In this document: positions 1 to 64,000 of the stretch, in pieces
Position numbering within the stretch: the stretch's first letter is position 1
Layout: each line of letters begins with the position of its first letter
NCBI GenBank assembly: GCA_021205385.1
Contig: JAJPXQ010000003.1
Span: 812-64,811, forward strand
Origin: Lachnospiraceae bacterium
GTDB lineage: Bacteria > Bacillota > Clostridia > Lachnospirales > Lachnospiraceae
DNA: 64,000 nt
Direction: 5' to 3'
Position numbers and translations under genes: made by a program
Notes under the pieces: generated by a model
Told to the model about the DNA's origin: nothing
What the model saw: the letters and a program-made list of their open reading frames with translations, nothing else
Database searches by the model: none

Positions 1-201
1 ATTGATAAAAAAACACTGCATGAAGAAATGTTGGCATGCCTGAAGCAGAGAAGGCTGACACAAAAGAAAAATGAGATAATTGACACAGTACCATATGAAC
101 TCAGGGCATACGCGTATTTTACGAAAAACTGTAGTTGTGACCTGATTAATCAGTTTTGTAAAAGAAAAGTGGAGGGGAAAAATGTATTATCCGTATCTTA
201 G
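1..201 (+). CDS. C-terminal part of a gene running in from the left edge; probable sce7726-family protein
   Basis: Frame 1 is open from base 1 to TAG at 199-201 (IDKKTLHEEMLACLKQRR...VPYELRAYAYF...). It overlaps the next start by 20 nt. The family call rests on the usual sce7726-sce7725 adjacency and the VPxELxxxxYF tail; the N-terminus is outside the window. Confidence 0.55.
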   Translation: MDKKTLHEEMLACLKQRRLTQKKNEIIDTVPYELRAYAYFTKNCSCDLINQFCKRKVEGKNVLSVS

Positions 202-1153
202 GGGGAGACAAAATGAACTGTTTTGCCTGCGGGAGTTGTTAAGGGCAGAGCGACTGAGCCGGGATATTGTCCCGATTATTGAGCCGGTAAGATTTAGCAA
301 AGTATTGGTGGATACATTGCAGGATTTTCTGGAGGCCGGGCGAAGTATTGCGTTGATCCGAAATCCGAAAGTGGGCACATTCATGAAAGAATATTATGAA
401 AGCCAGAGGGAAATTCAGGAAGAATCGGATGAAAAGAAAAAAAATGATCTGCAGGAAAAAATGAAGCATTACTTTTCAGTTATAAACGATGAGCGGATTA
501 TTTGCGCTTATATTAATGATGCTTCGATTACAGATGCCATAGTGTCAGGTAGACTAAAAGCGAATGAAAGCTTTATCCTGAATACAAAAAAAGATACTTA
601 CGATCTATATTATGATAAGTTGAATCAAATCAGCGCACGTATGACGTTTATCCCGAAGGACGAGGATTTCAAGGACGAAGTGTGCGGTGATGTATCCCTT
701 CTGGAGAATAGTTTTGTGAAGGCCAAAAGAAATAAAGACTATATCCAAAAAGAAGATGAATTTTTCAGCATGAATCATCTTATATATCGGAAACGGGGCT
801 ATCAGGGATTCTCCGATTATTCTATTGTTGGGGATGAATATGAGGAGAGCGGATTTGCACCTGCTGCGGTGGCGATTCATATAGTCTATTTTGACGAGAG
901 AAAGCAACTTCGGGTTCATCATTTTGTTTCCGATACGAACGATTCGATTTTCGACCCTGCTCGTAAATTTGGGGAGGCAATGGAAAAACTGGTGAGATGG
1001 ATGAGTCAGGGGGAAACTGCACCGACATTGGGAATTACCAATCTGGTGGACTATTATGAGAAAGGGAAGTTTCCGGGGTTGGGGGTAATCAAGAGGTGTT
1101 CCATGATGCATCACCTCGAATTGCTGACAAATTATTTGGAGGAGAATAGATGA
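182..1153 (+). CDS. sce7725-family protein (uncharacterised, Beta-protein-like)
   Basis: 323 aa. N-terminal MYYPYLRGRQNEL, internal FSDYSIVGDEY, VAIHIVYF and HHFVSD, and C-terminal GLGVIKRCSMMHHLEL match my recollection of the sce7725 family. RBS GGAGGGG upstream. Confidence 0.75.
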   Translation: MYYPYLRGRQNELFCLRELLRAERLSRDIVPIIEPVRFSKVLVDTLQDFLEAGRSIALIRNPKVGTFMKEYYESQREIQEESDEKKKNDLQEKMKHYFSVINDERIICAYINDASITDAIVSGRLKANESFILNTKKDTYDLYYDKLNQISARMTFIPKDEDFKDEVCGDVSLLENSFVKAKRNKDYIQKEDEFFSMNHLIYRKRGYQGFSDYSIVGDEYEESGFAPAAVAIHIVYFDERKQLRVHHFVSDTNDSIFDPARKFGEAMEKLVRWMSQGETAPTLGITNLVDYYEKGKFPGLGVIKRCSMMHHLELLTNYLEENR

Positions 1154-2229
1154 TTTGTTGTGCAAATTGTTTTTCAGATATAGAGATAAAGGCTGTAATC
1201 GATAGCATAGGACGCGTGGGAGACTGCCCGGTTTGCGGAGCAAAGAATGTTTCGTTATATGACAGTGATGCGGATGCTGATGAATCAGAATTTGAAGAAT
1301 TGTTGTCATCGATTATTGAGATATATCAACCGGATGATTTGCTGGGGAAAAATGTTCCTTCGAAGGCCAGGAAGCCAATAGAGCTACATATCGCGGAGGA
1401 TTGGAATCTTTTTAACGTAGAACCTGACAAAATAAAGAGCATTATATCGTTTGTTATACAAAATTCTCTTACGCTGGATCAAAGATTGTTGACACAGAAA
1501 TGTGCAATCAAAGAGTTATTTGATGAGCAATATATGTCCGAAAACTCGATCATGGGAAGTTATTCGTGGGAAGATTTTAAAATATATATGAGAAATCAGA
1601 ACCGGTTTCACAGCAGACATGTTCATCTTGATATTTTCGCAAAGTTAGTAAAAGACACGGAAACAATTTTGCCACGGGGAGAAAAGTATTATCGTGCGCG
1701 TATAGCATCGGATAGGGTGGGTCACAAAAGAAAGAATATGGGTGCGCCGCCAAAGGATGTTGCGACAGCAGGAAGGGTCAATTCAAAAGGCGTGAGTTGT
1801 CTGTACCTGGCGGATAAAAAGGAAACAACTGTGAAAGAAATCCGCGCGGGGGCATTTGACTATGTGACGATTGCTACATTCAGATTAAAACGGGATGTTA
1901 AGGTTTTAGATTTAAGTTCGATAACACATAATTCACCTTTCTATGCGCCGACTGATAAGAAGTATTTTTATATAAATGAGCGGCATTTGAAAAAGATAGC
2001 GATGGACATAGCCAAGCCGATGAGCAGTCATGACAGTGATCTGGAATATTTGCCGACACAGTATATCAGTGATTTCGCAAAATTTCTTGGTTATGATGGC
2101 GTTAAGTATATCAGTACATTTGATAAATCATCGTACAATCTGGCCCTATTCGATGTGGATGCTTGCGATTGTATATACCATAGAACATATCGGATTGGTA
2201 ATCTGAATTATGAGTTGATACCTGGTTGA
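1150..2229 (+). CDS. RES-domain protein (NAD+ phosphorylase-like toxin fold) with N-terminal Zn-ribbon-like domain
   Basis: YYRARI (R), GRVNSKGVSCLYLA, ETTVKEIR (E), YLPTQYISDF and GVKYIS (S) form the RES triad. N-terminal CxxC...CxxC. ATGA overlap with the upstream stop. Confidence 0.85.
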   Translation: MICCANCFSDIEIKAVIDSIGRVGDCPVCGAKNVSLYDSDADADESEFEELLSSIIEIYQPDDLLGKNVPSKARKPIELHIAEDWNLFNVEPDKIKSIISFVIQNSLTLDQRLLTQKCAIKELFDEQYMSENSIMGSYSWEDFKIYMRNQNRFHSRHVHLDIFAKLVKDTETILPRGEKYYRARIASDRVGHKRKNMGAPPKDVATAGRVNSKGVSCLYLADKKETTVKEIRAGAFDYVTIATFRLKRDVKVLDLSSITHNSPFYAPTDKKYFYINERHLKKIAMDIAKPMSSHDSDLEYLPTQYISDFAKFLGYDGVKYISTFDKSSYNLALFDVDACDCIYHRTYRIGNLNYELIPG

Positions 2230-2276
2230 GGGATATGAGGGAAGAATACCTGGAAAAGAATGGCGGAGTATAAGAG

Positions 2277-4793
2277 ATGGCAGAGCTTAGCTTAAAGCAG
2301 ATAACTGACAAATTAAATACAGAGTTCTTCGGCGAGGCCCGCAGGCTGATCTTCTGGTACGACGCCAACGCGGAGTTCGTCGGGGATGTGGACTTTCTTG
2401 CGTTGGAGAATGCCAAAGTTTATCATCTGGAGCCGGACAACCAGTTTTACACGAAATATTTTCTGGAGTGCGTGGATACGACGACGAATTATCTGATCTA
2501 CGCGCCCTTTGCGAAGCCTGCCATTCGAGACAATCATCTCGCGGATACGATTCGGTATTCGGGAGAATTTTTTGCGGATCGCGCTTCTCTGCTGACACTG
2601 GATCTGGGTATCGACGAGCGTTATAAGCCGGTGATTCAGCAATATATCAGGTTTTTCGGGGAGCAGCGCCGCATGCAGGCGTTCTATGACCTGGGATTGG
2701 AGACGTACAACCGAAATACGATTGAGGTTGCTCTGATGAGCGTTCTGTGCAAATGTAAGACGTCCTCCTTTGAGGAGGTGCTGCGGACGGTTCTCACGGA
2801 GGGCGGCTTCGAGGAGAATCCTTATCTTGCGGATTTCGCGCGTTTTGATCTTCTGGACGCTTTCTGGCGGCAGGTTTCCGACGTCTTCGGCTATGCGGAT
2901 GAAAAGCCCTCCCTGGAGAAGCTTGCCATGACCCTGTTTGTGACGTATACGGACAGAGCGATCAGTGCAGAGCTTCCGGCTGCGTGGAGACCGTTTACCA
3001 GCTTTAAGTCCGGAAATATTACGGCGTTTCTGGACAGCCTGATGAACAGTTATCTCTATGAGGAGCGTTTTGATGAAATTTCCGCGCAGATCTATGAAAG
3101 TCTGAAGGGAGAGACGGAATTTTCCAGGCTGCCGATCGAGTCGCTGGTTTCCTGCGGGATTTTTGCCGGGATCGACGAGCTGCTGATCCGATGGGTCACG
3201 GAGCGCCTGGAGCTGGAGGACGTGGGGGCGAAGCTGAACGGAATTACGATTCCGGAACTGGTGAAAGTGCGCCGTCAGGGACATTTTGGCAGGCAGCGCC
3301 GTTTTGAATATTTTGTACTGGAAAATGCGTGGTATCTTATTTCCGGGATGTCGTATACGGCGGCAGACAGCCTGAATGAGCTGGTAAAGAATTACACGGG
3401 GTCCCTCTATCAGATGGATCGCCATTATCGCTATTTTTATTATAATCTGGACAAGCTGGAGGACAGCGAGCGCTTCGCCGCTTTAAGGGAGCTGGTGGAA
3501 AATATCTATGCCAATGAATATCTGGCGAAGATCTGCACGAACTGGACAGAGCTGTTTCCCGCGCAGGCGGATTCGCTGAAGATCGCGGTGCAGCCGGACT
3601 TTTTCGAGCAGAACGTAAATTATACGAAGGAGCAGCTGGTCGTCATTATTTCCGACGCTTTGCGCTATGAAGTGGGGGTGAGCCTGTTTGAGAAATTGCA
3701 GGCGGATGAAAAGTGCAGCGCTTCCATCAAGGTGATGGCGAGTACCCTGCCGTCTGTGACGGAATACGGTATGGTCGCGCTGCTGCCGCACCGGGAGCTT
3801 ACGTTGAGCGAAGATTATTCTGCCCTGGTCGATGGGCAGAAGACGGATAAGCTCGAACAGAGACAGGCGATTTTGCAACAGTATAAGAAAGCGAGCCGCT
3901 GCGTTCAGTATGACGACATCAAGGGTCTGAGCGTGGCGGATCTGCGTGCCATCTTTACCTGGCAGGAGGTCGTGTATGTCTACCACAATCAGATCGACGC
4001 CAGAGGCGACAAGCTGAGCACGGAAAATGAAGTATTTCAGGCCTGTGAGGAAGCGGTCGAGGAGATCAGCTCGCTGATCCGGCGCCTGACGACGAGCGCG
4101 AACCGCTCGCGTTTCATCGTGACGGCGGATCATGGTTTCTTATATCGCAGAAATAAGCTGACGGAGAGTGATAAAATTGCCTCCGCCGCGGGGGACGGCA
4201 GCAGAGTGGCGCGGCGCTACATATTGTCGGAGAATGGCGTCGCCGCGGATGGTGTCACTTCGATGGAGATCGGCTTGATGATGAAAAATACGGACAGGCG
4301 CATGGTCTCCTGTCCGGTGGGCGCGGATATTTTCAGGGCGCCCGGCTCCGGCTTCAATTATGTGCATGGTGGCTGCTCCCCGCAGGAGATGCTGGTGCCG
4401 GTGATCGAGGTGAAGACCGAGAAGGGCTACAAAGAGACGACGACTGCGCAGATTGCGCTGGTGAGCCTGACTTCCAAGATCACAAATCTCATCACCTCTC
4501 TGGATTTCGTCCAGACAGATGCGGTCAGCGACGTCGTCAAGGAGACGACCTACCGGATTTATTTTGTAGCGGAAAATGGGGAAAAGATTTCCAATGAGCA
4601 CCTGTATGTGGCGGATAAAAAAGAAGCGGACGCCGTGAAGCGGATGTTCCGGTTACGCTTTTCTTTCAAAAATAAAAAATATGACAGGACGCAGAAATAT
4701 TATCTGGTGGCCTGTGATGAGAACAACGCACTGGAAGTCCTGAGACACGAGGTCGTGATGGACATTGCCTTTGCAGATGATTTTGGATTTTGA
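2277..4793 (+). CDS. pglZ: BREX-1 system phosphatase PglZ (type A)
   Basis: 838 aa. RLIFWYD N-terminus, IISDALRYE, LPSVTEYGMVALLP, VYHNQID, IVTADHGF and YVHGGCSPQEMLVP alkaline-phosphatase-like PglZ motifs. Directly upstream of brxL. Confidence 0.92.
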   Translation: MAELSLKQITDKLNTEFFGEARRLIFWYDANAEFVGDVDFLALENAKVYHLEPDNQFYTKYFLECVDTTTNYLIYAPFAKPAIRDNHLADTIRYSGEFFADRASLLTLDLGIDERYKPVIQQYIRFFGEQRRMQAFYDLGLETYNRNTIEVALMSVLCKCKTSSFEEVLRTVLTEGGFEENPYLADFARFDLLDAFWRQVSDVFGYADEKPSLEKLAMTLFVTYTDRAISAELPAAWRPFTSFKSGNITAFLDSLMNSYLYEERFDEISAQIYESLKGETEFSRLPIESLVSCGIFAGIDELLIRWVTERLELEDVGAKLNGITIPELVKVRRQGHFGRQRRFEYFVLENAWYLISGMSYTAADSLNELVKNYTGSLYQMDRHYRYFYYNLDKLEDSERFAALRELVENIYANEYLAKICTNWTELFPAQADSLKIAVQPDFFEQNVNYTKEQLVVIISDALRYEVGVSLFEKLQADEKCSASIKVMASTLPSVTEYGMVALLPHRELTLSEDYSALVDGQKTDKLEQRQAILQQYKKASRCVQYDDIKGLSVADLRAIFTWQEVVYVYHNQIDARGDKLSTENEVFQACEEAVEEISSLIRRLTTSANRSRFIVTADHGFLYRRNKLTESDKIASAAGDGSRVARRYILSENGVAADGVTSMEIGLMMKNTDRRMVSCPVGADIFRAPGSGFNYVHGGCSPQEMLVPVIEVKTEKGYKETTTAQIALVSLTSKITNLITSLDFVQTDAVSDVVKETTYRIYFVAENGEKISNEHLYVADKKEADAVKRMFRLRFSFKNKKYDRTQKYYLVACDENNALEVLRHEVVMDIAFADDFGF

Positions 4794-4814
4794 CTTTCGT
4801 GGGAGGAATCATAG

Positions 4815-6878
4815 ATGGACGAATTTACCGAGAAGGACGACGCCCGGCTGGTTGTGAAAAACAAGCTCCGCCAGTATTTTGACGGCCGCATCGTCCGCAA
4901 GGACCTGACGAAGCGCATCAAGGAGGGAGCGAACGTTCCGGTCTATGTGCTGGAGTTCCTGCTGGGGCAGTATTGCAGTTCGGACGACGAGGAGATTATC
5001 GAGGAAGGCGTGAACAATGTCAAACGAATCCTTGCCGACAACTTTGTGCGTCCGGACGAGGCGCAGAAGGTTCTCTCAATTCTGCGGGAGCGCGGCAGTT
5101 ATACGGTGATCGACAAGATTACCGTACAGCTGAATATCAAAGAAGACCGCTACGAGGCGGAATTCTCCAATCTGGGGATCAAGAAGATTCCGATCCATCC
5201 GGATTACCCGTCCAAATATGACCGCCTGCTGTGCGGCGGGATCTGGTGCATCCTGCAGCTGGAGTACGAGTTTGTCGAGGAGGACAAGAGGAATACTTCT
5301 CCGATCCATATCCGCAAGCTGACGCCGATCCAGATGCCGCACATCGACATGGACGAGGTGAAAAACGGTCGGAAAGCCTTCACGAAGGAGGAGTGGATTG
5401 ACGTGCTGCTGCGCTCCACGGGTATGGAGCCGGAGAAATTCAACGATCGCGTGAAATGGCTGCTTCTGGCGCGCATGATTCCGCTGGTGGAGAATAATTT
5501 TAATCTCTGCGAGCTGGGACCGCGCAGCACCGGAAAATCGCATATTTATAAAGAAATATCGCCGAACAGCATCCTGATCTCCGGCGGACAGACGACGGTC
5601 GCGAACCTGTTTTACAATATGTCCACGAAGACGGTCGGCCTGGTGGGGATGTGGGACTGTGTGGCTTTCGACGAGGTGGCGGGCATCACCTTCAAGGACA
5701 AGGACGGCGTCCAGATCATGAAGGATTACATGGCGTCCGGCTCCTTCGCCAGAGGACGTGAGGAGAAGGCGGCGTCGGCCTCCATGGTTTTCGTGGGAAA
5801 TATCAATCAGAGTGTGGACGTGCTGCAGAAGACATCTCATCTCTTTGAGCCATTTCCCACGGCGATGGCCTATGATACCGCATTCCTTGACAGGATGCAC
5901 TGCTATATTCCTGGCTGGGAGATCCCGAAGTATCGCCCGGAATTTTTCACCGACGACTATGGTTTTATCACGGATTATCTGTCCGAGTTTATGCGTCAGA
6001 TGCGCAAGGAAAATTTCGGGGACGCAGCGGATCGGTATTTCCGATTCGGGAGCAACCTGAACCAGCGCGACACGATCGCCGTGCGTAAGATGGTGTCCGG
6101 CTTTGTGAAGCTGGTCTATCCGGACGGCGAGGTGAACAAGGAGGAAATGCGGGAAATCCTCGATATTTCTCTGGAGCTGCGCCGTCGCGTCAAGGAGCAG
6201 CTGAAAAAGATCGGTGGCATGGAGTTTTATGACGTCAATTTCTCCTACATAGACAATGAGAGCTTCGAGGAGAGCTATGTTTCCGTTCCGGAGCATGGCG
6301 GCGGTAAGTTGATTCCGGAGGGGATGAACAAGCCGGGGCACATTTATACCGTTTCCCACAGCCGCAGCGGGCTGCTGGGCGTGTATCGCCTGGAGACACA
6401 GGTACTGCCCGGAAACGGAAAGTTCGAGCGCACCGGTCTGGGGACTGATCGGGATGCGAAAGAAGCGACCAACACGGCTTTTAATTTCCTGAAAGCGAAC
6501 AGCAACACGATCTCCGCGTCGATCAGCACGACGACAAAGGATTATATTATCAATTATCAGGATCTGCAGGGCATCGGTATGACAAAGAATCTGGCGCTGT
6601 CGACGCTGATCGCGATCTGCTCGGCCTCTCTGGGGAAACCGACACTGAGTAGCCTGGCGGTATTGGGTGAGATCAGTATCAGCGGCACACTGATCAAAGT
6701 GAGTGAGCTGGGAAGTGTGCTCCAGGTGTGTTTGGACAGTGGGGCGAAGAAGGTGCTATTGCCGATCACGTCCGCCGCGGATCTGGGGACGGTGCCGTCT
6801 GAACTGGTGGGCGCGTTTAGTCTGATTTTTTACTCTACGCCGCAGGAGGCGATATTCAAGGCGCTGGGGGTAGAGTGA
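4815..6878 (+). CDS. brxL: Lon-like BREX protein BrxL
   Basis: 687 aa. YVLEFLLGQYC, Walker A ELGPRSTGKSH, VAFDEVAG, DYMASGSFARG and a C-terminal Lon-like domain (VLGEISISG, GAKKVLLP). Confidence 0.95.
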   Translation: MDEFTEKDDARLVVKNKLRQYFDGRIVRKDLTKRIKEGANVPVYVLEFLLGQYCSSDDEEIIEEGVNNVKRILADNFVRPDEAQKVLSILRERGSYTVIDKITVQLNIKEDRYEAEFSNLGIKKIPIHPDYPSKYDRLLCGGIWCILQLEYEFVEEDKRNTSPIHIRKLTPIQMPHIDMDEVKNGRKAFTKEEWIDVLLRSTGMEPEKFNDRVKWLLLARMIPLVENNFNLCELGPRSTGKSHIYKEISPNSILISGGQTTVANLFYNMSTKTVGLVGMWDCVAFDEVAGITFKDKDGVQIMKDYMASGSFARGREEKAASASMVFVGNINQSVDVLQKTSHLFEPFPTAMAYDTAFLDRMHCYIPGWEIPKYRPEFFTDDYGFITDYLSEFMRQMRKENFGDAADRYFRFGSNLNQRDTIAVRKMVSGFVKLVYPDGEVNKEEMREILDISLELRRRVKEQLKKIGGMEFYDVNFSYIDNESFEESYVSVPEHGGGKLIPEGMNKPGHIYTVSHSRSGLLGVYRLETQVLPGNGKFERTGLGTDRDAKEATNTAFNFLKANSNTISASISTTTKDYIINYQDLQGIGMTKNLALSTLIAICSASLGKPTLSSLAVLGEISISGTLIKVSELGSVLQVCLDSGAKKVLLPITSAADLGTVPSELVGAFSLIFYSTPQEAIFKALGVE

Positions 6879-6930
6879 GCTTATATATAGTTATTGCAAA
6901 CATGCCGTTGATTGACAGGAGAGGAAGTCG

Positions 6931-7080
6931 ATGTTCTCAAACTTTGACGAGCCGACCAGACAGATGTTGACAGGGAATATTTTGATGGTCATATGCTGTG
7001 CCTTTTATCTTGCATGGTGGCAGTTACGGTCAGCGTGGCTGTTCGGGGAAGATGAGATTCTGACATGGCTGGAGAAATAG
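6931..7080 (+). pseudogene. Short ORF (49 aa), probably a truncated membrane-protein remnant
   Basis: RBS GGAGAGG, then MFSNFDEPTRQMLTGNILMVICCAFYLAWW.... One hydrophobic helix, then it runs into the GNAT start. Below the ORF track cutoff. Confidence 0.35.
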
Positions 7081-7670
7081 TTGAGAAGCTGGGACTGGAT
7101 GAACTGAAACGGATCTACAGGGATCATGTACGGGAGGATTTTCCCCGCAGCGAGCGCCGCCCCTTCTCTTCTATGAAACGTATGACGAAGGCAGGAAAAT
7201 ATGCCTGTTATGGCTATTATGATAATGGCAGCCTGCTGGCGTATGCCTGTTACATTCTTACAGAGAATGGGATGTATGCGCTTCTGGATTATTTTGCAGT
7301 TGTTCCCGGACTGCGCGGTCATGGAGTCGGCAGTGAGTTCCTGCAGCGCCTGAAAAATGTGGCGCCGGTGAAATGCGGCGTTTTCATCGAGGCGGAGAGC
7401 CCTGATTCGGCAAAGACAGACGAGGAAGTACAGCTCCAGAAGAGACGGATCGGTTTTTATCTTGCAAACGGCGCCTTGCTGACAAACTCAAAGTGCCTGC
7501 TGTTCGGTGTGGATTACAATATTCTGTATATCAGCCAAACGGTTTCGGCTCATTCAATGGAGCAGCTGCATTGTGCGGTGGAGGAGATGTATCGGGAAAT
7601 CTACCGTCCGGTCTATGGTCGTTTGTGTAAGCCTTACGCAGTTGAATACGAAAAACAGGTGGGGAAATGA
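7065..7670 (+). CDS. GNAT-family N-acetyltransferase
   Basis: LLDYFAVVPGLRGHGVGSEFL acetyl-CoA motif A; IEAE...RRIGFYLANG. Confidence 0.85.
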   Translation: MAGEIVEKLGLDELKRIYRDHVREDFPRSERRPFSSMKRMTKAGKYACYGYYDNGSLLAYACYILTENGMYALLDYFAVVPGLRGHGVGSEFLQRLKNVAPVKCGVFIEAESPDSAKTDEEVQLQKRRIGFYLANGALLTNSKCLLFGVDYNILYISQTVSAHSMEQLHCAVEEMYREIYRPVYGRLCKPYAVEYEKQVGK

Positions 7671-7695
7671 TTGACCCCGGCAGAAGAGAGATAAA

Positions 7696-8562
7696 ATGAG
7701 AACAAATAATATCGCTATTTTTGAAGACACTTTAACCATTGCCAGACAAGGCCATTATCTCTACGATGGCATAGAGATACCACTGCAGATTTCTGCGGAG
7801 CAGATGACGGAGGTGCAGGCATTCTCCCCGGAGAGGATTCCGCAGCTTGCGAATGAAGAAGACCGTGCCGGAAGACCGCTTGGTGTTCATGAGAATATTC
7901 GGACCTGGGTCAGCGGGCGTGATTCCTATGAGGCTGCAATCGAAATGTTGAAAAGCGTTCCTGCAGGCTCGAATGAGAAGCCCGGCGTTCTGGTGCTGAA
8001 TTTCGCCAATCCGGTCCATCCGGGAGGCGGCGTGACGAGAGGCGCCAGCGCGCAGGAGGAGGATCTGTGCAGGAGAAGTACGCTGTATCTTTCCCTGACG
8101 AGCAGGGCGGCCGGAGAGATGTACCGGTATAACGCGGCTTTGAAGGGCTATTGTGCGTCAGATTTCATGCTGCTTTCCCCTTATGTGGAAATCCTGAAGG
8201 ACAGTGAGGGAATGTCTTTGCCTGAGACATACGTTGTCTCGGTTATGACTGCTGCGGCTCCGATGGTATCCCGCGGCGGGATCGAGAAAGGCAGGCTGCA
8301 CGACCTTTTGACACAACGAATCCATGCGATCTTTCAGGTAGCAGCCCACTGCGGTTATCGGAACCTGGTACTCGGCGCATGGGGTTGCGGCGCGTTTGGG
8401 AACGATCCGGAGACGATGGCGACGCTGTTCGCACAGGAAGTAAAGCGCTGGAACGATGTGGGCAGTTTCCGTTTTCGGCAGATCGAGTTTGCGGTTCTGC
8501 GAAAAAAGAACCGAGACTCCTATAATTATGATTGTTTTGCCAGGCATTTTGCGGAGAAATAA
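7696..8562 (+). CDS. TIGR02452/DUF2263-family protein (microbial PARG-type macrodomain)
   Basis: VLNFANPVHPGGG..RGASAQEEDLCRRSTLY PARG signature (GGG-x6-8-QEE); LVLGAWGCGAFGNDP. Confidence 0.9.
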   Translation: MRTNNIAIFEDTLTIARQGHYLYDGIEIPLQISAEQMTEVQAFSPERIPQLANEEDRAGRPLGVHENIRTWVSGRDSYEAAIEMLKSVPAGSNEKPGVLVLNFANPVHPGGGVTRGASAQEEDLCRRSTLYLSLTSRAAGEMYRYNAALKGYCASDFMLLSPYVEILKDSEGMSLPETYVVSVMTAAAPMVSRGGIEKGRLHDLLTQRIHAIFQVAAHCGYRNLVLGAWGCGAFGNDPETMATLFAQEVKRWNDVGSFRFRQIEFAVLRKKNRDSYNYDCFARHFAEK

Positions 8563-8574
8563 AGAAGGAATGAA

Positions 8575-9543
8575 ATGGATGAAGAACAGGCGAAACGGAT
8601 TCTTGGAATTACCGAAAATGACAATGCGAGGACTGCGAAAATCAAGTTTCGCAGACTGATCGGCAGGTATCATCCGGATGCTGCAGGGGAGGTATCTTCC
8701 GATTTCCAGGAACAGGCGCAGAGAATTAATGCCGCTTATACTCTGCTCAAAAGCAAAGACTTCTTCCGGGGAAGAGAGGAAAAGGTGCTTCTGTGGAAAG
8801 CTCCGGTCAACGACGCCGCATTTGTCCCCAGAAATATCTACGCCCCGTACCATATGGATCTTGATACTGACGGAATGTATCAGGCCCTGGCCCGTGGAAA
8901 ATACATGTGGAACCCGGATGAGGAAGAATTCCCGCTGTTTTTACGCAGCCTCCTTCATGCCGGGAAGGATCTGCTGGATGAAGTGGAAAGCGAATGCGGT
9001 ATTTACGGAGGAACAGATGCTTTGCGTATTCCTTTCCAGAAGCAACTGTTCCATTGCCTCGCGCTGCAATTCGTGGACCCACTATACTGCCTTGAGAAAA
9101 TCGCAGAGCCGGAAGCGACCGATGAGGCAGGACGAAAGATTTACTGTTTCTGCGCTTACATCGGGGAAAAGCAGGACAGAGAGAGGATGAAACGGATACT
9201 TTCTCTTGGCAAAGGCGATACCGTATATCCGGCGTCGCTTCAAGACTGGAAACTCATGGTCGCGGATTCGCAGGGGAATGGCCTCGGACATATTTTTTTC
9301 GCGGAGGACGAGCTGTATTACTGCCTGTTTCCTCTTATGCGCGCGCACTTGATACAGACGAAAATGACGGTCGTCAGAATACAGCGAAACAAGGGAAGCT
9401 ATCTGCGCCAGGTAAAAGCGGAAGTCACATTTCGGATACGGATGGAGAAGGAGACGGAACATTATCGGAACCCGGACAGGAACCGGGAAATCAGACAGAT
9501 TTTGTCTGCGTACAGAAGAGAAATTACCGGGCATAGAGGATGA
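8575..9543 (+). CDS. DnaJ (J)-domain protein with uncharacterised C-terminal region
   Basis: N-terminal ILGI...KFRRLIGRYHPD...QRINAAYTLL J-domain with HPD motif. Confidence 0.8.
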   Translation: MDEEQAKRILGITENDNARTAKIKFRRLIGRYHPDAAGEVSSDFQEQAQRINAAYTLLKSKDFFRGREEKVLLWKAPVNDAAFVPRNIYAPYHMDLDTDGMYQALARGKYMWNPDEEEFPLFLRSLLHAGKDLLDEVESECGIYGGTDALRIPFQKQLFHCLALQFVDPLYCLEKIAEPEATDEAGRKIYCFCAYIGEKQDRERMKRILSLGKGDTVYPASLQDWKLMVADSQGNGLGHIFFAEDELYYCLFPLMRAHLIQTKMTVVRIQRNKGSYLRQVKAEVTFRIRMEKETEHYRNPDRNREIRQILSAYRREITGHRG

Positions 9544-9576
9544 AAATCCGTATCCGGTAAAAAATGGGAGTGGCTG
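9450..9576 (+). repeat. Direct repeat, copy 1 (3' end of the J-domain gene plus downstream spacer)
   Basis: ggagacggaacattatcggaacccggacagg...aaatgggagtggctg aligns to 17577-17703 with about 13 differences over ~127 nt (hand alignment). Confidence 0.9.
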
Positions 9577-9582
9577 TGAGAA

Positions 9583-9870
9583 ATGAAAGCAAAATCAGAG
9601 GTAAGTCAGGAATTGTATCAGATGATGCTGGACAGAGGGTATCAGGAGCGGTTCTGCGATCTGGTCACGCAGAATCTGAATACGGATTTCACTGCGCAGA
9701 GAATGATCTATTATCTTTCTCATTACAGCACCCTGCCGGAAGGGGAGATCGTGGACGAGATGCTTGCAATCCTCGACGATAGGAAGCGGATCATGCAGAA
9801 AAAGCAGTTGGAGCACAGCAATGCGGTATATAACGAGTATTTAAACCGTAGAAGAATGGAAGAAGACTGA
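9583..9870 (+). CDS. Hypothetical protein (95 aa)
   Basis: Clean ORF in the co-directional run, with a plausible start after the repeat. No recognisable motif. Confidence 0.7.
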   Translation: MKAKSEVSQELYQMMLDRGYQERFCDLVTQNLNTDFTAQRMIYYLSHYSTLPEGEIVDEMLAILDDRKRIMQKKQLEHSNAVYNEYLNRRRMEED

Positions 9871-9871
9871 A

Positions 9872-10157
9872 ATGAAGCTTAAAAATGTACTGATTGTGGC
9901 CAAGGATATAGAAAAGTCAAAGCAGTTTGAATATTGTGTTTGACAGTGATGAAACTGTGATTCTGACAGAAGGTCTGGTGCTTCAGGACGAAAAAGTCTG
10001 GAAGCTGGAGCAGCTTTATCCTGTAGTCAAATATGTCAATAGATTGGCAGCATACAACTGGGGTCAGAAAATGGTGCGCTTTTATGACCCGGATGGGAAT
10101 CTGATTGAAGTAAGGACGCCGACACAATCCCGGGCAGACAAAGGAAGTGTGACATAG
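9872..10157 (+). pseudogene. Glyoxalase/VOC-family gene broken by a frameshift and internal deletions
   Basis: MKLKNVLIVAKDIEKSKQF in one frame continues as ...ILTEGLVLQDEKVWK/LEQLYP..YVNRL..YNWGQKMVRFYDPDGNLIEV in another. The typical middle segments are missing. Confidence 0.75.
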
Positions 10158-10277
10158 TTTTAAACTGTCATCGGCGGAAACTTTTAGAACAGCTGCATCG
10201 GGAGCAAAGAAAAATTGACTGTTTGGATTACCTTAGTTATCAGATGGAAAGAGAAAGCAGGGAGTGAATTACATAAT

Positions 10278-10835
10278 ATGGTTAAAAGAATTTTATTCGC
10301 TGTTTTGATGGGTATTGTGCTGTTTTCCCTGGCTGCCTGCGGAAACTCACAGGAGGTGGAAGAATCCACTGGAGTGTCTTCGACGGAAATGGAAAATATC
10401 GAAGAAGCAGTAGAGGAGAGTGGAGGAAATGGGAAGGAAGAAACCGTGTCAGAATCGGAAACAGAGAACCTGGAGCAGGAGGAGGCTATGAAAATGAATG
10501 TTCAAATTGGAAGCAGCACCTTTACCGCGACACTCGAAAGCAATGAGGCAGTAGATGCGCTTGTCGAGATGATGGAGAACGGTCCGGTTACAATCAGTAT
10601 GAGCGATTATTCCGGATTTGAAAAAGTGGGTGCTCTGGGAACAAGTCTGCCGACAAGCGATTATCAGATGACGACGCAGGCGGGTGATATTGTGCTGTAT
10701 AACGGAGATCAGATTGTCATCTTTTATGGATCCAACTCCTGGAGCTATACCAGGCTGGGGAAGATTGACGATCTGACCGGATGGGAAGAGGTACTCGGCA
10801 CCGGGAATGTAGAAGTAACATTTTCCCTGGACTGA
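10278..10835 (+). CDS. Lipoprotein with cyclophilin-like fold
   Basis: Signal peptide with lipobox LAAC, acidic linker, then TATLESNEAVDAL..MSDYSGFEK..AGDIVLYNGDQIVIFYGSNSWSYTRLGKI. Start moved to MVKR (10278). Confidence 0.8.
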   Translation: MVKRILFAVLMGIVLFSLAACGNSQEVEESTGVSSTEMENIEEAVEESGGNGKEETVSESETENLEQEEAMKMNVQIGSSTFTATLESNEAVDALVEMMENGPVTISMSDYSGFEKVGALGTSLPTSDYQMTTQAGDIVLYNGDQIVIFYGSNSWSYTRLGKIDDLTGWEEVLGTGNVEVTFSLD

Positions 10836-10857
10836 TAATTGCAAAAATGAGGAGGAA

Positions 10858-11970
10858 ATGAGAATGCAGTATAAGAAATACAGGGAAATTCAAAATCTCT
10901 CTCGTCTTGGCATGGGGCTGATGCGTCTGCCGGTGCAGGATGGGGACTATGGCAGAATTGATTACGAAAAAGCAAAGGCCATCGTTGACCGTTGTATGAA
11001 GGGCGGGATCAATTATTATGACACTGCCTACATTTATCACAACGGAACGTCAGAGGAATTTGCCGGGAAGGCACTGGCAGAGTATCCGCGGGACAGCTAC
11101 TATATCGCGGATAAGTTTAATTTTCAGGCAGAGCCGGACTATGAAAAGCAGTTCGAAGAGCAGCTTCGGCGTCTGCGGATGGACTACATAGACTTTTATC
11201 TGCTCCATGGCATTCAGGATAACTTTCAGGAAGCTATTCTGGCAGGCGGCTGCATCGACTATTTTGATGAGCAGAAGAAAAATGGCCGGATTCATTATCT
11301 GGGCTTTTCCTTCCACGGAAATCCTGAAAATCTTCGGAAGATGCTGGACCAGTATCCATGGGATTTTGTCCAGATACAGCTGAACTATTACGACTGGTAT
11401 TTTGGCGATGCAAAGGAACTGTATGAGATTCTGGAAAAGGCGCAGATTCCGGTCATGGTCATGGAGCCGGTCCACGGCGGGCTGCTGGCGAAGCTTACGG
11501 ATGATGCGGCAGCTGTTTTAAAGGGATATTCCCCGGATGCTTCTCAGGCCTCCTGGGCGATGCGCTGGGTTATGGGTCTTCCGGGAGTACAGGTCGTATT
11601 AAGCGGGATGTCGGACACGGCTCAGGCGGAGGATAATCTGACTACATTCGATCAGACAGTTTCCCTGTCAGAGGAGGAACAGCGTCTGATTCATCAGGCA
11701 GCGGATATCCAGCGGAAAGCGGTGGCCGTTCCCTGCACTTCCTGTAGATACTGCTGTGCGGACTGTCCGGCGGGTTTGGATATTCCGAAATTGCTGAAGT
11801 ATTATAACGATTACAAGCTTGGCGGTGCGTGGAGGCTGGCCGGTATCTCTGCCATGCCGGAGGAGAAAAGGCCGACCGCCTGTGTCGGATGCGGTTCATG
11901 CACCCGGCATTGCCCGCAGGGGCTGGAAACACCGAAGTATATGGAAGAGCTGAAAAAGATGGCTCATTAA
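10858..11970 (+). CDS. Aldo/keto reductase with C-terminal 4Fe-4S domain
   Basis: LGMGLMRLP, GINYYDTAYIY, DYIDFYLLH, LGFSFHG, VMEPVHGG; C-terminal CTSCRYC and CVGCGSCTRHCP. Confidence 0.9.
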   Translation: MRMQYKKYREIQNLSRLGMGLMRLPVQDGDYGRIDYEKAKAIVDRCMKGGINYYDTAYIYHNGTSEEFAGKALAEYPRDSYYIADKFNFQAEPDYEKQFEEQLRRLRMDYIDFYLLHGIQDNFQEAILAGGCIDYFDEQKKNGRIHYLGFSFHGNPENLRKMLDQYPWDFVQIQLNYYDWYFGDAKELYEILEKAQIPVMVMEPVHGGLLAKLTDDAAAVLKGYSPDASQASWAMRWVMGLPGVQVVLSGMSDTAQAEDNLTTFDQTVSLSEEEQRLIHQAADIQRKAVAVPCTSCRYCCADCPAGLDIPKLLKYYNDYKLGGAWRLAGISAMPEEKRPTACVGCGSCTRHCPQGLETPKYMEELKKMAH

Positions 11971-11985
11971 AGGGAGGAGAACCAT

Positions 11986-13080
11986 ATGGAATATCGTATT
12001 CTGCCCCGCGGGGGCGAAAAAATCAGCGTGATTGGAATGGGGTCTTCCGTGATCGGGGAGCGGCCGGAGGAGGAAATCATGGCAACCGTCCAGTCCGCGG
12101 TGGAAAACGGCATCAACTATTTCGATATGGCTGGCGGCCATGCGACGATTTTTGACGCCTATGGAAAAGCCCTGGAGGGGAAACGGGATCAGGTCTATCT
12201 GCAGGTTCATTTCGGTGCAGACTACACGACCGGGGAATATGGCTGGACGACCAGCCTTAAGAAAATCCAGAATTCTGTTCAGTGGCAGCTGGAAAAGCTG
12301 CGGACGGATTACATTGACTTTGGCTTTATCCACTGCATGGATGAGGAGAAGGATCTGAACACCTACATCAAAAATGGCGTCCTGAATTACATTCTGGATC
12401 TGAAAAAGAAGGGGATTGTCCATCATATCGGACTGTCCTCTCATACGCCGTCCGTTGCGCATAAGGTCCTGGATATGGGGATTGTGGACGTCCTGATGTT
12501 TAGCATCAATCCGGTGTATGACTATGGGCAGGGAGACTATGCCATCGGCAGCAGCAGTGAGCGCTATGAGTTGTATCGCCGTTGCGAAAAAGAGGGTGTC
12601 GGCATCGTCGTTATGAAGCCCTTCTGCGGCGGGCAGCTTCTGGATGCGGAGAAGTCCCCGTTCGGCGTGGCGCTTGGGAAACACCAGTGTATTCAGTATG
12701 CGCTGGACAAGCCGGGCGTGTTGACCGTTGTTCCTGGATACGGCAGTGAGGCGGAACTGATGGAGGTGCTGGACTATTTTCAGGTTCCAGATGAGCAGAA
12801 AGACTATTCTGTGATCGCGGGGTACACGCCCAGAGAGTCTGAAGGCATCTGCGTCTACTGCAAGCACTGCCATCCTTGCCCTGCAGGTCTCGATATTGCA
12901 CTGATCAATAAGTATTATGACCTGGCGATGTTGGGTGACAACCTGGCGAGGGAACACTACCTGACGCTGGAAAAAACAGCCGGGGACTGTATCAGCTGCG
13001 GCCACTGCGATGATCGCTGCCCGTTCCATGTCCGCCAGAGCGAGCGAATGAAAATGATATGTGAGACATTTGGAAAATGA
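11986..13080 (+). CDS. Aldo/keto reductase with C-terminal 4Fe-4S domain
   Basis: GINYFDMA, DYIDFGFIHC, IGLSSH, VMKPFCGG; CVYCKHCHPCP and CISCGHCDDRCP. Confidence 0.9.
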   Translation: MEYRILPRGGEKISVIGMGSSVIGERPEEEIMATVQSAVENGINYFDMAGGHATIFDAYGKALEGKRDQVYLQVHFGADYTTGEYGWTTSLKKIQNSVQWQLEKLRTDYIDFGFIHCMDEEKDLNTYIKNGVLNYILDLKKKGIVHHIGLSSHTPSVAHKVLDMGIVDVLMFSINPVYDYGQGDYAIGSSSERYELYRRCEKEGVGIVVMKPFCGGQLLDAEKSPFGVALGKHQCIQYALDKPGVLTVVPGYGSEAELMEVLDYFQVPDEQKDYSVIAGYTPRESEGICVYCKHCHPCPAGLDIALINKYYDLAMLGDNLAREHYLTLEKTAGDCISCGHCDDRCPFHVRQSERMKMICETFGK

Positions 13081-13090
13081 GAAGCCTTGC

Positions 13091-14383
13091 TTATTGCCGT
13101 GCAATGCCGCCCTTGTTCAGAATGGATTCACTCATATGGCTGGCCTCCGCAAATCCCTGCTCTTTAAGCCCTTCGCCTGCAGAAATGAGCGCTTTTTCAA
13201 AGTCGGAAGCCATGGCATCGAAGCGGTTCATGGCCATTTTGGCGCCAAGCCCGACTTCTTTGGCAGCTTTTTCAAATGATTTTCTTGAGATGGCGTGAAT
13301 ATTACGTTCCCCGCCAATGCTGAACGCCATATCCTCACTTCCGCTGTCATAGACCGCGGTGCTGACAAGATCGTATGCGGGGGCAAGCCGGATACTTTTC
13401 AGATCTGCGTTGTACAATAGAGACAGATTCTTGATGTGGTTATCCGTATTGCCAACGAGATAGTTGAAGATACAGATATCCCAGAGTTGGAGCTGGTCCT
13501 CCAGAGGATTTGCGGAATACAGCTGCAGCAGGCGGAACATCTTTGCCATATATCCTTCGTCGCCTCGCTCATATTTGCGTGCGGCCGCGATGCCGAGCGC
13601 CTGAGCAAAATCCTCCTGATGGAGCCGGAGTGGGACAGGCAGCCCGTTCAGATTCCTGCAGGAATCCTGCCAGATCCTGTCATATCTTCTGGTCGCCAGG
13701 AGAACATCTTCTTCACCGGGATTTCTGTCGGAGCCGGACAGGTTCAGAATAAAACTGTCCGGCACAGCAATGCCGAGATGTCTCGCTGTCAGGAGGCAGA
13801 GCTGCTCGTTTGTCACAATCCGGTTCAGCCTTACATGGCTCTGCTTGACAATGTGCGTACTGGGCGCGTCGCCAATAGGAAGATACCACTGCTTTTTTTG
13901 CTCATCGTAATAGAGGCCGACTTTTCCCGAAGCGCCGGTCAGGGATAAATGTGATTTGGCGACGATCGATGCGGACTCGACTGCTCCTTCGCGCGCCAGG
14001 TCTTCGACCTCCTGTGGAGACAGGGGACGGTATTCTGGCGCATCTTCGGCCACACCCTCTTCCAGTATTTTCACCGCACCGAGGCATTCTTTCCCCAGAG
14101 CTGAAAGGATGGAAAGATAATCGCTTTCATCGGCATGGAGTCGCCTCGCAACGCACTTTCTGGTAAAGCCTTCTGGTAGGAGACCCTCAAAATAATTCTC
14201 TGTCTGGCTCGGCGAGAATGTCCTCTCTTCCAATGGAAGACTTAGGGATACTGGCCTGCTGTCCGAACGGGATCGGTAGTCCTCCGCATAGGAGAAACAG
14301 GCGTTGTTGCTGTCGTGTCCGGTAATCTGACCGACATAAACAGCCTTTCCTTTGATTTCCATCCACACTGATAATTTCCGCAT
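13091..14383 (-). CDS. hipA: HipA-family Ser/Thr kinase toxin
   Basis: HipA N-domain (SLSLPL, FEGLLPEG), SLTGASGK, HIVK, RRYDR, HQEDFAQ, GNTDNHIKN, LAPAYDLV. Start at MRKL, 1 nt after the antitoxin stop. Confidence 0.92.
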   Translation of the reverse strand: MRKLSVWMEIKGKAVYVGQITGHDSNNACFSYAEDYRSRSDSRPVSLSLPLEERTFSPSQTENYFEGLLPEGFTRKCVARRLHADESDYLSILSALGKECLGAVKILEEGVAEDAPEYRPLSPQEVEDLAREGAVESASIVAKSHLSLTGASGKVGLYYDEQKKQWYLPIGDAPSTHIVKQSHVRLNRIVTNEQLCLLTARHLGIAVPDSFILNLSGSDRNPGEEDVLLATRRYDRIWQDSCRNLNGLPVPLRLHQEDFAQALGIAAARKYERGDEGYMAKMFRLLQLYSANPLEDQLQLWDICIFNYLVGNTDNHIKNLSLLYNADLKSIRLAPAYDLVSTAVYDSGSEDMAFSIGGERNIHAISRKSFEKAAKEVGLGAKMAMNRFDAMASDFEKALISAGEGLKEQGFAEASHMSESILNKGGIARQ

Positions 14384-14384
14384 C

Positions 14385-14600
14385 CTACTCACCTCGCTTC
14401 TCGATCAAAAGGTCCATCCCCAGAATGTTTACCAGCTGGATCGCCTTTTCCAGCTGTATACTGGGCTTTCCCCGCTCAAGATCCGAAATGAAAGTAATGC
14501 TCAGTCCGGTGCATGCGGAGAGGTAGCTCTGCGTATAGTGAAGTTCTTTCCTTCTTTTGCGTATGGCTTCTCCGAAGGATTTTGCATCTGCGATTTTCAT
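14385..14600 (-). CDS. HipB-like XRE helix-turn-helix antitoxin
   Basis: 71 aa; IRKRRKELHYTQSYLS..TGLSITFISDLERGKPSIQLEKA. RBS AAGGAG 8 nt upstream. Precedes hipA. Confidence 0.88.
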   Translation of the reverse strand: MKIADAKSFGEAIRKRRKELHYTQSYLSACTGLSITFISDLERGKPSIQLEKAIQLVNILGMDLLIEKRGE

Positions 14601-14617
14601 TGGAAAGTCTCCTTTTT

Positions 14618-14706
14618 TGCCGAGCGGCGCTATTTCCAAAGGTGCTTCATAAAAAATGCCGAACGGCTGTATTTGCGCCTGCTTTGGTAAAATTATGCCG
14701 AACGAC
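14618..14706. promoter_or_regulatory. Three quasi-palindromic operator-like boxes (TGCCGA[A/G]CG[G/A]C) at 39 bp spacing in the hipBA leader
   Basis: Boxes start at 14618 (tgccgagcggc), 14657 (tgccgaacggc) and 14696 (tgccgaacgac). Confidence 0.7.
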
Positions 14707-14714
14707 TTTATTTG

Positions 14715-14743
14715 ATTATAGGTTTTGCGAAGGTGGATGTCAA
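14715..14743 (-). promoter_or_regulatory. Consensus sigma-A promoter of hipBA
   Basis: Minus strand TTGACA (14738-14743), 17 nt, TATAAT (14715-14720). Confidence 0.85.
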
Positions 14744-14909
14744 GGGAATACCTCCACTCAAGTTATGCAAATGCCGACAGGTCATTTCTGAATTGAATGG
14801 GAACAAAAGTTAGTTTATAATGATTATGATGATTCAGGAGCGGAAACAGGCATGAACAAATTAGAAGGCACCTAAGTGCATAGATGTCAATGAAATGCAG
14901 AATGGTCAT

Positions 14910-14960
14910 ACAAAATAAGCGATTTTGTGAAAAATGGGCGATCAAAAATAGCGATTTTGT
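14910..14960. promoter_or_regulatory. Two palindromic boxes upstream of the TetR gene (candidate operators)
   Basis: acaaaat-aagcg-attttgt (14910-14928) and caaaa-atagcga-ttttg (14943-14959). Confidence 0.5.
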
Positions 14961-15035
14961 AATGAACAATATGTGAGGAGCAAAGACTGGCGGAAGTGCA
15001 GGCATTTTACGAAGAAATAAAGAAGGAATGAGATT

Positions 15036-15614
15036 ATGTCGCAGATTACCAAACGGGCATTGGAGCAAAGTCTGAAAAACCTGCTGCTCAAAAAACCATT
15101 GAATAAAATCACAATCAACGATATAACAGAGGACTGCGGTATCAACCGGATGACCTTTTATTATCATTTCAATGACATCTATGATCTGGTGGAATGGGCT
15201 TGCCTGGAAGATGCTCAGAAGGCTCTTCAGCAAAAGAAAACCTATGATACGTGGCAGGAAGGTTTCCTGCAGATTTTTCAGGCAGTTAAGGAAAATAAGC
15301 CATTTATTCTGAATGTCTACCATTGTGTTCACCGGGAACAGGTAGAACTCTACCTGAAACCGTTGGTAAACAGGCTCCTTATGGGGGTTTTGGAGGAAGA
15401 GTCCAGAGGCATGTCGGTCAGGGAAGAAGACATGGCATTTATAGCAAACATTTATTCCTACATATTTATTGGATTGATGCTGGATTGGGTCAGGGATGAT
15501 ATGCGGGAGGAACCGTCGACGATAGTCGCCAGGCTGGCAATTGCAATCCAGGGTGTATTCCGGCAGTCGCTGGAGCGTTTTCGAATGGATCATACATCAA
15601 ATGAAACAAAATGA
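15036..15614 (+). CDS. TetR/AcrR-family transcriptional regulator
   Basis: KPLNKITINDITEDCGINRMTFYYHFNDIYDL HTH. Confidence 0.92.
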   Translation: MSQITKRALEQSLKNLLLKKPLNKITINDITEDCGINRMTFYYHFNDIYDLVEWACLEDAQKALQQKKTYDTWQEGFLQIFQAVKENKPFILNVYHCVHREQVELYLKPLVNRLLMGVLEEESRGMSVREEDMAFIANIYSYIFIGLMLDWVRDDMREEPSTIVARLAIAIQGVFRQSLERFRMDHTSNETK

Positions 15615-15634
15615 TAAACTTTTTTACAATCTTG

Positions 15635-15668
15635 CGGTGTTGATAAGTTTCTTATCAACGCCGTTTTT
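15635..15668 (+). terminator. Intrinsic terminator after TetR
   Basis: cggtgttgataag-ttt-cttatcaacgccg followed by ttttt. Confidence 0.65.
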
Positions 15669-15735
15669 CTGTTTATAGAATTCCTGCGGAAAATTTGTAC
15701 AATTAAATTATCAACAAAAACAGGAGGTCATTGTA

Positions 15736-17538
15736 ATGTATTACGGTGCAGGAACTTATGAAGCGTTTGCTCACCCGGAAAAACCGGAGGGTGTAGACAG
15801 GAAATCCGCCTATATCATTGGAACTGGTCTGGCTGGTCTGACGGCAGCTTTTTATCTGGTGCGGGACGGTCAGATGAAGGGCGAGCATGTCCACATTTTT
15901 GAAAAACTGGATCTGGCCGGTGGAAGTTGTGACGGTCGTAAGGATGTGTCGAAAGGGTTCTATATGCGCGGTGGTCGTGAAATGGACAATCATTTTGAGA
16001 TCATGTGGGATGTGTTCCGGGATGTCCCATCTATCGAAACACCTGGCGTTTCCGTGCTGGACGAATATTATTGGCTGAACAAGCACGATCCCAATTATTC
16101 CCTCTGTCGCGCCACAGAGAAATGTGGGCAGGACGCTCACACGGACAAAAAGTTTGCCCTGGACAAAGAATCAGCCATGGCGTTGACGAGGCTCTTTATC
16201 ACGCTCGAAAAGGATCTGGAGGATAAGAAAATCTCTGAGGTATTGCCTGAATCTTTTTGGTCTACCAATTTCTGGCTGTACTGGCAGACCATGTTCGCTT
16301 TCCAGCGCTGGTCCAGCGCTCTGGAAATGAAACGCTATCTCTGCCGTTTCTGTCATCACATCGACGGTCTGCCGGATTTCAGCGCTCTTCGATTTACGAG
16401 ATACAACCAGTATGAGAGCATGATTCTTCCCCTGGTCAGGTATCTGGAAAGCCATGGAGTTCAGATTGAATTCGGTATGGATGTAAGGAATGTGCAGATC
16501 GAAAGTATCGGTGACAGGAGAATTGCAAAGCAGATTGTTTATCGGAAGAATGGTCAGCAGCAGACGATTGATCTGACCGAGGATGATCTGGTGTTTATCA
16601 CGAATGGCTGTTGCACGGACACGTCCTGCTACGGCGATCAGACGCATGCGCCTGATTTGAGCAACGTGCGCAATCTTAGCGGTGAAAGCTGGGATCTGTG
16701 GAAGAATATTGCCGCTCAGGCTACCCACGGGGAATTCGGCAATCCGGATCATTATTGTGATGATTTTGAAGCAACAAACTGGATGAGCGCTACGGTTGCT
16801 ACTTCCAATGAAGAAATCATCCGTTATATCATGAATATATGCCAGCGCGATCCTCGTTCCGGCAAGGTGGCAACAGGGGGGATTGTGACGGTGAAGGACA
16901 GCGCAGACAACTGGTATCTGTCCTGGACGATTAACCGCCAGCCACAGTTCAAGTCGCAGGATAAGGGAACTATTCTGGTATGGGTGTATGGACTGACGAC
17001 CAATAAAGAGGGCAATTATGTCAAAAAAATAATGCGTGACTGCACCGGTGAGGAGATTTGCAGAGAGTGGTTGTACCACATTGGCGTCCCCGAAGATCGA
17101 ATTGCTTATCTTGCTGAGAATGAGTGTAATACCACTACCTGTTTCATGCCCTTTATCAACTCCTTTTTTCAGCCCAGAAAGGAATCCGATCGTCCCAGAG
17201 TTGTGCCCAATGGAGCTGTAAACTTCGCCTTCATCGGTCAGTTTGCCGAGACCCCCAGAGACACAATCTTCACCACGGAGTATTCCATGAGAACCGGCAT
17301 GGAGTCCGTCTATACTTTGCTGAATGTAGATCGCGCTGTGCCGGAGGTCTGGGGAAGCAAGTATGATATCAGGGAACTGTTGCGGGCAGCCTACTATGGC
17401 ATCGACAAGAAACCCATTACGGAGGTGAAACTCAGCTTCTGGGAACACGAAGCACTTCGTATTCTCATGAAGAAGGTCAGGGGAACCGATGTGGAACTTC
17501 TTTTAAAAGAAAGTGGGCTGATTCCGGAAGGAATGTAA
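15736..17538 (+). CDS. ohyA: Oleate hydratase (myosin-cross-reactive antigen family)
   Basis: MYYGAGTYEAFAHP, FAD motif IIGTGLAGLTAA, RGGREM, RYNQYESMILP, FIGQFAET..DTIFTTEYSMRT. Confidence 0.95.
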   Translation: MYYGAGTYEAFAHPEKPEGVDRKSAYIIGTGLAGLTAAFYLVRDGQMKGEHVHIFEKLDLAGGSCDGRKDVSKGFYMRGGREMDNHFEIMWDVFRDVPSIETPGVSVLDEYYWLNKHDPNYSLCRATEKCGQDAHTDKKFALDKESAMALTRLFITLEKDLEDKKISEVLPESFWSTNFWLYWQTMFAFQRWSSALEMKRYLCRFCHHIDGLPDFSALRFTRYNQYESMILPLVRYLESHGVQIEFGMDVRNVQIESIGDRRIAKQIVYRKNGQQQTIDLTEDDLVFITNGCCTDTSCYGDQTHAPDLSNVRNLSGESWDLWKNIAAQATHGEFGNPDHYCDDFEATNWMSATVATSNEEIIRYIMNICQRDPRSGKVATGGIVTVKDSADNWYLSWTINRQPQFKSQDKGTILVWVYGLTTNKEGNYVKKIMRDCTGEEICREWLYHIGVPEDRIAYLAENECNTTTCFMPFINSFFQPRKESDRPRVVPNGAVNFAFIGQFAETPRDTIFTTEYSMRTGMESVYTLLNVDRAVPEVWGSKYDIRELLRAAYYGIDKKPITEVKLSFWEHEALRILMKKVRGTDVELLLKESGLIPEGM

Positions 17539-17576
17539 TCGACACAAAACCTGTTGTCGCTAAAGGGAGAACCATA

Positions 17577-17703
17577 GGAAACGGATCATTATCGGAATCC
17601 GGACAGGAACTGGGAAATCAGGCAGATTTTATCTGAATACAGAAGAGAAATTACCGGGTATGGAGGATAAAATCCGTATCCGGTAAAAATATGGAAGTGG
17701 CTG
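17577..17703 (+). repeat. Direct repeat, copy 2 (orphan copy of the J-domain gene 3' end)
   Basis: ggaaacggatcattatcggaatccggacagg...aatatggaagtggctg, ~90% identical by eye to 9450-9576. Confidence 0.9.
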
Positions 17704-17714
17704 CGTCACAAAAC

Positions 17715-19133
17715 TTATTTGTATGTCTGCTCAGCTGTCGGAGCCTTCAGCTCCTGACAGGCGTGCCGCAGGAAGTATATTGTTACAAAGACAGTCAGGA
17801 CATCCGCGACCGGAATAAAGTACAGAATTCCCCGCAGTCCCATGAAAACAGGCAGGATAAGCGGCAGCCCGGCTCCGAATACAACATCGCGGAGAATGGA
17901 AAGGATGGACGCCTGCTTTGGCTTCCCAAGTGCCTGCAGGAAGATCGAAGAGCCTTTGTTAACGCAGGCGAGGAAGATCAGGCAGAAAAACAGCCGCAGG
18001 CAGGAAACTGCAAATTCCGTGTAATAGCTGCTCTCGTTCGCGGCGCCGAAAATACTGATCAGTTGCAGCGGGAAAACTTCAAAGACAACAAGGGCGACCA
18101 GACCAATGAGAACCTCTGTTGTCAGAAGCCGCTTCATGAAATTGAGGACGCGATCGTTCCTGCCGGCTCCCACATTGTAGCCGACCAGCGGAATGCAGCC
18201 GGCGGACAGGCCGACTGCGACTGAGATCACGATCTGAAAAAATTTCATGGCGATGCCGATGACCGCGATCGGAATCTGACTGTATTGTTCCTGGCTGAAA
18301 ATGGGATCCAGCGCGCTGTATTTTGCAGTCATATTCTGTACGGCAGCCATGGAAAGGACGATGGAAATCTGTGTGAAGAATCCGCTCATTCCCAGGGGCA
18401 CCACCTTTTTGAGCAGTTTGGAATTGAGATGAAAACAGCTCCTGTCAAGCTGTACAGACTGCATGTGCGGCAGGTAGAGGAGCAGGATGACGGCGCAGAG
18501 GATCTGGCCGATAATTGTGGCAAGCGCGGCTCCCATCATGCCCCAGCGGAATACATAAATGAAAACAGCATCCAGCGCGATGTTGGTCACCGTGCCGGCA
18601 ATCATGGCCTTCATCGCATATTTCGGGCTTCCGTCGGCACTGATAATGGGGGACAGGCATTGTCCGAGCACATAAAAGGGGATGCCGAGCGAAATCCAGA
18701 AAAGATATTCTCTGGAGAATTGATAGACCTTTTCATTCACCTGCCCTCCAAACAGAGCGATGAGGGGATGATAAAAGATCTGATAGATGACCAGAATGAT
18801 AAGTCCTGCCAGAAAAGCGCACAGAACCGCATTTGCAACACTCTTTCGTGCATTCTCCTTCTGTCTGGAGCCAAGGCAGATACTTAAGTATGCGCCGCAG
18901 CCATCTCCGAAGATGACGGCGATAGCCAGAGCGATCACGGTGAGGGGATAGACAACGGCATTTGCCGCGTTGCCATAGGAGCCGAGATAATCTGCATTTG
19001 AGATGAAAATCTGATCAACGATATTATATAAGGCTCCGACCAGTAATGAAACAATGCAGGGGACAGCATATCGGATCATCAGCTTCCCAATGCTTTCGCT
19101 CTCGCGAGCGTCAACTGTTTGAATTTCAGACAT
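17715..19133 (-). CDS. MATE-family efflux transporter (MepA-like)
   Basis: YAVPCIVSLLVGALYNIVDQIFI, ADGSPKYAMKAMIAG..NIALD, WGMMGAALATIIGQ. True start MSEIQ at 19133 behind RBS GGAGG. Confidence 0.92.
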   Translation of the reverse strand: MSEIQTVDARESESIGKLMIRYAVPCIVSLLVGALYNIVDQIFISNADYLGSYGNAANAVVYPLTVIALAIAVIFGDGCGAYLSICLGSRQKENARKSVANAVLCAFLAGLIILVIYQIFYHPLIALFGGQVNEKVYQFSREYLFWISLGIPFYVLGQCLSPIISADGSPKYAMKAMIAGTVTNIALDAVFIYVFRWGMMGAALATIIGQILCAVILLLYLPHMQSVQLDRSCFHLNSKLLKKVVPLGMSGFFTQISIVLSMAAVQNMTAKYSALDPIFSQEQYSQIPIAVIGIAMKFFQIVISVAVGLSAGCIPLVGYNVGAGRNDRVLNFMKRLLTTEVLIGLVALVVFEVFPLQLISIFGAANESSYYTEFAVSCLRLFFCLIFLACVNKGSSIFLQALGKPKQASILSILRDVVFGAGLPLILPVFMGLRGILYFIPVADVLTVFVTIYFLRHACQELKAPTAEQTYK

Positions 19134-19170
19134 AGTTTTTACCTCCTGTTCCTGAATGGGCATCAGTGGC

Positions 19171-19323
19171 AAAATAAAATGCACACGCAGGGTGTGCATA
19201 AAAAACGACACCCTGTCATGTGGATATTTCGTACCGTCTCGGCGAATCCCATGATGCCTTGTGTCGTTTCTATATCTATGATTCAACTTCGTTATTCTAA
19301 CTCTTTATTTTCAAAAAAGTCAA
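19171..19323 (-). promoter_or_regulatory. Promoter plus structured leader (terminator/antiterminator) of the MATE gene
   Basis: TTGACT(19318-23), 18 nt, TAGAAT(19294-99). Long hairpin 19203-19269; terminator-like hairpin 19179-19199 followed by a U-rich run; alternative 8 bp pairing between 19208-19215 and 19188-19195. Confidence 0.6.
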
Positions 19324-19332
19324 GAAGTTTTG

Positions 19333-20307
19333 TCAGCAGCGTGCAGGCGTTACGTCCCGTCCCAGTGCGGTCAGCATCTTTTTGTCACTCTGGATCGTGG
19401 CGCGCGCGGCGGTTGTCAGCATATTTCCGGTGATGGTCGCGGATGCGCCGGAACAGAACGCACGCTCGCCGTCGTGCTCCATGAGAGCCCGGCCCGCCGC
19501 GAGGCGGATGTTTGCTTCCGGATTGATATAGCGGAAGAAAGCGATTGTCCGCAGAATGTCCGCCTCGGTCAGAGGCTCCTGATCTTCCAGCGGCGTGCCT
19601 TTGATCGGCATCAGTGCGTTGATCGGGATGGAATCGACGCCGATCTCTGCGAGGCTGACAGCCATATCCAGCCGGTCCTCCCAGGTCTCGCCCATGCCGA
19701 TGATACCGCCGGAGCAGGCGCACATGCCTTCCGCTTTGACAAGCTTCAGCGTCTCGAGCTTCTGTTCGTAAGTGTGTGTCGTGCAGATATTGGGGAAATT
19801 CCGTCTGGAAGTCTCGATATTGTGGTGATAGCTCGTGACGCCGGCCTCGTGCAGGCGATGGAGTTGCTCCGCGTTCAAAAATCCCATGGAGGCGCACAGC
19901 TCGATTTTGCAGTTGTGCGCCATCGTCTCGTAAGCATGGATTGCCTTCTCGAATTCCTCGCCGCTCAGCGATCTTCCTGCTGTCACGATGGAGAAGCGGT
20001 CAACGCCTTCGCTCTCGTGCAGTCTGCAGGCTTCCACGATCTCTTCCTCCGGGAGAAAATCGTAGATCTCACAGCTCGTATGATGATGCGCCGACTGCGC
20101 GCAGTATTTGCAGTCTTCCGGACAGCGCCCGCTGCGCCCGTTGATAATGGAGCAGAGATCCACTTTCTCTCCGACAAGGGCCGCCCGAATCCGGTCAGCC
20201 CCCTCGCAGAGATTCTTCAAATCGCAGGTGAGGAAAAAGGAGAGGTCATCCTCACGCGTGATTCTCCGTCCGTCTATGATTTCCTGTGCCAGTCTGCATA
20301 CATCCAT
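19333..20307 (-). CDS. bioB: Biotin synthase
   Basis: Radical SAM CPEDCKYCAQS, YHHNIET, CSGGIIGMGET, IPINAL, IRLAAGR. Start MDVC at 20307. Confidence 0.95.
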   Translation of the reverse strand: MDVCRLAQEIIDGRRITREDDLSFFLTCDLKNLCEGADRIRAALVGEKVDLCSIINGRSGRCPEDCKYCAQSAHHHTSCEIYDFLPEEEIVEACRLHESEGVDRFSIVTAGRSLSGEEFEKAIHAYETMAHNCKIELCASMGFLNAEQLHRLHEAGVTSYHHNIETSRRNFPNICTTHTYEQKLETLKLVKAEGMCACSGGIIGMGETWEDRLDMAVSLAEIGVDSIPINALMPIKGTPLEDQEPLTEADILRTIAFFRYINPEANIRLAAGRALMEHDGERAFCSGASATITGNMLTTAARATIQSDKKMLTALGRDVTPARC

Positions 20308-20328
20308 TTTGCAATTTCCCTCCGTCAT

Positions 20329-20889
20329 TTATGCCAGATTGGCTTTGCGCAGCTGTCGGCGTATCTGCACGCCGAGGAACATGGCCACTGCGATCTTGCA
20401 GAGATCACCGATGATAAACGGAAATACACAGATGCCCAGCGCGTAGGCGACCGTGCAGTCCATCAGATAGACGAACCACGCGGTGCCGAGTGCGTAGCAG
20501 AGCGCCGTTGAAGCGACATAGGTGATGAAGTGCAGCGCGTATTTCTCCGGCCAGCGATCAATCACATAGCCGCCGATCAGCGCGATGAAGATGAAGCCGA
20601 TGAGGTAGCCTCCAGTCGGTCCCACGAGCTTTGCCGGCCCTCCGGCATAGCCTGAGAAGACCGGAAGCCCGACGAGTCCCAGCAGCAGATAGATCAGAAA
20701 GCTGATCGTCCCCTTCTTCATGCCGAGAATGTAGAGTGAGAGATAGATCACCAGATTCGTCAGGGAAATCGGAACCGGTCCGATGGGGATGGACATCGGA
20801 GCCAGGATGCACAGCAGTGCGGTAAAAATGGCGATCTTTGTCATATCGCGAACCTGAATCATTCCTGTTGCGGCAGTTTTCTTTTCCAT
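20329..20889 (-). CDS. bioY: Biotin transporter BioY (ECF S-component)
   Basis: [40 protein letters not shown]. Start MEKK at 20889 with RBS AAAGGA. Confidence 0.93.
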
Positions 20890-20916
20890 AGTAGAGAAGT
20901 TCCTTTCAGTCATGTT

Positions 20917-20973
20917 TTTAAATGTAAACCGTGTCGACGAAAGAAGTTTACATTTAAATTGCAGAAATGTCAA
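20917..20973 (-). promoter_or_regulatory. BirA operator overlapping the bioY promoter
   Basis: Perfect 13 bp arms tttaaatgtaaac-N16-gtttacatttaaa (20917-20958), matching the Firmicute BirA box TGTnAAC-N14-16-GTTnACA. Minus-strand TTGACA(20968-73), 17 nt, TAAACT(20945-50). Confidence 0.85.
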
Positions 20974-21064
20974 CCATTATTTTGCGTGGATTTATGAGGA
21001 GGCATGGTTTATAATCTTCAGTAAAGGAAATTCATTTTTGAAATGGGATGTGAGGAAGAACAGC

Positions 21065-21979
21065 ATGAAACGGATTGTGCTATACGGGATCATCGCGGTG
21101 CTGACCGTGGGGCTCCTGTCCGGCTGCAGCGGCAGCAGCGTGGATGACACGCAGGATGCGCCGGCGGAATCGAGCGTGCCGGAAGAGGGGTTGTCAGAAG
21201 AGGAGCCGCCGGAAGAGGAAGTGCCGGAAGCAGTTGAAATGGAGACCGTGGATGAAATTTCCATGGAAGAGGAAGTTGTCGAAGAGGATTATGAGGTTCC
21301 GGAGGAACCTGAGGTTGTGATTGAGGAAGAAACGCCTGCGGATGAGACGAACGGCTGCCTCGTCGTCATCGACGCCGGACATCAGCGGAGCGGCAACCCT
21401 GAGCAGGAGCCGATCGGTCCGGGGGCCACGGAGACGAAAGCAAAGGTCACCGGCGGCACCTCCGGTTCGGCCAGCGGACTGGCAGAGTATGAGCTGAATC
21501 TGCAGGTGGCGCTGAAACTGGAAGAGATATTGACGGAACGGGGCTATGAAGTCATCATGTGCCGAACGAGCAACGATGTGGATCTCAGCAACAGTGAGCG
21601 GGCGGCGATTGCCAACGAGGCCGGAGCGGATGCTTTCATCCGTATTCACGCGAATGGGTCGACGGATACGAGCGTGAACGGAGCGATGACGATCTGCCAG
21701 ACGGCTTCCAATCCATATAACGGCGATCTCTATGCACAGAGCCGTGCATTATCGGATGCAGTGCTGGACTGCTTTGTCGAGAAGACCGGCGCGAAGAAAC
21801 AGTATGTGTGGGAGACGGACACGATGAGCGGGATCAACTGGGCGAGCGTACCGGTGACGATCATAGAGATGGGCTACATGACCAATGCAGAGGAAGACCT
21901 GAAGATGGCGTCGGAAGAGTATCAGTATCTGATGGCAGAAGGAATGGCAGACGGGATTGATGAGTTCCTGCTCGACTGA
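21065..21979 (+). CDS. N-acetylmuramoyl-L-alanine amidase (Amidase_3), lipoprotein
   Basis: Lipobox LSGC, Glu-rich linker, [34 protein letters not shown]. Start MKRI at 21065. Confidence 0.92.
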
Positions 21980-21993
21980 CGGGGCATTCCGTC

Positions 21994-22022
21994 TTGACCA
22001 TGCCGATACGGTTTGTTACACT
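21994..22022 (+). promoter_or_regulatory. Candidate sigma-A promoter of udp-deoB
   Basis: TTGACC, 17 nt, TACACT. Confidence 0.55.
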
Positions 22023-22053
22023 TGAAAACAGGAATGACGGGAGAAATGAGGAA

Positions 22054-22820
22054 ATGAAAAATTATTCAGAAGATCCGACGAGACAGTACCACATTCAGGT
22101 GGCGAAGGGCGAGGTGGGACGCTATGTCATCCTGCCCGGCGACCCGAAGCGCTGCGCAAAGATCGCGCAGTATTTTGACGAGCCGCAGCTGATTGCCGAC
22201 AATCGTGAATTTATCACCTATACGGGCACGCTGGACGGCGTAAAGGTCAGCGTGACTTCGACGGGAATCGGCGGGCCTTCAGCCTCGATCGCGCTGGAGG
22301 AGCTGGTGAACTGCGGGGCGGACACGTTTCTGCGCGTTGGTACCTGCGGAGGTATGCAGACGGAAGTGGAGAGCGGAGACTTGGTGATCGCGCAGGCAGC
22401 GATCCGCATGGAAGGCACGAGCCGGGAGTATGCGCCGATTGAATTTCCTGCGGTGGCGGATTTTGACGTTACAGGCGCGCTCTGTAAAGCGGCGAAAAGT
22501 CTGGGAGCGCGTGCGCATGTGGGCGTAGTACAGTGCAAGGATTCCTTCTACGGGCAGCATTCTCCGGAGACGAAGCCGGTGAGTTATGAACTGTTGAATA
22601 AATGGGAAGCGTGGAAACGCCTCGGCTGTCTGGCTTCTGAGATGGAGTCGGCGGCGCTGTTTGTCGCAGCGAGTGCGCTGCGCGTGCGGGTTGGAAGCGT
22701 CTTTCTGGTGATGGCCAATCAGGAGCGGGAGAGGCTGGGGCTTTCGAATCCGGTGGTGCACGACACGGATCTGGCGGTGCGGACGGCTGTGGAGGCTCTG
22801 CGGGAACTGATCCGGCTGTA

Positions 22821-22821
<1 letters not shown>
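22054..22821 (+). CDS. udp: Uridine phosphorylase
   Basis: [42 protein letters not shown]. Confidence 0.92.
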
Positions 22822-24038
<1,217 letters not shown>

Positions 24039-24043
24039 AAAGC

Positions 24044-24072
24044 TTGTCTCAGTCCCCCGAAAATGGTATACT
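24044..24072 (+). promoter_or_regulatory. Candidate sigma-A promoter of gdpP-rplI-dnaB
   Basis: TTGTCT, 17 nt, TATACT with TG extension. Confidence 0.6.
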
Positions 24073-24119
24073 CTACTGTAGCGTAGTTTTGTGCTGAATA
24101 TTTCAAAAGGGATTATCCG

Positions 24120-26153
24120 ATGAGCAAAAATAAAAAGAGAAAGACATATGTGAGATGGCCGCTGTACATGATCATTCTTCTGGTGGTCATGGCTGGAGTG
24201 ATCTGCGCGATCGATCACAGAGCAGGTTATGTGGCCTTCGTGACGACGCTCGTGTACGCGGTCATTGCCGTTTTTTCCTGGCTTCGCAGCAGACCCGCCC
24301 TGCGTCGGGAGATGGTCTCTTTCGCGACACATTATGGGCAGATTCAGAAGCGTCTTCTGAAGGAACTGCCGGTTCCCTATGCATTGCTTGGTGAGGATGG
24401 TCGCGTCCTGTGGTCGAACACGGAGTTCCGGAATATCACGGGAAAGAGCCTGAAGCGCGGCCGCCCGGTCAGCAGTGTCTTCCACGAGATCAACAGCAGT
24501 GTTTTTCCGGTGCCGGAGGATCCGGTCGTCACGCTGGCGCTCAGCTTTGAGGAGCGGGATTATCGTGCAGAGCTCAAGCTGATTGACCTGAGCGAAGACG
24601 CCCGGGAAGAGGAGGAAGAGCTGGGGACCGATTTTGAAGGGCAGCTTGTGGCGCTGTATCTGTTTGAGACGACGGAAATCAATCGCTACATCCGGGAGAA
24701 CCGGGAGCAGCGCATGGTCGCGGGACTGGTATATATCGACAATTATGACGAGACGCTGGAGAATGTAGAAGAGATTCGCACCTCGCTTCTGGTGGCGCTG
24801 ATTGAGCGGAAGATCAACAAATATTTCAACGCTTATGACGGAATTGTCCGGAAGCTTGAGAAGGATCGCTTTTTCGTGGTCATGCAGGAGAAGGCGCTTG
24901 ACCAGATCCGTGAGAATAAATTTGATCTGCTGCAGGATATCAAGACCGTCAATATTGGAAATGAGATGGCGATGACCCTGAGTATCAGTATCGGTTCGGG
25001 CGGCGCGACTTATATGGACTGTATGGAGTACGCGCGCAGCGCGATGGATCTGGCGCTTGCCCGCGGCGGTGACCAGGCCGTGGTGAAGACGAAGGATCAG
25101 ATCACCTATTACGGCGGCAAGACACAGCAGATAGAGAAAAATACCCGTGTCAAGGCGCGTGTGAAGGCGCAGGCCTTCCGCGAGCTGGTGGAGACCAAGG
25201 ACAGTGTGGTGGTCATGGGCCATCAGCTGACGGACATGGATTCTTTTGGCGCGGCTGTCGGTATATACCGCGCGGCGAGTACGCTGAATAAGAAGGCATA
25301 TATTGTTGTGAATCAGGTCAGCACTTCGGTGAAGCCGATGCTGGAGATGTTTGAGGAGTCCATTGGCCGGGAACAGGGCGTTGTCATAGGCAGTGCGCAG
25401 GCGAAGGAGATTGTTGACAGGAATACGGTAGTGGTCGTGGTGGATACGAACAGGCCGAGTTATACGGAGTGCCCGGAGATCCTTTCCATGACGCCGACAG
25501 TGGTCGTTTTTGACCATCACCGGAGAGGAAATGAGGTCATCAGCCCGGCAGTGCTGTCCTACATAGAGCCGAATGCGTCGTCAGCCTGCGAGATGGTTGC
25601 GGAAATTCTGCAGTATTTCGCGGACAATGTGCGTCTGAAAGGCGGCGAGGCTGACTGTATTTATGCGGGCATGGTTATGGACACTGACAATTTCGTGAGT
25701 AAGACAGGAGTGCGTACCTTTGAGGCGGCGGCCTTTCTGCGGCGCAGCGGAGCGGATGTGACGCGCGTTCACAAGCTGTTCCGCAGTGACATGGCGGCGT
25801 ATAAGGCCAGAGCGGAGGCGGTGCGTCATGCGGAGGTCTACCGGGGCTTTGCACTGTCGGTCTGCCCGGGTAAGGGACTTGAGAGTCCCACGATCGTGGG
25901 CGCGCAGGCGGCGAATGAGTTACTGAATATCGTGGGTGTGAAGGCATCAATTGTGCTGACGGAATATGCCGGCAGGGTCTATGTGAGCGCCCGTTCGATC
26001 GACGAGGTAAATGTACAGATTATCATGGAGAAGATGGGCGGCGGCGGCCATTTGAATATGGCCGGAGTGCAGCTTGAGTGTTCGGTTGAGGATGCGATGA
26101 AGCTGGTTCGGAAGACACTGGAGGATATGTTTAAGGAAGGAGAACTGGAATGA
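24120..26153 (+). CDS. gdpP: Cyclic-di-AMP phosphodiesterase GdpP (TM-PAS-GGDEF-like-DHH/DHHA1)
   Basis: Two N-terminal TM helices, ALARGGDQAVV, MGH..DMDSFG, VVVDT, FDHHRR, GGGGH. Conserved gdpP-rplI-dnaB order. Confidence 0.93.
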   Translation: MSKNKKRKTYVRWPLYMIILLVVMAGVICAIDHRAGYVAFVTTLVYAVIAVFSWLRSRPALRREMVSFATHYGQIQKRLLKELPVPYALLGEDGRVLWSNTEFRNITGKSLKRGRPVSSVFHEINSSVFPVPEDPVVTLALSFEERDYRAELKLIDLSEDAREEEEELGTDFEGQLVALYLFETTEINRYIRENREQRMVAGLVYIDNYDETLENVEEIRTSLLVALIERKINKYFNAYDGIVRKLEKDRFFVVMQEKALDQIRENKFDLLQDIKTVNIGNEMAMTLSISIGSGGATYMDCMEYARSAMDLALARGGDQAVVKTKDQITYYGGKTQQIEKNTRVKARVKAQAFRELVETKDSVVVMGHQLTDMDSFGAAVGIYRAASTLNKKAYIVVNQVSTSVKPMLEMFEESIGREQGVVIGSAQAKEIVDRNTVVVVVDTNRPSYTECPEILSMTPTVVVFDHHRRGNEVISPAVLSYIEPNASSACEMVAEILQYFADNVRLKGGEADCIYAGMVMDTDNFVSKTGVRTFEAAAFLRRSGADVTRVHKLFRSDMAAYKARAEAVRHAEVYRGFALSVCPGKGLESPTIVGAQAANELLNIVGVKASIVLTEYAGRVYVSARSIDEVNVQIIMEKMGGGGHLNMAGVQLECSVEDAMKLVRKTLEDMFKEGELE

Positions 26154-26596
26154 AGGTAATATTGCTGCAGGACGTGAAATCCCTCGGGAAGAAGGGCGAC
26201 CTCGTGGAGGTGAGCGACGGCTACGCCAGAAATTATATTCTTGCGAAAAAACTCGGGGTGGAGGCGACCTCGAAAAATATGAATGATCTGAAGCTTCAGA
26301 AGGCGCATGAGGACAGGCTCGCCGCGAAGCGCCTCGAGGAGGCGAAGGAGCTCGCGCAGAAGATCAAAGGGCTCGAGACGGTCCTGACGATCAAGGTCGG
26401 CGAGGGCGGAAGACTGTTTGGTTCTATCTCCTCGAAAGAGATCGCGCAGGCGGTCAAAGAGCAGCATGGCCTGGAGCTTGATAAGAAGAAATTTGTATTG
26501 CCGAACCCGATTAAGGCAGTCGGGACGACGAATGTGCCGGTGAAGCTGCACCCGCAGGTGACAGCAGAGCTTAAGGTTACGGTCAAAGAGGCTTAG
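26150..26596 (+). CDS. rplI: 50S ribosomal protein L9
   Basis: MKVILLQDVKSLGKKGDLVEVSDGYARNYI..GRLFGSIS. Confidence 0.98.
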   Translation: MKVILLQDVKSLGKKGDLVEVSDGYARNYILAKKLGVEATSKNMNDLKLQKAHEDRLAAKRLEEAKELAQKIKGLETVLTIKVGEGGRLFGSISSKEIAQAVKEQHGLELDKKKFVLPNPIKAVGTTNVPVKLHPQVTAELKVTVKEA

Positions 26597-26621
26597 GGCG
26601 CACATTAGAGGAGAAGCAGCG

Positions 26622-27968
26622 ATGGAAGAAGCGCTCATAAAAAGGGTTATGCCTCACGATGAGGAGGCGGAGAGCTCAGTCATCGGCGCGATGCTGATCG
26701 ACAATGAGGCCATCATGACAGCCTCCGAGATCATCACGGGGGAAGATTTTTATCAGCGTCAGCTGGGTGTTGTGTTTGACACGATGGTTGAGCTGTATAA
26801 TGAAGGAAAACCGGTGGAGCCGGTTGTGCTTCACACACGCCTGCTGGAAAAGGGACTTCAGGAGGAGGCCTGTGGGACGGAGCAGATTCTGCGCTGGATG
26901 ACGCAGACACCGACTTCCGTGAATATCAAATATTACGCGGAGATTGTGGCGGAAAAATCCGTTTCGCGAAAGCTGATTCGTCTGAGTGAAGAGATTGCGA
27001 ATACCTGCTATGCGGGGACGACGAAGCTCGAGGATACGCTGGCCGATGCGGAGAAACGGGTCTTTGATCTGGTGCAGCGCGGCAACATGGCGGAGTTTGT
27101 CCCGATCCGCGACGCAGTCATCGCAGTTATGAAGAAGATCGACGCCGCGTCACGCACGCGTGGAAGGGTGACCGGGCTGGAGACCGGCTTTGCGGATCTC
27201 GATTACAAGACATCGGGACTGCAGCCGTCCGATCTGATCCTGCTGGCCGCCCGTCCCTCCATGGGCAAGACCGCTTTTGCTCTGAATATGGCGCAGCACA
27301 TTGCCTTCCGTAAAAATATTCCGATCGCGATTTTCAGCCTGGAGATGTCCCGGGAACAGCTGATCAATCGTCTGCTCTCCCTGGAATCTCATGTGGACGC
27401 GCAGAAGATCCGGACCGGGCGCCTGAACGATGAGGAGTGGATGAATCTCGTCGAGGGCTCTGCCAGCATTGCCGGGTCAAAGCTGTTTATTGACGACACG
27501 CCGGGTATTAACCTGTCGACGCTGCGCTCGAAGTGCAGAAAGCTGAAGGCAGAACATGATATTCAGCTCGTCATCATCGACTATCTTCAGCTCATGAGCG
27601 GGGAGAACCGCAACAATCCGTCGCGGCAGCAGGAAATCTCGGATATCTCCCGAGGTCTGAAGGCGCTCGCGCGGGAGCTGGGCGTGCCGGTCATTGCACT
27701 GTCACAGCTGAGCCGTGCTGTGGAGCAGCGCCCGGATCACCGTCCGATGCTCTCTGATCTGCGTGAATCGGGTGCGATTGAGCAGGATGCGGACGTGGTC
27801 ATGTTCCTCTATCGGAAAGGATACTACGATCAGGATCTGTCGGAGGCAGAGCAGAGAGTGGCTGAGGTCATCATTGCAAAACAGAGAAACGGCCCCATCG
27901 GCAGCGTGAATCTTCTGTGGATACCGGAGCTGACAAAATTTGCGGATATGGACAAGAGCATGAGTTAA
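26622..27968 (+). CDS. dnaB: Replicative DNA helicase
   Basis: AARPSMGKT, IFSLEM, IIDYLQLM, ALSQLSRAVEQR, SDLRESGAIEQDAD, KQRNGP. Confidence 0.98.
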   Translation: MEEALIKRVMPHDEEAESSVIGAMLIDNEAIMTASEIITGEDFYQRQLGVVFDTMVELYNEGKPVEPVVLHTRLLEKGLQEEACGTEQILRWMTQTPTSVNIKYYAEIVAEKSVSRKLIRLSEEIANTCYAGTTKLEDTLADAEKRVFDLVQRGNMAEFVPIRDAVIAVMKKIDAASRTRGRVTGLETGFADLDYKTSGLQPSDLILLAARPSMGKTAFALNMAQHIAFRKNIPIAIFSLEMSREQLINRLLSLESHVDAQKIRTGRLNDEEWMNLVEGSASIAGSKLFIDDTPGINLSTLRSKCRKLKAEHDIQLVIIDYLQLMSGENRNNPSRQQEISDISRGLKALARELGVPVIALSQLSRAVEQRPDHRPMLSDLRESGAIEQDADVVMFLYRKGYYDQDLSEAEQRVAEVIIAKQRNGPIGSVNLLWIPELTKFADMDKSMS

Positions 27969-28057
27969 AAAATCTTCTTGTGTATTGTCGGTTTTTATAT
28001 TAGAATAGGGTGGAAACCAGAAACGGGATTCAAAACATTATAAGGAGGAAAAGTATC

Positions 28058-28228
28058 ATGGCATACGTTATTTCTGACGACTGTGTATCCTGCGGCTCCT
28101 GCGCAGCGGTATGTCCGGCGGACGCAATCTCTGAGGGAGATGGAAAGTATGTAATCGATGCAGACGCTTGCCTTGAGTGCGGCACCTGCGAGGCGGAATG
28201 TCCGAACGACGCGATCTCCGCTGAGTAA
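28058..28228 (+). CDS. 2[4Fe-4S] clostridial-type ferredoxin
   Basis: MAYVISDDCVSCGSCAAVCP...CLECGTCEAECP; RBS AAGGAGG. Confidence 0.95.
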   Translation: MAYVISDDCVSCGSCAAVCPADAISEGDGKYVIDADACLECGTCEAECPNDAISAE

Positions 28229-28236
28229 TGAAAAGC

Positions 28237-28280
28237 AAAAAAACGGACCTGTGTGCAGACAGACACAGGCCCGTTTTTTT
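28237..28280. terminator. Bidirectional intrinsic terminator between convergent genes
   Basis: aaaaaaacggacctgtgt...acacaggcccgttttttt. Confidence 0.7.
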
Positions 28281-28902
28281 ATCCTTCCGCTTCGCCGATC
28301 GTCTTTGGATTTCCAAACCACGATCGTTTTCGAGGCTCTTTTTTCTCATGTATTTTCTTAGCTTTTGGTTCTTTCTGCTTTTTGTCACGGCGACGCAGTG
28401 CCAGAGCTTTGCGTTCCTGCTGGGAGTTGCGGATAAGTTCGTCCAGCTTTTTGTAGTGACTCTCTTCCTGTTCTTCCTGGAGACGGAACAGGTAGTCAAT
28501 CTCCTTCACGACCTGCGTGGAGACCTGATGGCTCAGCTCCTTCCCCATTTCCAGCTGATTTTCCCGGAGTGCCTGTGAGACGACCTTCCCCAGAATGAGC
28601 TGAAACTGCTGCATTTTGTCGTCCGCCGCGGGCTCTGGTTCCTGCTGTCGGACAATCGCGGGTGGTATCTTGCCCTGTTCCATCTCCGGAAGGATAGCCC
28701 GGATCGCCTTGAGCTGATAGCCCTGCTCCTTGAGCTCCTTGATCTGATGAAACGTTCGGATGTTATCTTCTGTATAGCAGCGGTGTCCCATCTCGTTGCG
28801 CTCGATTGGCAGTTCCAGCTCGTCCTCCCAGTACCTCAGAACATGAGCCTCGACGTCTACCATCTTTGCCGCGTCGGAGATGATGTAGCGCTTCTTGTCC
28901 AT
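28279..28902 (-). CDS. MerR-family HTH protein with coiled-coil/basic tail
   Basis: YIISDAAKMVDVEAHVLRYWEDEL..RNEMGHRCYTEDNI. Confidence 0.85.
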   Translation of the reverse strand: MDKKRYIISDAAKMVDVEAHVLRYWEDELELPIERNEMGHRCYTEDNIRTFHQIKELKEQGYQLKAIRAILPEMEQGKIPPAIVRQQEPEPAADDKMQQFQLILGKVVSQALRENQLEMGKELSHQVSTQVVKEIDYLFRLQEEQEESHYKKLDELIRNSQQERKALALRRRDKKQKEPKAKKIHEKKEPRKRSWFGNPKTIGEAEG

Positions 28903-28966
28903 ACACATCCCTCCACCCTGTATAAAGTTTTTTATAAAAGCCCCGGATGGTGGCTTTTATAGTATG

Positions 28967-29012
28967 ATTATAGCCACCCGCCCTTGATTTTGCAAGAGAA
29001 TCGAGCTATAAT
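28967..29012. promoter_or_regulatory. Overlapping divergent sigma-A promoters
   Basis: Plus strand: TTGATT(28984-89), 17 nt, TATAAT(29007-12). Minus strand: TTGCAA(28990-95), 17 nt, TATAAT(28967-72). Confidence 0.65.
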
Positions 29013-29045
29013 CACAACTGAAATTATTTTAAGGAGGTATTTGAG

Positions 29046-29261
29046 ATGGCTACGATTTCCAAGGACATGATTATTGCCGATCTGGTGCAGATAGACCAGA
29101 ATATTATTCCGATTCTGATGAGAGAGGGTATGCACTGCATCGGCTGCCCCTCAGCACAGATGGAGACGCTGGAGGAGGCCGCTCTGGTACACGGTCTTGA
29201 CCCGGACGTTCTGGTCGCAAGGCTGAACAATTTTCTTGGTGCGGTAGCAGCTGCAGAATAA
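29046..29261 (+). CDS. DUF1858-domain protein
   Basis: ISKDMIIADLV..ILMREGMHCIGCPSAQMETLEEAALVHG. Confidence 0.88.
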   Translation: MATISKDMIIADLVQIDQNIIPILMREGMHCIGCPSAQMETLEEAALVHGLDPDVLVARLNNFLGAVAAAE

Positions 29262-29275
29262 GGGCTCAGAATAAG

Positions 29276-29310
29276 AAAGAGGATAGGCCGCGGAGGCTAT
29301 CCTCTTTTTT
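29276..29310. terminator. Bidirectional intrinsic terminator
   Basis: aaagaggatag...ctatcctcttttt between DUF1858 and mecA. Confidence 0.7.
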
Positions 29311-29320
29311 CTGATCTGAT

Positions 29321-30055
29321 CTAAATCTGTGCGAGCTGCTGCAGGGCCTGCGCCTTCAGAATCGGCGTGAAGTGTTCCTGCATGTAGGCCTCATTTGCCG
29401 TGCTGTACTTCGCGCTGTCGCCATACTCGGACAGGATATTGCATACCTTATTGAAGTCTTCCGGTGTGTGATCCGATTTGGTGACCACAAGATGATAGGC
29501 CAGCGTATCCGGATTTTTGTACAGCCGGTTCTCACCGTGGTAGACATCCCGCAGTACATGGGAGGCCTCCACAACCTGGTCGAGCCTGGTGAACAGATAA
29601 AGTCTGCGAATGTCAAGCTCGCTCGCCAGTGCCTCGGCCTGCTGTTCACGGGTTTCCTTCGGCGCATTCTTCAGGCGGTGTTCCAGCAGCTTCTGGAACA
29701 GGTCAAGGATCTCATCCGCGCCGTCCGGCAGGAAGCTCATCTGTGTGTCTTCGATCTGGTCGGAGCTGCTCTGGGAAAACCGGGAAAAGCGGGTATCCAG
29801 CTCCTCCGGGTCTGCCACCTTTGTAATATCGAGGATGATGCACTCGTTTGGCATCGGGATCGCTTCTATCATCAGCGGAATATTGTCCGCCTGGAAACCG
29901 AACTGATGGGAGGCCTGCTCCATCATGTCACGGAACAGGCTGCGCGCTTTCTCGGAACCATAGGCAATCTCGCTGATCTTGATATGGCGGACCTCCAGAT
30001 CGTCGCGCGTCAGGATGCAGCGTATTTTATTTTCATTGATCTTCTCAATTTTCAT
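29321..30055 (-). CDS. mecA: ClpC adaptor MecA
   Basis: MKIEKINENKIRCILTRDDL..KARSLFRDMM..IPLMIEAIP; C-terminal LSEYG...EH. Confidence 0.9.
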   Translation of the reverse strand: MKIEKINENKIRCILTRDDLEVRHIKISEIAYGSEKARSLFRDMMEQASHQFGFQADNIPLMIEAIPMPNECIILDITKVADPEELDTRFSRFSQSSSDQIEDTQMSFLPDGADEILDLFQKLLEHRLKNAPKETREQQAEALASELDIRRLYLFTRLDQVVEASHVLRDVYHGENRLYKNPDTLAYHLVVTKSDHTPEDFNKVCNILSEYGDSAKYSTANEAYMQEHFTPILKAQALQQLAQI

Positions 30056-30168
30056 ACCATCACAACCTGCGAAAAAATAGTTTTATATAGTATAAACAAA
30101 AACGGGAAAGATGTAAAGTCCGATGGACAGAGAAATAAAGGAAAAAATCTGAAATTTTTATGAAATAC

Positions 30169-30196
30169 TTGAAAAATACCGGGACGCAGGTATAAT
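30169..30196 (+). promoter_or_regulatory. Near-consensus sigma-A promoter, divergent from mecA
   Basis: TTGAAA, 16 nt, TATAAT; about 290 nt upstream of the next start codon. Confidence 0.6.
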
Positions 30197-30202
30197 AAAA
30201 CC

Positions 30203-30390
30203 GTAAGTCTGTTTTTCTGAGTTCTTTCACATCTTCTGTGAAATGAATCCGTTTGTTATCAGGACGAAAGGGGGAATGCGCGGCGTGTGCGGCGTGTTAC
30301 GGCAATAATATATCACACGGCTTTCTTCAGTAATCACGTACATACCGCACAGAAAAATGGCAGAGCTGCCGGGGTAGTCAGAAAAATCAG
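30203..30390 (+). ncRNA. Candidate structured non-coding RNA (~185 nt; 6S-like size, unverified)
   Basis: Closing stem 30209-30220 with 30378-30390; inner stem 30286-30301 with 30337-30351; starts just after the promoter. Confidence 0.3.
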
Positions 30391-30489
30391 GAGAAAAGCT
30401 TTCCTGTGTCCGGAAATTTGTGGTGGTGGGATTGGTGGCTTTGTGTTACTATTTTAATGAGAAAAGAAATGTCAGGAGAGGATGAATCC

Positions 30490-31104
30490 ATGCTTCAGGT
30501 ATTTGCGATGCAGGTGACCGGACTGGATTTCACGGAGGCGCGCTGGAAGACATATCTGTCAGAGGAGCGTCTGGAAGCGGCAGGACGCCGCAGGGTCACA
30601 CATGACCGACAGCTGTTTCTGGGCGCGGAAGTTCTGCTGAATCTTGCGCTCGAACGTTGCGCGCCCGGGTCTGTGCGTCCTGCGGCGTATCGGAGAAACG
30701 CGCATGGGAAGCCGTATCTGCTGCCGCCGGATGACGATATTTTTGTAAGCTGGTCGCATTCCGGGGAGTATGTGCTCCTGGCGCTGTCGGACCTGGAGGT
30801 GGGGGCGGATATTCAGATTTCTACAGCCCGGCCCCGGGATGCGCTTGTGCGGCGCGTGCTGAACGAGCGGGAACAGCAGGTCTACGATGCGGTGCCGGAT
30901 GAGGCTGGCCGACAGAAAACTTTTTATGAGTTCTGGGCGTTGAAAGAGAGCCTTCTGAAGGCGCAGGGCACGGGCTTCGGAGCGCCGCTTCCGGAGGATC
31001 AGGGTCTCTATCAGGCTCGCGTACTGGATTTCCGGGACGCTGACTATGCGGCGGCGGTCTGTTGCAGAGGTGAGATGGAGGACGCTGAAATCCAGTATTT
31101 ATGA
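30490..31104 (+). CDS. 4'-phosphopantetheinyl transferase (Sfp-type)
   Basis: HGKPYL, FVSWSHSGEY, VGADIQ, FYEFWALKESLLKAQGTG. Confidence 0.88.
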   Translation: MLQVFAMQVTGLDFTEARWKTYLSEERLEAAGRRRVTHDRQLFLGAEVLLNLALERCAPGSVRPAAYRRNAHGKPYLLPPDDDIFVSWSHSGEYVLLALSDLEVGADIQISTARPRDALVRRVLNEREQQVYDAVPDEAGRQKTFYEFWALKESLLKAQGTGFGAPLPEDQGLYQARVLDFRDADYAAAVCCRGEMEDAEIQYL

Positions 31105-31123
31105 GAAAAGGGGGAAACGGGAC

Positions 31124-31843
31124 ATGACAGAGGCAGTGGCGACATTAAAAAATTGGGTGGACGGAAGCGACAATATCGTCTTTTTCGGTGGCGCGGGGGT
31201 ATCGACCGAGAGCGGGATACCCGATTTCCGGAGCGTGGACGGGCTGTACAACCAGCAGTACGACTATCCGCCGGAGACGATCTTAAGCCACAGCTTTTTT
31301 GTGAGAAATACGGTAGAATTTTACCGCTTTTACCGGGCGAAGATGCTGGCTCTCGACGCGAAGCCCAACAAGGCGCATCGAAAGCTGGCCGAGTGGGAGC
31401 GGGAGGGAAAGCTGAAGGCGGTGGTCACGCAGAATATTGACGGGCTGCACCAGGCCGCGGGCAGCAAGGTGGTCTATGAGCTGCACGGCAGCGTGCTGCG
31501 CAATTACTGCGAGCGCTGCGGCGCGTTCTATGATGCGCGCTTTATTCAGAACTCGACGGGCGTTCCTGCCTGTGAGAAGTGCGGAGGCCGCATCAAGCCG
31601 GACGTCGTGCTCTATGAAGAGGGACTCGATACGCCGACCGTACAGGGAGCGGTGCGGGCGATCAGTCAGGCAGACATGCTGATCATAGGCGGCACTTCCC
31701 TTACCGTATATCCGGCTGCCGGTCTGATCGACTATTATCAGGGGAATAAGCTGGTGCTTGTCAATAAATCCGTGACGCCGATGGATTCCCGCGCGGATCT
31801 GCTCGTGCAGGGCAGTATCGGCGAGATTTTCGGACAGCTGTAG
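31124..31843 (+). CDS. cobB: NAD-dependent protein deacylase (sirtuin)
   Basis: GGAGVSTESGIPDFRS, TQNIDGLHQAAG, ELHGS, CERC..CEKC, KPDVVLYEE, GTSLTVYPAA. Confidence 0.95.
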   Translation: MTEAVATLKNWVDGSDNIVFFGGAGVSTESGIPDFRSVDGLYNQQYDYPPETILSHSFFVRNTVEFYRFYRAKMLALDAKPNKAHRKLAEWEREGKLKAVVTQNIDGLHQAAGSKVVYELHGSVLRNYCERCGAFYDARFIQNSTGVPACEKCGGRIKPDVVLYEEGLDTPTVQGAVRAISQADMLIIGGTSLTVYPAAGLIDYYQGNKLVLVNKSVTPMDSRADLLVQGSIGEIFGQL

Positions 31844-31860
31844 AGACAGGGGAGGCAGCG

Positions 31861-32043
31861 ATGGATTATCAGGTCGGAGACATTGTGAAGCTGAAGAAGG
31901 CCCATCCCTGCGGCAGTCAGGAGTGGGAGATTCTCCGGATCGGGGCGGACTTTCGCCTGAAGTGTACCGGCTGCGGGCGGCAGGTTATGCTGGCGCGCAG
32001 GCTCGTTGAAAAAAACACCCGGGGACTGCGGAAAAATGCTTGA
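31861..32043 (+). CDS. DUF951-family protein
   Basis: GDIVKLKKAHPCGSQEWEILRIGADFRLKCTGCGR; usual position upstream of rpsF. Confidence 0.9.
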   Translation: MDYQVGDIVKLKKAHPCGSQEWEILRIGADFRLKCTGCGRQVMLARRLVEKNTRGLRKNA

Positions 32044-32108
32044 AATCAGGGAAAAATTATGATATAGTAGATTTCCGTGGTATATTATTGCTCTGAAGAT
32101 CAGAGAAA

Positions 32109-32150
32109 TCCTTGTACATGCGAGAGCATGTGCCAGAGACCAAAAGGAGG
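32109..32150 (+). promoter_or_regulatory. S6:S18 ribosomal-protein leader (autoregulatory RNA)
   Basis: tcctt (32109-13) can pair with the SD aagga (32144-48); inner hairpin gtacatgc-GAGA-gcatgtgc; CCA motif before the SD; directly upstream of rpsF. Confidence 0.65.
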
Positions 32151-32158
32151 AAAGCAGC

Positions 32159-32446
32159 ATGAACAAATATGAGTTAGTACTTGTTGTGAATGCGAAGATC
32201 GAGGACGAAGAGAGAGCGGCTGTCGTGGACAGAGCGAAGGAGATCATCACTCGCTTTGGCGGCGTCGTGACCGAGGTGGAGGATGCCGGAAAGAAGCGCC
32301 TTGCCTACGAGATTCAGAAGATGCGTGAAGGCTTCTACTATTTCGTCCAGTTCGATGCGCCGGCGACCTGCCCGGCAGAAGTCGAGAGACGTATGCGCAT
32401 TCAGGACAACGTCATCCGTTATTTGTGTGTCCGCAAAGACGCATAG
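32159..32446 (+). CDS. rpsF: 30S ribosomal protein S6
   Basis: MNKYELVLVV..GKKRLAYEIQKMREGFY..IRYLCVR. Confidence 0.97.
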   Translation: MNKYELVLVVNAKIEDEERAAVVDRAKEIITRFGGVVTEVEDAGKKRLAYEIQKMREGFYYFVQFDAPATCPAEVERRMRIQDNVIRYLCVRKDA

Positions 32447-32472
32447 AAAGAGCTTATCAGAGGTGATTGTTA

Positions 32473-32931
32473 ATGAATAAAGTGATTTTGATGGGAAGGC
32501 TTACCCGTGACCCGGATATCCGTTACTCGAACGGCGAGACAGCGACGGCAGTTGCGCGTTTCACGCTCGCGGTAGATCGCAGATTTGCCAGAAGAGACAG
32601 CGACCAGACGGCGGATTTCATCAGCTGCGTCGCGTTCGGCAAGCAGGCGGAATTTCTGGAGAAATACTTCCGCAAGGGCATGCGTGCCATGATCTGCGGA
32701 AGGATCCAGACCGGCAGCTATACGAACCGTGATGGTCAGAAGGTCTACACGACCGATGTGGTTGCGGAGGAAGTGGAGTTCGGCGACAGCAAGGCGTCGA
32801 ATGATTCCTATCGTGACAGCATGGGAGGCGGTTATCAGCCGCAGCAGGCCGCAGCGCCGGGCCCGATGGGGGCAGGAGACGGCTTCATGAATATCCCGGA
32901 TGGAATCGATGAGGAGCTTCCGTTTAATTAA
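32473..32931 (+). CDS. ssb: Single-stranded DNA-binding protein
   Basis: MNKVILMGRLTRDP..GRIQTGSY..YTTDVV; C-terminal DEELPFN. Confidence 0.97.
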   Translation: MNKVILMGRLTRDPDIRYSNGETATAVARFTLAVDRRFARRDSDQTADFISCVAFGKQAEFLEKYFRKGMRAMICGRIQTGSYTNRDGQKVYTTDVVAEEVEFGDSKASNDSYRDSMGGGYQPQQAAAPGPMGAGDGFMNIPDGIDEELPFN

Positions 32932-32983
32932 TTCATAACAATCGGATTCAGACATGGAACTGTGAGTGAGAAGGAGGAAAACC

Positions 32984-33247
32984 ATGGCTTACACCAGGAA
33001 TGAAAGAGGCGACGCTCCGAAGATGAGAAGGGGCGGACGCAGAAGGAAAAAAGTATGCGTATTCTGCGGCAAGGAGAATAACGAGATCGATTACAAGAAC
33101 GTAGCGATGCTGAAGAAATATGTGTCCGAGAGAGGCAAGATCCTTCCGAGAAGGATCACCGGCAACTGCGCGAAGCACCAGAGAGCGCTGACCGTGGCCA
33201 TCAAGAGAGCGAGACACATCGCGCTGATGCCCTACATCGCAGAATAA
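32984..33247 (+). CDS. rpsR: 30S ribosomal protein S18
   Basis: [46 protein letters not shown] (Zn-binding type). Confidence 0.97.
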
Positions 33248-33261
33248 AGAGAGCTTTTTTG

Positions 33262-33294
33262 AAAGACGCCGACATCTTGCCGGCGTCTTTTTTT
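33262..33294 (+). terminator. Intrinsic terminator of rpsF-ssb-rpsR
   Basis: aaagacgccg-acatcttgc-cggcgtcttt followed by tttt. Confidence 0.8.
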
Positions 33295-33362
33295 GCGGCT
33301 TCACAAATCACGAGGGGGAGATTATAATAGAATTTATAAAGAATATTTTCGGAGGGAACGTT

Positions 33363-34250
33363 ATGGATTCTTACATTCTCAGCTGCTGTTCGACTGCGGA
33401 TCTTACGGAAGAGCATTTTAGAAAACGAAAGATTGCGTATATCTGTTTCCACTTCTATCTGGATGGAAAAGAGTATTCTGACAATCTCGGGAAGTCGATT
33501 CCCTTTGATCAGTTTTACAGGGCGATGAGTGAGGGAGCGGAGACGAAGACATCCCAGGTGAATGTACAGGAATTCATCGATTACTTTACTCCCTTCCTGG
33601 AACGCGGACAGGATATTCTGCATGTCTCCCTGTCCAGCGGAATATCCGGCGTCTATGGCTCCGCGTGTCTGGCGAGAGACGAGCTGCAGCAGAAGTACCC
33701 GGAGCGGAAGATTTATATCGTCGATTCGCTGGGGGCATCCTCCGGTTATGGTCTTTTCATGGACAGGCTTGCGGATCTGCGCGACGAGGGTATGGGGATC
33801 GATGAGCTTTCCGGCTGGGCGGAGGAGCACCGACTGGAACTCCATCACTGGTTTTTCTCCACCGATCTGACTTTCTTTGTGAAGGGCGGCAGGATCACGA
33901 AGGCCTCCGGCTGGTTCGGGACTGTGCTGAAGATCTGCCCGCTTCTGAATATGGATTACGAGGGGAAGCTGATTCCGCGCTATAAGGTACGTGGAAAGAG
34001 CCTGGTCATCAAGCGGATTGTGAAGAAGATGAAAGAATGCGCTTTTGATGGCACGGAGTACAACGGGAAGTGCTACATCTCCCAGTCGGCCTGCCGGGAG
34101 GACGCGCAGGAGGTCGCGGCGCTTGTGGAGGAGGCTTTTCCGAAGTTGAACGGAAAGGTTGAGATCAACGATATCGGCACGACGATCGGCAGTCATACCG
34201 GTCCGGGTACGGTCGCGCTCTTCTTCTGGGGAGAAAAACGCAGCGACTGA
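33363..34250 (+). CDS. DegV-family fatty-acid-binding protein
   Basis: KTSQVN, LSSGISGVY, IVDSLGASSGYG, DLTFFVKGGRI, IGSHTGPGT. Confidence 0.93.
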   Translation: MDSYILSCCSTADLTEEHFRKRKIAYICFHFYLDGKEYSDNLGKSIPFDQFYRAMSEGAETKTSQVNVQEFIDYFTPFLERGQDILHVSLSSGISGVYGSACLARDELQQKYPERKIYIVDSLGASSGYGLFMDRLADLRDEGMGIDELSGWAEEHRLELHHWFFSTDLTFFVKGGRITKASGWFGTVLKICPLLNMDYEGKLIPRYKVRGKSLVIKRIVKKMKECAFDGTEYNGKCYISQSACREDAQEVAALVEEAFPKLNGKVEINDIGTTIGSHTGPGTVALFFWGEKRSD

Positions 34251-34333
34251 TGCCGGGGCATGGATGCAGGCGTCTGTTATTCCGGGGACGCCTGTAAAGT
34301 GGGCCTGTCTGTGAAACGAGGAGAGAGACATTT

Positions 34334-34735
34334 ATGTGGGACGACAGTCAGTCCGATGCAGCGCGGATTTACCGGACGTTCGAGGTCCATGCAGCGGAGG
34401 AGGAATCTGAAAAGCTTCGGCGCAAATTCCACAGTACTTCCAGCGAGACAGTACGCCTGGCTGCGGCTCTGCGCGGATTTTTTCTGTCAGATGACGGGGA
34501 AGAATATGCGCCCTGGCTGGAGCAGCACGCCTGCAGTGCCGCAGAGACGCTGGTCGAGCTCGGCGACCGGGAAAAGCTGGCAGAATTTGAACGGCGGGGC
34601 TGGCTTGACGCGGAGCTGACGGAGCATCTTCTGCATCTTGCGATCGAGCAGCACCGCAGCGGGATGACGGTCTGGCTGCTGCGTCTGAAGGAGCGGAAGT
34701 ACGGGTTCCCGGATCGGGATTTGCAGCTGTGGTGA
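34334..34735 (+). CDS. Hypothetical protein, first gene of the vWA/AAA module
   Basis: 133 aa helical acidic ORF; RBS GAGGAG upstream; 6 nt from the next gene. Confidence 0.6.
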   Translation: MWDDSQSDAARIYRTFEVHAAEEESEKLRRKFHSTSSETVRLAAALRGFFLSDDGEEYAPWLEQHACSAAETLVELGDREKLAEFERRGWLDAELTEHLLHLAIEQHRSGMTVWLLRLKERKYGFPDRDLQLW

Positions 34736-34741
34736 GCGGAG

Positions 34742-35998
34742 GTGGCAGCGGTGAACAGAATTTCCAGGCAGGAGGGACTCTGTCTTCAGGTCTTACAGAA
34801 CTGCCGCAATGAGCTCTGCGATCTTTTCCCCGGGCTGGACATTGCCTTTGCAATTTTACAATATCGGAGTCATTCTGAGCCGGGCTTTGCCACGGATGGG
34901 GAGAGTTTTCTCTATTTTCCGCCGGATCTGCTGCGGCTGTATGCGGAGAATCCGACGTGTCTGCGGCGGGGGTATCTGCATGTCCTTCTTCACTGTCTGT
35001 ATCGCCATTGGCTGTGTCCTGCTGACAGGGATTTGGAGATATGGAATCTGGCCTGCGATATGGCAGTGGAGCAGATCATCGAAGCAGAGGGCATTCCGGA
35101 ACTTGGTTTTTCTGAGCCTTTGGTGACAAAATGTCTTCACCTGCTGGGAAATTTTCCGCTGGCGGCGGAGACGATTGCGCAGCGCCTGGAGGAGGGGCGT
35201 TTTCCCTATTCTCTGGAGGAGATGCGGGAGGCATTTTTCTTCGATAATCACGCGTGCTGGATGAGAAAGCCGGCGCCTGCCATGCAGAAGCGCTGGGAGA
35301 AAGCGCTTCTTCGGATCGCAGGACAGAGCAGGAAGGGCAGCGGAGGCCGCCGGGGTGTGAATCCGGGCATTATGGAAGAGGAAGTGCCGCCGGCGAAGAG
35401 TTCCCGGACGGATTATCGCAGGATTCTGCGGAGATTTATGGTTCCGCGGGAAGAGATCGAGCTCGATGAAGACAGTTTCGATTATATTTACTATCATCTT
35501 GGAATGGAACAGTACGGTTCCATGCCGTTGATTGAGCCGCTGGAATATAAGGAGGTTTACCGCCTGGAAGAGCTGGTCATCGCGATCGATACTTCCGGTT
35601 CCTGTTCCGGGGAGGCCGTGGGACGCTTCCTCGACGAGACCTGGGAGCTGCTGGCCGGACAGGAGAATTTTTTCCGGAAAATGAATGTATTTTTCATCCA
35701 GTGCGACTGTGAAGTCCGGGATGTGGCGCTTATCCGCAGCAGGGAAGAATGGAAAAAATACAGGGAGCGTATTCAGATCCGGGGGCGCGGCGGCACGGAC
35801 TTTCGTCCGGTATTCCGGGAAGTCAGCCGGCTTCGTGAGGAGAAAAAACTGAAAAGGATGCGGGCGCTGATCTATTTTACGGACGGCGATGGGCTCTATC
35901 CTCTGACGCCGCCTGATTTTGAAACGATTTTTATTTTACTGAAGGAAAAATGTCGTCCGGACCTGGTGCCGGACTGGGCGATGAAGCTGAAGATATAG
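34742..35998 (+). CDS. DUF2201-like protein: metallopeptidase-like N-domain plus C-terminal vWA-like domain
   Basis: FATDG, LHVLLHCLYRH, WNLACDMAV; vWA MIDAS IAIDTSGSCS, IQCD, GRGGTDFRPVF, IYFTDGDG. Confidence 0.85.
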   Translation: MAAVNRISRQEGLCLQVLQNCRNELCDLFPGLDIAFAILQYRSHSEPGFATDGESFLYFPPDLLRLYAENPTCLRRGYLHVLLHCLYRHWLCPADRDLEIWNLACDMAVEQIIEAEGIPELGFSEPLVTKCLHLLGNFPLAAETIAQRLEEGRFPYSLEEMREAFFFDNHACWMRKPAPAMQKRWEKALLRIAGQSRKGSGGRRGVNPGIMEEEVPPAKSSRTDYRRILRRFMVPREEIELDEDSFDYIYYHLGMEQYGSMPLIEPLEYKEVYRLEELVIAIDTSGSCSGEAVGRFLDETWELLAGQENFFRKMNVFFIQCDCEVRDVALIRSREEWKKYRERIQIRGRGGTDFRPVFREVSRLREEKKLKRMRALIYFTDGDGLYPLTPPDFETIFILLKEKCRPDLVPDWAMKLKI

Positions 35999-36007
35999 GA
36001 GCGGAGT

Positions 36008-37471
36008 ATGAATATTCAGGAAGCCAAACGGGAGATTGCGAATACGTTGCGAGCCTATCTCCGGAAAGATGCAGACGGGAAATATGTGTTTCCGGCGGTC
36101 CGGCAGAGGCCGATTCTTCTGATGGGGCCTCCCGGCATCGGAAAAACTGCGATCATGGAACAGGTGGCGGAAGAGTGCCGCGTGGGCCTGGTGGCTTATA
36201 CGATGACGCATCATACCCGCCAGAGCGCGATCGGTCTGCCCCATATTGTAAAGAAAAATTATGGCGGGCAGGAATTCATGACCACAGAGTATACGCTCAG
36301 CGAAATTATAGCATCTGTCTATGAGACGATGGAGCGAAGCGGATGCAGGGAAGGCATCCTGTTTCTGGATGAGATCAACTGCGTGTCAGAGACGCTCGCG
36401 CCCACGATGCTGCAGCTTCTGCAGAATAAGACTTTCGGGAACCACAGAGTGCCGGAGGGCTGGGTGATTGTGGGCGCCGGCAATCCGCCGGAATACAATA
36501 AATCCGTGCGGGAATTTGATGTGGTGACTCTGGACCGGGTGCGGCAGATTGATGTGGAGGCAGACCTCAAGGTATGGCTCGACTATGCCCGCGAGGCCAG
36601 AGTCCACGGAGCGGTGATCTCCTATCTGACGATCAAAAACAACCGCTTTTATGTGATAGATCAGGAAGGAGAGCGCCAGGCCTTCGTCACAGCGAGGGGC
36701 TGGGAGGATCTCTCGGAACTTCTGAAGAGCTATGAGGAAGCAGGTATTCCTTTTGGCGCTGATCAGGCGATGCAGTTTCTGCATCAGGAGGAGATCGCCC
36801 GGGATTTTGCAGCCTACTGTGCGCTTTATCGGAAATATGGTTCCGACTATGGGGTATCCGGGCTGCTGGCAGGGGACTTGTCTCCTGCAGAATACCGGGA
36901 AAAGACGGCGATGGCCGCCGCAGGGGACTTTGAGGAACGTTTTACCGTGGTCAATCTGCTGCTGGAGCAGCTGCAGAATGATTTTTGCTGTTATGAGAGG
37001 GAAGACCGCTTTGTGACGCGGCTTCATGAAATCCTGCAGCAGGAGGGAAAGGTTCCGGAGAAGCCTGGCACAGATGAGGATGCACGGGTGTTGAGACGCC
37101 TTGAGGAGATGCGTTTGTCGACAAAAGAGTTTCATTTGCATGAAAAGCCGGCGGTACAGGAGCATCTGCGGAAACTCTTTCAGGAGGATACAGATCGGCG
37201 GGAGAAAATGATCACGGATCTGCATGCCCGGCTGGAGAGGGCATTTGGATGGCTTGCGGAGTGCTTCGGAGAGGATGGCCCGGAAATGATTCTGTTTGTC
37301 AGCAGCCTTACGCGAAATGCCCGTGCCATGGATTTTATTGTGTGGCACGGCTGTGCCCCGTATCTGAAATACAGTCAGGCGCTGCTCTTCTGGGAACGCG
37401 AGGAAGAACTGCAAAGAGCCTGTCGGGATCTGAGTCTTTCCGGGGAAGATGCGCAAAATGCACAAAAATAG
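36008..37471 (+). CDS. MoxR-like AAA+ ATPase
   Basis: LMGPPGIGKT, FLDEINC, GAGNP..N, TARGWEDLS. Confidence 0.88.
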   Translation: MNIQEAKREIANTLRAYLRKDADGKYVFPAVRQRPILLMGPPGIGKTAIMEQVAEECRVGLVAYTMTHHTRQSAIGLPHIVKKNYGGQEFMTTEYTLSEIIASVYETMERSGCREGILFLDEINCVSETLAPTMLQLLQNKTFGNHRVPEGWVIVGAGNPPEYNKSVREFDVVTLDRVRQIDVEADLKVWLDYAREARVHGAVISYLTIKNNRFYVIDQEGERQAFVTARGWEDLSELLKSYEEAGIPFGADQAMQFLHQEEIARDFAAYCALYRKYGSDYGVSGLLAGDLSPAEYREKTAMAAAGDFEERFTVVNLLLEQLQNDFCCYEREDRFVTRLHEILQQEGKVPEKPGTDEDARVLRRLEEMRLSTKEFHLHEKPAVQEHLRKLFQEDTDRREKMITDLHARLERAFGWLAECFGEDGPEMILFVSSLTRNARAMDFIVWHGCAPYLKYSQALLFWEREEELQRACRDLSLSGEDAQNAQK

Positions 37472-37598
37472 AGTTCGCACTATGAGCAAAATAAACAAAA
37501 ATTAATTTTTAACAAAAAAGAACTTTCTAATTTTCGAGAAATTTGGTAATATTAATATATATTGGTTGAAATATTCACACAACAGACAAAATTAACGG

Positions 37599-37626
37599 AA
37601 AAAAGAACCTGTCAGGGTTCTTTTTT
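37599..37626 (+). terminator. Terminator-like hairpin in the carD 5' region
   Basis: aaaaaagaacc-tgtcag-ggttctttttt, ending about 30 nt before the carD ATG. Confidence 0.55.
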
Positions 37627-37657
37627 GAACGGATTGAGACTGAAAGGAGGAACTCAG

Positions 37658-38176
37658 ATGTTTGAAAAAGGAGAGTACATTGTTTACGGACAGAGCGGCG
37701 TCTGCCAGGTGGAAGACATCACGCATCTTGACATTTCCGGCGTGGATAAGAAGAAGTTGTATTATGTGCTGGTTCCTCTGAATACGAAAGGAAGCAGAAT
37801 CTACTATCCGATCGATCGTGATAAACAGAATGTACGGCCTGTGATTACGAAGGAAATGGCGATGCAGCTGCTGGATGAGATCCCGACAATTGAGACCATC
37901 CATGTTACCGTCGACAAGCTTCGCGAGGAGTGTTACAAAAAAGCCATCTATTCCGGCGACTACCGCAGCTGGGTCAGCATCATCAAGACGCTTTACAATC
38001 GCAGGCAGGAACGGCTCGCGCAGGGCAAAAAGATGGCGTCCGTGGATGAGCGTTATCTGAAGATGGCGCAGGATTCTCTTTATGGGGAGCTGGCGTTTGT
38101 CTTCGGAAAAGAGAAGAACGAGATAGAGGAACTGATCCGGCAGCATATCGAAGAGAGAGAACTGGAGAAGGCGTAA
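37658..38176 (+). CDS. CarD/CdnL-family transcription factor
   Basis: MFEKGEYIVYGQSGVCQVEDI..YYVL; RBS AAAGGAGG. Confidence 0.9.
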   Translation: MFEKGEYIVYGQSGVCQVEDITHLDISGVDKKKLYYVLVPLNTKGSRIYYPIDRDKQNVRPVITKEMAMQLLDEIPTIETIHVTVDKLREECYKKAIYSGDYRSWVSIIKTLYNRRQERLAQGKKMASVDERYLKMAQDSLYGELAFVFGKEKNEIEELIRQHIEERELEKA

Positions 38177-38179
38177 CGC

Positions 38180-39535
38180 TTAAGCGCGCAGCGCCTCCAC
38201 GAGCTTTTCAAATGCCATGGCATGCGATGCCTTGATGAGTATTGCATCGCCGTCCCTTAAGAGATTCTCTTTCTCTTTAAGAAAACTTTCCGAATCTGAA
38301 AAATGCATGCAATGTGTCTGCGGGGCGGCCGTTATGGCTGCCTCGTGAATTTTTCTGCTCTTGTCGCCGATCGTGACCAGCAGGTCGATGTGCAGCGTTC
38401 CCAGATGTCTGCCGACGGAGGCGTGCAGTTCGGGGGATTGTTCTCCGAGTTCGCCCATGTCGCCGAGGATCGCCACTTTGCGGCTCTTCGTATCTTCGAG
38501 GATGTTCAGCGCCTCGATCATGGAGGCGGGGTTTGCGTTATAGCAGTCGTCAAGCAGCGTATAATGCGAAGTGTGCAGAATATTGCTGCGGCCCGGAAGA
38601 GGGCGCAGGGCCTCGATTCCCGCACGAATCTCATCCGTGTCAAGCCCCAGGGAAAGACCGACGCAGGTGCCGGCCAGTGCGTTGTATACCATGTGAATAC
38701 CGGGAAGCGGGATCGTCACGGTGAAGCTGCTTTCATCCGTGAAAATGCGGCAGCGCACACCATCAAGCCCCAGTTTCTCGATCTGGTCGGCGCGGACGCG
38801 ATTCCCTTCGCCAAGCCCGAAGGTCACGGCCCGATCCGCAAGCGCGATCAGCTTATCATCGTCTCCATTTACAAAGACGGAAGCATCCGGCGTGGCGTAG
38901 TCGAAGATCTCGCACTTTGCCTGAAAGATCCCGTCGCGGGATCCTAAGAATTCAAGATGGGCAGTGCCGATATTGGTCAGGACACAGCAGGTGGGCCTGG
39001 CCATTTTGCTGAGCCGGTGCATCTCCCCGAAGTGATTCATACCCATCTCAAGCACGGCCGCTTCATGGCACGCGTCAATCTGAAAGATTGTCAGCGGAAG
39101 CCCGATCTCGTTGTTCAGATTGCCCGGGGTCTTCAGCACGCAGTATTTCCGGCTCAGGATGGAGGCGATCATTTCCTTCGTGCTCGTCTTGCCTACACTG
39201 CCGGTGACGCCGATGACAGGGATATTGAGCGTTTGCCGGTAGGCCTCTGCAGCCTCCTTCAATGCCTGAAGCGTATCCTCCACAAGGAGATAAGGTCCGG
39301 TGGGATGGTCGAGTCTCTGCTGGCTCAGAGCGCAGAGCGCACCCTTTTCATACACATCCGGGATGAAGCGGTGCCCGTCCACACGCTCGCCTTTGATTGC
39401 GACGAAGAGAAAGCCGGGTTCGATCTGACGATTGTCCTGGACGACGCCGCGGATTTCCTGCCCGAGGGTTTCTTCCGGCCCAAAGTACTGCGCATGGCAG
39501 GCCATGGCAAATTGTCTCAGTGTAAAATGCTTCAT
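38180..39535 (-). CDS. murF: UDP-MurNAc-tripeptide:D-Ala-D-Ala ligase
   Basis: GERVDGH, GVTGSVGKTSTKE, NLNNEIGLP, VLEMGMNHFGE, DDCYNANP, LGDMGELG, IKASH. Confidence 0.95.
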   Translation of the reverse strand: MKHFTLRQFAMACHAQYFGPEETLGQEIRGVVQDNRQIEPGFLFVAIKGERVDGHRFIPDVYEKGALCALSQQRLDHPTGPYLLVEDTLQALKEAAEAYRQTLNIPVIGVTGSVGKTSTKEMIASILSRKYCVLKTPGNLNNEIGLPLTIFQIDACHEAAVLEMGMNHFGEMHRLSKMARPTCCVLTNIGTAHLEFLGSRDGIFQAKCEIFDYATPDASVFVNGDDDKLIALADRAVTFGLGEGNRVRADQIEKLGLDGVRCRIFTDESSFTVTIPLPGIHMVYNALAGTCVGLSLGLDTDEIRAGIEALRPLPGRSNILHTSHYTLLDDCYNANPASMIEALNILEDTKSRKVAILGDMGELGEQSPELHASVGRHLGTLHIDLLVTIGDKSRKIHEAAITAAPQTHCMHFSDSESFLKEKENLLRDGDAILIKASHAMAFEKLVEALRA

Positions 39536-40587
39536 ATTGTATCTCCGTACTTTTTCATAGATACCTGAATCAGCCACTCACAAAGATCCGGGAAAGAATA
39601 TCCGATCGCAGCGGCGGCCTGGGGAATCAGACTCGTCGGCGTCATGCCGGGAAGCGTGTTGACTTCCAGCGCGTAATCTTCTCCGGAGCGCTCATCGTAC
39701 ATGAAATCGACGCGTGCATAGCCCTCGATATTTACGGCGGCACAGGCCTGCTCGGCATGCCGCTGGATGCGCTTTGTCAGCTCGGGCGGGATATCGGCGG
39801 GACAGGTCTCGATGGTACTGCCCGGCTGGTATTTATTTTTGTAATCATAAAAGCCGTCCAGCGGCGCGATCTCGATAACCGGCAGAGCCTCCCCGTCCAC
39901 GACGGAGACTGTGAATTCCCGCCCGATAATGCAGCGCTCTACGATGACCTGTTCTTCATAGTAGAAGGCTTTGTCCAGCGCATGGGCGAGCTCTGTCTCC
40001 GACTCGACCCGGTAGACGCCGACGGAAGAGCCGCCGCAGCAGGTCTTGACCATGCAGGGATATCCAATGCTCTCGGGCAGGCGGAAATGCTGGCCTTTCC
40101 GGACAGTAACGGAAGGGGGCGTCGGCACGCCGAAGCCGCGGAACATCTGTTTTGTGATGTGTTTGTCCATGCAAAGGGCGCTGCTGCTGTGGCCCGTGCC
40201 GGTATAACGGATGCCCATCAGGTCGAAGAGCGCCTGGAGACGTCCGTCCTCCCCGCCTTCCCCATGCAGCCCGAGAAATACGATGTCGCAGAGCTGACAC
40301 AGGCGCAGAACATTGGGCCCCAATAGGCTGCGGTAGCCGGGGCGCAGCGCTCTGACTGCGTCGATATCCGGAATATTCTCTGCGACCGCACCGATCTGGG
40401 CAGCCCAGTCCCGTTCTTCCGCGAAGAGCCGGTCCAGGGGCTCTTCCACGCCCGGAAGTCCCAGAAACAGGTCGAGGAGAATCACCTGATGTCCTTTTCC
40501 TTTCAACGCTTCGTAAATATTTTTTCCGCTGCTCAGCGACACGTCGCGTTCTGTGCTGATGCCGCCGGCCAAAACGACGATTTTCAT
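39532..40587 (-). CDS. ddl: D-alanine--D-alanine ligase
   Basis: MKIVVLAGGISTERDVS, LHGEGGEDG, MDKHITK, GGSSVG, YDYKNKY, RVDF, EVNTLPG. Confidence 0.95.
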   Translation of the reverse strand: MKIVVLAGGISTERDVSLSSGKNIYEALKGKGHQVILLDLFLGLPGVEEPLDRLFAEERDWAAQIGAVAENIPDIDAVRALRPGYRSLLGPNVLRLCQLCDIVFLGLHGEGGEDGRLQALFDLMGIRYTGTGHSSSALCMDKHITKQMFRGFGVPTPPSVTVRKGQHFRLPESIGYPCMVKTCCGGSSVGVYRVESETELAHALDKAFYYEEQVIVERCIIGREFTVSVVDGEALPVIEIAPLDGFYDYKNKYQPGSTIETCPADIPPELTKRIQRHAEQACAAVNIEGYARVDFMYDERSGEDYALEVNTLPGMTPTSLIPQAAAAIGYSFPDLCEWLIQVSMKKYGDTI

Positions 40588-40653
40588 AGACCCCTCCAAC
40601 GATTCTTATATATATGATTGCAAATACGGTTTCATACCGTTTCCGTCCGGGAA

Positions 40654-42180
40654 TCAGCCGAAGCGTCCGTACAGCTCCGTCATCTTCTTAAGTCCCGCCG
40701 CCATGCCGTCATTCAGCTGTCCGGCGCGGAAACGGAATTCCCAGTTGCCGGTGGGCGTGCCGGGAGTATTCATGCGGTGTTCGCTGCCGAGTCCCAGGAT
40801 GTCCTGCACGGGGAAAATCGCGTATTTCGCGATCGTGCCCAGGCAGGTGCGGATGAAATCCCAGCTCACGCTGCTCGCGTCGGTGTTCATGTAACGACGG
40901 ATTTTGTCGCGGTTCTGTTCATTTGTATGCTCATACCAGCCGCGGCTGGTGTCATTGTCATGCGTACCGGTATAGCAGATGCAGTTGCGCGTATCCAGCT
41001 GATGCGGCAGGAACGTGCTCTCCCCCGGACCGTCGAAGCCGAACTGCAGCACGCGCATACCCGGAAAACCGAGCGTATCGCGCAGCTTCTCAACCTCCGG
41101 CGTGATGATGCCCAGGTCTTCTGCGAAGATCGGAAGATCCTTTCCAAGTACCTGTTCCATGGCGCGGAACAGCGCTTCGCCGGGTCCCTTCTTCCAGCAG
41201 CCGTTCAGCGCGGTCTCTTCCTCGGCGGGAATCGCCCAGTAGGCCTCCAGCCCGCGGAAGTGATCGATGCGGATGTAGTCTACCTGGTCGAGCTGATTGC
41301 GGATGCGCCAGATCCACCAGCGGTAGCCGTCCTCAGCGTGCGCGTCCCAGTCGTAGAGCGGGTTGCCCCAGCGCTGTCCGGTCGCGCTGAAATAGTCCGG
41401 CGGAACGCCGGCCACTTCGGTCGGGTGCCCCTTGGCGTCCAGGCAGAACATCTCCTTATAGCCCCAGACATCAGCACTGTCCGGTGAGGGGAAGATCGGA
41501 ATATCGCCGATGATGGCGATGCCCTTTTTATTTGCGTAAGCTTTCAGATCAAACCACTGGCTGAAAAACAGGAACTGGACAAAGCGGTGATAATCTACCT
41601 TGTCGCGCAGGCGCTCCCGCCAGGCTTCCTTGTCCGTGGGCGTCGGGCAGCGCAGGCTTTCCTCCCACTCATACCAGGGCAGGCCGCCGTGATAATCCTT
41701 AGCCGCCATGTACAGGCAGTAATCCTCGAGCCAGTAACGATTCGACTCGCGAAAAGCTTCGTACTCCTCCAGCAGATTCTTGTCCGCGGTGTGCAGAAAA
41801 TGCCCATAGGCCTTCTGGAAAAGCGCGGTCTTATATACGGTTACGCGCTCATAATCCACGCGGTCTGCCTCGAAATCCGGAATCGGCTGGAGATCCTCCG
41901 GGGTCAGCAGTTTTTTCTTAATTAAAAGATCGGGGCTGATCAGAAGCGGTTGTCCCGCGAATACGGAAAAGCCCTGATAGGGAGAATTTCCATTTCCTGA
42001 CGGCACGAGCGGAAGCACCTGCCAGAGATGCTGCCCTGCTGCCACAAGGAAGTCGATGAAATCGTAGGCGCTCTGTCCCATATCCCCGATACCGTAGGGG
42101 GAAGGGAAGGCGGTGGGGTGGACGAGTACCCCGCTGTAGCGGTGGTTGCTCCGGTCGTCTTCGCTGATTTTGAACTGCAT
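40654..42180 (-). CDS. malQ: 4-alpha-glucanotransferase (GH77)
   Basis: SGVLVHPTAFPS..GIGD, WQVLPL, GDIPIF, GVPPDYFSATGQRWGNPLY, RIDHFRG, AEDLG, YTGTHDNDT, RMNTPG. Confidence 0.96.
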   Translation of the reverse strand: MQFKISEDDRSNHRYSGVLVHPTAFPSPYGIGDMGQSAYDFIDFLVAAGQHLWQVLPLVPSGNGNSPYQGFSVFAGQPLLISPDLLIKKKLLTPEDLQPIPDFEADRVDYERVTVYKTALFQKAYGHFLHTADKNLLEEYEAFRESNRYWLEDYCLYMAAKDYHGGLPWYEWEESLRCPTPTDKEAWRERLRDKVDYHRFVQFLFFSQWFDLKAYANKKGIAIIGDIPIFPSPDSADVWGYKEMFCLDAKGHPTEVAGVPPDYFSATGQRWGNPLYDWDAHAEDGYRWWIWRIRNQLDQVDYIRIDHFRGLEAYWAIPAEEETALNGCWKKGPGEALFRAMEQVLGKDLPIFAEDLGIITPEVEKLRDTLGFPGMRVLQFGFDGPGESTFLPHQLDTRNCICYTGTHDNDTSRGWYEHTNEQNRDKIRRYMNTDASSVSWDFIRTCLGTIAKYAIFPVQDILGLGSEHRMNTPGTPTGNWEFRFRAGQLNDGMAAGLKKMTELYGRFG

Positions 42181-42330
42181 AACACTACCTCCTGACAGCT
42201 CTCATTATACTTGAAGGACCTGTGGAATACAAGAAAGAAAATGATTGCCGGAAGGCGGTGGATTCTATGGGGAATGAAAACCGGCCGCATCACATAAGAT
42301 AGAGCAAAGCGTATGAATGGGGGCGGCCGT

Positions 42331-42729
42331 ATGAGAAAATGGTGTCTGCTGTTCCTGACCGTCCTGCTGCTGGCAGGGTGCGGGGTGGAGACGCAGAGTG
42401 ACGAGAGGCTGGAAGATCTGGATTTTACAGTGCTCGATGTGGAGAAAATCCCGGAGGAACTGCGAAATGTGCTGGAGGAGAAGAAGAGCGAGCCCTTTCA
42501 GGTGACCTATGAGGACGAGGGCTATCTCTACATTTGCATTGGTTATGGGGAGCAGGAAACGAGCGGTTACAGTATCGCTGTACAGGATCTTTATCTGACA
42601 GAAACCGCGATCTGCGTGGATACCGAGCTGCTCGGCCCGGGAAACGGCGAGGATGTCGCGCCGTCCGTGACAAGCCCATATATCGTGCTGAAACTGGAAT
42701 ATCTGGACAAATCTGTCATTTTTGAGTAG
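42331..42729 (+). CDS. Lipoprotein with PrcB C-terminal-like domain
   Basis: Lipobox LAGC; YICIGYGEQETSGYSIAV..SPYIVLKLE. Confidence 0.8.
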   Translation: MRKWCLLFLTVLLLAGCGVETQSDERLEDLDFTVLDVEKIPEELRNVLEEKKSEPFQVTYEDEGYLYICIGYGEQETSGYSIAVQDLYLTETAICVDTELLGPGNGEDVAPSVTSPYIVLKLEYLDKSVIFE

Positions 42730-42748
42730 GAAAGGTGGGGCAGGAAAA

Positions 42749-44320
42749 ATGGAACTGGAACGCAGCTACAGAAATCTGATGCGCAGGAAAGGAAAGGCGG
42801 TCAGCCAGACGACACTGGAGGAAGATCTGAATGTACCGGATCAGAAACCGGATATTTTTCGAATCGTACACCGTCAGGGAGAATTCCGACCCGACGAGAC
42901 CCGCATTGAAACGGGAAAGGTGAAGGTGCGCGGTGTTTTCCTGTATCGGATCCTGTACATCGCAGAGAACCATGATCGGACGGCGGAAATGCTCGAGGGG
43001 AGTATTCCGGTTGACGAGACGGTGTTTTTGAATGGACTGGAGGAAGGGGATATTCTGGATTTCACATGGAATACAGGGGATCTGCATGCATCTGCGATTC
43101 ATTCCCGCAAGGCCAATCTGAAGTGTGTACTGGAACTCGCAGCGGAGGCCTTTCGCGAACAGCCGGTTCCGCTGGCGCAGCAGCCGGAGGAGCAGCAGGA
43201 TCTGTATTGCAGAACGGATACGGTCTGTCTTCAGCAGGAGCTGATACATAAAAGAGACATGCTGCGGGTGCGTGAGGACCTGAACCTGCCGCCCGGAAAG
43301 CCCAATATTCGTCGTATTATCTGGAAGGAGGCGCGGCTTCAGGGGACGGAGCTTCGACAGGAGGAGGGACGCTTGTCGGTTAAAGGGGAACTGAATGTGT
43401 TCTTCCTGTATGAGAGCGACCAGGATGACGGGCGGATTCAGTGGATGGAGCAGAGCATTCCTTTCCGGAATGAGGTGGAGTGTGAAGCCTGCAGCGCGGA
43501 ACTTTCCGGCTGCGGAACGGCATCGCTTCAGCGCTGCGATATGGAGCTGCAGCCGGATTATGACGGCGAGCCGCGGATGGTTCGCGTAGACGCGGTGCTT
43601 GAGCTGATGCTGCGGTATTTTGAAGAGCAGGACTGTGAGGTTTTAAGCGATGCGTATAGCCTGACGCGGGAGATTATCCCGGAATGGCAGAGCTATGCCT
43701 GGGAGTATGTGAGCCGTCTGTCTGATTCCAGAGCGAGAATTTCGGGACGTATGAAGCTTAAGGAGGCTGACCCGAAGCTGCTGCAGGTTCTGGCGAGCGG
43801 TGCTGACTTTCACGTGGACTATACGGAACACACACAGCAGGGTCTGCTTCTGCAGGGAACGCTGGATCTGTGGGTTCTCTATGCAGCGGAAGACGACAGC
43901 CAGCCGCTGGCCTGTGCGGAGCAGTCCTTCCCGTTCGAGCACACCGTGGAGCTGCCGGACACAAAGATACAGGAGGAGGCCCGGATGACGCTGGGACTTG
44001 ACCAGCTGACAGTCAGCATGCTGGATGCGGGGGAACTGGAGATGAAGGCGGTAATTCAGGTACAGACGCTGCATTCACATCAGGAAGAACTGCGCCTTGT
44101 GGCAGAACTGAAGGAGGAACCGCTGAATACGGAGCGTATTAAAAATCTGCCAGGCATGGCCGTTCACATTGTACAGCCGGGCGAGAGCCTGTGGGAGATT
44201 GCGAAAAGCCATGCTGCGACCTGCCGCGATGTGGCGGAGCTGAACGGGCTGGGCGACACAGAGCCGGAGCCGGGCAGCAAGCTTCTGCTTGTAAAGGGAA
44301 TGGCCGGTATGGTATCATAG
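42749..44320 (+). CDS. SPOCS (DUF3794) x3 + LysM spore-coat morphogenetic protein (SipL-like)
   Basis: EEDLNVPDQKPDI and REDLNLPPGKPNI repeats; C-terminal HIVQPGESLWEIAK LysM. Confidence 0.85.
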   Translation: MELERSYRNLMRRKGKAVSQTTLEEDLNVPDQKPDIFRIVHRQGEFRPDETRIETGKVKVRGVFLYRILYIAENHDRTAEMLEGSIPVDETVFLNGLEEGDILDFTWNTGDLHASAIHSRKANLKCVLELAAEAFREQPVPLAQQPEEQQDLYCRTDTVCLQQELIHKRDMLRVREDLNLPPGKPNIRRIIWKEARLQGTELRQEEGRLSVKGELNVFFLYESDQDDGRIQWMEQSIPFRNEVECEACSAELSGCGTASLQRCDMELQPDYDGEPRMVRVDAVLELMLRYFEEQDCEVLSDAYSLTREIIPEWQSYAWEYVSRLSDSRARISGRMKLKEADPKLLQVLASGADFHVDYTEHTQQGLLLQGTLDLWVLYAAEDDSQPLACAEQSFPFEHTVELPDTKIQEEARMTLGLDQLTVSMLDAGELEMKAVIQVQTLHSHQEELRLVAELKEEPLNTERIKNLPGMAVHIVQPGESLWEIAKSHAATCRDVAELNGLGDTEPEPGSKLLLVKGMAGMVS

Positions 44321-44347
44321 CTTTTAAAGAGACGATGCGGAGGAAGT

Positions 44348-45238
44348 ATGAGGGATAAAATACAGATGAGAGCGCTTGCAAAGATCAATCTGGGACTGGA
44401 TGTACTGCGCAGGCGGGAGGACGGTTATCATGAAGTAAAAATGATCATGCAGACGGTCACGCTGCATGATGAACTGGAGCTGAAAAGGACAAAAGAGCCG
44501 GGGATCAGAGTGGAGACGAATCTGCCCTATCTGCCGACGAATGAGAATAATCTGGTCTATAAGGCGGCAAAGCTTCTGAAGGACGAATTCGATATCCGGG
44601 ACGGTCTCACAATCCGGCTCACCAAGAGGATTCCGGTGGCCGCCGGGATGGCGGGCGGGAGCGCTGACGGAGCGGCCGTTCTGTGGGGCGTGAACCAGAT
44701 GTATGGCCTGGGGCTTACACCGGAAGAACTGATGGAACGCGGTGTCCGGTTCGGAGCTGATGTGCCCTACTGTGTGATGCGGGGGACAGCGCTTGCGGAG
44801 GGGATCGGTGAGAAGCTGAAGCCTCTGCCTTCCATGCCGCGCTGCACGATCCTGATCGCGAAACCGGGCATCAATGTATCGACCCGTTTTGTCTATGAAA
44901 ATCTTCATGCAAATGAACTCCGCCCGGAGCAGCACCCGGACGTGGATGCCATGATCGAGGCGCTGGAGCAGGGAGATCTGCAGCTCCTCGCTTCGCGCAT
45001 GGGAAATGTGCTTGAGACGGTAACCGAACCCCTGTATCCGGTGATCGGCAGCATTAAACAGTGCATGGTGGAAAAAGGGGCGCTCGGATCTCTGATGAGC
45101 GGAAGCGGACCGACGGTGTTCGGAATCTTTCGGTCACGATCGGCGGCCCGCGACGCTTCTGCCGCGATCAGGAGTGCAGGGCTGGCGAAGCAGGTCTATC
45201 TCGTTACACCGTACAATATTCACAGACAGCAGGCATAA
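44348..45238 (+). CDS. ispE: 4-diphosphocytidyl-2-C-methyl-D-erythritol kinase
   Basis: AKINLGLDV, KRIPVAAGMAGGSAD, GADVPYC, NVLE, LMSGSGPTVF. Confidence 0.96.
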   Translation: MRDKIQMRALAKINLGLDVLRRREDGYHEVKMIMQTVTLHDELELKRTKEPGIRVETNLPYLPTNENNLVYKAAKLLKDEFDIRDGLTIRLTKRIPVAAGMAGGSADGAAVLWGVNQMYGLGLTPEELMERGVRFGADVPYCVMRGTALAEGIGEKLKPLPSMPRCTILIAKPGINVSTRFVYENLHANELRPEQHPDVDAMIEALEQGDLQLLASRMGNVLETVTEPLYPVIGSIKQCMVEKGALGSLMSGSGPTVFGIFRSRSAARDASAAIRSAGLAKQVYLVTPYNIHRQQA

Positions 45239-45292
45239 AGCCGCGTTTTTCCGGCGATACTCTGGATAGAAATTAGAAAGAGGAAGCCTGAA

Positions 45293-45487
45293 ATGAGACG
45301 GAAAATGATGATGTGGCTGTTGATTCTGAGTTTAAACCTCAGTGTTATCTTTGCGGGATACGCGTGTGGACAAGGTAATTCAAAAACAGAGGACGGGAGG
45401 GCCATGGCCTGGTGGACGCTGCTCTATGAGCGTCCGAATCCGGAGCGTTTGCCGGTGAAGGTGAAATTCTGGCTGGCGGTAAGATAA
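45293..45487 (+). CDS. Small protein (64 aa), possibly a SpoIIR-like remnant
   Basis: RBS AAAGAGG; hydrophobic N-terminus then AWWTLLY...KVKFWL, resembling the SpoIIR C-terminal NWWCVL(Y/F)P..VKF motif. Lies between ispE and DUF1934. Confidence 0.5.
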   Translation: MRRKMMMWLLILSLNLSVIFAGYACGQGNSKTEDGRAMAWWTLLYERPNPERLPVKVKFWLAVR

Positions 45488-45523
45488 GGACGGTGGCTGC
45501 CGCACCAGGGAAGCGGTGTTGAG

Positions 45524-45952
45524 ATGACAAAAGAAGTGACGGTGACTGTCTGCAGCCTTCATTTTGCGGAAGACGGGCAACAGAAGGCTGAGACTACATA
45601 TAATGGAGAATACTATGAGAAAAACGGCGTGCACTATCTGTTTTTCAATGAATTGCAGGAGGGCTTCACGGAACCAGTGCGCAATCGCTATACGATGACC
45701 GCGGAGAGCCTGGAGGTGCGCAGAAGCGGCCCGGTCTCTGCAAATCTGCGCTTCCGGGAGGGGGAGCGCAGGCAGAGTACCTATCAGGTCCCGTGGGGAA
45801 GCCTGACTGCTGTCTTCGACACCTCGCGTGTACGGCTCGACGTGCGGGAGGACAGGCTTGAGATGCAGGTAGTTTACCGGCTAAGCCTGAACGGGGAGGA
45901 GCAGGCCGGTTGTGACATTCGGGTGCGCGTGGAGGAACGGAAGAAAGCCTGA
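45524..45952 (+). CDS. DUF1934-family protein
   Basis: GEYYEKNGVHYLFFNE, VRRSGPVSANLRFREG..YQVPWG. Confidence 0.85.
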   Translation: MTKEVTVTVCSLHFAEDGQQKAETTYNGEYYEKNGVHYLFFNELQEGFTEPVRNRYTMTAESLEVRRSGPVSANLRFREGERRQSTYQVPWGSLTAVFDTSRVRLDVREDRLEMQVVYRLSLNGEEQAGCDIRVRVEERKKA

Positions 45953-45980
45953 ATGCGAAAGAACAAAGGAGATGATTGAT

Positions 45981-46445
45981 ATGTCTGTTGAAAAGGTAAA
46001 AGCATATTTTGCGAAGTACGGGATGGAAGACCGGGTGATGGAGATGAACCATTCCAGCGCGACGGTGGAGCTGGCGGCGGAGGCGCTGGGCTGCGAGCCG
46101 TGCCGGATTGCCAAGACGATGTCGTTCCTGCAGGGAGACAGGGCGATCCTGATCGTGGCGGCCGGCGACGCGAGAGTAGATAATAAGAAGTATAAAGCGC
46201 AGTTTCAGACAAAGGCGAAAATGATCCCCCGCGACGAGGTGGAGGCGTGGATTGGCCACGCCCCGGGTGGGGTCTGTCCTTTTGCGATCAAAGAAGGCGT
46301 GGCGGTCTATCTGGATGAATCCCTGAAACGCTTTGACCTCGTCTATCCGGCAGCGGGCAGCGGCAACAGCGCCATCGGACTGAACCTGGAGGAGCTGGAG
46401 AAGTATTCGGGCGCTGTCGGCTGGATTGACGTCTGCCGGTATTGA
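45981..46445 (+). CDS. YbaK/EbsC aminoacyl-tRNA editing-domain protein
   Basis: SSATVELAAEALGCEPCRIAKTMS, GHAPGGVCPF, YPAAGS. Confidence 0.92.
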   Translation: MSVEKVKAYFAKYGMEDRVMEMNHSSATVELAAEALGCEPCRIAKTMSFLQGDRAILIVAAGDARVDNKKYKAQFQTKAKMIPRDEVEAWIGHAPGGVCPFAIKEGVAVYLDESLKRFDLVYPAAGSGNSAIGLNLEELEKYSGAVGWIDVCRY

Positions 46446-46501
46446 TTTTGGTTGCCGGTTTCGGTCGATGACACGATGATTACAGTGAGGAGGAAAAGGC
46501 C

Positions 46502-46960
46502 GTGGAGAAACATTTACCGGAAAACGTGATTCTCATGAACATGTGCATGCTGTGTGATGGAGATATGGTGCTGGCACTTGACAAAACAGGCAGCAGCTAC
46601 AGCGGGACAACCTTTCCCGGCGGGCACGTGGAGGCCGGCGAGACCTTTGCGGAAGCGGTTATCCGGGAGATGAAGGAAGAGACGGGACTGACAATCCATC
46701 ACCCGATATTGAAGGGAATTTATCACTGGTACCGGGATGGTTTTCATAATATTGGCCTGCTCTACCGCGCGGAATCTTACGAGGGGGAGCTGAAAAGCTC
46801 CGAGGAGGGCCGCGTTTACTGGATTTCCAGAGAAGAATATGAGAAAAAAGAGCTGGCCGGCGGGATGCGGCAGGTTCTGCAGCTCATGGATGATGAGAAT
46901 CTGACAGAATGCTTCGAGGAATTGCAGCCGGACGGCGGCTATCTGGAGCACTTGTTCTGA
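46502..46960 (+). CDS. NUDIX hydrolase (MutT-like)
   Basis: FPGGHVEAGETFAEAVIREMKEETGL Nudix box; GTG start behind GAGGAGG. Confidence 0.9.
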   Translation: MEKHLPENVILMNMCMLCDGDMVLALDKTGSSYSGTTFPGGHVEAGETFAEAVIREMKEETGLTIHHPILKGIYHWYRDGFHNIGLLYRAESYEGELKSSEEGRVYWISREEYEKKELAGGMRQVLQLMDDENLTECFEELQPDGGYLEHLF

Positions 46961-46976
46961 GGAGGGGCTGATACAT

Positions 46977-47816
46977 ATGTCATTTTCAGAAGAAAGTATC
47001 CTTTATCATTATACGGATTTTTCCGCATTAGATGGAATACTGAGTAATTCGGAACTGCGGCTGAACAATGTTCTGAATATGAACGACGCCTCGGAGATGC
47101 TTTTGTTTATGAACGGTCTGTGCAGAGCGGTTTCAGGGAAGTTCCGGGCAGAGGGGGACACTGAGAGGGCGGATTGGACGGAAAAGATCTTTTCCGAGGA
47201 AAAAGAGAAGGAATTTGTCTATTCCGCTTATGCGGCCTGCTTTTCCTGCTATCGGGACGATGCGGCTCAGTGGGAGCGCTACGCGAACCGGGGCAGAGGC
47301 GTCTGCATCGCGTTCCGGGGCGACGCGCTCCATAAAATGGCTGTGGAACCGCTTTCCCTGGAGACTGTATTTTATCAGGATGATGTAGGCGGGCATGAGC
47401 TGGTGGAGGCTCTGTACCGGAAGATCAGGCAGAATGAAAAGCCATTTCTTATGACGTCCGGAATCAGGGAAAGTCTGAATCACGCCTGGGCGGCATCTGC
47501 GGCCTTCAAACATCCGTCTTTTGCCAGCGAAAATGAGGTTCGGCTGGTCGTTTCCCCCTTTGCGCAGGGCTTCTTTGATGTGAAGCCCCGTTATCATATC
47601 ATGAAGGAACGCATTAAGAAATATTATCCGGTGGATCTGGAAAAGATGTGTCAGGCAGCGGGCACCTGTCTGGAGGATGTGCTTGTCGAACTGATCGTAG
47701 GGCCGGAGTCCACGCAGTCGATTCCGATTTTACAGGATTATCTGCATGATCACGGATTTGAGAAACTGGCGGGGCGGGTCACGCGCTCGGCCTGTCCGCT
47801 GAGAGAAAGACTCTGA
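46977..47816 (+). CDS. DUF2971-domain protein
   Basis: LYHYT, MNDASE, ACFS...QWERYANRGRGVCIAF, KHPSFASENEVRL. Confidence 0.82.
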   Translation: MSFSEESILYHYTDFSALDGILSNSELRLNNVLNMNDASEMLLFMNGLCRAVSGKFRAEGDTERADWTEKIFSEEKEKEFVYSAYAACFSCYRDDAAQWERYANRGRGVCIAFRGDALHKMAVEPLSLETVFYQDDVGGHELVEALYRKIRQNEKPFLMTSGIRESLNHAWAASAAFKHPSFASENEVRLVVSPFAQGFFDVKPRYHIMKERIKKYYPVDLEKMCQAAGTCLEDVLVELIVGPESTQSIPILQDYLHDHGFEKLAGRVTRSACPLRERL

Positions 47817-47824
47817 GGTACAGG

Positions 47825-48421
47825 ATGCAGGAGATACTGGAGCTTCTGGAAAAATACGGCATGAGCTTAAGAGTGGTCAGAAGTAATAGAAAGTCCATTG
47901 CCATTCAGGTGGCGCCGGAGGGCGTCGTCGTCCGGGCGCCGCACCGGATGTCAGACAGGGCGATCAGGCGTTACGTGGAGGAGCACGGCGACTGGCTGCG
48001 GGAGCATCTGATCAAAATGGATGAGATGATAAAGAACCGGCCGCCGATTGAAAAGCTCAGCACGGAGGAGATCAACGAGCTGGCGGATCAGGCGTTGAAG
48101 GTCATTCCGGGACGTGTGAAATATTATGCGCCACTGGTCGGTGTCACCTATGGGAGGATCACGATTCGCAACCAGAAAACGCGCTGGGGAAGCTGCAGCG
48201 CAAAAGGTAATCTGAATTTCAACTGCCTTCTCATGCTGACACCGCCGGAAGTGCTCGACAGCGTGGTGGTGCATGAGCTGTGTCACCGGAAGCATATGAA
48301 CCACTCCAGAGAATTTTATGCGGAGGTACGACGGGTGTACCCGGACTATGACCGCTGGAATAAGTGGCTGAAAGAGCATGGGAATGAACTGATGCTGAGA
48401 ATGACGGGTATTATTACCTGA
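47825..48421 (+). CDS. YgjP/DUF45 (M48-like, SprT-family) metal-dependent hydrolase
   Basis: RSNRKSIAI, IRNQKTRWGSCS..GNLNFNCLL, VVHELCH..MNHSREFY (HExxH). Confidence 0.9.
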   Translation: MQEILELLEKYGMSLRVVRSNRKSIAIQVAPEGVVVRAPHRMSDRAIRRYVEEHGDWLREHLIKMDEMIKNRPPIEKLSTEEINELADQALKVIPGRVKYYAPLVGVTYGRITIRNQKTRWGSCSAKGNLNFNCLLMLTPPEVLDSVVVHELCHRKHMNHSREFYAEVRRVYPDYDRWNKWLKEHGNELMLRMTGIIT

Positions 48422-58219: not shown

Positions 58220-61200
58220 TCGAAGGAAACAGTTACTTGAATATGTTGAGAAAGAATTTATAGGACCTGATCCAATTGACTGGGAAGGATACCGTCAGGC
58301 AAACGGCGAGGAAATATTAATTAGCGATCCGCCCCGTACCAGGTATATTGCGGGTGTTTTGTATCCTCAGGAACTTCCGGAAGAGGATACTTCTGGCGTA
58401 GAAGATGGCGAACTACGGGAGACAGAATTGGAAGATGATGCTGTTGAAGATAAACCCGTACCCCAATTAAAGGTCACCAGCGAATATCTTGAGGAAGCAG
58501 AGGAATTAATTAACCGCTCAAATGCATACCGGCAATCGGCGGTCAGTCTGACGTGTGCCCTTTACGAAGGAGATACTGTATATGTAAAGGTTTCAGCGGG
58601 CAAATATACCACATTAACGGCGACCGATCCCAAGACGGGAAAGGCCATTTCTCACTACCCAAGAACTGCAATTTCATGGGAGAATGATTCCATGCCGTTG
58701 AAGTTACCCACCATTTCGGAAGGAATTGCTGAAATTGAAATTCCTGATACGATGCTTAAGTTTGATGTTACATATCGTTATCGCAAGGGAGAGTGTAATA
58801 TATATACATTTACGCTGGAAAACAGCATTATACGGCCGGCAGCATTTAAAGATGATGAATGTTATTTTCAAACTAAATTCCAACTGAAATCTGAAAAGGG
58901 CTTCTGCCCCATGCCCGATGTGCAAAGAGTAAATGCACAGGATGAAGACTATTTATCCAATCAATTACTGTACAGAGATGTTCACAATTATGCAATCGGG
59001 CATGGATGTGCAGTAGATTGGGATGAAAATAATGGAAAAGTTGAAGTAATCAGAACCGCGACATTTCCGTCTTACGAAGTGAAACCTATCGTTCCGGCTA
59101 TTATTGAAGGTGTCACATTGGAGATGCGCAAATATGGTCCGGGAGATGATTTTAATATTAACATTAAAGAATTGAGCCTGATGTGCGACAAGTATGAGGA
59201 ATGGATTGCCGGAAGGGAAGAACGTGCAAAAACATTAAATGCAGATTATGAAAGAACAGATTATCAGAAGACAGCAGAAAGACATTTGCAGAATTGCCGC
59301 AAATGTTTGGCCCGTATGCGTGAGGGTATTGTGCTGCTTGAAAGCGATGCCAAAGTTAAAACAGCATTTCAATATATGAATCTGGCTATGATTATGCAGC
59401 AATTGCACTATAATCTGCCATTACAGAAGTGGGAAAGTGATGACGATGACAATCTGTATCTGGATAGTAGCCTTTCGGTTTTGCCTGTTCCTGATGATGA
59501 GAATACTTGGTATGGAGATAAAAGCAGATACGGCAAGTGGAGGCCGTTTCAGCTCGCATTTATCTTGATGAATCTCAAATCTATGCTCAAACGGGACTGC
59601 GATGAACGGAATATGGTTGATCTTATCTGGTTTCCGACAGGCGGAGGCAAAACGGAGGCATATTTAGGTCTGTCTGCGTACACTATATTTATCAGAAGAT
59701 TGATGAATACAGATGATTCGGGTACAGCAATTCTTATGAGATATACGCTGAGATTGTTGACTGCGCAGCAATACGAAAGAGCATCTGCAATGATTTGTGC
59801 CTGCGAATTGATCAGGCAGCAGCATGAAGATCTATTTGGCAAGGCAAGGATCAGTATAGGCCTTTGGGTTGGATCTGCAACTACGCCAAATAAAATGACA
59901 GATGCTGTGGCCAAATATGATGCACTTTACACAGGAAAGAGTGATGAAAATCCATTTGTTATTCTTAAATGCCCATGGTGCGGAGCACAGATGGGAGTTG
60001 TTCAGAAGAAAAGTGGCTTAAAGGTTATTAAAGGTTATTACAAAAAGGCTGAAGCACATAGGAAAAAGAGTATTATTTTCAGATGCTCAAATTTAAAGTG
60101 CGATTTCACTAAAGAAACCAATCCGTTGCCGTTGTATGTGGTCGATGAAGCAATCTATGAATCTACTCCTACCTTGCTTTTAGGAACTGTGGATAAATTT
60201 GCAATGCTTCCGTTCAGGCCACAGGCTCAAAAAATATTCGGGTTTTATGATGGTAAGAAAATGACATCGCCGGATTTGATTATCCAGGACGAGTTGCACC
60301 TTATTTCCGGACCATTGGGATCGATGGTCGGTCATTACGAGACGATGATCAGTGAATTGTGTACGGTCAAAAGGGACAACATAACAATCAAGCCTAAGAT
60401 TATTGCCTCAACTGCAACTATTAGCAGGGCAAAAGAACAGTGTCATGCCTTGTATGGATGCCCCAGAGAAAATGTGTTTCAGTTTCCACCTTCTGGCATA
60501 GATGCTGGAGATTCTTTCTTTGCACGTGAAAATTCAGAACTGAACGGAAGACAGTATGTAGGAATCTTGGCAACCGGTTCTTCATCAGATGCTACGACTT
60601 CTATTCGGTTGTTTGCGTCATTGCTTTATGCAGCAAAGGAGATGCAAGTTGGCGAAGAAAGCGAACGGGATCCGTACTGGACAAATGTGGGATATTTCAA
60701 TAGTATTCGTGAGCTTGGACAGGCAAGAACCTGGATCAGAGCTGATATCGATCAGCACTTAGATGTTATGTATAAACGTCGGCAATACGATAAGGTTTAT
60801 AATCGTGAGGAATACAGAAAAAGGCGCAGATATATATGGAGAGATGAGGAATTAACCAGCCGGATTCCGGGTGACAAGGTTACAGCAAGTCTGGCTAATC
60901 TCAATATTGCCTATGAAGGCTGTGAATACAGGGAAATTCATTCAGGCGAATACCCAATCGATATTTGTCTTGCTACAAATATGATTTCTGTTGGTCTGGA
61001 TGTTCCAAGACTTGGCCTGATGACTGTGGCTGGTCAGCCTAAAACCACTTCGGAATATATTCAGGCAACATCACGAGTCGGCCGGGACGCAAAAAATGCA
61101 CCCGGAATTGTATTTGTTTTGTATCGTCCGGGCAGGCCCAGAGATAAATCTCATTATGAACATTTCCGGGAATATCATTCGAAGCTTTACTGTAATGTTG

Positions 61201-61643
61201 AGCCTACCAGTGTGACACCTTTTTCTGCACCTGTCAGAGAACGGGCGCTGCATGCGATTATGATAGGTATGATGCGTCTGGAGAATGACAACAAATATAA
61301 CGAAGGTAAACCTCAGTTGCCATCTCAGACAGTAATTGATCATGTTAAGCAAGTGATAAGAGATCGGATTTCCGATGTCGATCCGGATGAGCTTGATGAT
61401 ACAATGAAACGGTTTGATGAAAGACTGGCTGATTGGAAAGCTTGGAATCCGGATTTATGGGGTCCGAAGCGTGAAAAAGACTGGTCTTTTACTAAAGATG
61501 TTCCTTTGATGTACGGCGCGGGGGATCATCCTAATGAAGCTTGGGAAGAAAGAGGTTTTGAAACACCAACATCTATGCGCAGCGTTGATGCTTCATGTGA
61601 AGCGGATTTGATGCTGCATGACTATGCAGCAAAGGAGGACTAA
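58209..61643 (+). CDS. drmA: DISARM helicase DrmA
   Basis: 1144 aa; WRPFQLAF, FPTGGGKTEAYL, RYTLRLLTAQQ, IIQDELHLISGPLG, ATNMISVGLDV, EYIQATSRVGR, RDKSHYE. Confidence 0.92.
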   Translation: MADDRRKQLLEYVEKEFIGPDPIDWEGYRQANGEEILISDPPRTRYIAGVLYPQELPEEDTSGVEDGELRETELEDDAVEDKPVPQLKVTSEYLEEAEELINRSNAYRQSAVSLTCALYEGDTVYVKVSAGKYTTLTATDPKTGKAISHYPRTAISWENDSMPLKLPTISEGIAEIEIPDTMLKFDVTYRYRKGECNIYTFTLENSIIRPAAFKDDECYFQTKFQLKSEKGFCPMPDVQRVNAQDEDYLSNQLLYRDVHNYAIGHGCAVDWDENNGKVEVIRTATFPSYEVKPIVPAIIEGVTLEMRKYGPGDDFNINIKELSLMCDKYEEWIAGREERAKTLNADYERTDYQKTAERHLQNCRKCLARMREGIVLLESDAKVKTAFQYMNLAMIMQQLHYNLPLQKWESDDDDNLYLDSSLSVLPVPDDENTWYGDKSRYGKWRPFQLAFILMNLKSMLKRDCDERNMVDLIWFPTGGGKTEAYLGLSAYTIFIRRLMNTDDSGTAILMRYTLRLLTAQQYERASAMICACELIRQQHEDLFGKARISIGLWVGSATTPNKMTDAVAKYDALYTGKSDENPFVILKCPWCGAQMGVVQKKSGLKVIKGYYKKAEAHRKKSIIFRCSNLKCDFTKETNPLPLYVVDEAIYESTPTLLLGTVDKFAMLPFRPQAQKIFGFYDGKKMTSPDLIIQDELHLISGPLGSMVGHYETMISELCTVKRDNITIKPKIIASTATISRAKEQCHALYGCPRENVFQFPPSGIDAGDSFFARENSELNGRQYVGILATGSSSDATTSIRLFASLLYAAKEMQVGEESERDPYWTNVGYFNSIRELGQARTWIRADIDQHLDVMYKRRQYDKVYNREEYRKRRRYIWRDEELTSRIPGDKVTASLANLNIAYEGCEYREIHSGEYPIDICLATNMISVGLDVPRLGLMTVAGQPKTTSEYIQATSRVGRDAKNAPGIVFVLYRPGRPRDKSHYEHFREYHSKLYCNVEPTSVTPFSAPVRERALHAIMIGMMRLENDNKYNEGKPQLPSQTVIDHVKQVIRDRISDVDPDELDDTMKRFDERLADWKAWNPDLWGPKREKDWSFTKDVPLMYGAGDHPNEAWEERGFETPTSMRSVDASCEADLMLHDYAAKED

Positions 61644-61644
61644 A

Positions 61645-63489
61645 ATGGCTTTCTCTAAACGACCAATGAGAAGAAGTGCATTAATAGGCCCATGGGGCGT
61701 TGGCGCAATCGTTCCGTTTCCAAATGATGAATCCTTAATGATTGCCGGACTTGACGCGTGGAGATATAACGATCCGAAACCATTTGTGATAAAGGATCCG
61801 CGATTGACAAAGCGACTTGGAGTAAGTGAGTTGCGCTGGCCTCCGGATTTCAGAGAAAACAATGCAGATCCGCAGAATTGTAATCTTAAGATTCCTGCAG
61901 TCCGTTTCCCGACATGGTATTATTGCCCATTTTGCGGACAAATGAAACAAACAAAGTACTATCAGACACAACCTCTTTGCGATGCGATTCAATGGAAAGA
62001 GGGGAGAAAATGCTCAGCAGAAGGGAAATATCGCAGAAAAATGATCCCGGAAAGGTTTATTGTAATTTGCCCGGAGGGTCATATCGATGACTTTCCAGTA
62101 GCAGAATGGGTTCATCACGATAGTGGGCATAAATACGATCCAAACACATGCAGGATACGAAGAAGTACAGGTGGCGCCTCCGCAAATCTGACTGGCGTGT
62201 TTTATCAATGTACCTGCGGTGCGAAAAAATCAATGGCAGGTGCTATGCGTAAGGGCGCATTGGATAAAATTGGATATCGTTGTAAAGCTACCAAACCGTG
62301 GTTGGGTGTGTCTGGTGAGGAGACGTGTACAGCTAAAACGGAAGATGTTAAAGTTGTACTCAGGGGTGCTACCAATGTATGGTTCGCGGATACAAGAAGC
62401 TCGATTTCTATTCCGGTTGACGATGTTGCAATTAAGAGAAAAATTGTTGGAATATTGAATAAATATTTCGATGCGGTTAATGCTTCCAGAACAAATGGAG
62501 AGCTTAACAGGGAATTCATCAACTTAATTGCTGTTACTGACGGCGTAAATGCTGAAGAGTTATATCAGGCATTTGTTGATCGCGCTAACAATATGAAAAA
62601 CAATGATGATATTGATGAAAATACATCGGAAGATGAGTATCGCCTTCAGGAGTATCGGGTGTTATGCAAATCCAGTGGCAGTGATGCTACAGATTTTCAC
62701 TCGATTAATTATTCTGTAATGCGGTACAATCCGATAATTCATTATTACTTTGATAGTATCTCTCTGGTGCCTAAATTGCGCGAAACAAGGGCGTTTGTAG
62801 GTTTTTCAAGACTGGAACCCAATCAGAAAACCATAGCAGAACGAAAAAAAGAGCTTCGCCTTGGAACATCGGAAGATTGGCTTCCTGCGATTGAAGTGTA
62901 TGGAGAAGGTATATTCTTTAAGTTTGATGGTGAACATTTGGCAGAATGGGCAAAAAAGCCTGTTGTTCAGCAAAGAATAGATAGTCTTAACCAGGCATAT
63001 CATCATTCAAAGTTCAGTGAGGCTGAAGTTGGTGATTTAAGACCGGAGTATGTTCTTATTCATACATTTGCACATTTGATTATTAACCAACTGAGTTTTG
63101 ATTGTGGATATGGAAGCTCCTCTATACGGGAAAGAATATATTGTGGGAAAACAAGTGATGAACTTGGAATGTATGGCGTGCTGATTTATACAGCATCCGG
63201 AGACTCGGAGGGCTCACTGGGCGGATTAGTGCGTCAGGGCGAGGCGGGAAGACTTGAGGATACCATCGTCAGTGCAATAGAAAATGCGTCTTGGTGTACA
63301 TCAGATCCGATCTGTATTCAATCCGCTGGACAGGGGCCGGAATCCCTTAATCTTGCGGCATGTCATAATTGCGCACTCTTGCCGGAAACTTGTTGTGAAA
63401 ATGGCAATCGTTTATTAGACAGAGGTGTTGTTGTCGGAACATTGAGCAATCCGGAAATAGGGTTCTTTAATGCATTGAGAAATATGTAA
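61645..63489 (+). CDS. drmB: DISARM DUF1998 protein DrmB
   Basis: RFIVICPEGHIDDFP, LIHTFAHLII, YTASGDSEGSLGGLV, C-terminal CTSDPIC..LAACHNCALLPETCCE..N..LDR. Confidence 0.93.
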   Translation: MAFSKRPMRRSALIGPWGVGAIVPFPNDESLMIAGLDAWRYNDPKPFVIKDPRLTKRLGVSELRWPPDFRENNADPQNCNLKIPAVRFPTWYYCPFCGQMKQTKYYQTQPLCDAIQWKEGRKCSAEGKYRRKMIPERFIVICPEGHIDDFPVAEWVHHDSGHKYDPNTCRIRRSTGGASANLTGVFYQCTCGAKKSMAGAMRKGALDKIGYRCKATKPWLGVSGEETCTAKTEDVKVVLRGATNVWFADTRSSISIPVDDVAIKRKIVGILNKYFDAVNASRTNGELNREFINLIAVTDGVNAEELYQAFVDRANNMKNNDDIDENTSEDEYRLQEYRVLCKSSGSDATDFHSINYSVMRYNPIIHYYFDSISLVPKLRETRAFVGFSRLEPNQKTIAERKKELRLGTSEDWLPAIEVYGEGIFFKFDGEHLAEWAKKPVVQQRIDSLNQAYHHSKFSEAEVGDLRPEYVLIHTFAHLIINQLSFDCGYGSSSIRERIYCGKTSDELGMYGVLIYTASGDSEGSLGGLVRQGEAGRLEDTIVSAIENASWCTSDPICIQSAGQGPESLNLAACHNCALLPETCCENGNRLLDRGVVVGTLSNPEIGFFNALRNM

Positions 63490-63509
63490 CAGGGAAGTTG
63501 GGAAGACAA

Positions 63510-64000
63510 ATGATAATTATTCTTTCGCAGAAAATCGATACGGATTCCGTGTATGCTGGTGATGAAGTGTTTAAAACATATCATTATCCGGCAAGATATA
63601 GAAATCAGATTCACGAGGGTGATACCTTTGTTTATTATCAAGGCAATCGTTACGATAAATCGCAAAGATACTACTTTGGAACTGGAAAGATTGGAAAAAT
63701 CCGTCAGGAAGATGAGGAAAATTATTATGCAGAATTGATAAATGTGATTCGGTTTGAGAAAAAAGTTCCTATATATCTTCCGGACGGAGGTTATGTGGAA
63801 CAGATGGGCTATGAAACTGTAAGGAAAAGCATCAATCCTCCCTGGCAATCATCAATAAGGCCTCTTTCTAAAGCAGCCTATGAGTATATGCTTAGCAAAT
63901 CGGGAGGCAAGGAAATAATTGAAAGCTGTAACGCCGATTTGAAGAAGGCAATTCAGCGTTATTACATAGAAAAGGATAAGAATGCTGTTCTTCAGATTCT
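63510..64000 (+). CDS. Partial ORF running off the right edge; N-terminal PUA-like (EVE/SRA-type) domain
   Basis: Not in the ORF track. Open from ATG 63510 to the end: MIIILSQ..YHYPARYRNQIHEGDTFVYYQG..YYFGTGKIGKI..YYAEL..F..KVP..SIRPLSKAAYEYM. Confidence 0.7.
   Translation, partial: MIIILSQKIDTDSVYAGDEVFKTYHYPARYRNQIHEGDTFVYYQGNRYDKSQRYYFGTGKIGKIRQEDEENYYAELINVIRFEKKVPIYLPDGGYVEQMGYETVRKSINPPWQSSIRPLSKAAYEYMLSKSGGKEIIESCNADLKKAIQRYYIEKDKNAVLQI

Follow-up and report, generated by a model that had tools for sequence, protein, structure and literature searches.

What are the three genes that lie directly upstream of a BREX pglZ–brxL pair at the start of a 64,000-nt stretch of a Lachnospiraceae bacterium genome (contig JAJPXQ010000003.1, positions 812 to 64,811 of the forward strand; hereafter the window), and what might they do there? 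The original prediction, made from the sequence alone, had described them as an uncharacterised, self-contained sce7726/sce7725/RES cassette in the BREX variable slot. The answer that we favour, and consider moderately probable, is that the trio is a mobile, self-contained three-gene abortive-infection module directed against phages, carried as cargo of the type 1 BREX pglX–pglZ slot, in which partners of the Gop-beta-cII type are joined to an effector of the aRES type.

The three reading frames are tightly packed (Table 1). ORF1 is open in frame 1 from the first base of the window to its TAG stop at 199–201, and the ATG of ORF2 lies inside it, giving an overlap of 20 nt, while the stop of ORF2 and the start of ORF3 overlap in the sequence ATGA at 1150–1153. 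Both the coupled, overlapping arrangement that had been claimed and the short gap to pglZ can be read directly in the sequence, and the claimed AT-richness of the cassette relative to its neighbours turned out to be large: the trio has a GC content of 39.9% (GC3 38–45%), against 52.4% for pglZ (GC3 67%), 54.5% for brxL (GC3 73%) and 49.8% for the remaining window, so that GC steps from 40% to 52–55% at the cassette/pglZ boundary. The trio is compositionally foreign to its surroundings and was acquired horizontally. Within the spacer there is neither a terminator-like nor a promoter-like site, and the cassette transcript probably reads through into pglZ–brxL. The identity of these two downstream genes is clear, with PglZ matching TIGR02687 at 1.4e-167 and the PADLOC PglZ model at 4.2e-300, and BrxL matching both TIGR02653 and the PADLOC BrxL model at E = 0.

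Table 1. Features of the cassette and of the adjoining BREX genes, in window coordinates
Feature	Position	Strand	Remarks
ORF1, 3' end (66 codons)	1..201	+	sce7726-family, phage P4 cII-like; 5' part beyond window start
Shine-Dalgarno GGAGG for ORF2	171..175	+	Within ORF1 end; 6 nt 5' of ATG at 182
ORF2, sce7725-family, 323 aa, putative TIM-barrel-like beta/alpha fold	182..1153	+	NF033831 match
Shine-Dalgarno GGAGGAG for ORF3	1138..1144	+	Within ORF2 end
ORF3, 359 aa, predicted zinc ribbon, helical middle and C-terminal RES domain	1150..2229	+	PF08808 match
Spacer ORF3–pglZ, 47 nt	2230..2276	+	GGAG at 2265–2268
pglZ (BREX type 1, PglZ type A), 838 aa, outside cassette	2277..4793	+	TIGR02687, PADLOC PglZ, PF08665
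brxL (Lon-like BREX protein), 687 aa, outside cassette	4815..6878	+	TIGR02653, PADLOC BrxL, PF13337, PF20442

Since the 66 codons of ORF1 that fall within the window are too few to classify, we classified this gene from an extension: the Logan contig L001, a perfect match to the window across 1,491 nt, adds 563 nt to ORF1 and brings it to 253 aa. The extended protein matches the NCBIfam model NF033832 (sce7726_fam) at 6.1e-50 and 169.7 bits (cut-off 70) and the PADLOC 'cll' model PDLC02989 at 3.6e-15, and in a BLASTP comparison it aligns with P4 cII at 28% identity over 176 residues (E = 2e-11). Homologues of ORF1 carry the domain PF26915 (Phage_P4_cII). By its sequence, ORF1 is clearly homologous to cII of phage P4. 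Residues D62, E74 and K76 are invariant in the family and make up a D...ExK motif, which suggests that the protein may adopt a restriction-endonuclease-like, that is nuclease-like, fold; the family profile found nothing significant among PDB sequences.

The adjacent ORF2 also scores above its curated NCBIfam cut-off, matching NF033831 (sce7725_fam) at 1.9e-94 and 316.9 bits (cut-off 60). This is a large family, with 1,418 clusters at 50% identity spanning Bacillota and Proteobacteria, and its protein has many invariant polar residues. An AF2 model of ORF2 (pLDDT 87.6, pTM 0.88) gave TIM-barrel matches among PDB folds, and since these matches are weak (E >= 5e-3, TM about 0.3) the fold class is tentative; a profile of the family returned nothing significant from PDB sequences. 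Neither the Pfam Beta_protein model (PF14350) nor the PADLOC models match ORF2, and BLASTP against P4 Beta gave no match. When the two family profiles were compared with hhalign, sce7725 and Beta aligned over no more than 32 N-terminal columns, at 72% probability (E = 3.5e-5), and these columns hold the common motif YYPxLRxRxxEL...IxPxI; the global mode gave no alignment, and a relaxed local run spanned the whole length at low confidence. The models of ORF2 and of P4 Beta, both confident, have the same order of strands and helices, and their best match in BFVD is the same protein, A0A5J6TRS2 of Gordonia phage Powerball (E = 6e-8 and 1e-13). The short motif together with this indirect structural evidence suggests that ORF2 and P4 Beta are distantly related.

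ORF3 has a C-terminal RES domain, with residues 201–343 matching PF08808 (RES) at 5.9e-14. Across an alignment of 38 family members, R182, R184, E230, S322, C7 and C26 are invariant, and the R/E/S triad predicted to be catalytic is intact; the N-terminus holds the CxxC...CxxC pattern of a four-cysteine zinc ribbon. PF18870 (HEPN_RES_NTD1) is matched by 27 of the 38 members (best E = 7.7e-9), whereas the protein from the window itself has no PF18870 match at E <= 1 with hmmscan. The family appears to have the two-domain aRES architecture, PF18870 plus PF08808. RefSeq labels the orthologues 'RES family NAD+ phosphorylase', and the family profile retrieved nothing significant from PDB sequences. 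All three family names guessed in the original prediction, sce7726, sce7725 and RES, agree with these matches. Its word 'uncharacterised' stands insofar as we found no paper on the trio as a system, no discussion of its function in the literature and no PADLOC v2 model for it, but it is too strong, because ORF1 is a P4 cII homologue, ORF2 appears to be a remote Beta relative and the ORF3 family apparently shares the aRES architecture.

As an operon, the trio is both autonomous and mobile. A cII-like gene lies upstream in all 80 genome loci surveyed, with gaps between genes of -35 to +12 nt, and a full RES gene lies downstream in about 74 of the 80 (the set at 40–65% identity), where the codons overlap or abut. 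Among nine remote loci at about 31% identity the RES gene is present in seven. Together the two sets take in Bacillota and Alpha-, Beta- and Gammaproteobacteria, and RES identity falls from 65% to 26% in step with that of sce7725. Trios at about 31% identity sit on plasmids of Moraxella, Pseudorhizobium, Shinella and Rhizobium, in a Salmonella integrative conjugative element and in E. coli, where 19 of 5,426 complete genomes have the trio; others lie inside integrase/relaxase elements. The flanks are unrelated in 45/45 comparable loci, and PglZ or BrxL was found within 10 kb in 0/80. This recurrence as a tight trio in unrelated surroundings and away from PglZ/BrxL strongly supports the earlier description of a self-contained module. 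In decayed copies the RES gene is lost first, as would be expected of a toxin, and where it is missing it has been visibly truncated or deleted.

What surrounds the trio elsewhere is varied. The original prediction had proposed a survey of defence-island enrichment; the immediate neighbours in 22 genomes (Pfam) are a mixture of housekeeping, mobile-element and restriction genes, with no clear defence island. The neighbouring genes include type I specificity subunits and MADS genes. In E. coli MS 115-1 the trio, whose proteins are WP_000986374, WP_000291755 and WP_000598935, lies beside the remnant of a type I restriction system and a gene resembling KwaB. When the neighbour proteins, 131 in all, were scanned with PADLOC, redundant models of type I specificity subunits dominated the output. 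An E. faecium plasmid pairs a sce7725 gene with a GNAT gene, and RES is absent; a cII-like gene was not detectable in this variant (0.5% probability).

How firmly can the cassette be placed within the BREX locus? The window starts inside ORF1, and the upstream sequence gained from the contig is all ORF1. For sequence further upstream, look-ups by exact protein yielded short contigs from a single sample and nothing longer, metagenome contigs scanned for an exact 38-mer gave no match, and searches of sequencing runs returned none, or 5–7% of words. Placement in the variable slot, as originally claimed, is nonetheless supported indirectly: pglZ–brxL follows directly on the 3' side, and among related BREX-1 loci whose PglX is complete, where the order is BrxA-BrxB-BrxC-PglX-cargo-PglZ-BrxL, the pglX–pglZ interval holds variable cargo of 0.9–4.7 kb in 56/58. 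The pglX side of the placement comes from these related loci. Representatives of their cargo match AbiJ, PDC-S64, OLD/AriA-like (OLD/PARIS-like) proteins, ApeA and other HEPN proteins, and the sce7726, sce7725 or RES gene of the trio occurs in 0/80 related BREX loci. More broadly, the interval from pglX to pglZ is reported to contain genes in about 7,000 of 9,000 genomes, and BrxU and PARIS belong to its most frequent occupants (Went et al. 2024, PMC11341690).

One of the closest known systems is Gop-beta-cII ('gop_beta_cll' in DefenseFinder/PADLOC), which protects against lambda and P1 and in which Gop is toxic when Beta is missing (Rousset et al. 2022, PMC9122126). A phage accessory gene sets off the cell killing by this system (bioRxiv 10.1101/2023.04.06.535777). 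Like the cassette, it is a toxin-based set of three genes on mobile elements. The cII homology described above is accompanied by a D...ExK motif kept in both, and ORF2 resembles Beta in size, N-terminal motif, order of secondary structure and best structural match, even though it escapes the Beta models. The effectors, however, are different: Gop is a protein of 133 aa with two predicted membrane helices, and two hydrophobic segments are found in Gop and Gop-like proteins, whereas ORF3 is predicted to be a cytoplasmic zinc-ribbon/RES enzyme, has no BLASTP similarity to Gop and, like ORF2, has no hydrophobic segment. The gene order differs as well. In P4, gop and beta are followed by a convergent cII, an arrangement kept in the P4, P. 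aeruginosa and Methylibium loci, while the cassette runs from the cII-like gene through the Beta-like gene to RES on one strand.

For the effector, the nearest relatives are the aRES proteins, which defend by depleting NAD+ to ADPR-1''-P with growth arrest and which, with the same two-domain build, are reported to act alone in E. coli and to be non-operonic (Osterman et al. 2026, bioRxiv 10.64898/2026.01.28.702374). ORF3 shares with them the RES domain and its triad and a length within their 300–600 aa range, and 27 of 38 members of its family, though not the protein from the window, match PF18870; by analogy, its chemistry would be the conversion of NAD+ to nicotinamide and ADPR-1''-phosphate, leading to growth arrest. 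Unlike them, it has an N-terminal four-cysteine zinc ribbon and stands at the end of a conserved operon whose three genes are translationally coupled. Type II toxin–antitoxin pairs such as Xre-RES, MbcT-MbcA and ParST likewise have an NAD+-consuming RES toxin checked by a co-encoded protein, but their toxins are without the long N-terminal extension of ORF3, and the two partners in the cassette are large and of unrelated families. BrxU (GmrSD) and PARIS resemble the cassette in position, as independent second defence systems that are cargo of a type 1 BREX operon and lie ahead of pglZ (Picton 2021, PMC8565348; Went 2024, PMC11341690), although their proteins are others and they cleave DNA or tRNA where the cassette would deplete NAD+.

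These comparisons are consistent with the following mechanism. ORF3, as an aRES-type RES enzyme, would be the killing component, and once activated would phosphorolyse NAD+ to nicotinamide and ADP-ribose-1''-phosphate, the loss of NAD+ starving both the infected cell and the phage. ORF1 and ORF2, as homologues of the cII and Beta of P4 Gop-beta-cII, would form the control module: the Beta-like sce7725 protein may restrain the effector in uninfected cells, as P4 Beta restrains Gop, and the cII-like sce7726 protein may sense a phage product or nucleic acid as the trigger for its release. In evolutionary terms, a Beta/cII-type pair would have exchanged Gop for a RES NADase. The cassette might also cooperate with BREX at this locus, 'backing up BREX' in the words of the original prediction.

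Several other accounts of the trio deserve to be weighed against an anti-phage module. It could be a tripartite toxin–antitoxin or addiction module that stabilises its carrier elements, with the RES protein as toxin, one or both partners as antitoxin or regulator, and defence incidental, an account that we consider rather unlikely. The aRES preprint (bioRxiv 10.64898/2026.01.28.702374) cites RES proteins as classical toxins of type II systems, Gop/Beta was itself first described as toxin–antitoxin-like (PMC9122126), and the presence of the trio on plasmids and on integrative conjugative and integrative mobilizable elements (incl. PMC9394441), along with the loss of RES in decayed copies, fits such a role. 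Yet the partners, at about 285 and 323 aa and with enzyme-like invariant residues, are unlike simple antitoxins, and neither ORF1 nor ORF2 has a helix-turn-helix domain by Pfam; both of the nearest validated relatives, Gop-beta-cII and aRES, are anti-phage, and the slot occupied by the cassette holds defence genes of the Abi type in related loci. Addiction and phage defence are in any case compatible roles. The narrower possibility of a classical Xre-RES pair we rejected, because neither Pfam nor NCBIfam places an Xre or DUF2384-type antitoxin domain in ORF1 or ORF2.

The effector and its partners might instead be two systems that happen to travel together, ORF3 being an ordinary stand-alone aRES and sce7726/sce7725 a separate two-gene system, for example a nuclease-based one. 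The solitary action of aRES proteins of the same build in E. coli means that the partners may be unneeded for controlling RES; GNAT in place of RES beside sce7725 in E. faecium and the service of the homologous Beta/cII pair in P4 to a different toxin also speak for this separation. We find it improbable nonetheless, given the near-obligate linkage with overlapping stop and start codons in about 74/80 and 7/9 loci, the co-divergence of RES with its partners, and the fact that missing RES genes are degraded remnants or deletions and not absent by design. Least credible, to the point of being very improbable, is that the trio supplies accessory subunits to BREX here, BrxU-like or BrxR-like, needed for or tuned to its activity. 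It does lie on the same strand and in the same apparent transcription unit as pglZ–brxL, across a spacer with no terminator-like site, but its GC is strongly unlike that of the BREX genes, and with co-occurrence at 0/80 in both directions, BREX genes near the trio and trio genes in BREX loci, we rejected the trio as a part of BREX proper.

In this one widespread operon, two defence systems that have each been validated but were described apart, P4 Gop-beta-cII and aRES, are connected. It is possible, and we suggest it tentatively, that the Beta-like/cII-like pair forms a general module for sensing and control, portable between unrelated killers (Gop in P4, RES here and perhaps GNAT in Enterococcus), with the TIM-barrel-like Beta/sce7725 protein acting as an enzyme that makes, destroys or modifies a small molecule or the toxin and not as a simple binding antitoxin. 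Were that so, some effectors of the aRES type now regarded as 'stand-alone' would have a partner-controlled form, and the mechanism of Gop-beta-cII would be opened to a soluble, enzymatic read-out in the form of NAD+ loss, the cassette offering an NAD+-based assay of the roles of Beta and cII. If these partners do control the RES enzyme, the trio would also show cleanly how one effector can replace another on a sensor module that is itself conserved. For BREX, a survey of auxiliary effectors (PMC12839542) lists nucleases only, and its text is without 'NAD+', 'NADase' or 'RES domain'; the pglX–pglZ slot, whose cargo has been documented mainly with nucleases, would gain a predicted NAD+-depleting module. 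E. coli MS 115-1 carries a near-identical trio, which makes the idea directly testable.

Within its first 2.2 kb, the window carries three ORFs, all in one direction, upstream of the BREX genes pglZ and brxL. ORF1 shares 20 nt with ORF2, which in turn overlaps ORF3 by ATGA, and the starts of ORF2 and ORF3 each follow a GGAGG-type ribosome-binding site located inside the preceding gene. The trio has a GC content of 39.9% (GC3 38–45%), with a sharp step at pglZ (52.4%, GC3 67%); brxL stands at 54.5% (GC3 73%) and the other 54 kb of the window at 49.8%. Coordinates, overlaps and GC values all agree with the original prediction of three overlapping, AT-rich ORFs ending 47 nt before pglZ. No promoter-like or terminator-like site was found in the spacer between ORF3 and pglZ.

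Genes at the start of the window (window coordinates)
Feature	Position	Strand	Remark
ORF1 (sce7726 family)	1–201 (stop 199–201)	+	Frame open from base 1
ORF2 (sce7725 family)	182–1153	+	323 aa
ORF3 (zinc ribbon + RES)	1150–2229	+	359 aa
pglZ	2277–4793	+	Start 47 nt past ORF3
brxL	4815–6878	+	Next gene after pglZ

The part of ORF1 inside the window is too short for family assignment; a Logan contig (L001) that matches window positions 1–1491 at full identity adds 563 nt, giving a 253-aa ORF1 fragment. This fragment matched the sce7726_fam model NF033832 (6.1e-50) and the PADLOC 'cll' model of Gop-beta-cII, a defence system of satellite phage P4 (3.6e-15), and P4 cII itself matched it at 28% identity (E = 2e-11). 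ORF1 homologues also contain PF26915 (Phage_P4_cII), a recent Pfam family. D62, E74 and K76 are invariant across the ORF1 family, and P4 cII keeps the same motif stretch (ADLA...AFEIKSDFD in P4, ADFV...VYEIKTDLD in the ORF1 family). Judged by these matches, ORF1 is a homologue of P4 cII, and from the D/E/K motif we infer a restriction-endonuclease-like core of the PD-(D/E)xK type. On a gut Lachnospiraceae contig (L006), a complete trio is preceded, at a distance of 5 kb, by a 353-aa GIY-YIG nuclease/Phage_P4_cII protein (4298–5359).

ORF2 matched NF033831 (sce7725_fam) over its full length (1.9e-94), a family of 1,418 clusters (50% identity, E <= 1e-3). It matched neither PF14350, the Pfam family of P4 Beta, nor the PADLOC models. 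Profile–profile comparison of 38 sce7725 with 36 Beta proteins gave a probability of 72% (E = 3.5e-5), confined to the N-terminal YYPxLRxRxxEL...IxPxI segment. The predicted structures of sce7725 (pLDDT 87.6, pTM 0.88) and Beta (pLDDT 90.7, pTM 0.90) both run through about seven strand–helix units, a beta hairpin and three C-terminal helices. In a viral structure library, the top match common to both models was A0A5J6TRS2 of Gordonia phage Powerball (sce7725, E = 6e-8, TM 0.58/0.51; Beta, E = 1e-13, TM 0.70/0.66), with the runner-up matches orders of magnitude below it in both cases; against the PDB, the sce7725 model gave TIM-barrel matches, all weak. This indirect evidence from profiles and models suggests a remote relationship between sce7725 and P4 Beta. 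Its many invariant Arg, His, Asp and Asn residues invite the speculation that it is perhaps an enzyme and not a passive binder. Proteomics of clinical E. coli isolates detected a protein of the family, which correlated, with no explanation given, with aminoglycoside resistance (PMC8203672); the protein is therefore expressed.

ORF3 combines an N-terminal zinc ribbon (CCxxC...CxxC) with a C-terminal RES domain (PF08808, 5.9e-14, residues 201–343). R182, R184, E230 and S322 are invariant in a 38-member alignment of the family, as are C7 and C26, and the Arg–Glu–Ser triad that names the RES domain is thus intact. The three families named in the original prediction (sce7726, sce7725 and RES) were right. 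PF18870 (HEPN_RES_NTD1) was matched by 27 of the 38 members (best E = 7.7e-9), the window's own ORF3 giving no match at E <= 1. PF18870 plus RES in a protein of 300–600 aa defines aRES, the antiphage RES-domain proteins of the Sorek laboratory, which are validated as stand-alone defence, convert NAD+ to nicotinamide and ADPR-1''-phosphate and cause growth arrest (Osterman et al. 2026, bioRxiv 10.64898/2026.01.28.702374). Its domain matches give the ORF3 family the architecture of aRES. Whereas aRES proteins are stated in the same study to be non-operonic, the RES gene of the cassette sits in a three-gene operon. Straight after brxL (7065–9543), the window encodes a GNAT acetyltransferase (201 aa), a 288-aa protein of the microbial-type PARG/TIGR02452 kind, ADP-ribose-hydrolase-like, and a DnaJ-domain protein (322 aa), all host-like in GC; an ADP-ribose-processing gene lies 5 kb away from an NAD+ phosphorylase module.

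As an operon, the trio is both autonomous and mobile. Among the 80 best genome loci with an sce7725 relative (40–61% identity; Lachnospiraceae, Paenibacillus, Bacillus, Streptococcus, Megasphaera and other hosts), a cII-like gene lay directly upstream of sce7725 in all 80 and a full-length zinc-ribbon/RES gene directly downstream in about 74, at intergenic distances of −35 to +12 nt except for four sce7725–RES gaps of 44–440 nt. PglZ or BrxL was found within 10 kb in none of the 80, and no flanking sequence was common among the 45 loci with long flanks, as expected for the self-contained module originally proposed. Loci without a full RES gene are decay products or meet a contig end: L013 and L084 have a truncated RES gene, L078 has lost it, L039 has a disrupted sce7725 and a shortened RES, L043 has an unlike 548-aa ORF after a gap in the RES place, and the contig end falls within RES in L062. 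In the decayed trios (L013, L039, L078 and L084) the cII-like gene is always intact, as is sce7725 except in L039; that RES is lost or truncated first while the cII-like gene stays intact is consistent with a toxic effector.

At about 31% identity, with RES alignable over its full length, the trio also occurs on Moraxella, Pseudorhizobium, Shinella and Rhizobium plasmids, a Ralstonia megaplasmid, a Salmonella houtenae integrative conjugative element and an unverified 'bacteriophage' contig, where RefSeq names it 'sce7726 family protein / sce7725 family protein / RES family NAD+ phosphorylase'. It is present in 19 of 5,426 complete E. coli genomes. The copy in E. coli MS 115-1 (L188) belongs to an integrase/relaxase element that is riddled with IS elements, neighbours the fim operon and also carries a KwaB-like gene and a truncated type I restriction subunit of the EcoR124 type (L188, 9740–10633 and 20822–22837); Lachnospiraceae copies lie inside an integrase–RepA–relaxase element, and PMC9394441 mentions an integrative mobilizable element of P. 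aeruginosa that has all three families. The suggested survey for neighbouring defence genes gave a mixed picture across 22 genomes, with type I specificity subunits and MADS genes found alongside resolvases, integrases and housekeeping genes. On contig L002, the trio is directly followed by a 2,460-aa protein (7744–15126) with DnaG zinc-ribbon, Toprim and reverse-transcriptase matches, then by an HNH protein.

The window PglZ (TIGR02687, 1.4e-167; PADLOC PglZ, 4e-300) and BrxL (TIGR02653, E = 0) are, on these scores, typical type 1 BREX proteins. Across 80 metagenome loci with a PglZ 60–76% identical to that of the window, the order is BrxA-BrxB-BrxC-(small genes)-PglX-X-PglZ-BrxL. Where PglX is full (58 loci), pglX abuts pglZ (9 nt) twice, and the other 56 loci have 0.9–4.7 kb between the two genes, in at least 39 arrangements. 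Representatives of the commonest cargo clusters matched AbiJ (7.5e-80) and the PADLOC candidate PDC-S64 (8e-142), and others matched an OLD/AriA/GajA-like ATPase–Toprim protein (1.3e-29), ApeA, a Cthe_2314-type HEPN protein with a SEC-C-motif partner, and a YaaC-like protein; part of the 'cargo' ORFs are PglX-related fragments. Went et al. 2024 (PMC11341690) describe a matching pattern, in which the interval is occupied in about 7,000 of 9,000 genomes, mostly by genes unrecognised as known defence, BrxU and PARIS being the commonest known. Because of the variable cargo in 56 of 58 related loci and this agreement, the reading of the cassette as cargo in the BREX variable slot is well, if indirectly, supported by comparison. 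The trio was absent from all 80 related BREX loci, and its role as a true BREX subunit is refuted by a co-occurrence of 0/80 in both directions. The auxiliary effectors of BREX were surveyed in 2026 (PMC12839542); that survey reports embedded nucleases, and its text does not contain 'NAD+', 'NADase' or 'RES domain'. Upstream of pglZ, many of the loci L104–L175 have a short PglX (~870 aa) with small ORFs and then a PglX-related ORF of 321 aa behind it, and 20 related loci have a 155–160 aa gene and a ~307-aa gene between brxC and pglX; such arrangements may reflect switching of PglX specificity.

In the canonical Gop-beta-cII locus, seen in P4, in P. aeruginosa near Pf-like prophage genes and in Methylibium, a small Gop with two predicted membrane helices is followed by Beta, and cII is convergent. 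The system gives protection from lambda and P1, and Gop is toxic when Beta is absent (PMC9122126); cell killing by the system is set off by a phage accessory gene (bioRxiv 10.1101/2023.04.06.535777). The cassette retains the cII-like and Beta-like proteins and has an aRES-type enzyme in Gop's place; unlike P4, with its convergent cII, it forms one translationally coupled unit of three genes. From this composition we propose that the cassette may be an abortive-infection system, in which the RES enzyme would be the effector, depleting NAD+ by phosphorolysis, the Beta-like protein would hold it in check, and the cII-like protein, with its nuclease motif, would be the infection sensor. We infer these partner roles, and likewise the trigger and any synergy with BREX. 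A rival reading of the trio as an addiction module is compatible with a defence role. An aRES protein of the described stand-alone kind beside an unrelated sce7726/sce7725 pair is argued against by the near-obligate linkage and by the co-divergence of RES with its partners.

Our literature search found no function assigned to sce7725 or sce7726, the mentions being annotation lists and one proteomic detection, and PADLOC v2.0 recognised the cII-like gene alone in the trio. Since two of the three proteins have homologues in a validated system and the third shares the domain architecture of another validated family, the proposed abortive-infection cassette is best described as a variant of these and falls short of being categorically new. 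The feature is real, not a product of chance, and moderately rather than highly surprising, and the existence of an E. coli orthologue makes it a good experimental target.

Other gene combinations were seen among the relatives. In P. aeruginosa (L176–L179), Gop-like, Beta and cII genes are flanked on one side by Pf-like filamentous prophage genes (Phage_Coat_B, DUF5447) and on the other by a HigB/HTH toxin–antitoxin pair, and on an unverified 'Listeria phage' contig (L183) sce7725 stands without RES after it. On the E. faecium plasmid p114-2 (L092, 5306–7513), the 229-aa protein upstream of sce7725 has no detectable cII likeness, and a GNAT acetyltransferase gene, not RES, follows sce7725, which may be another effector swap.
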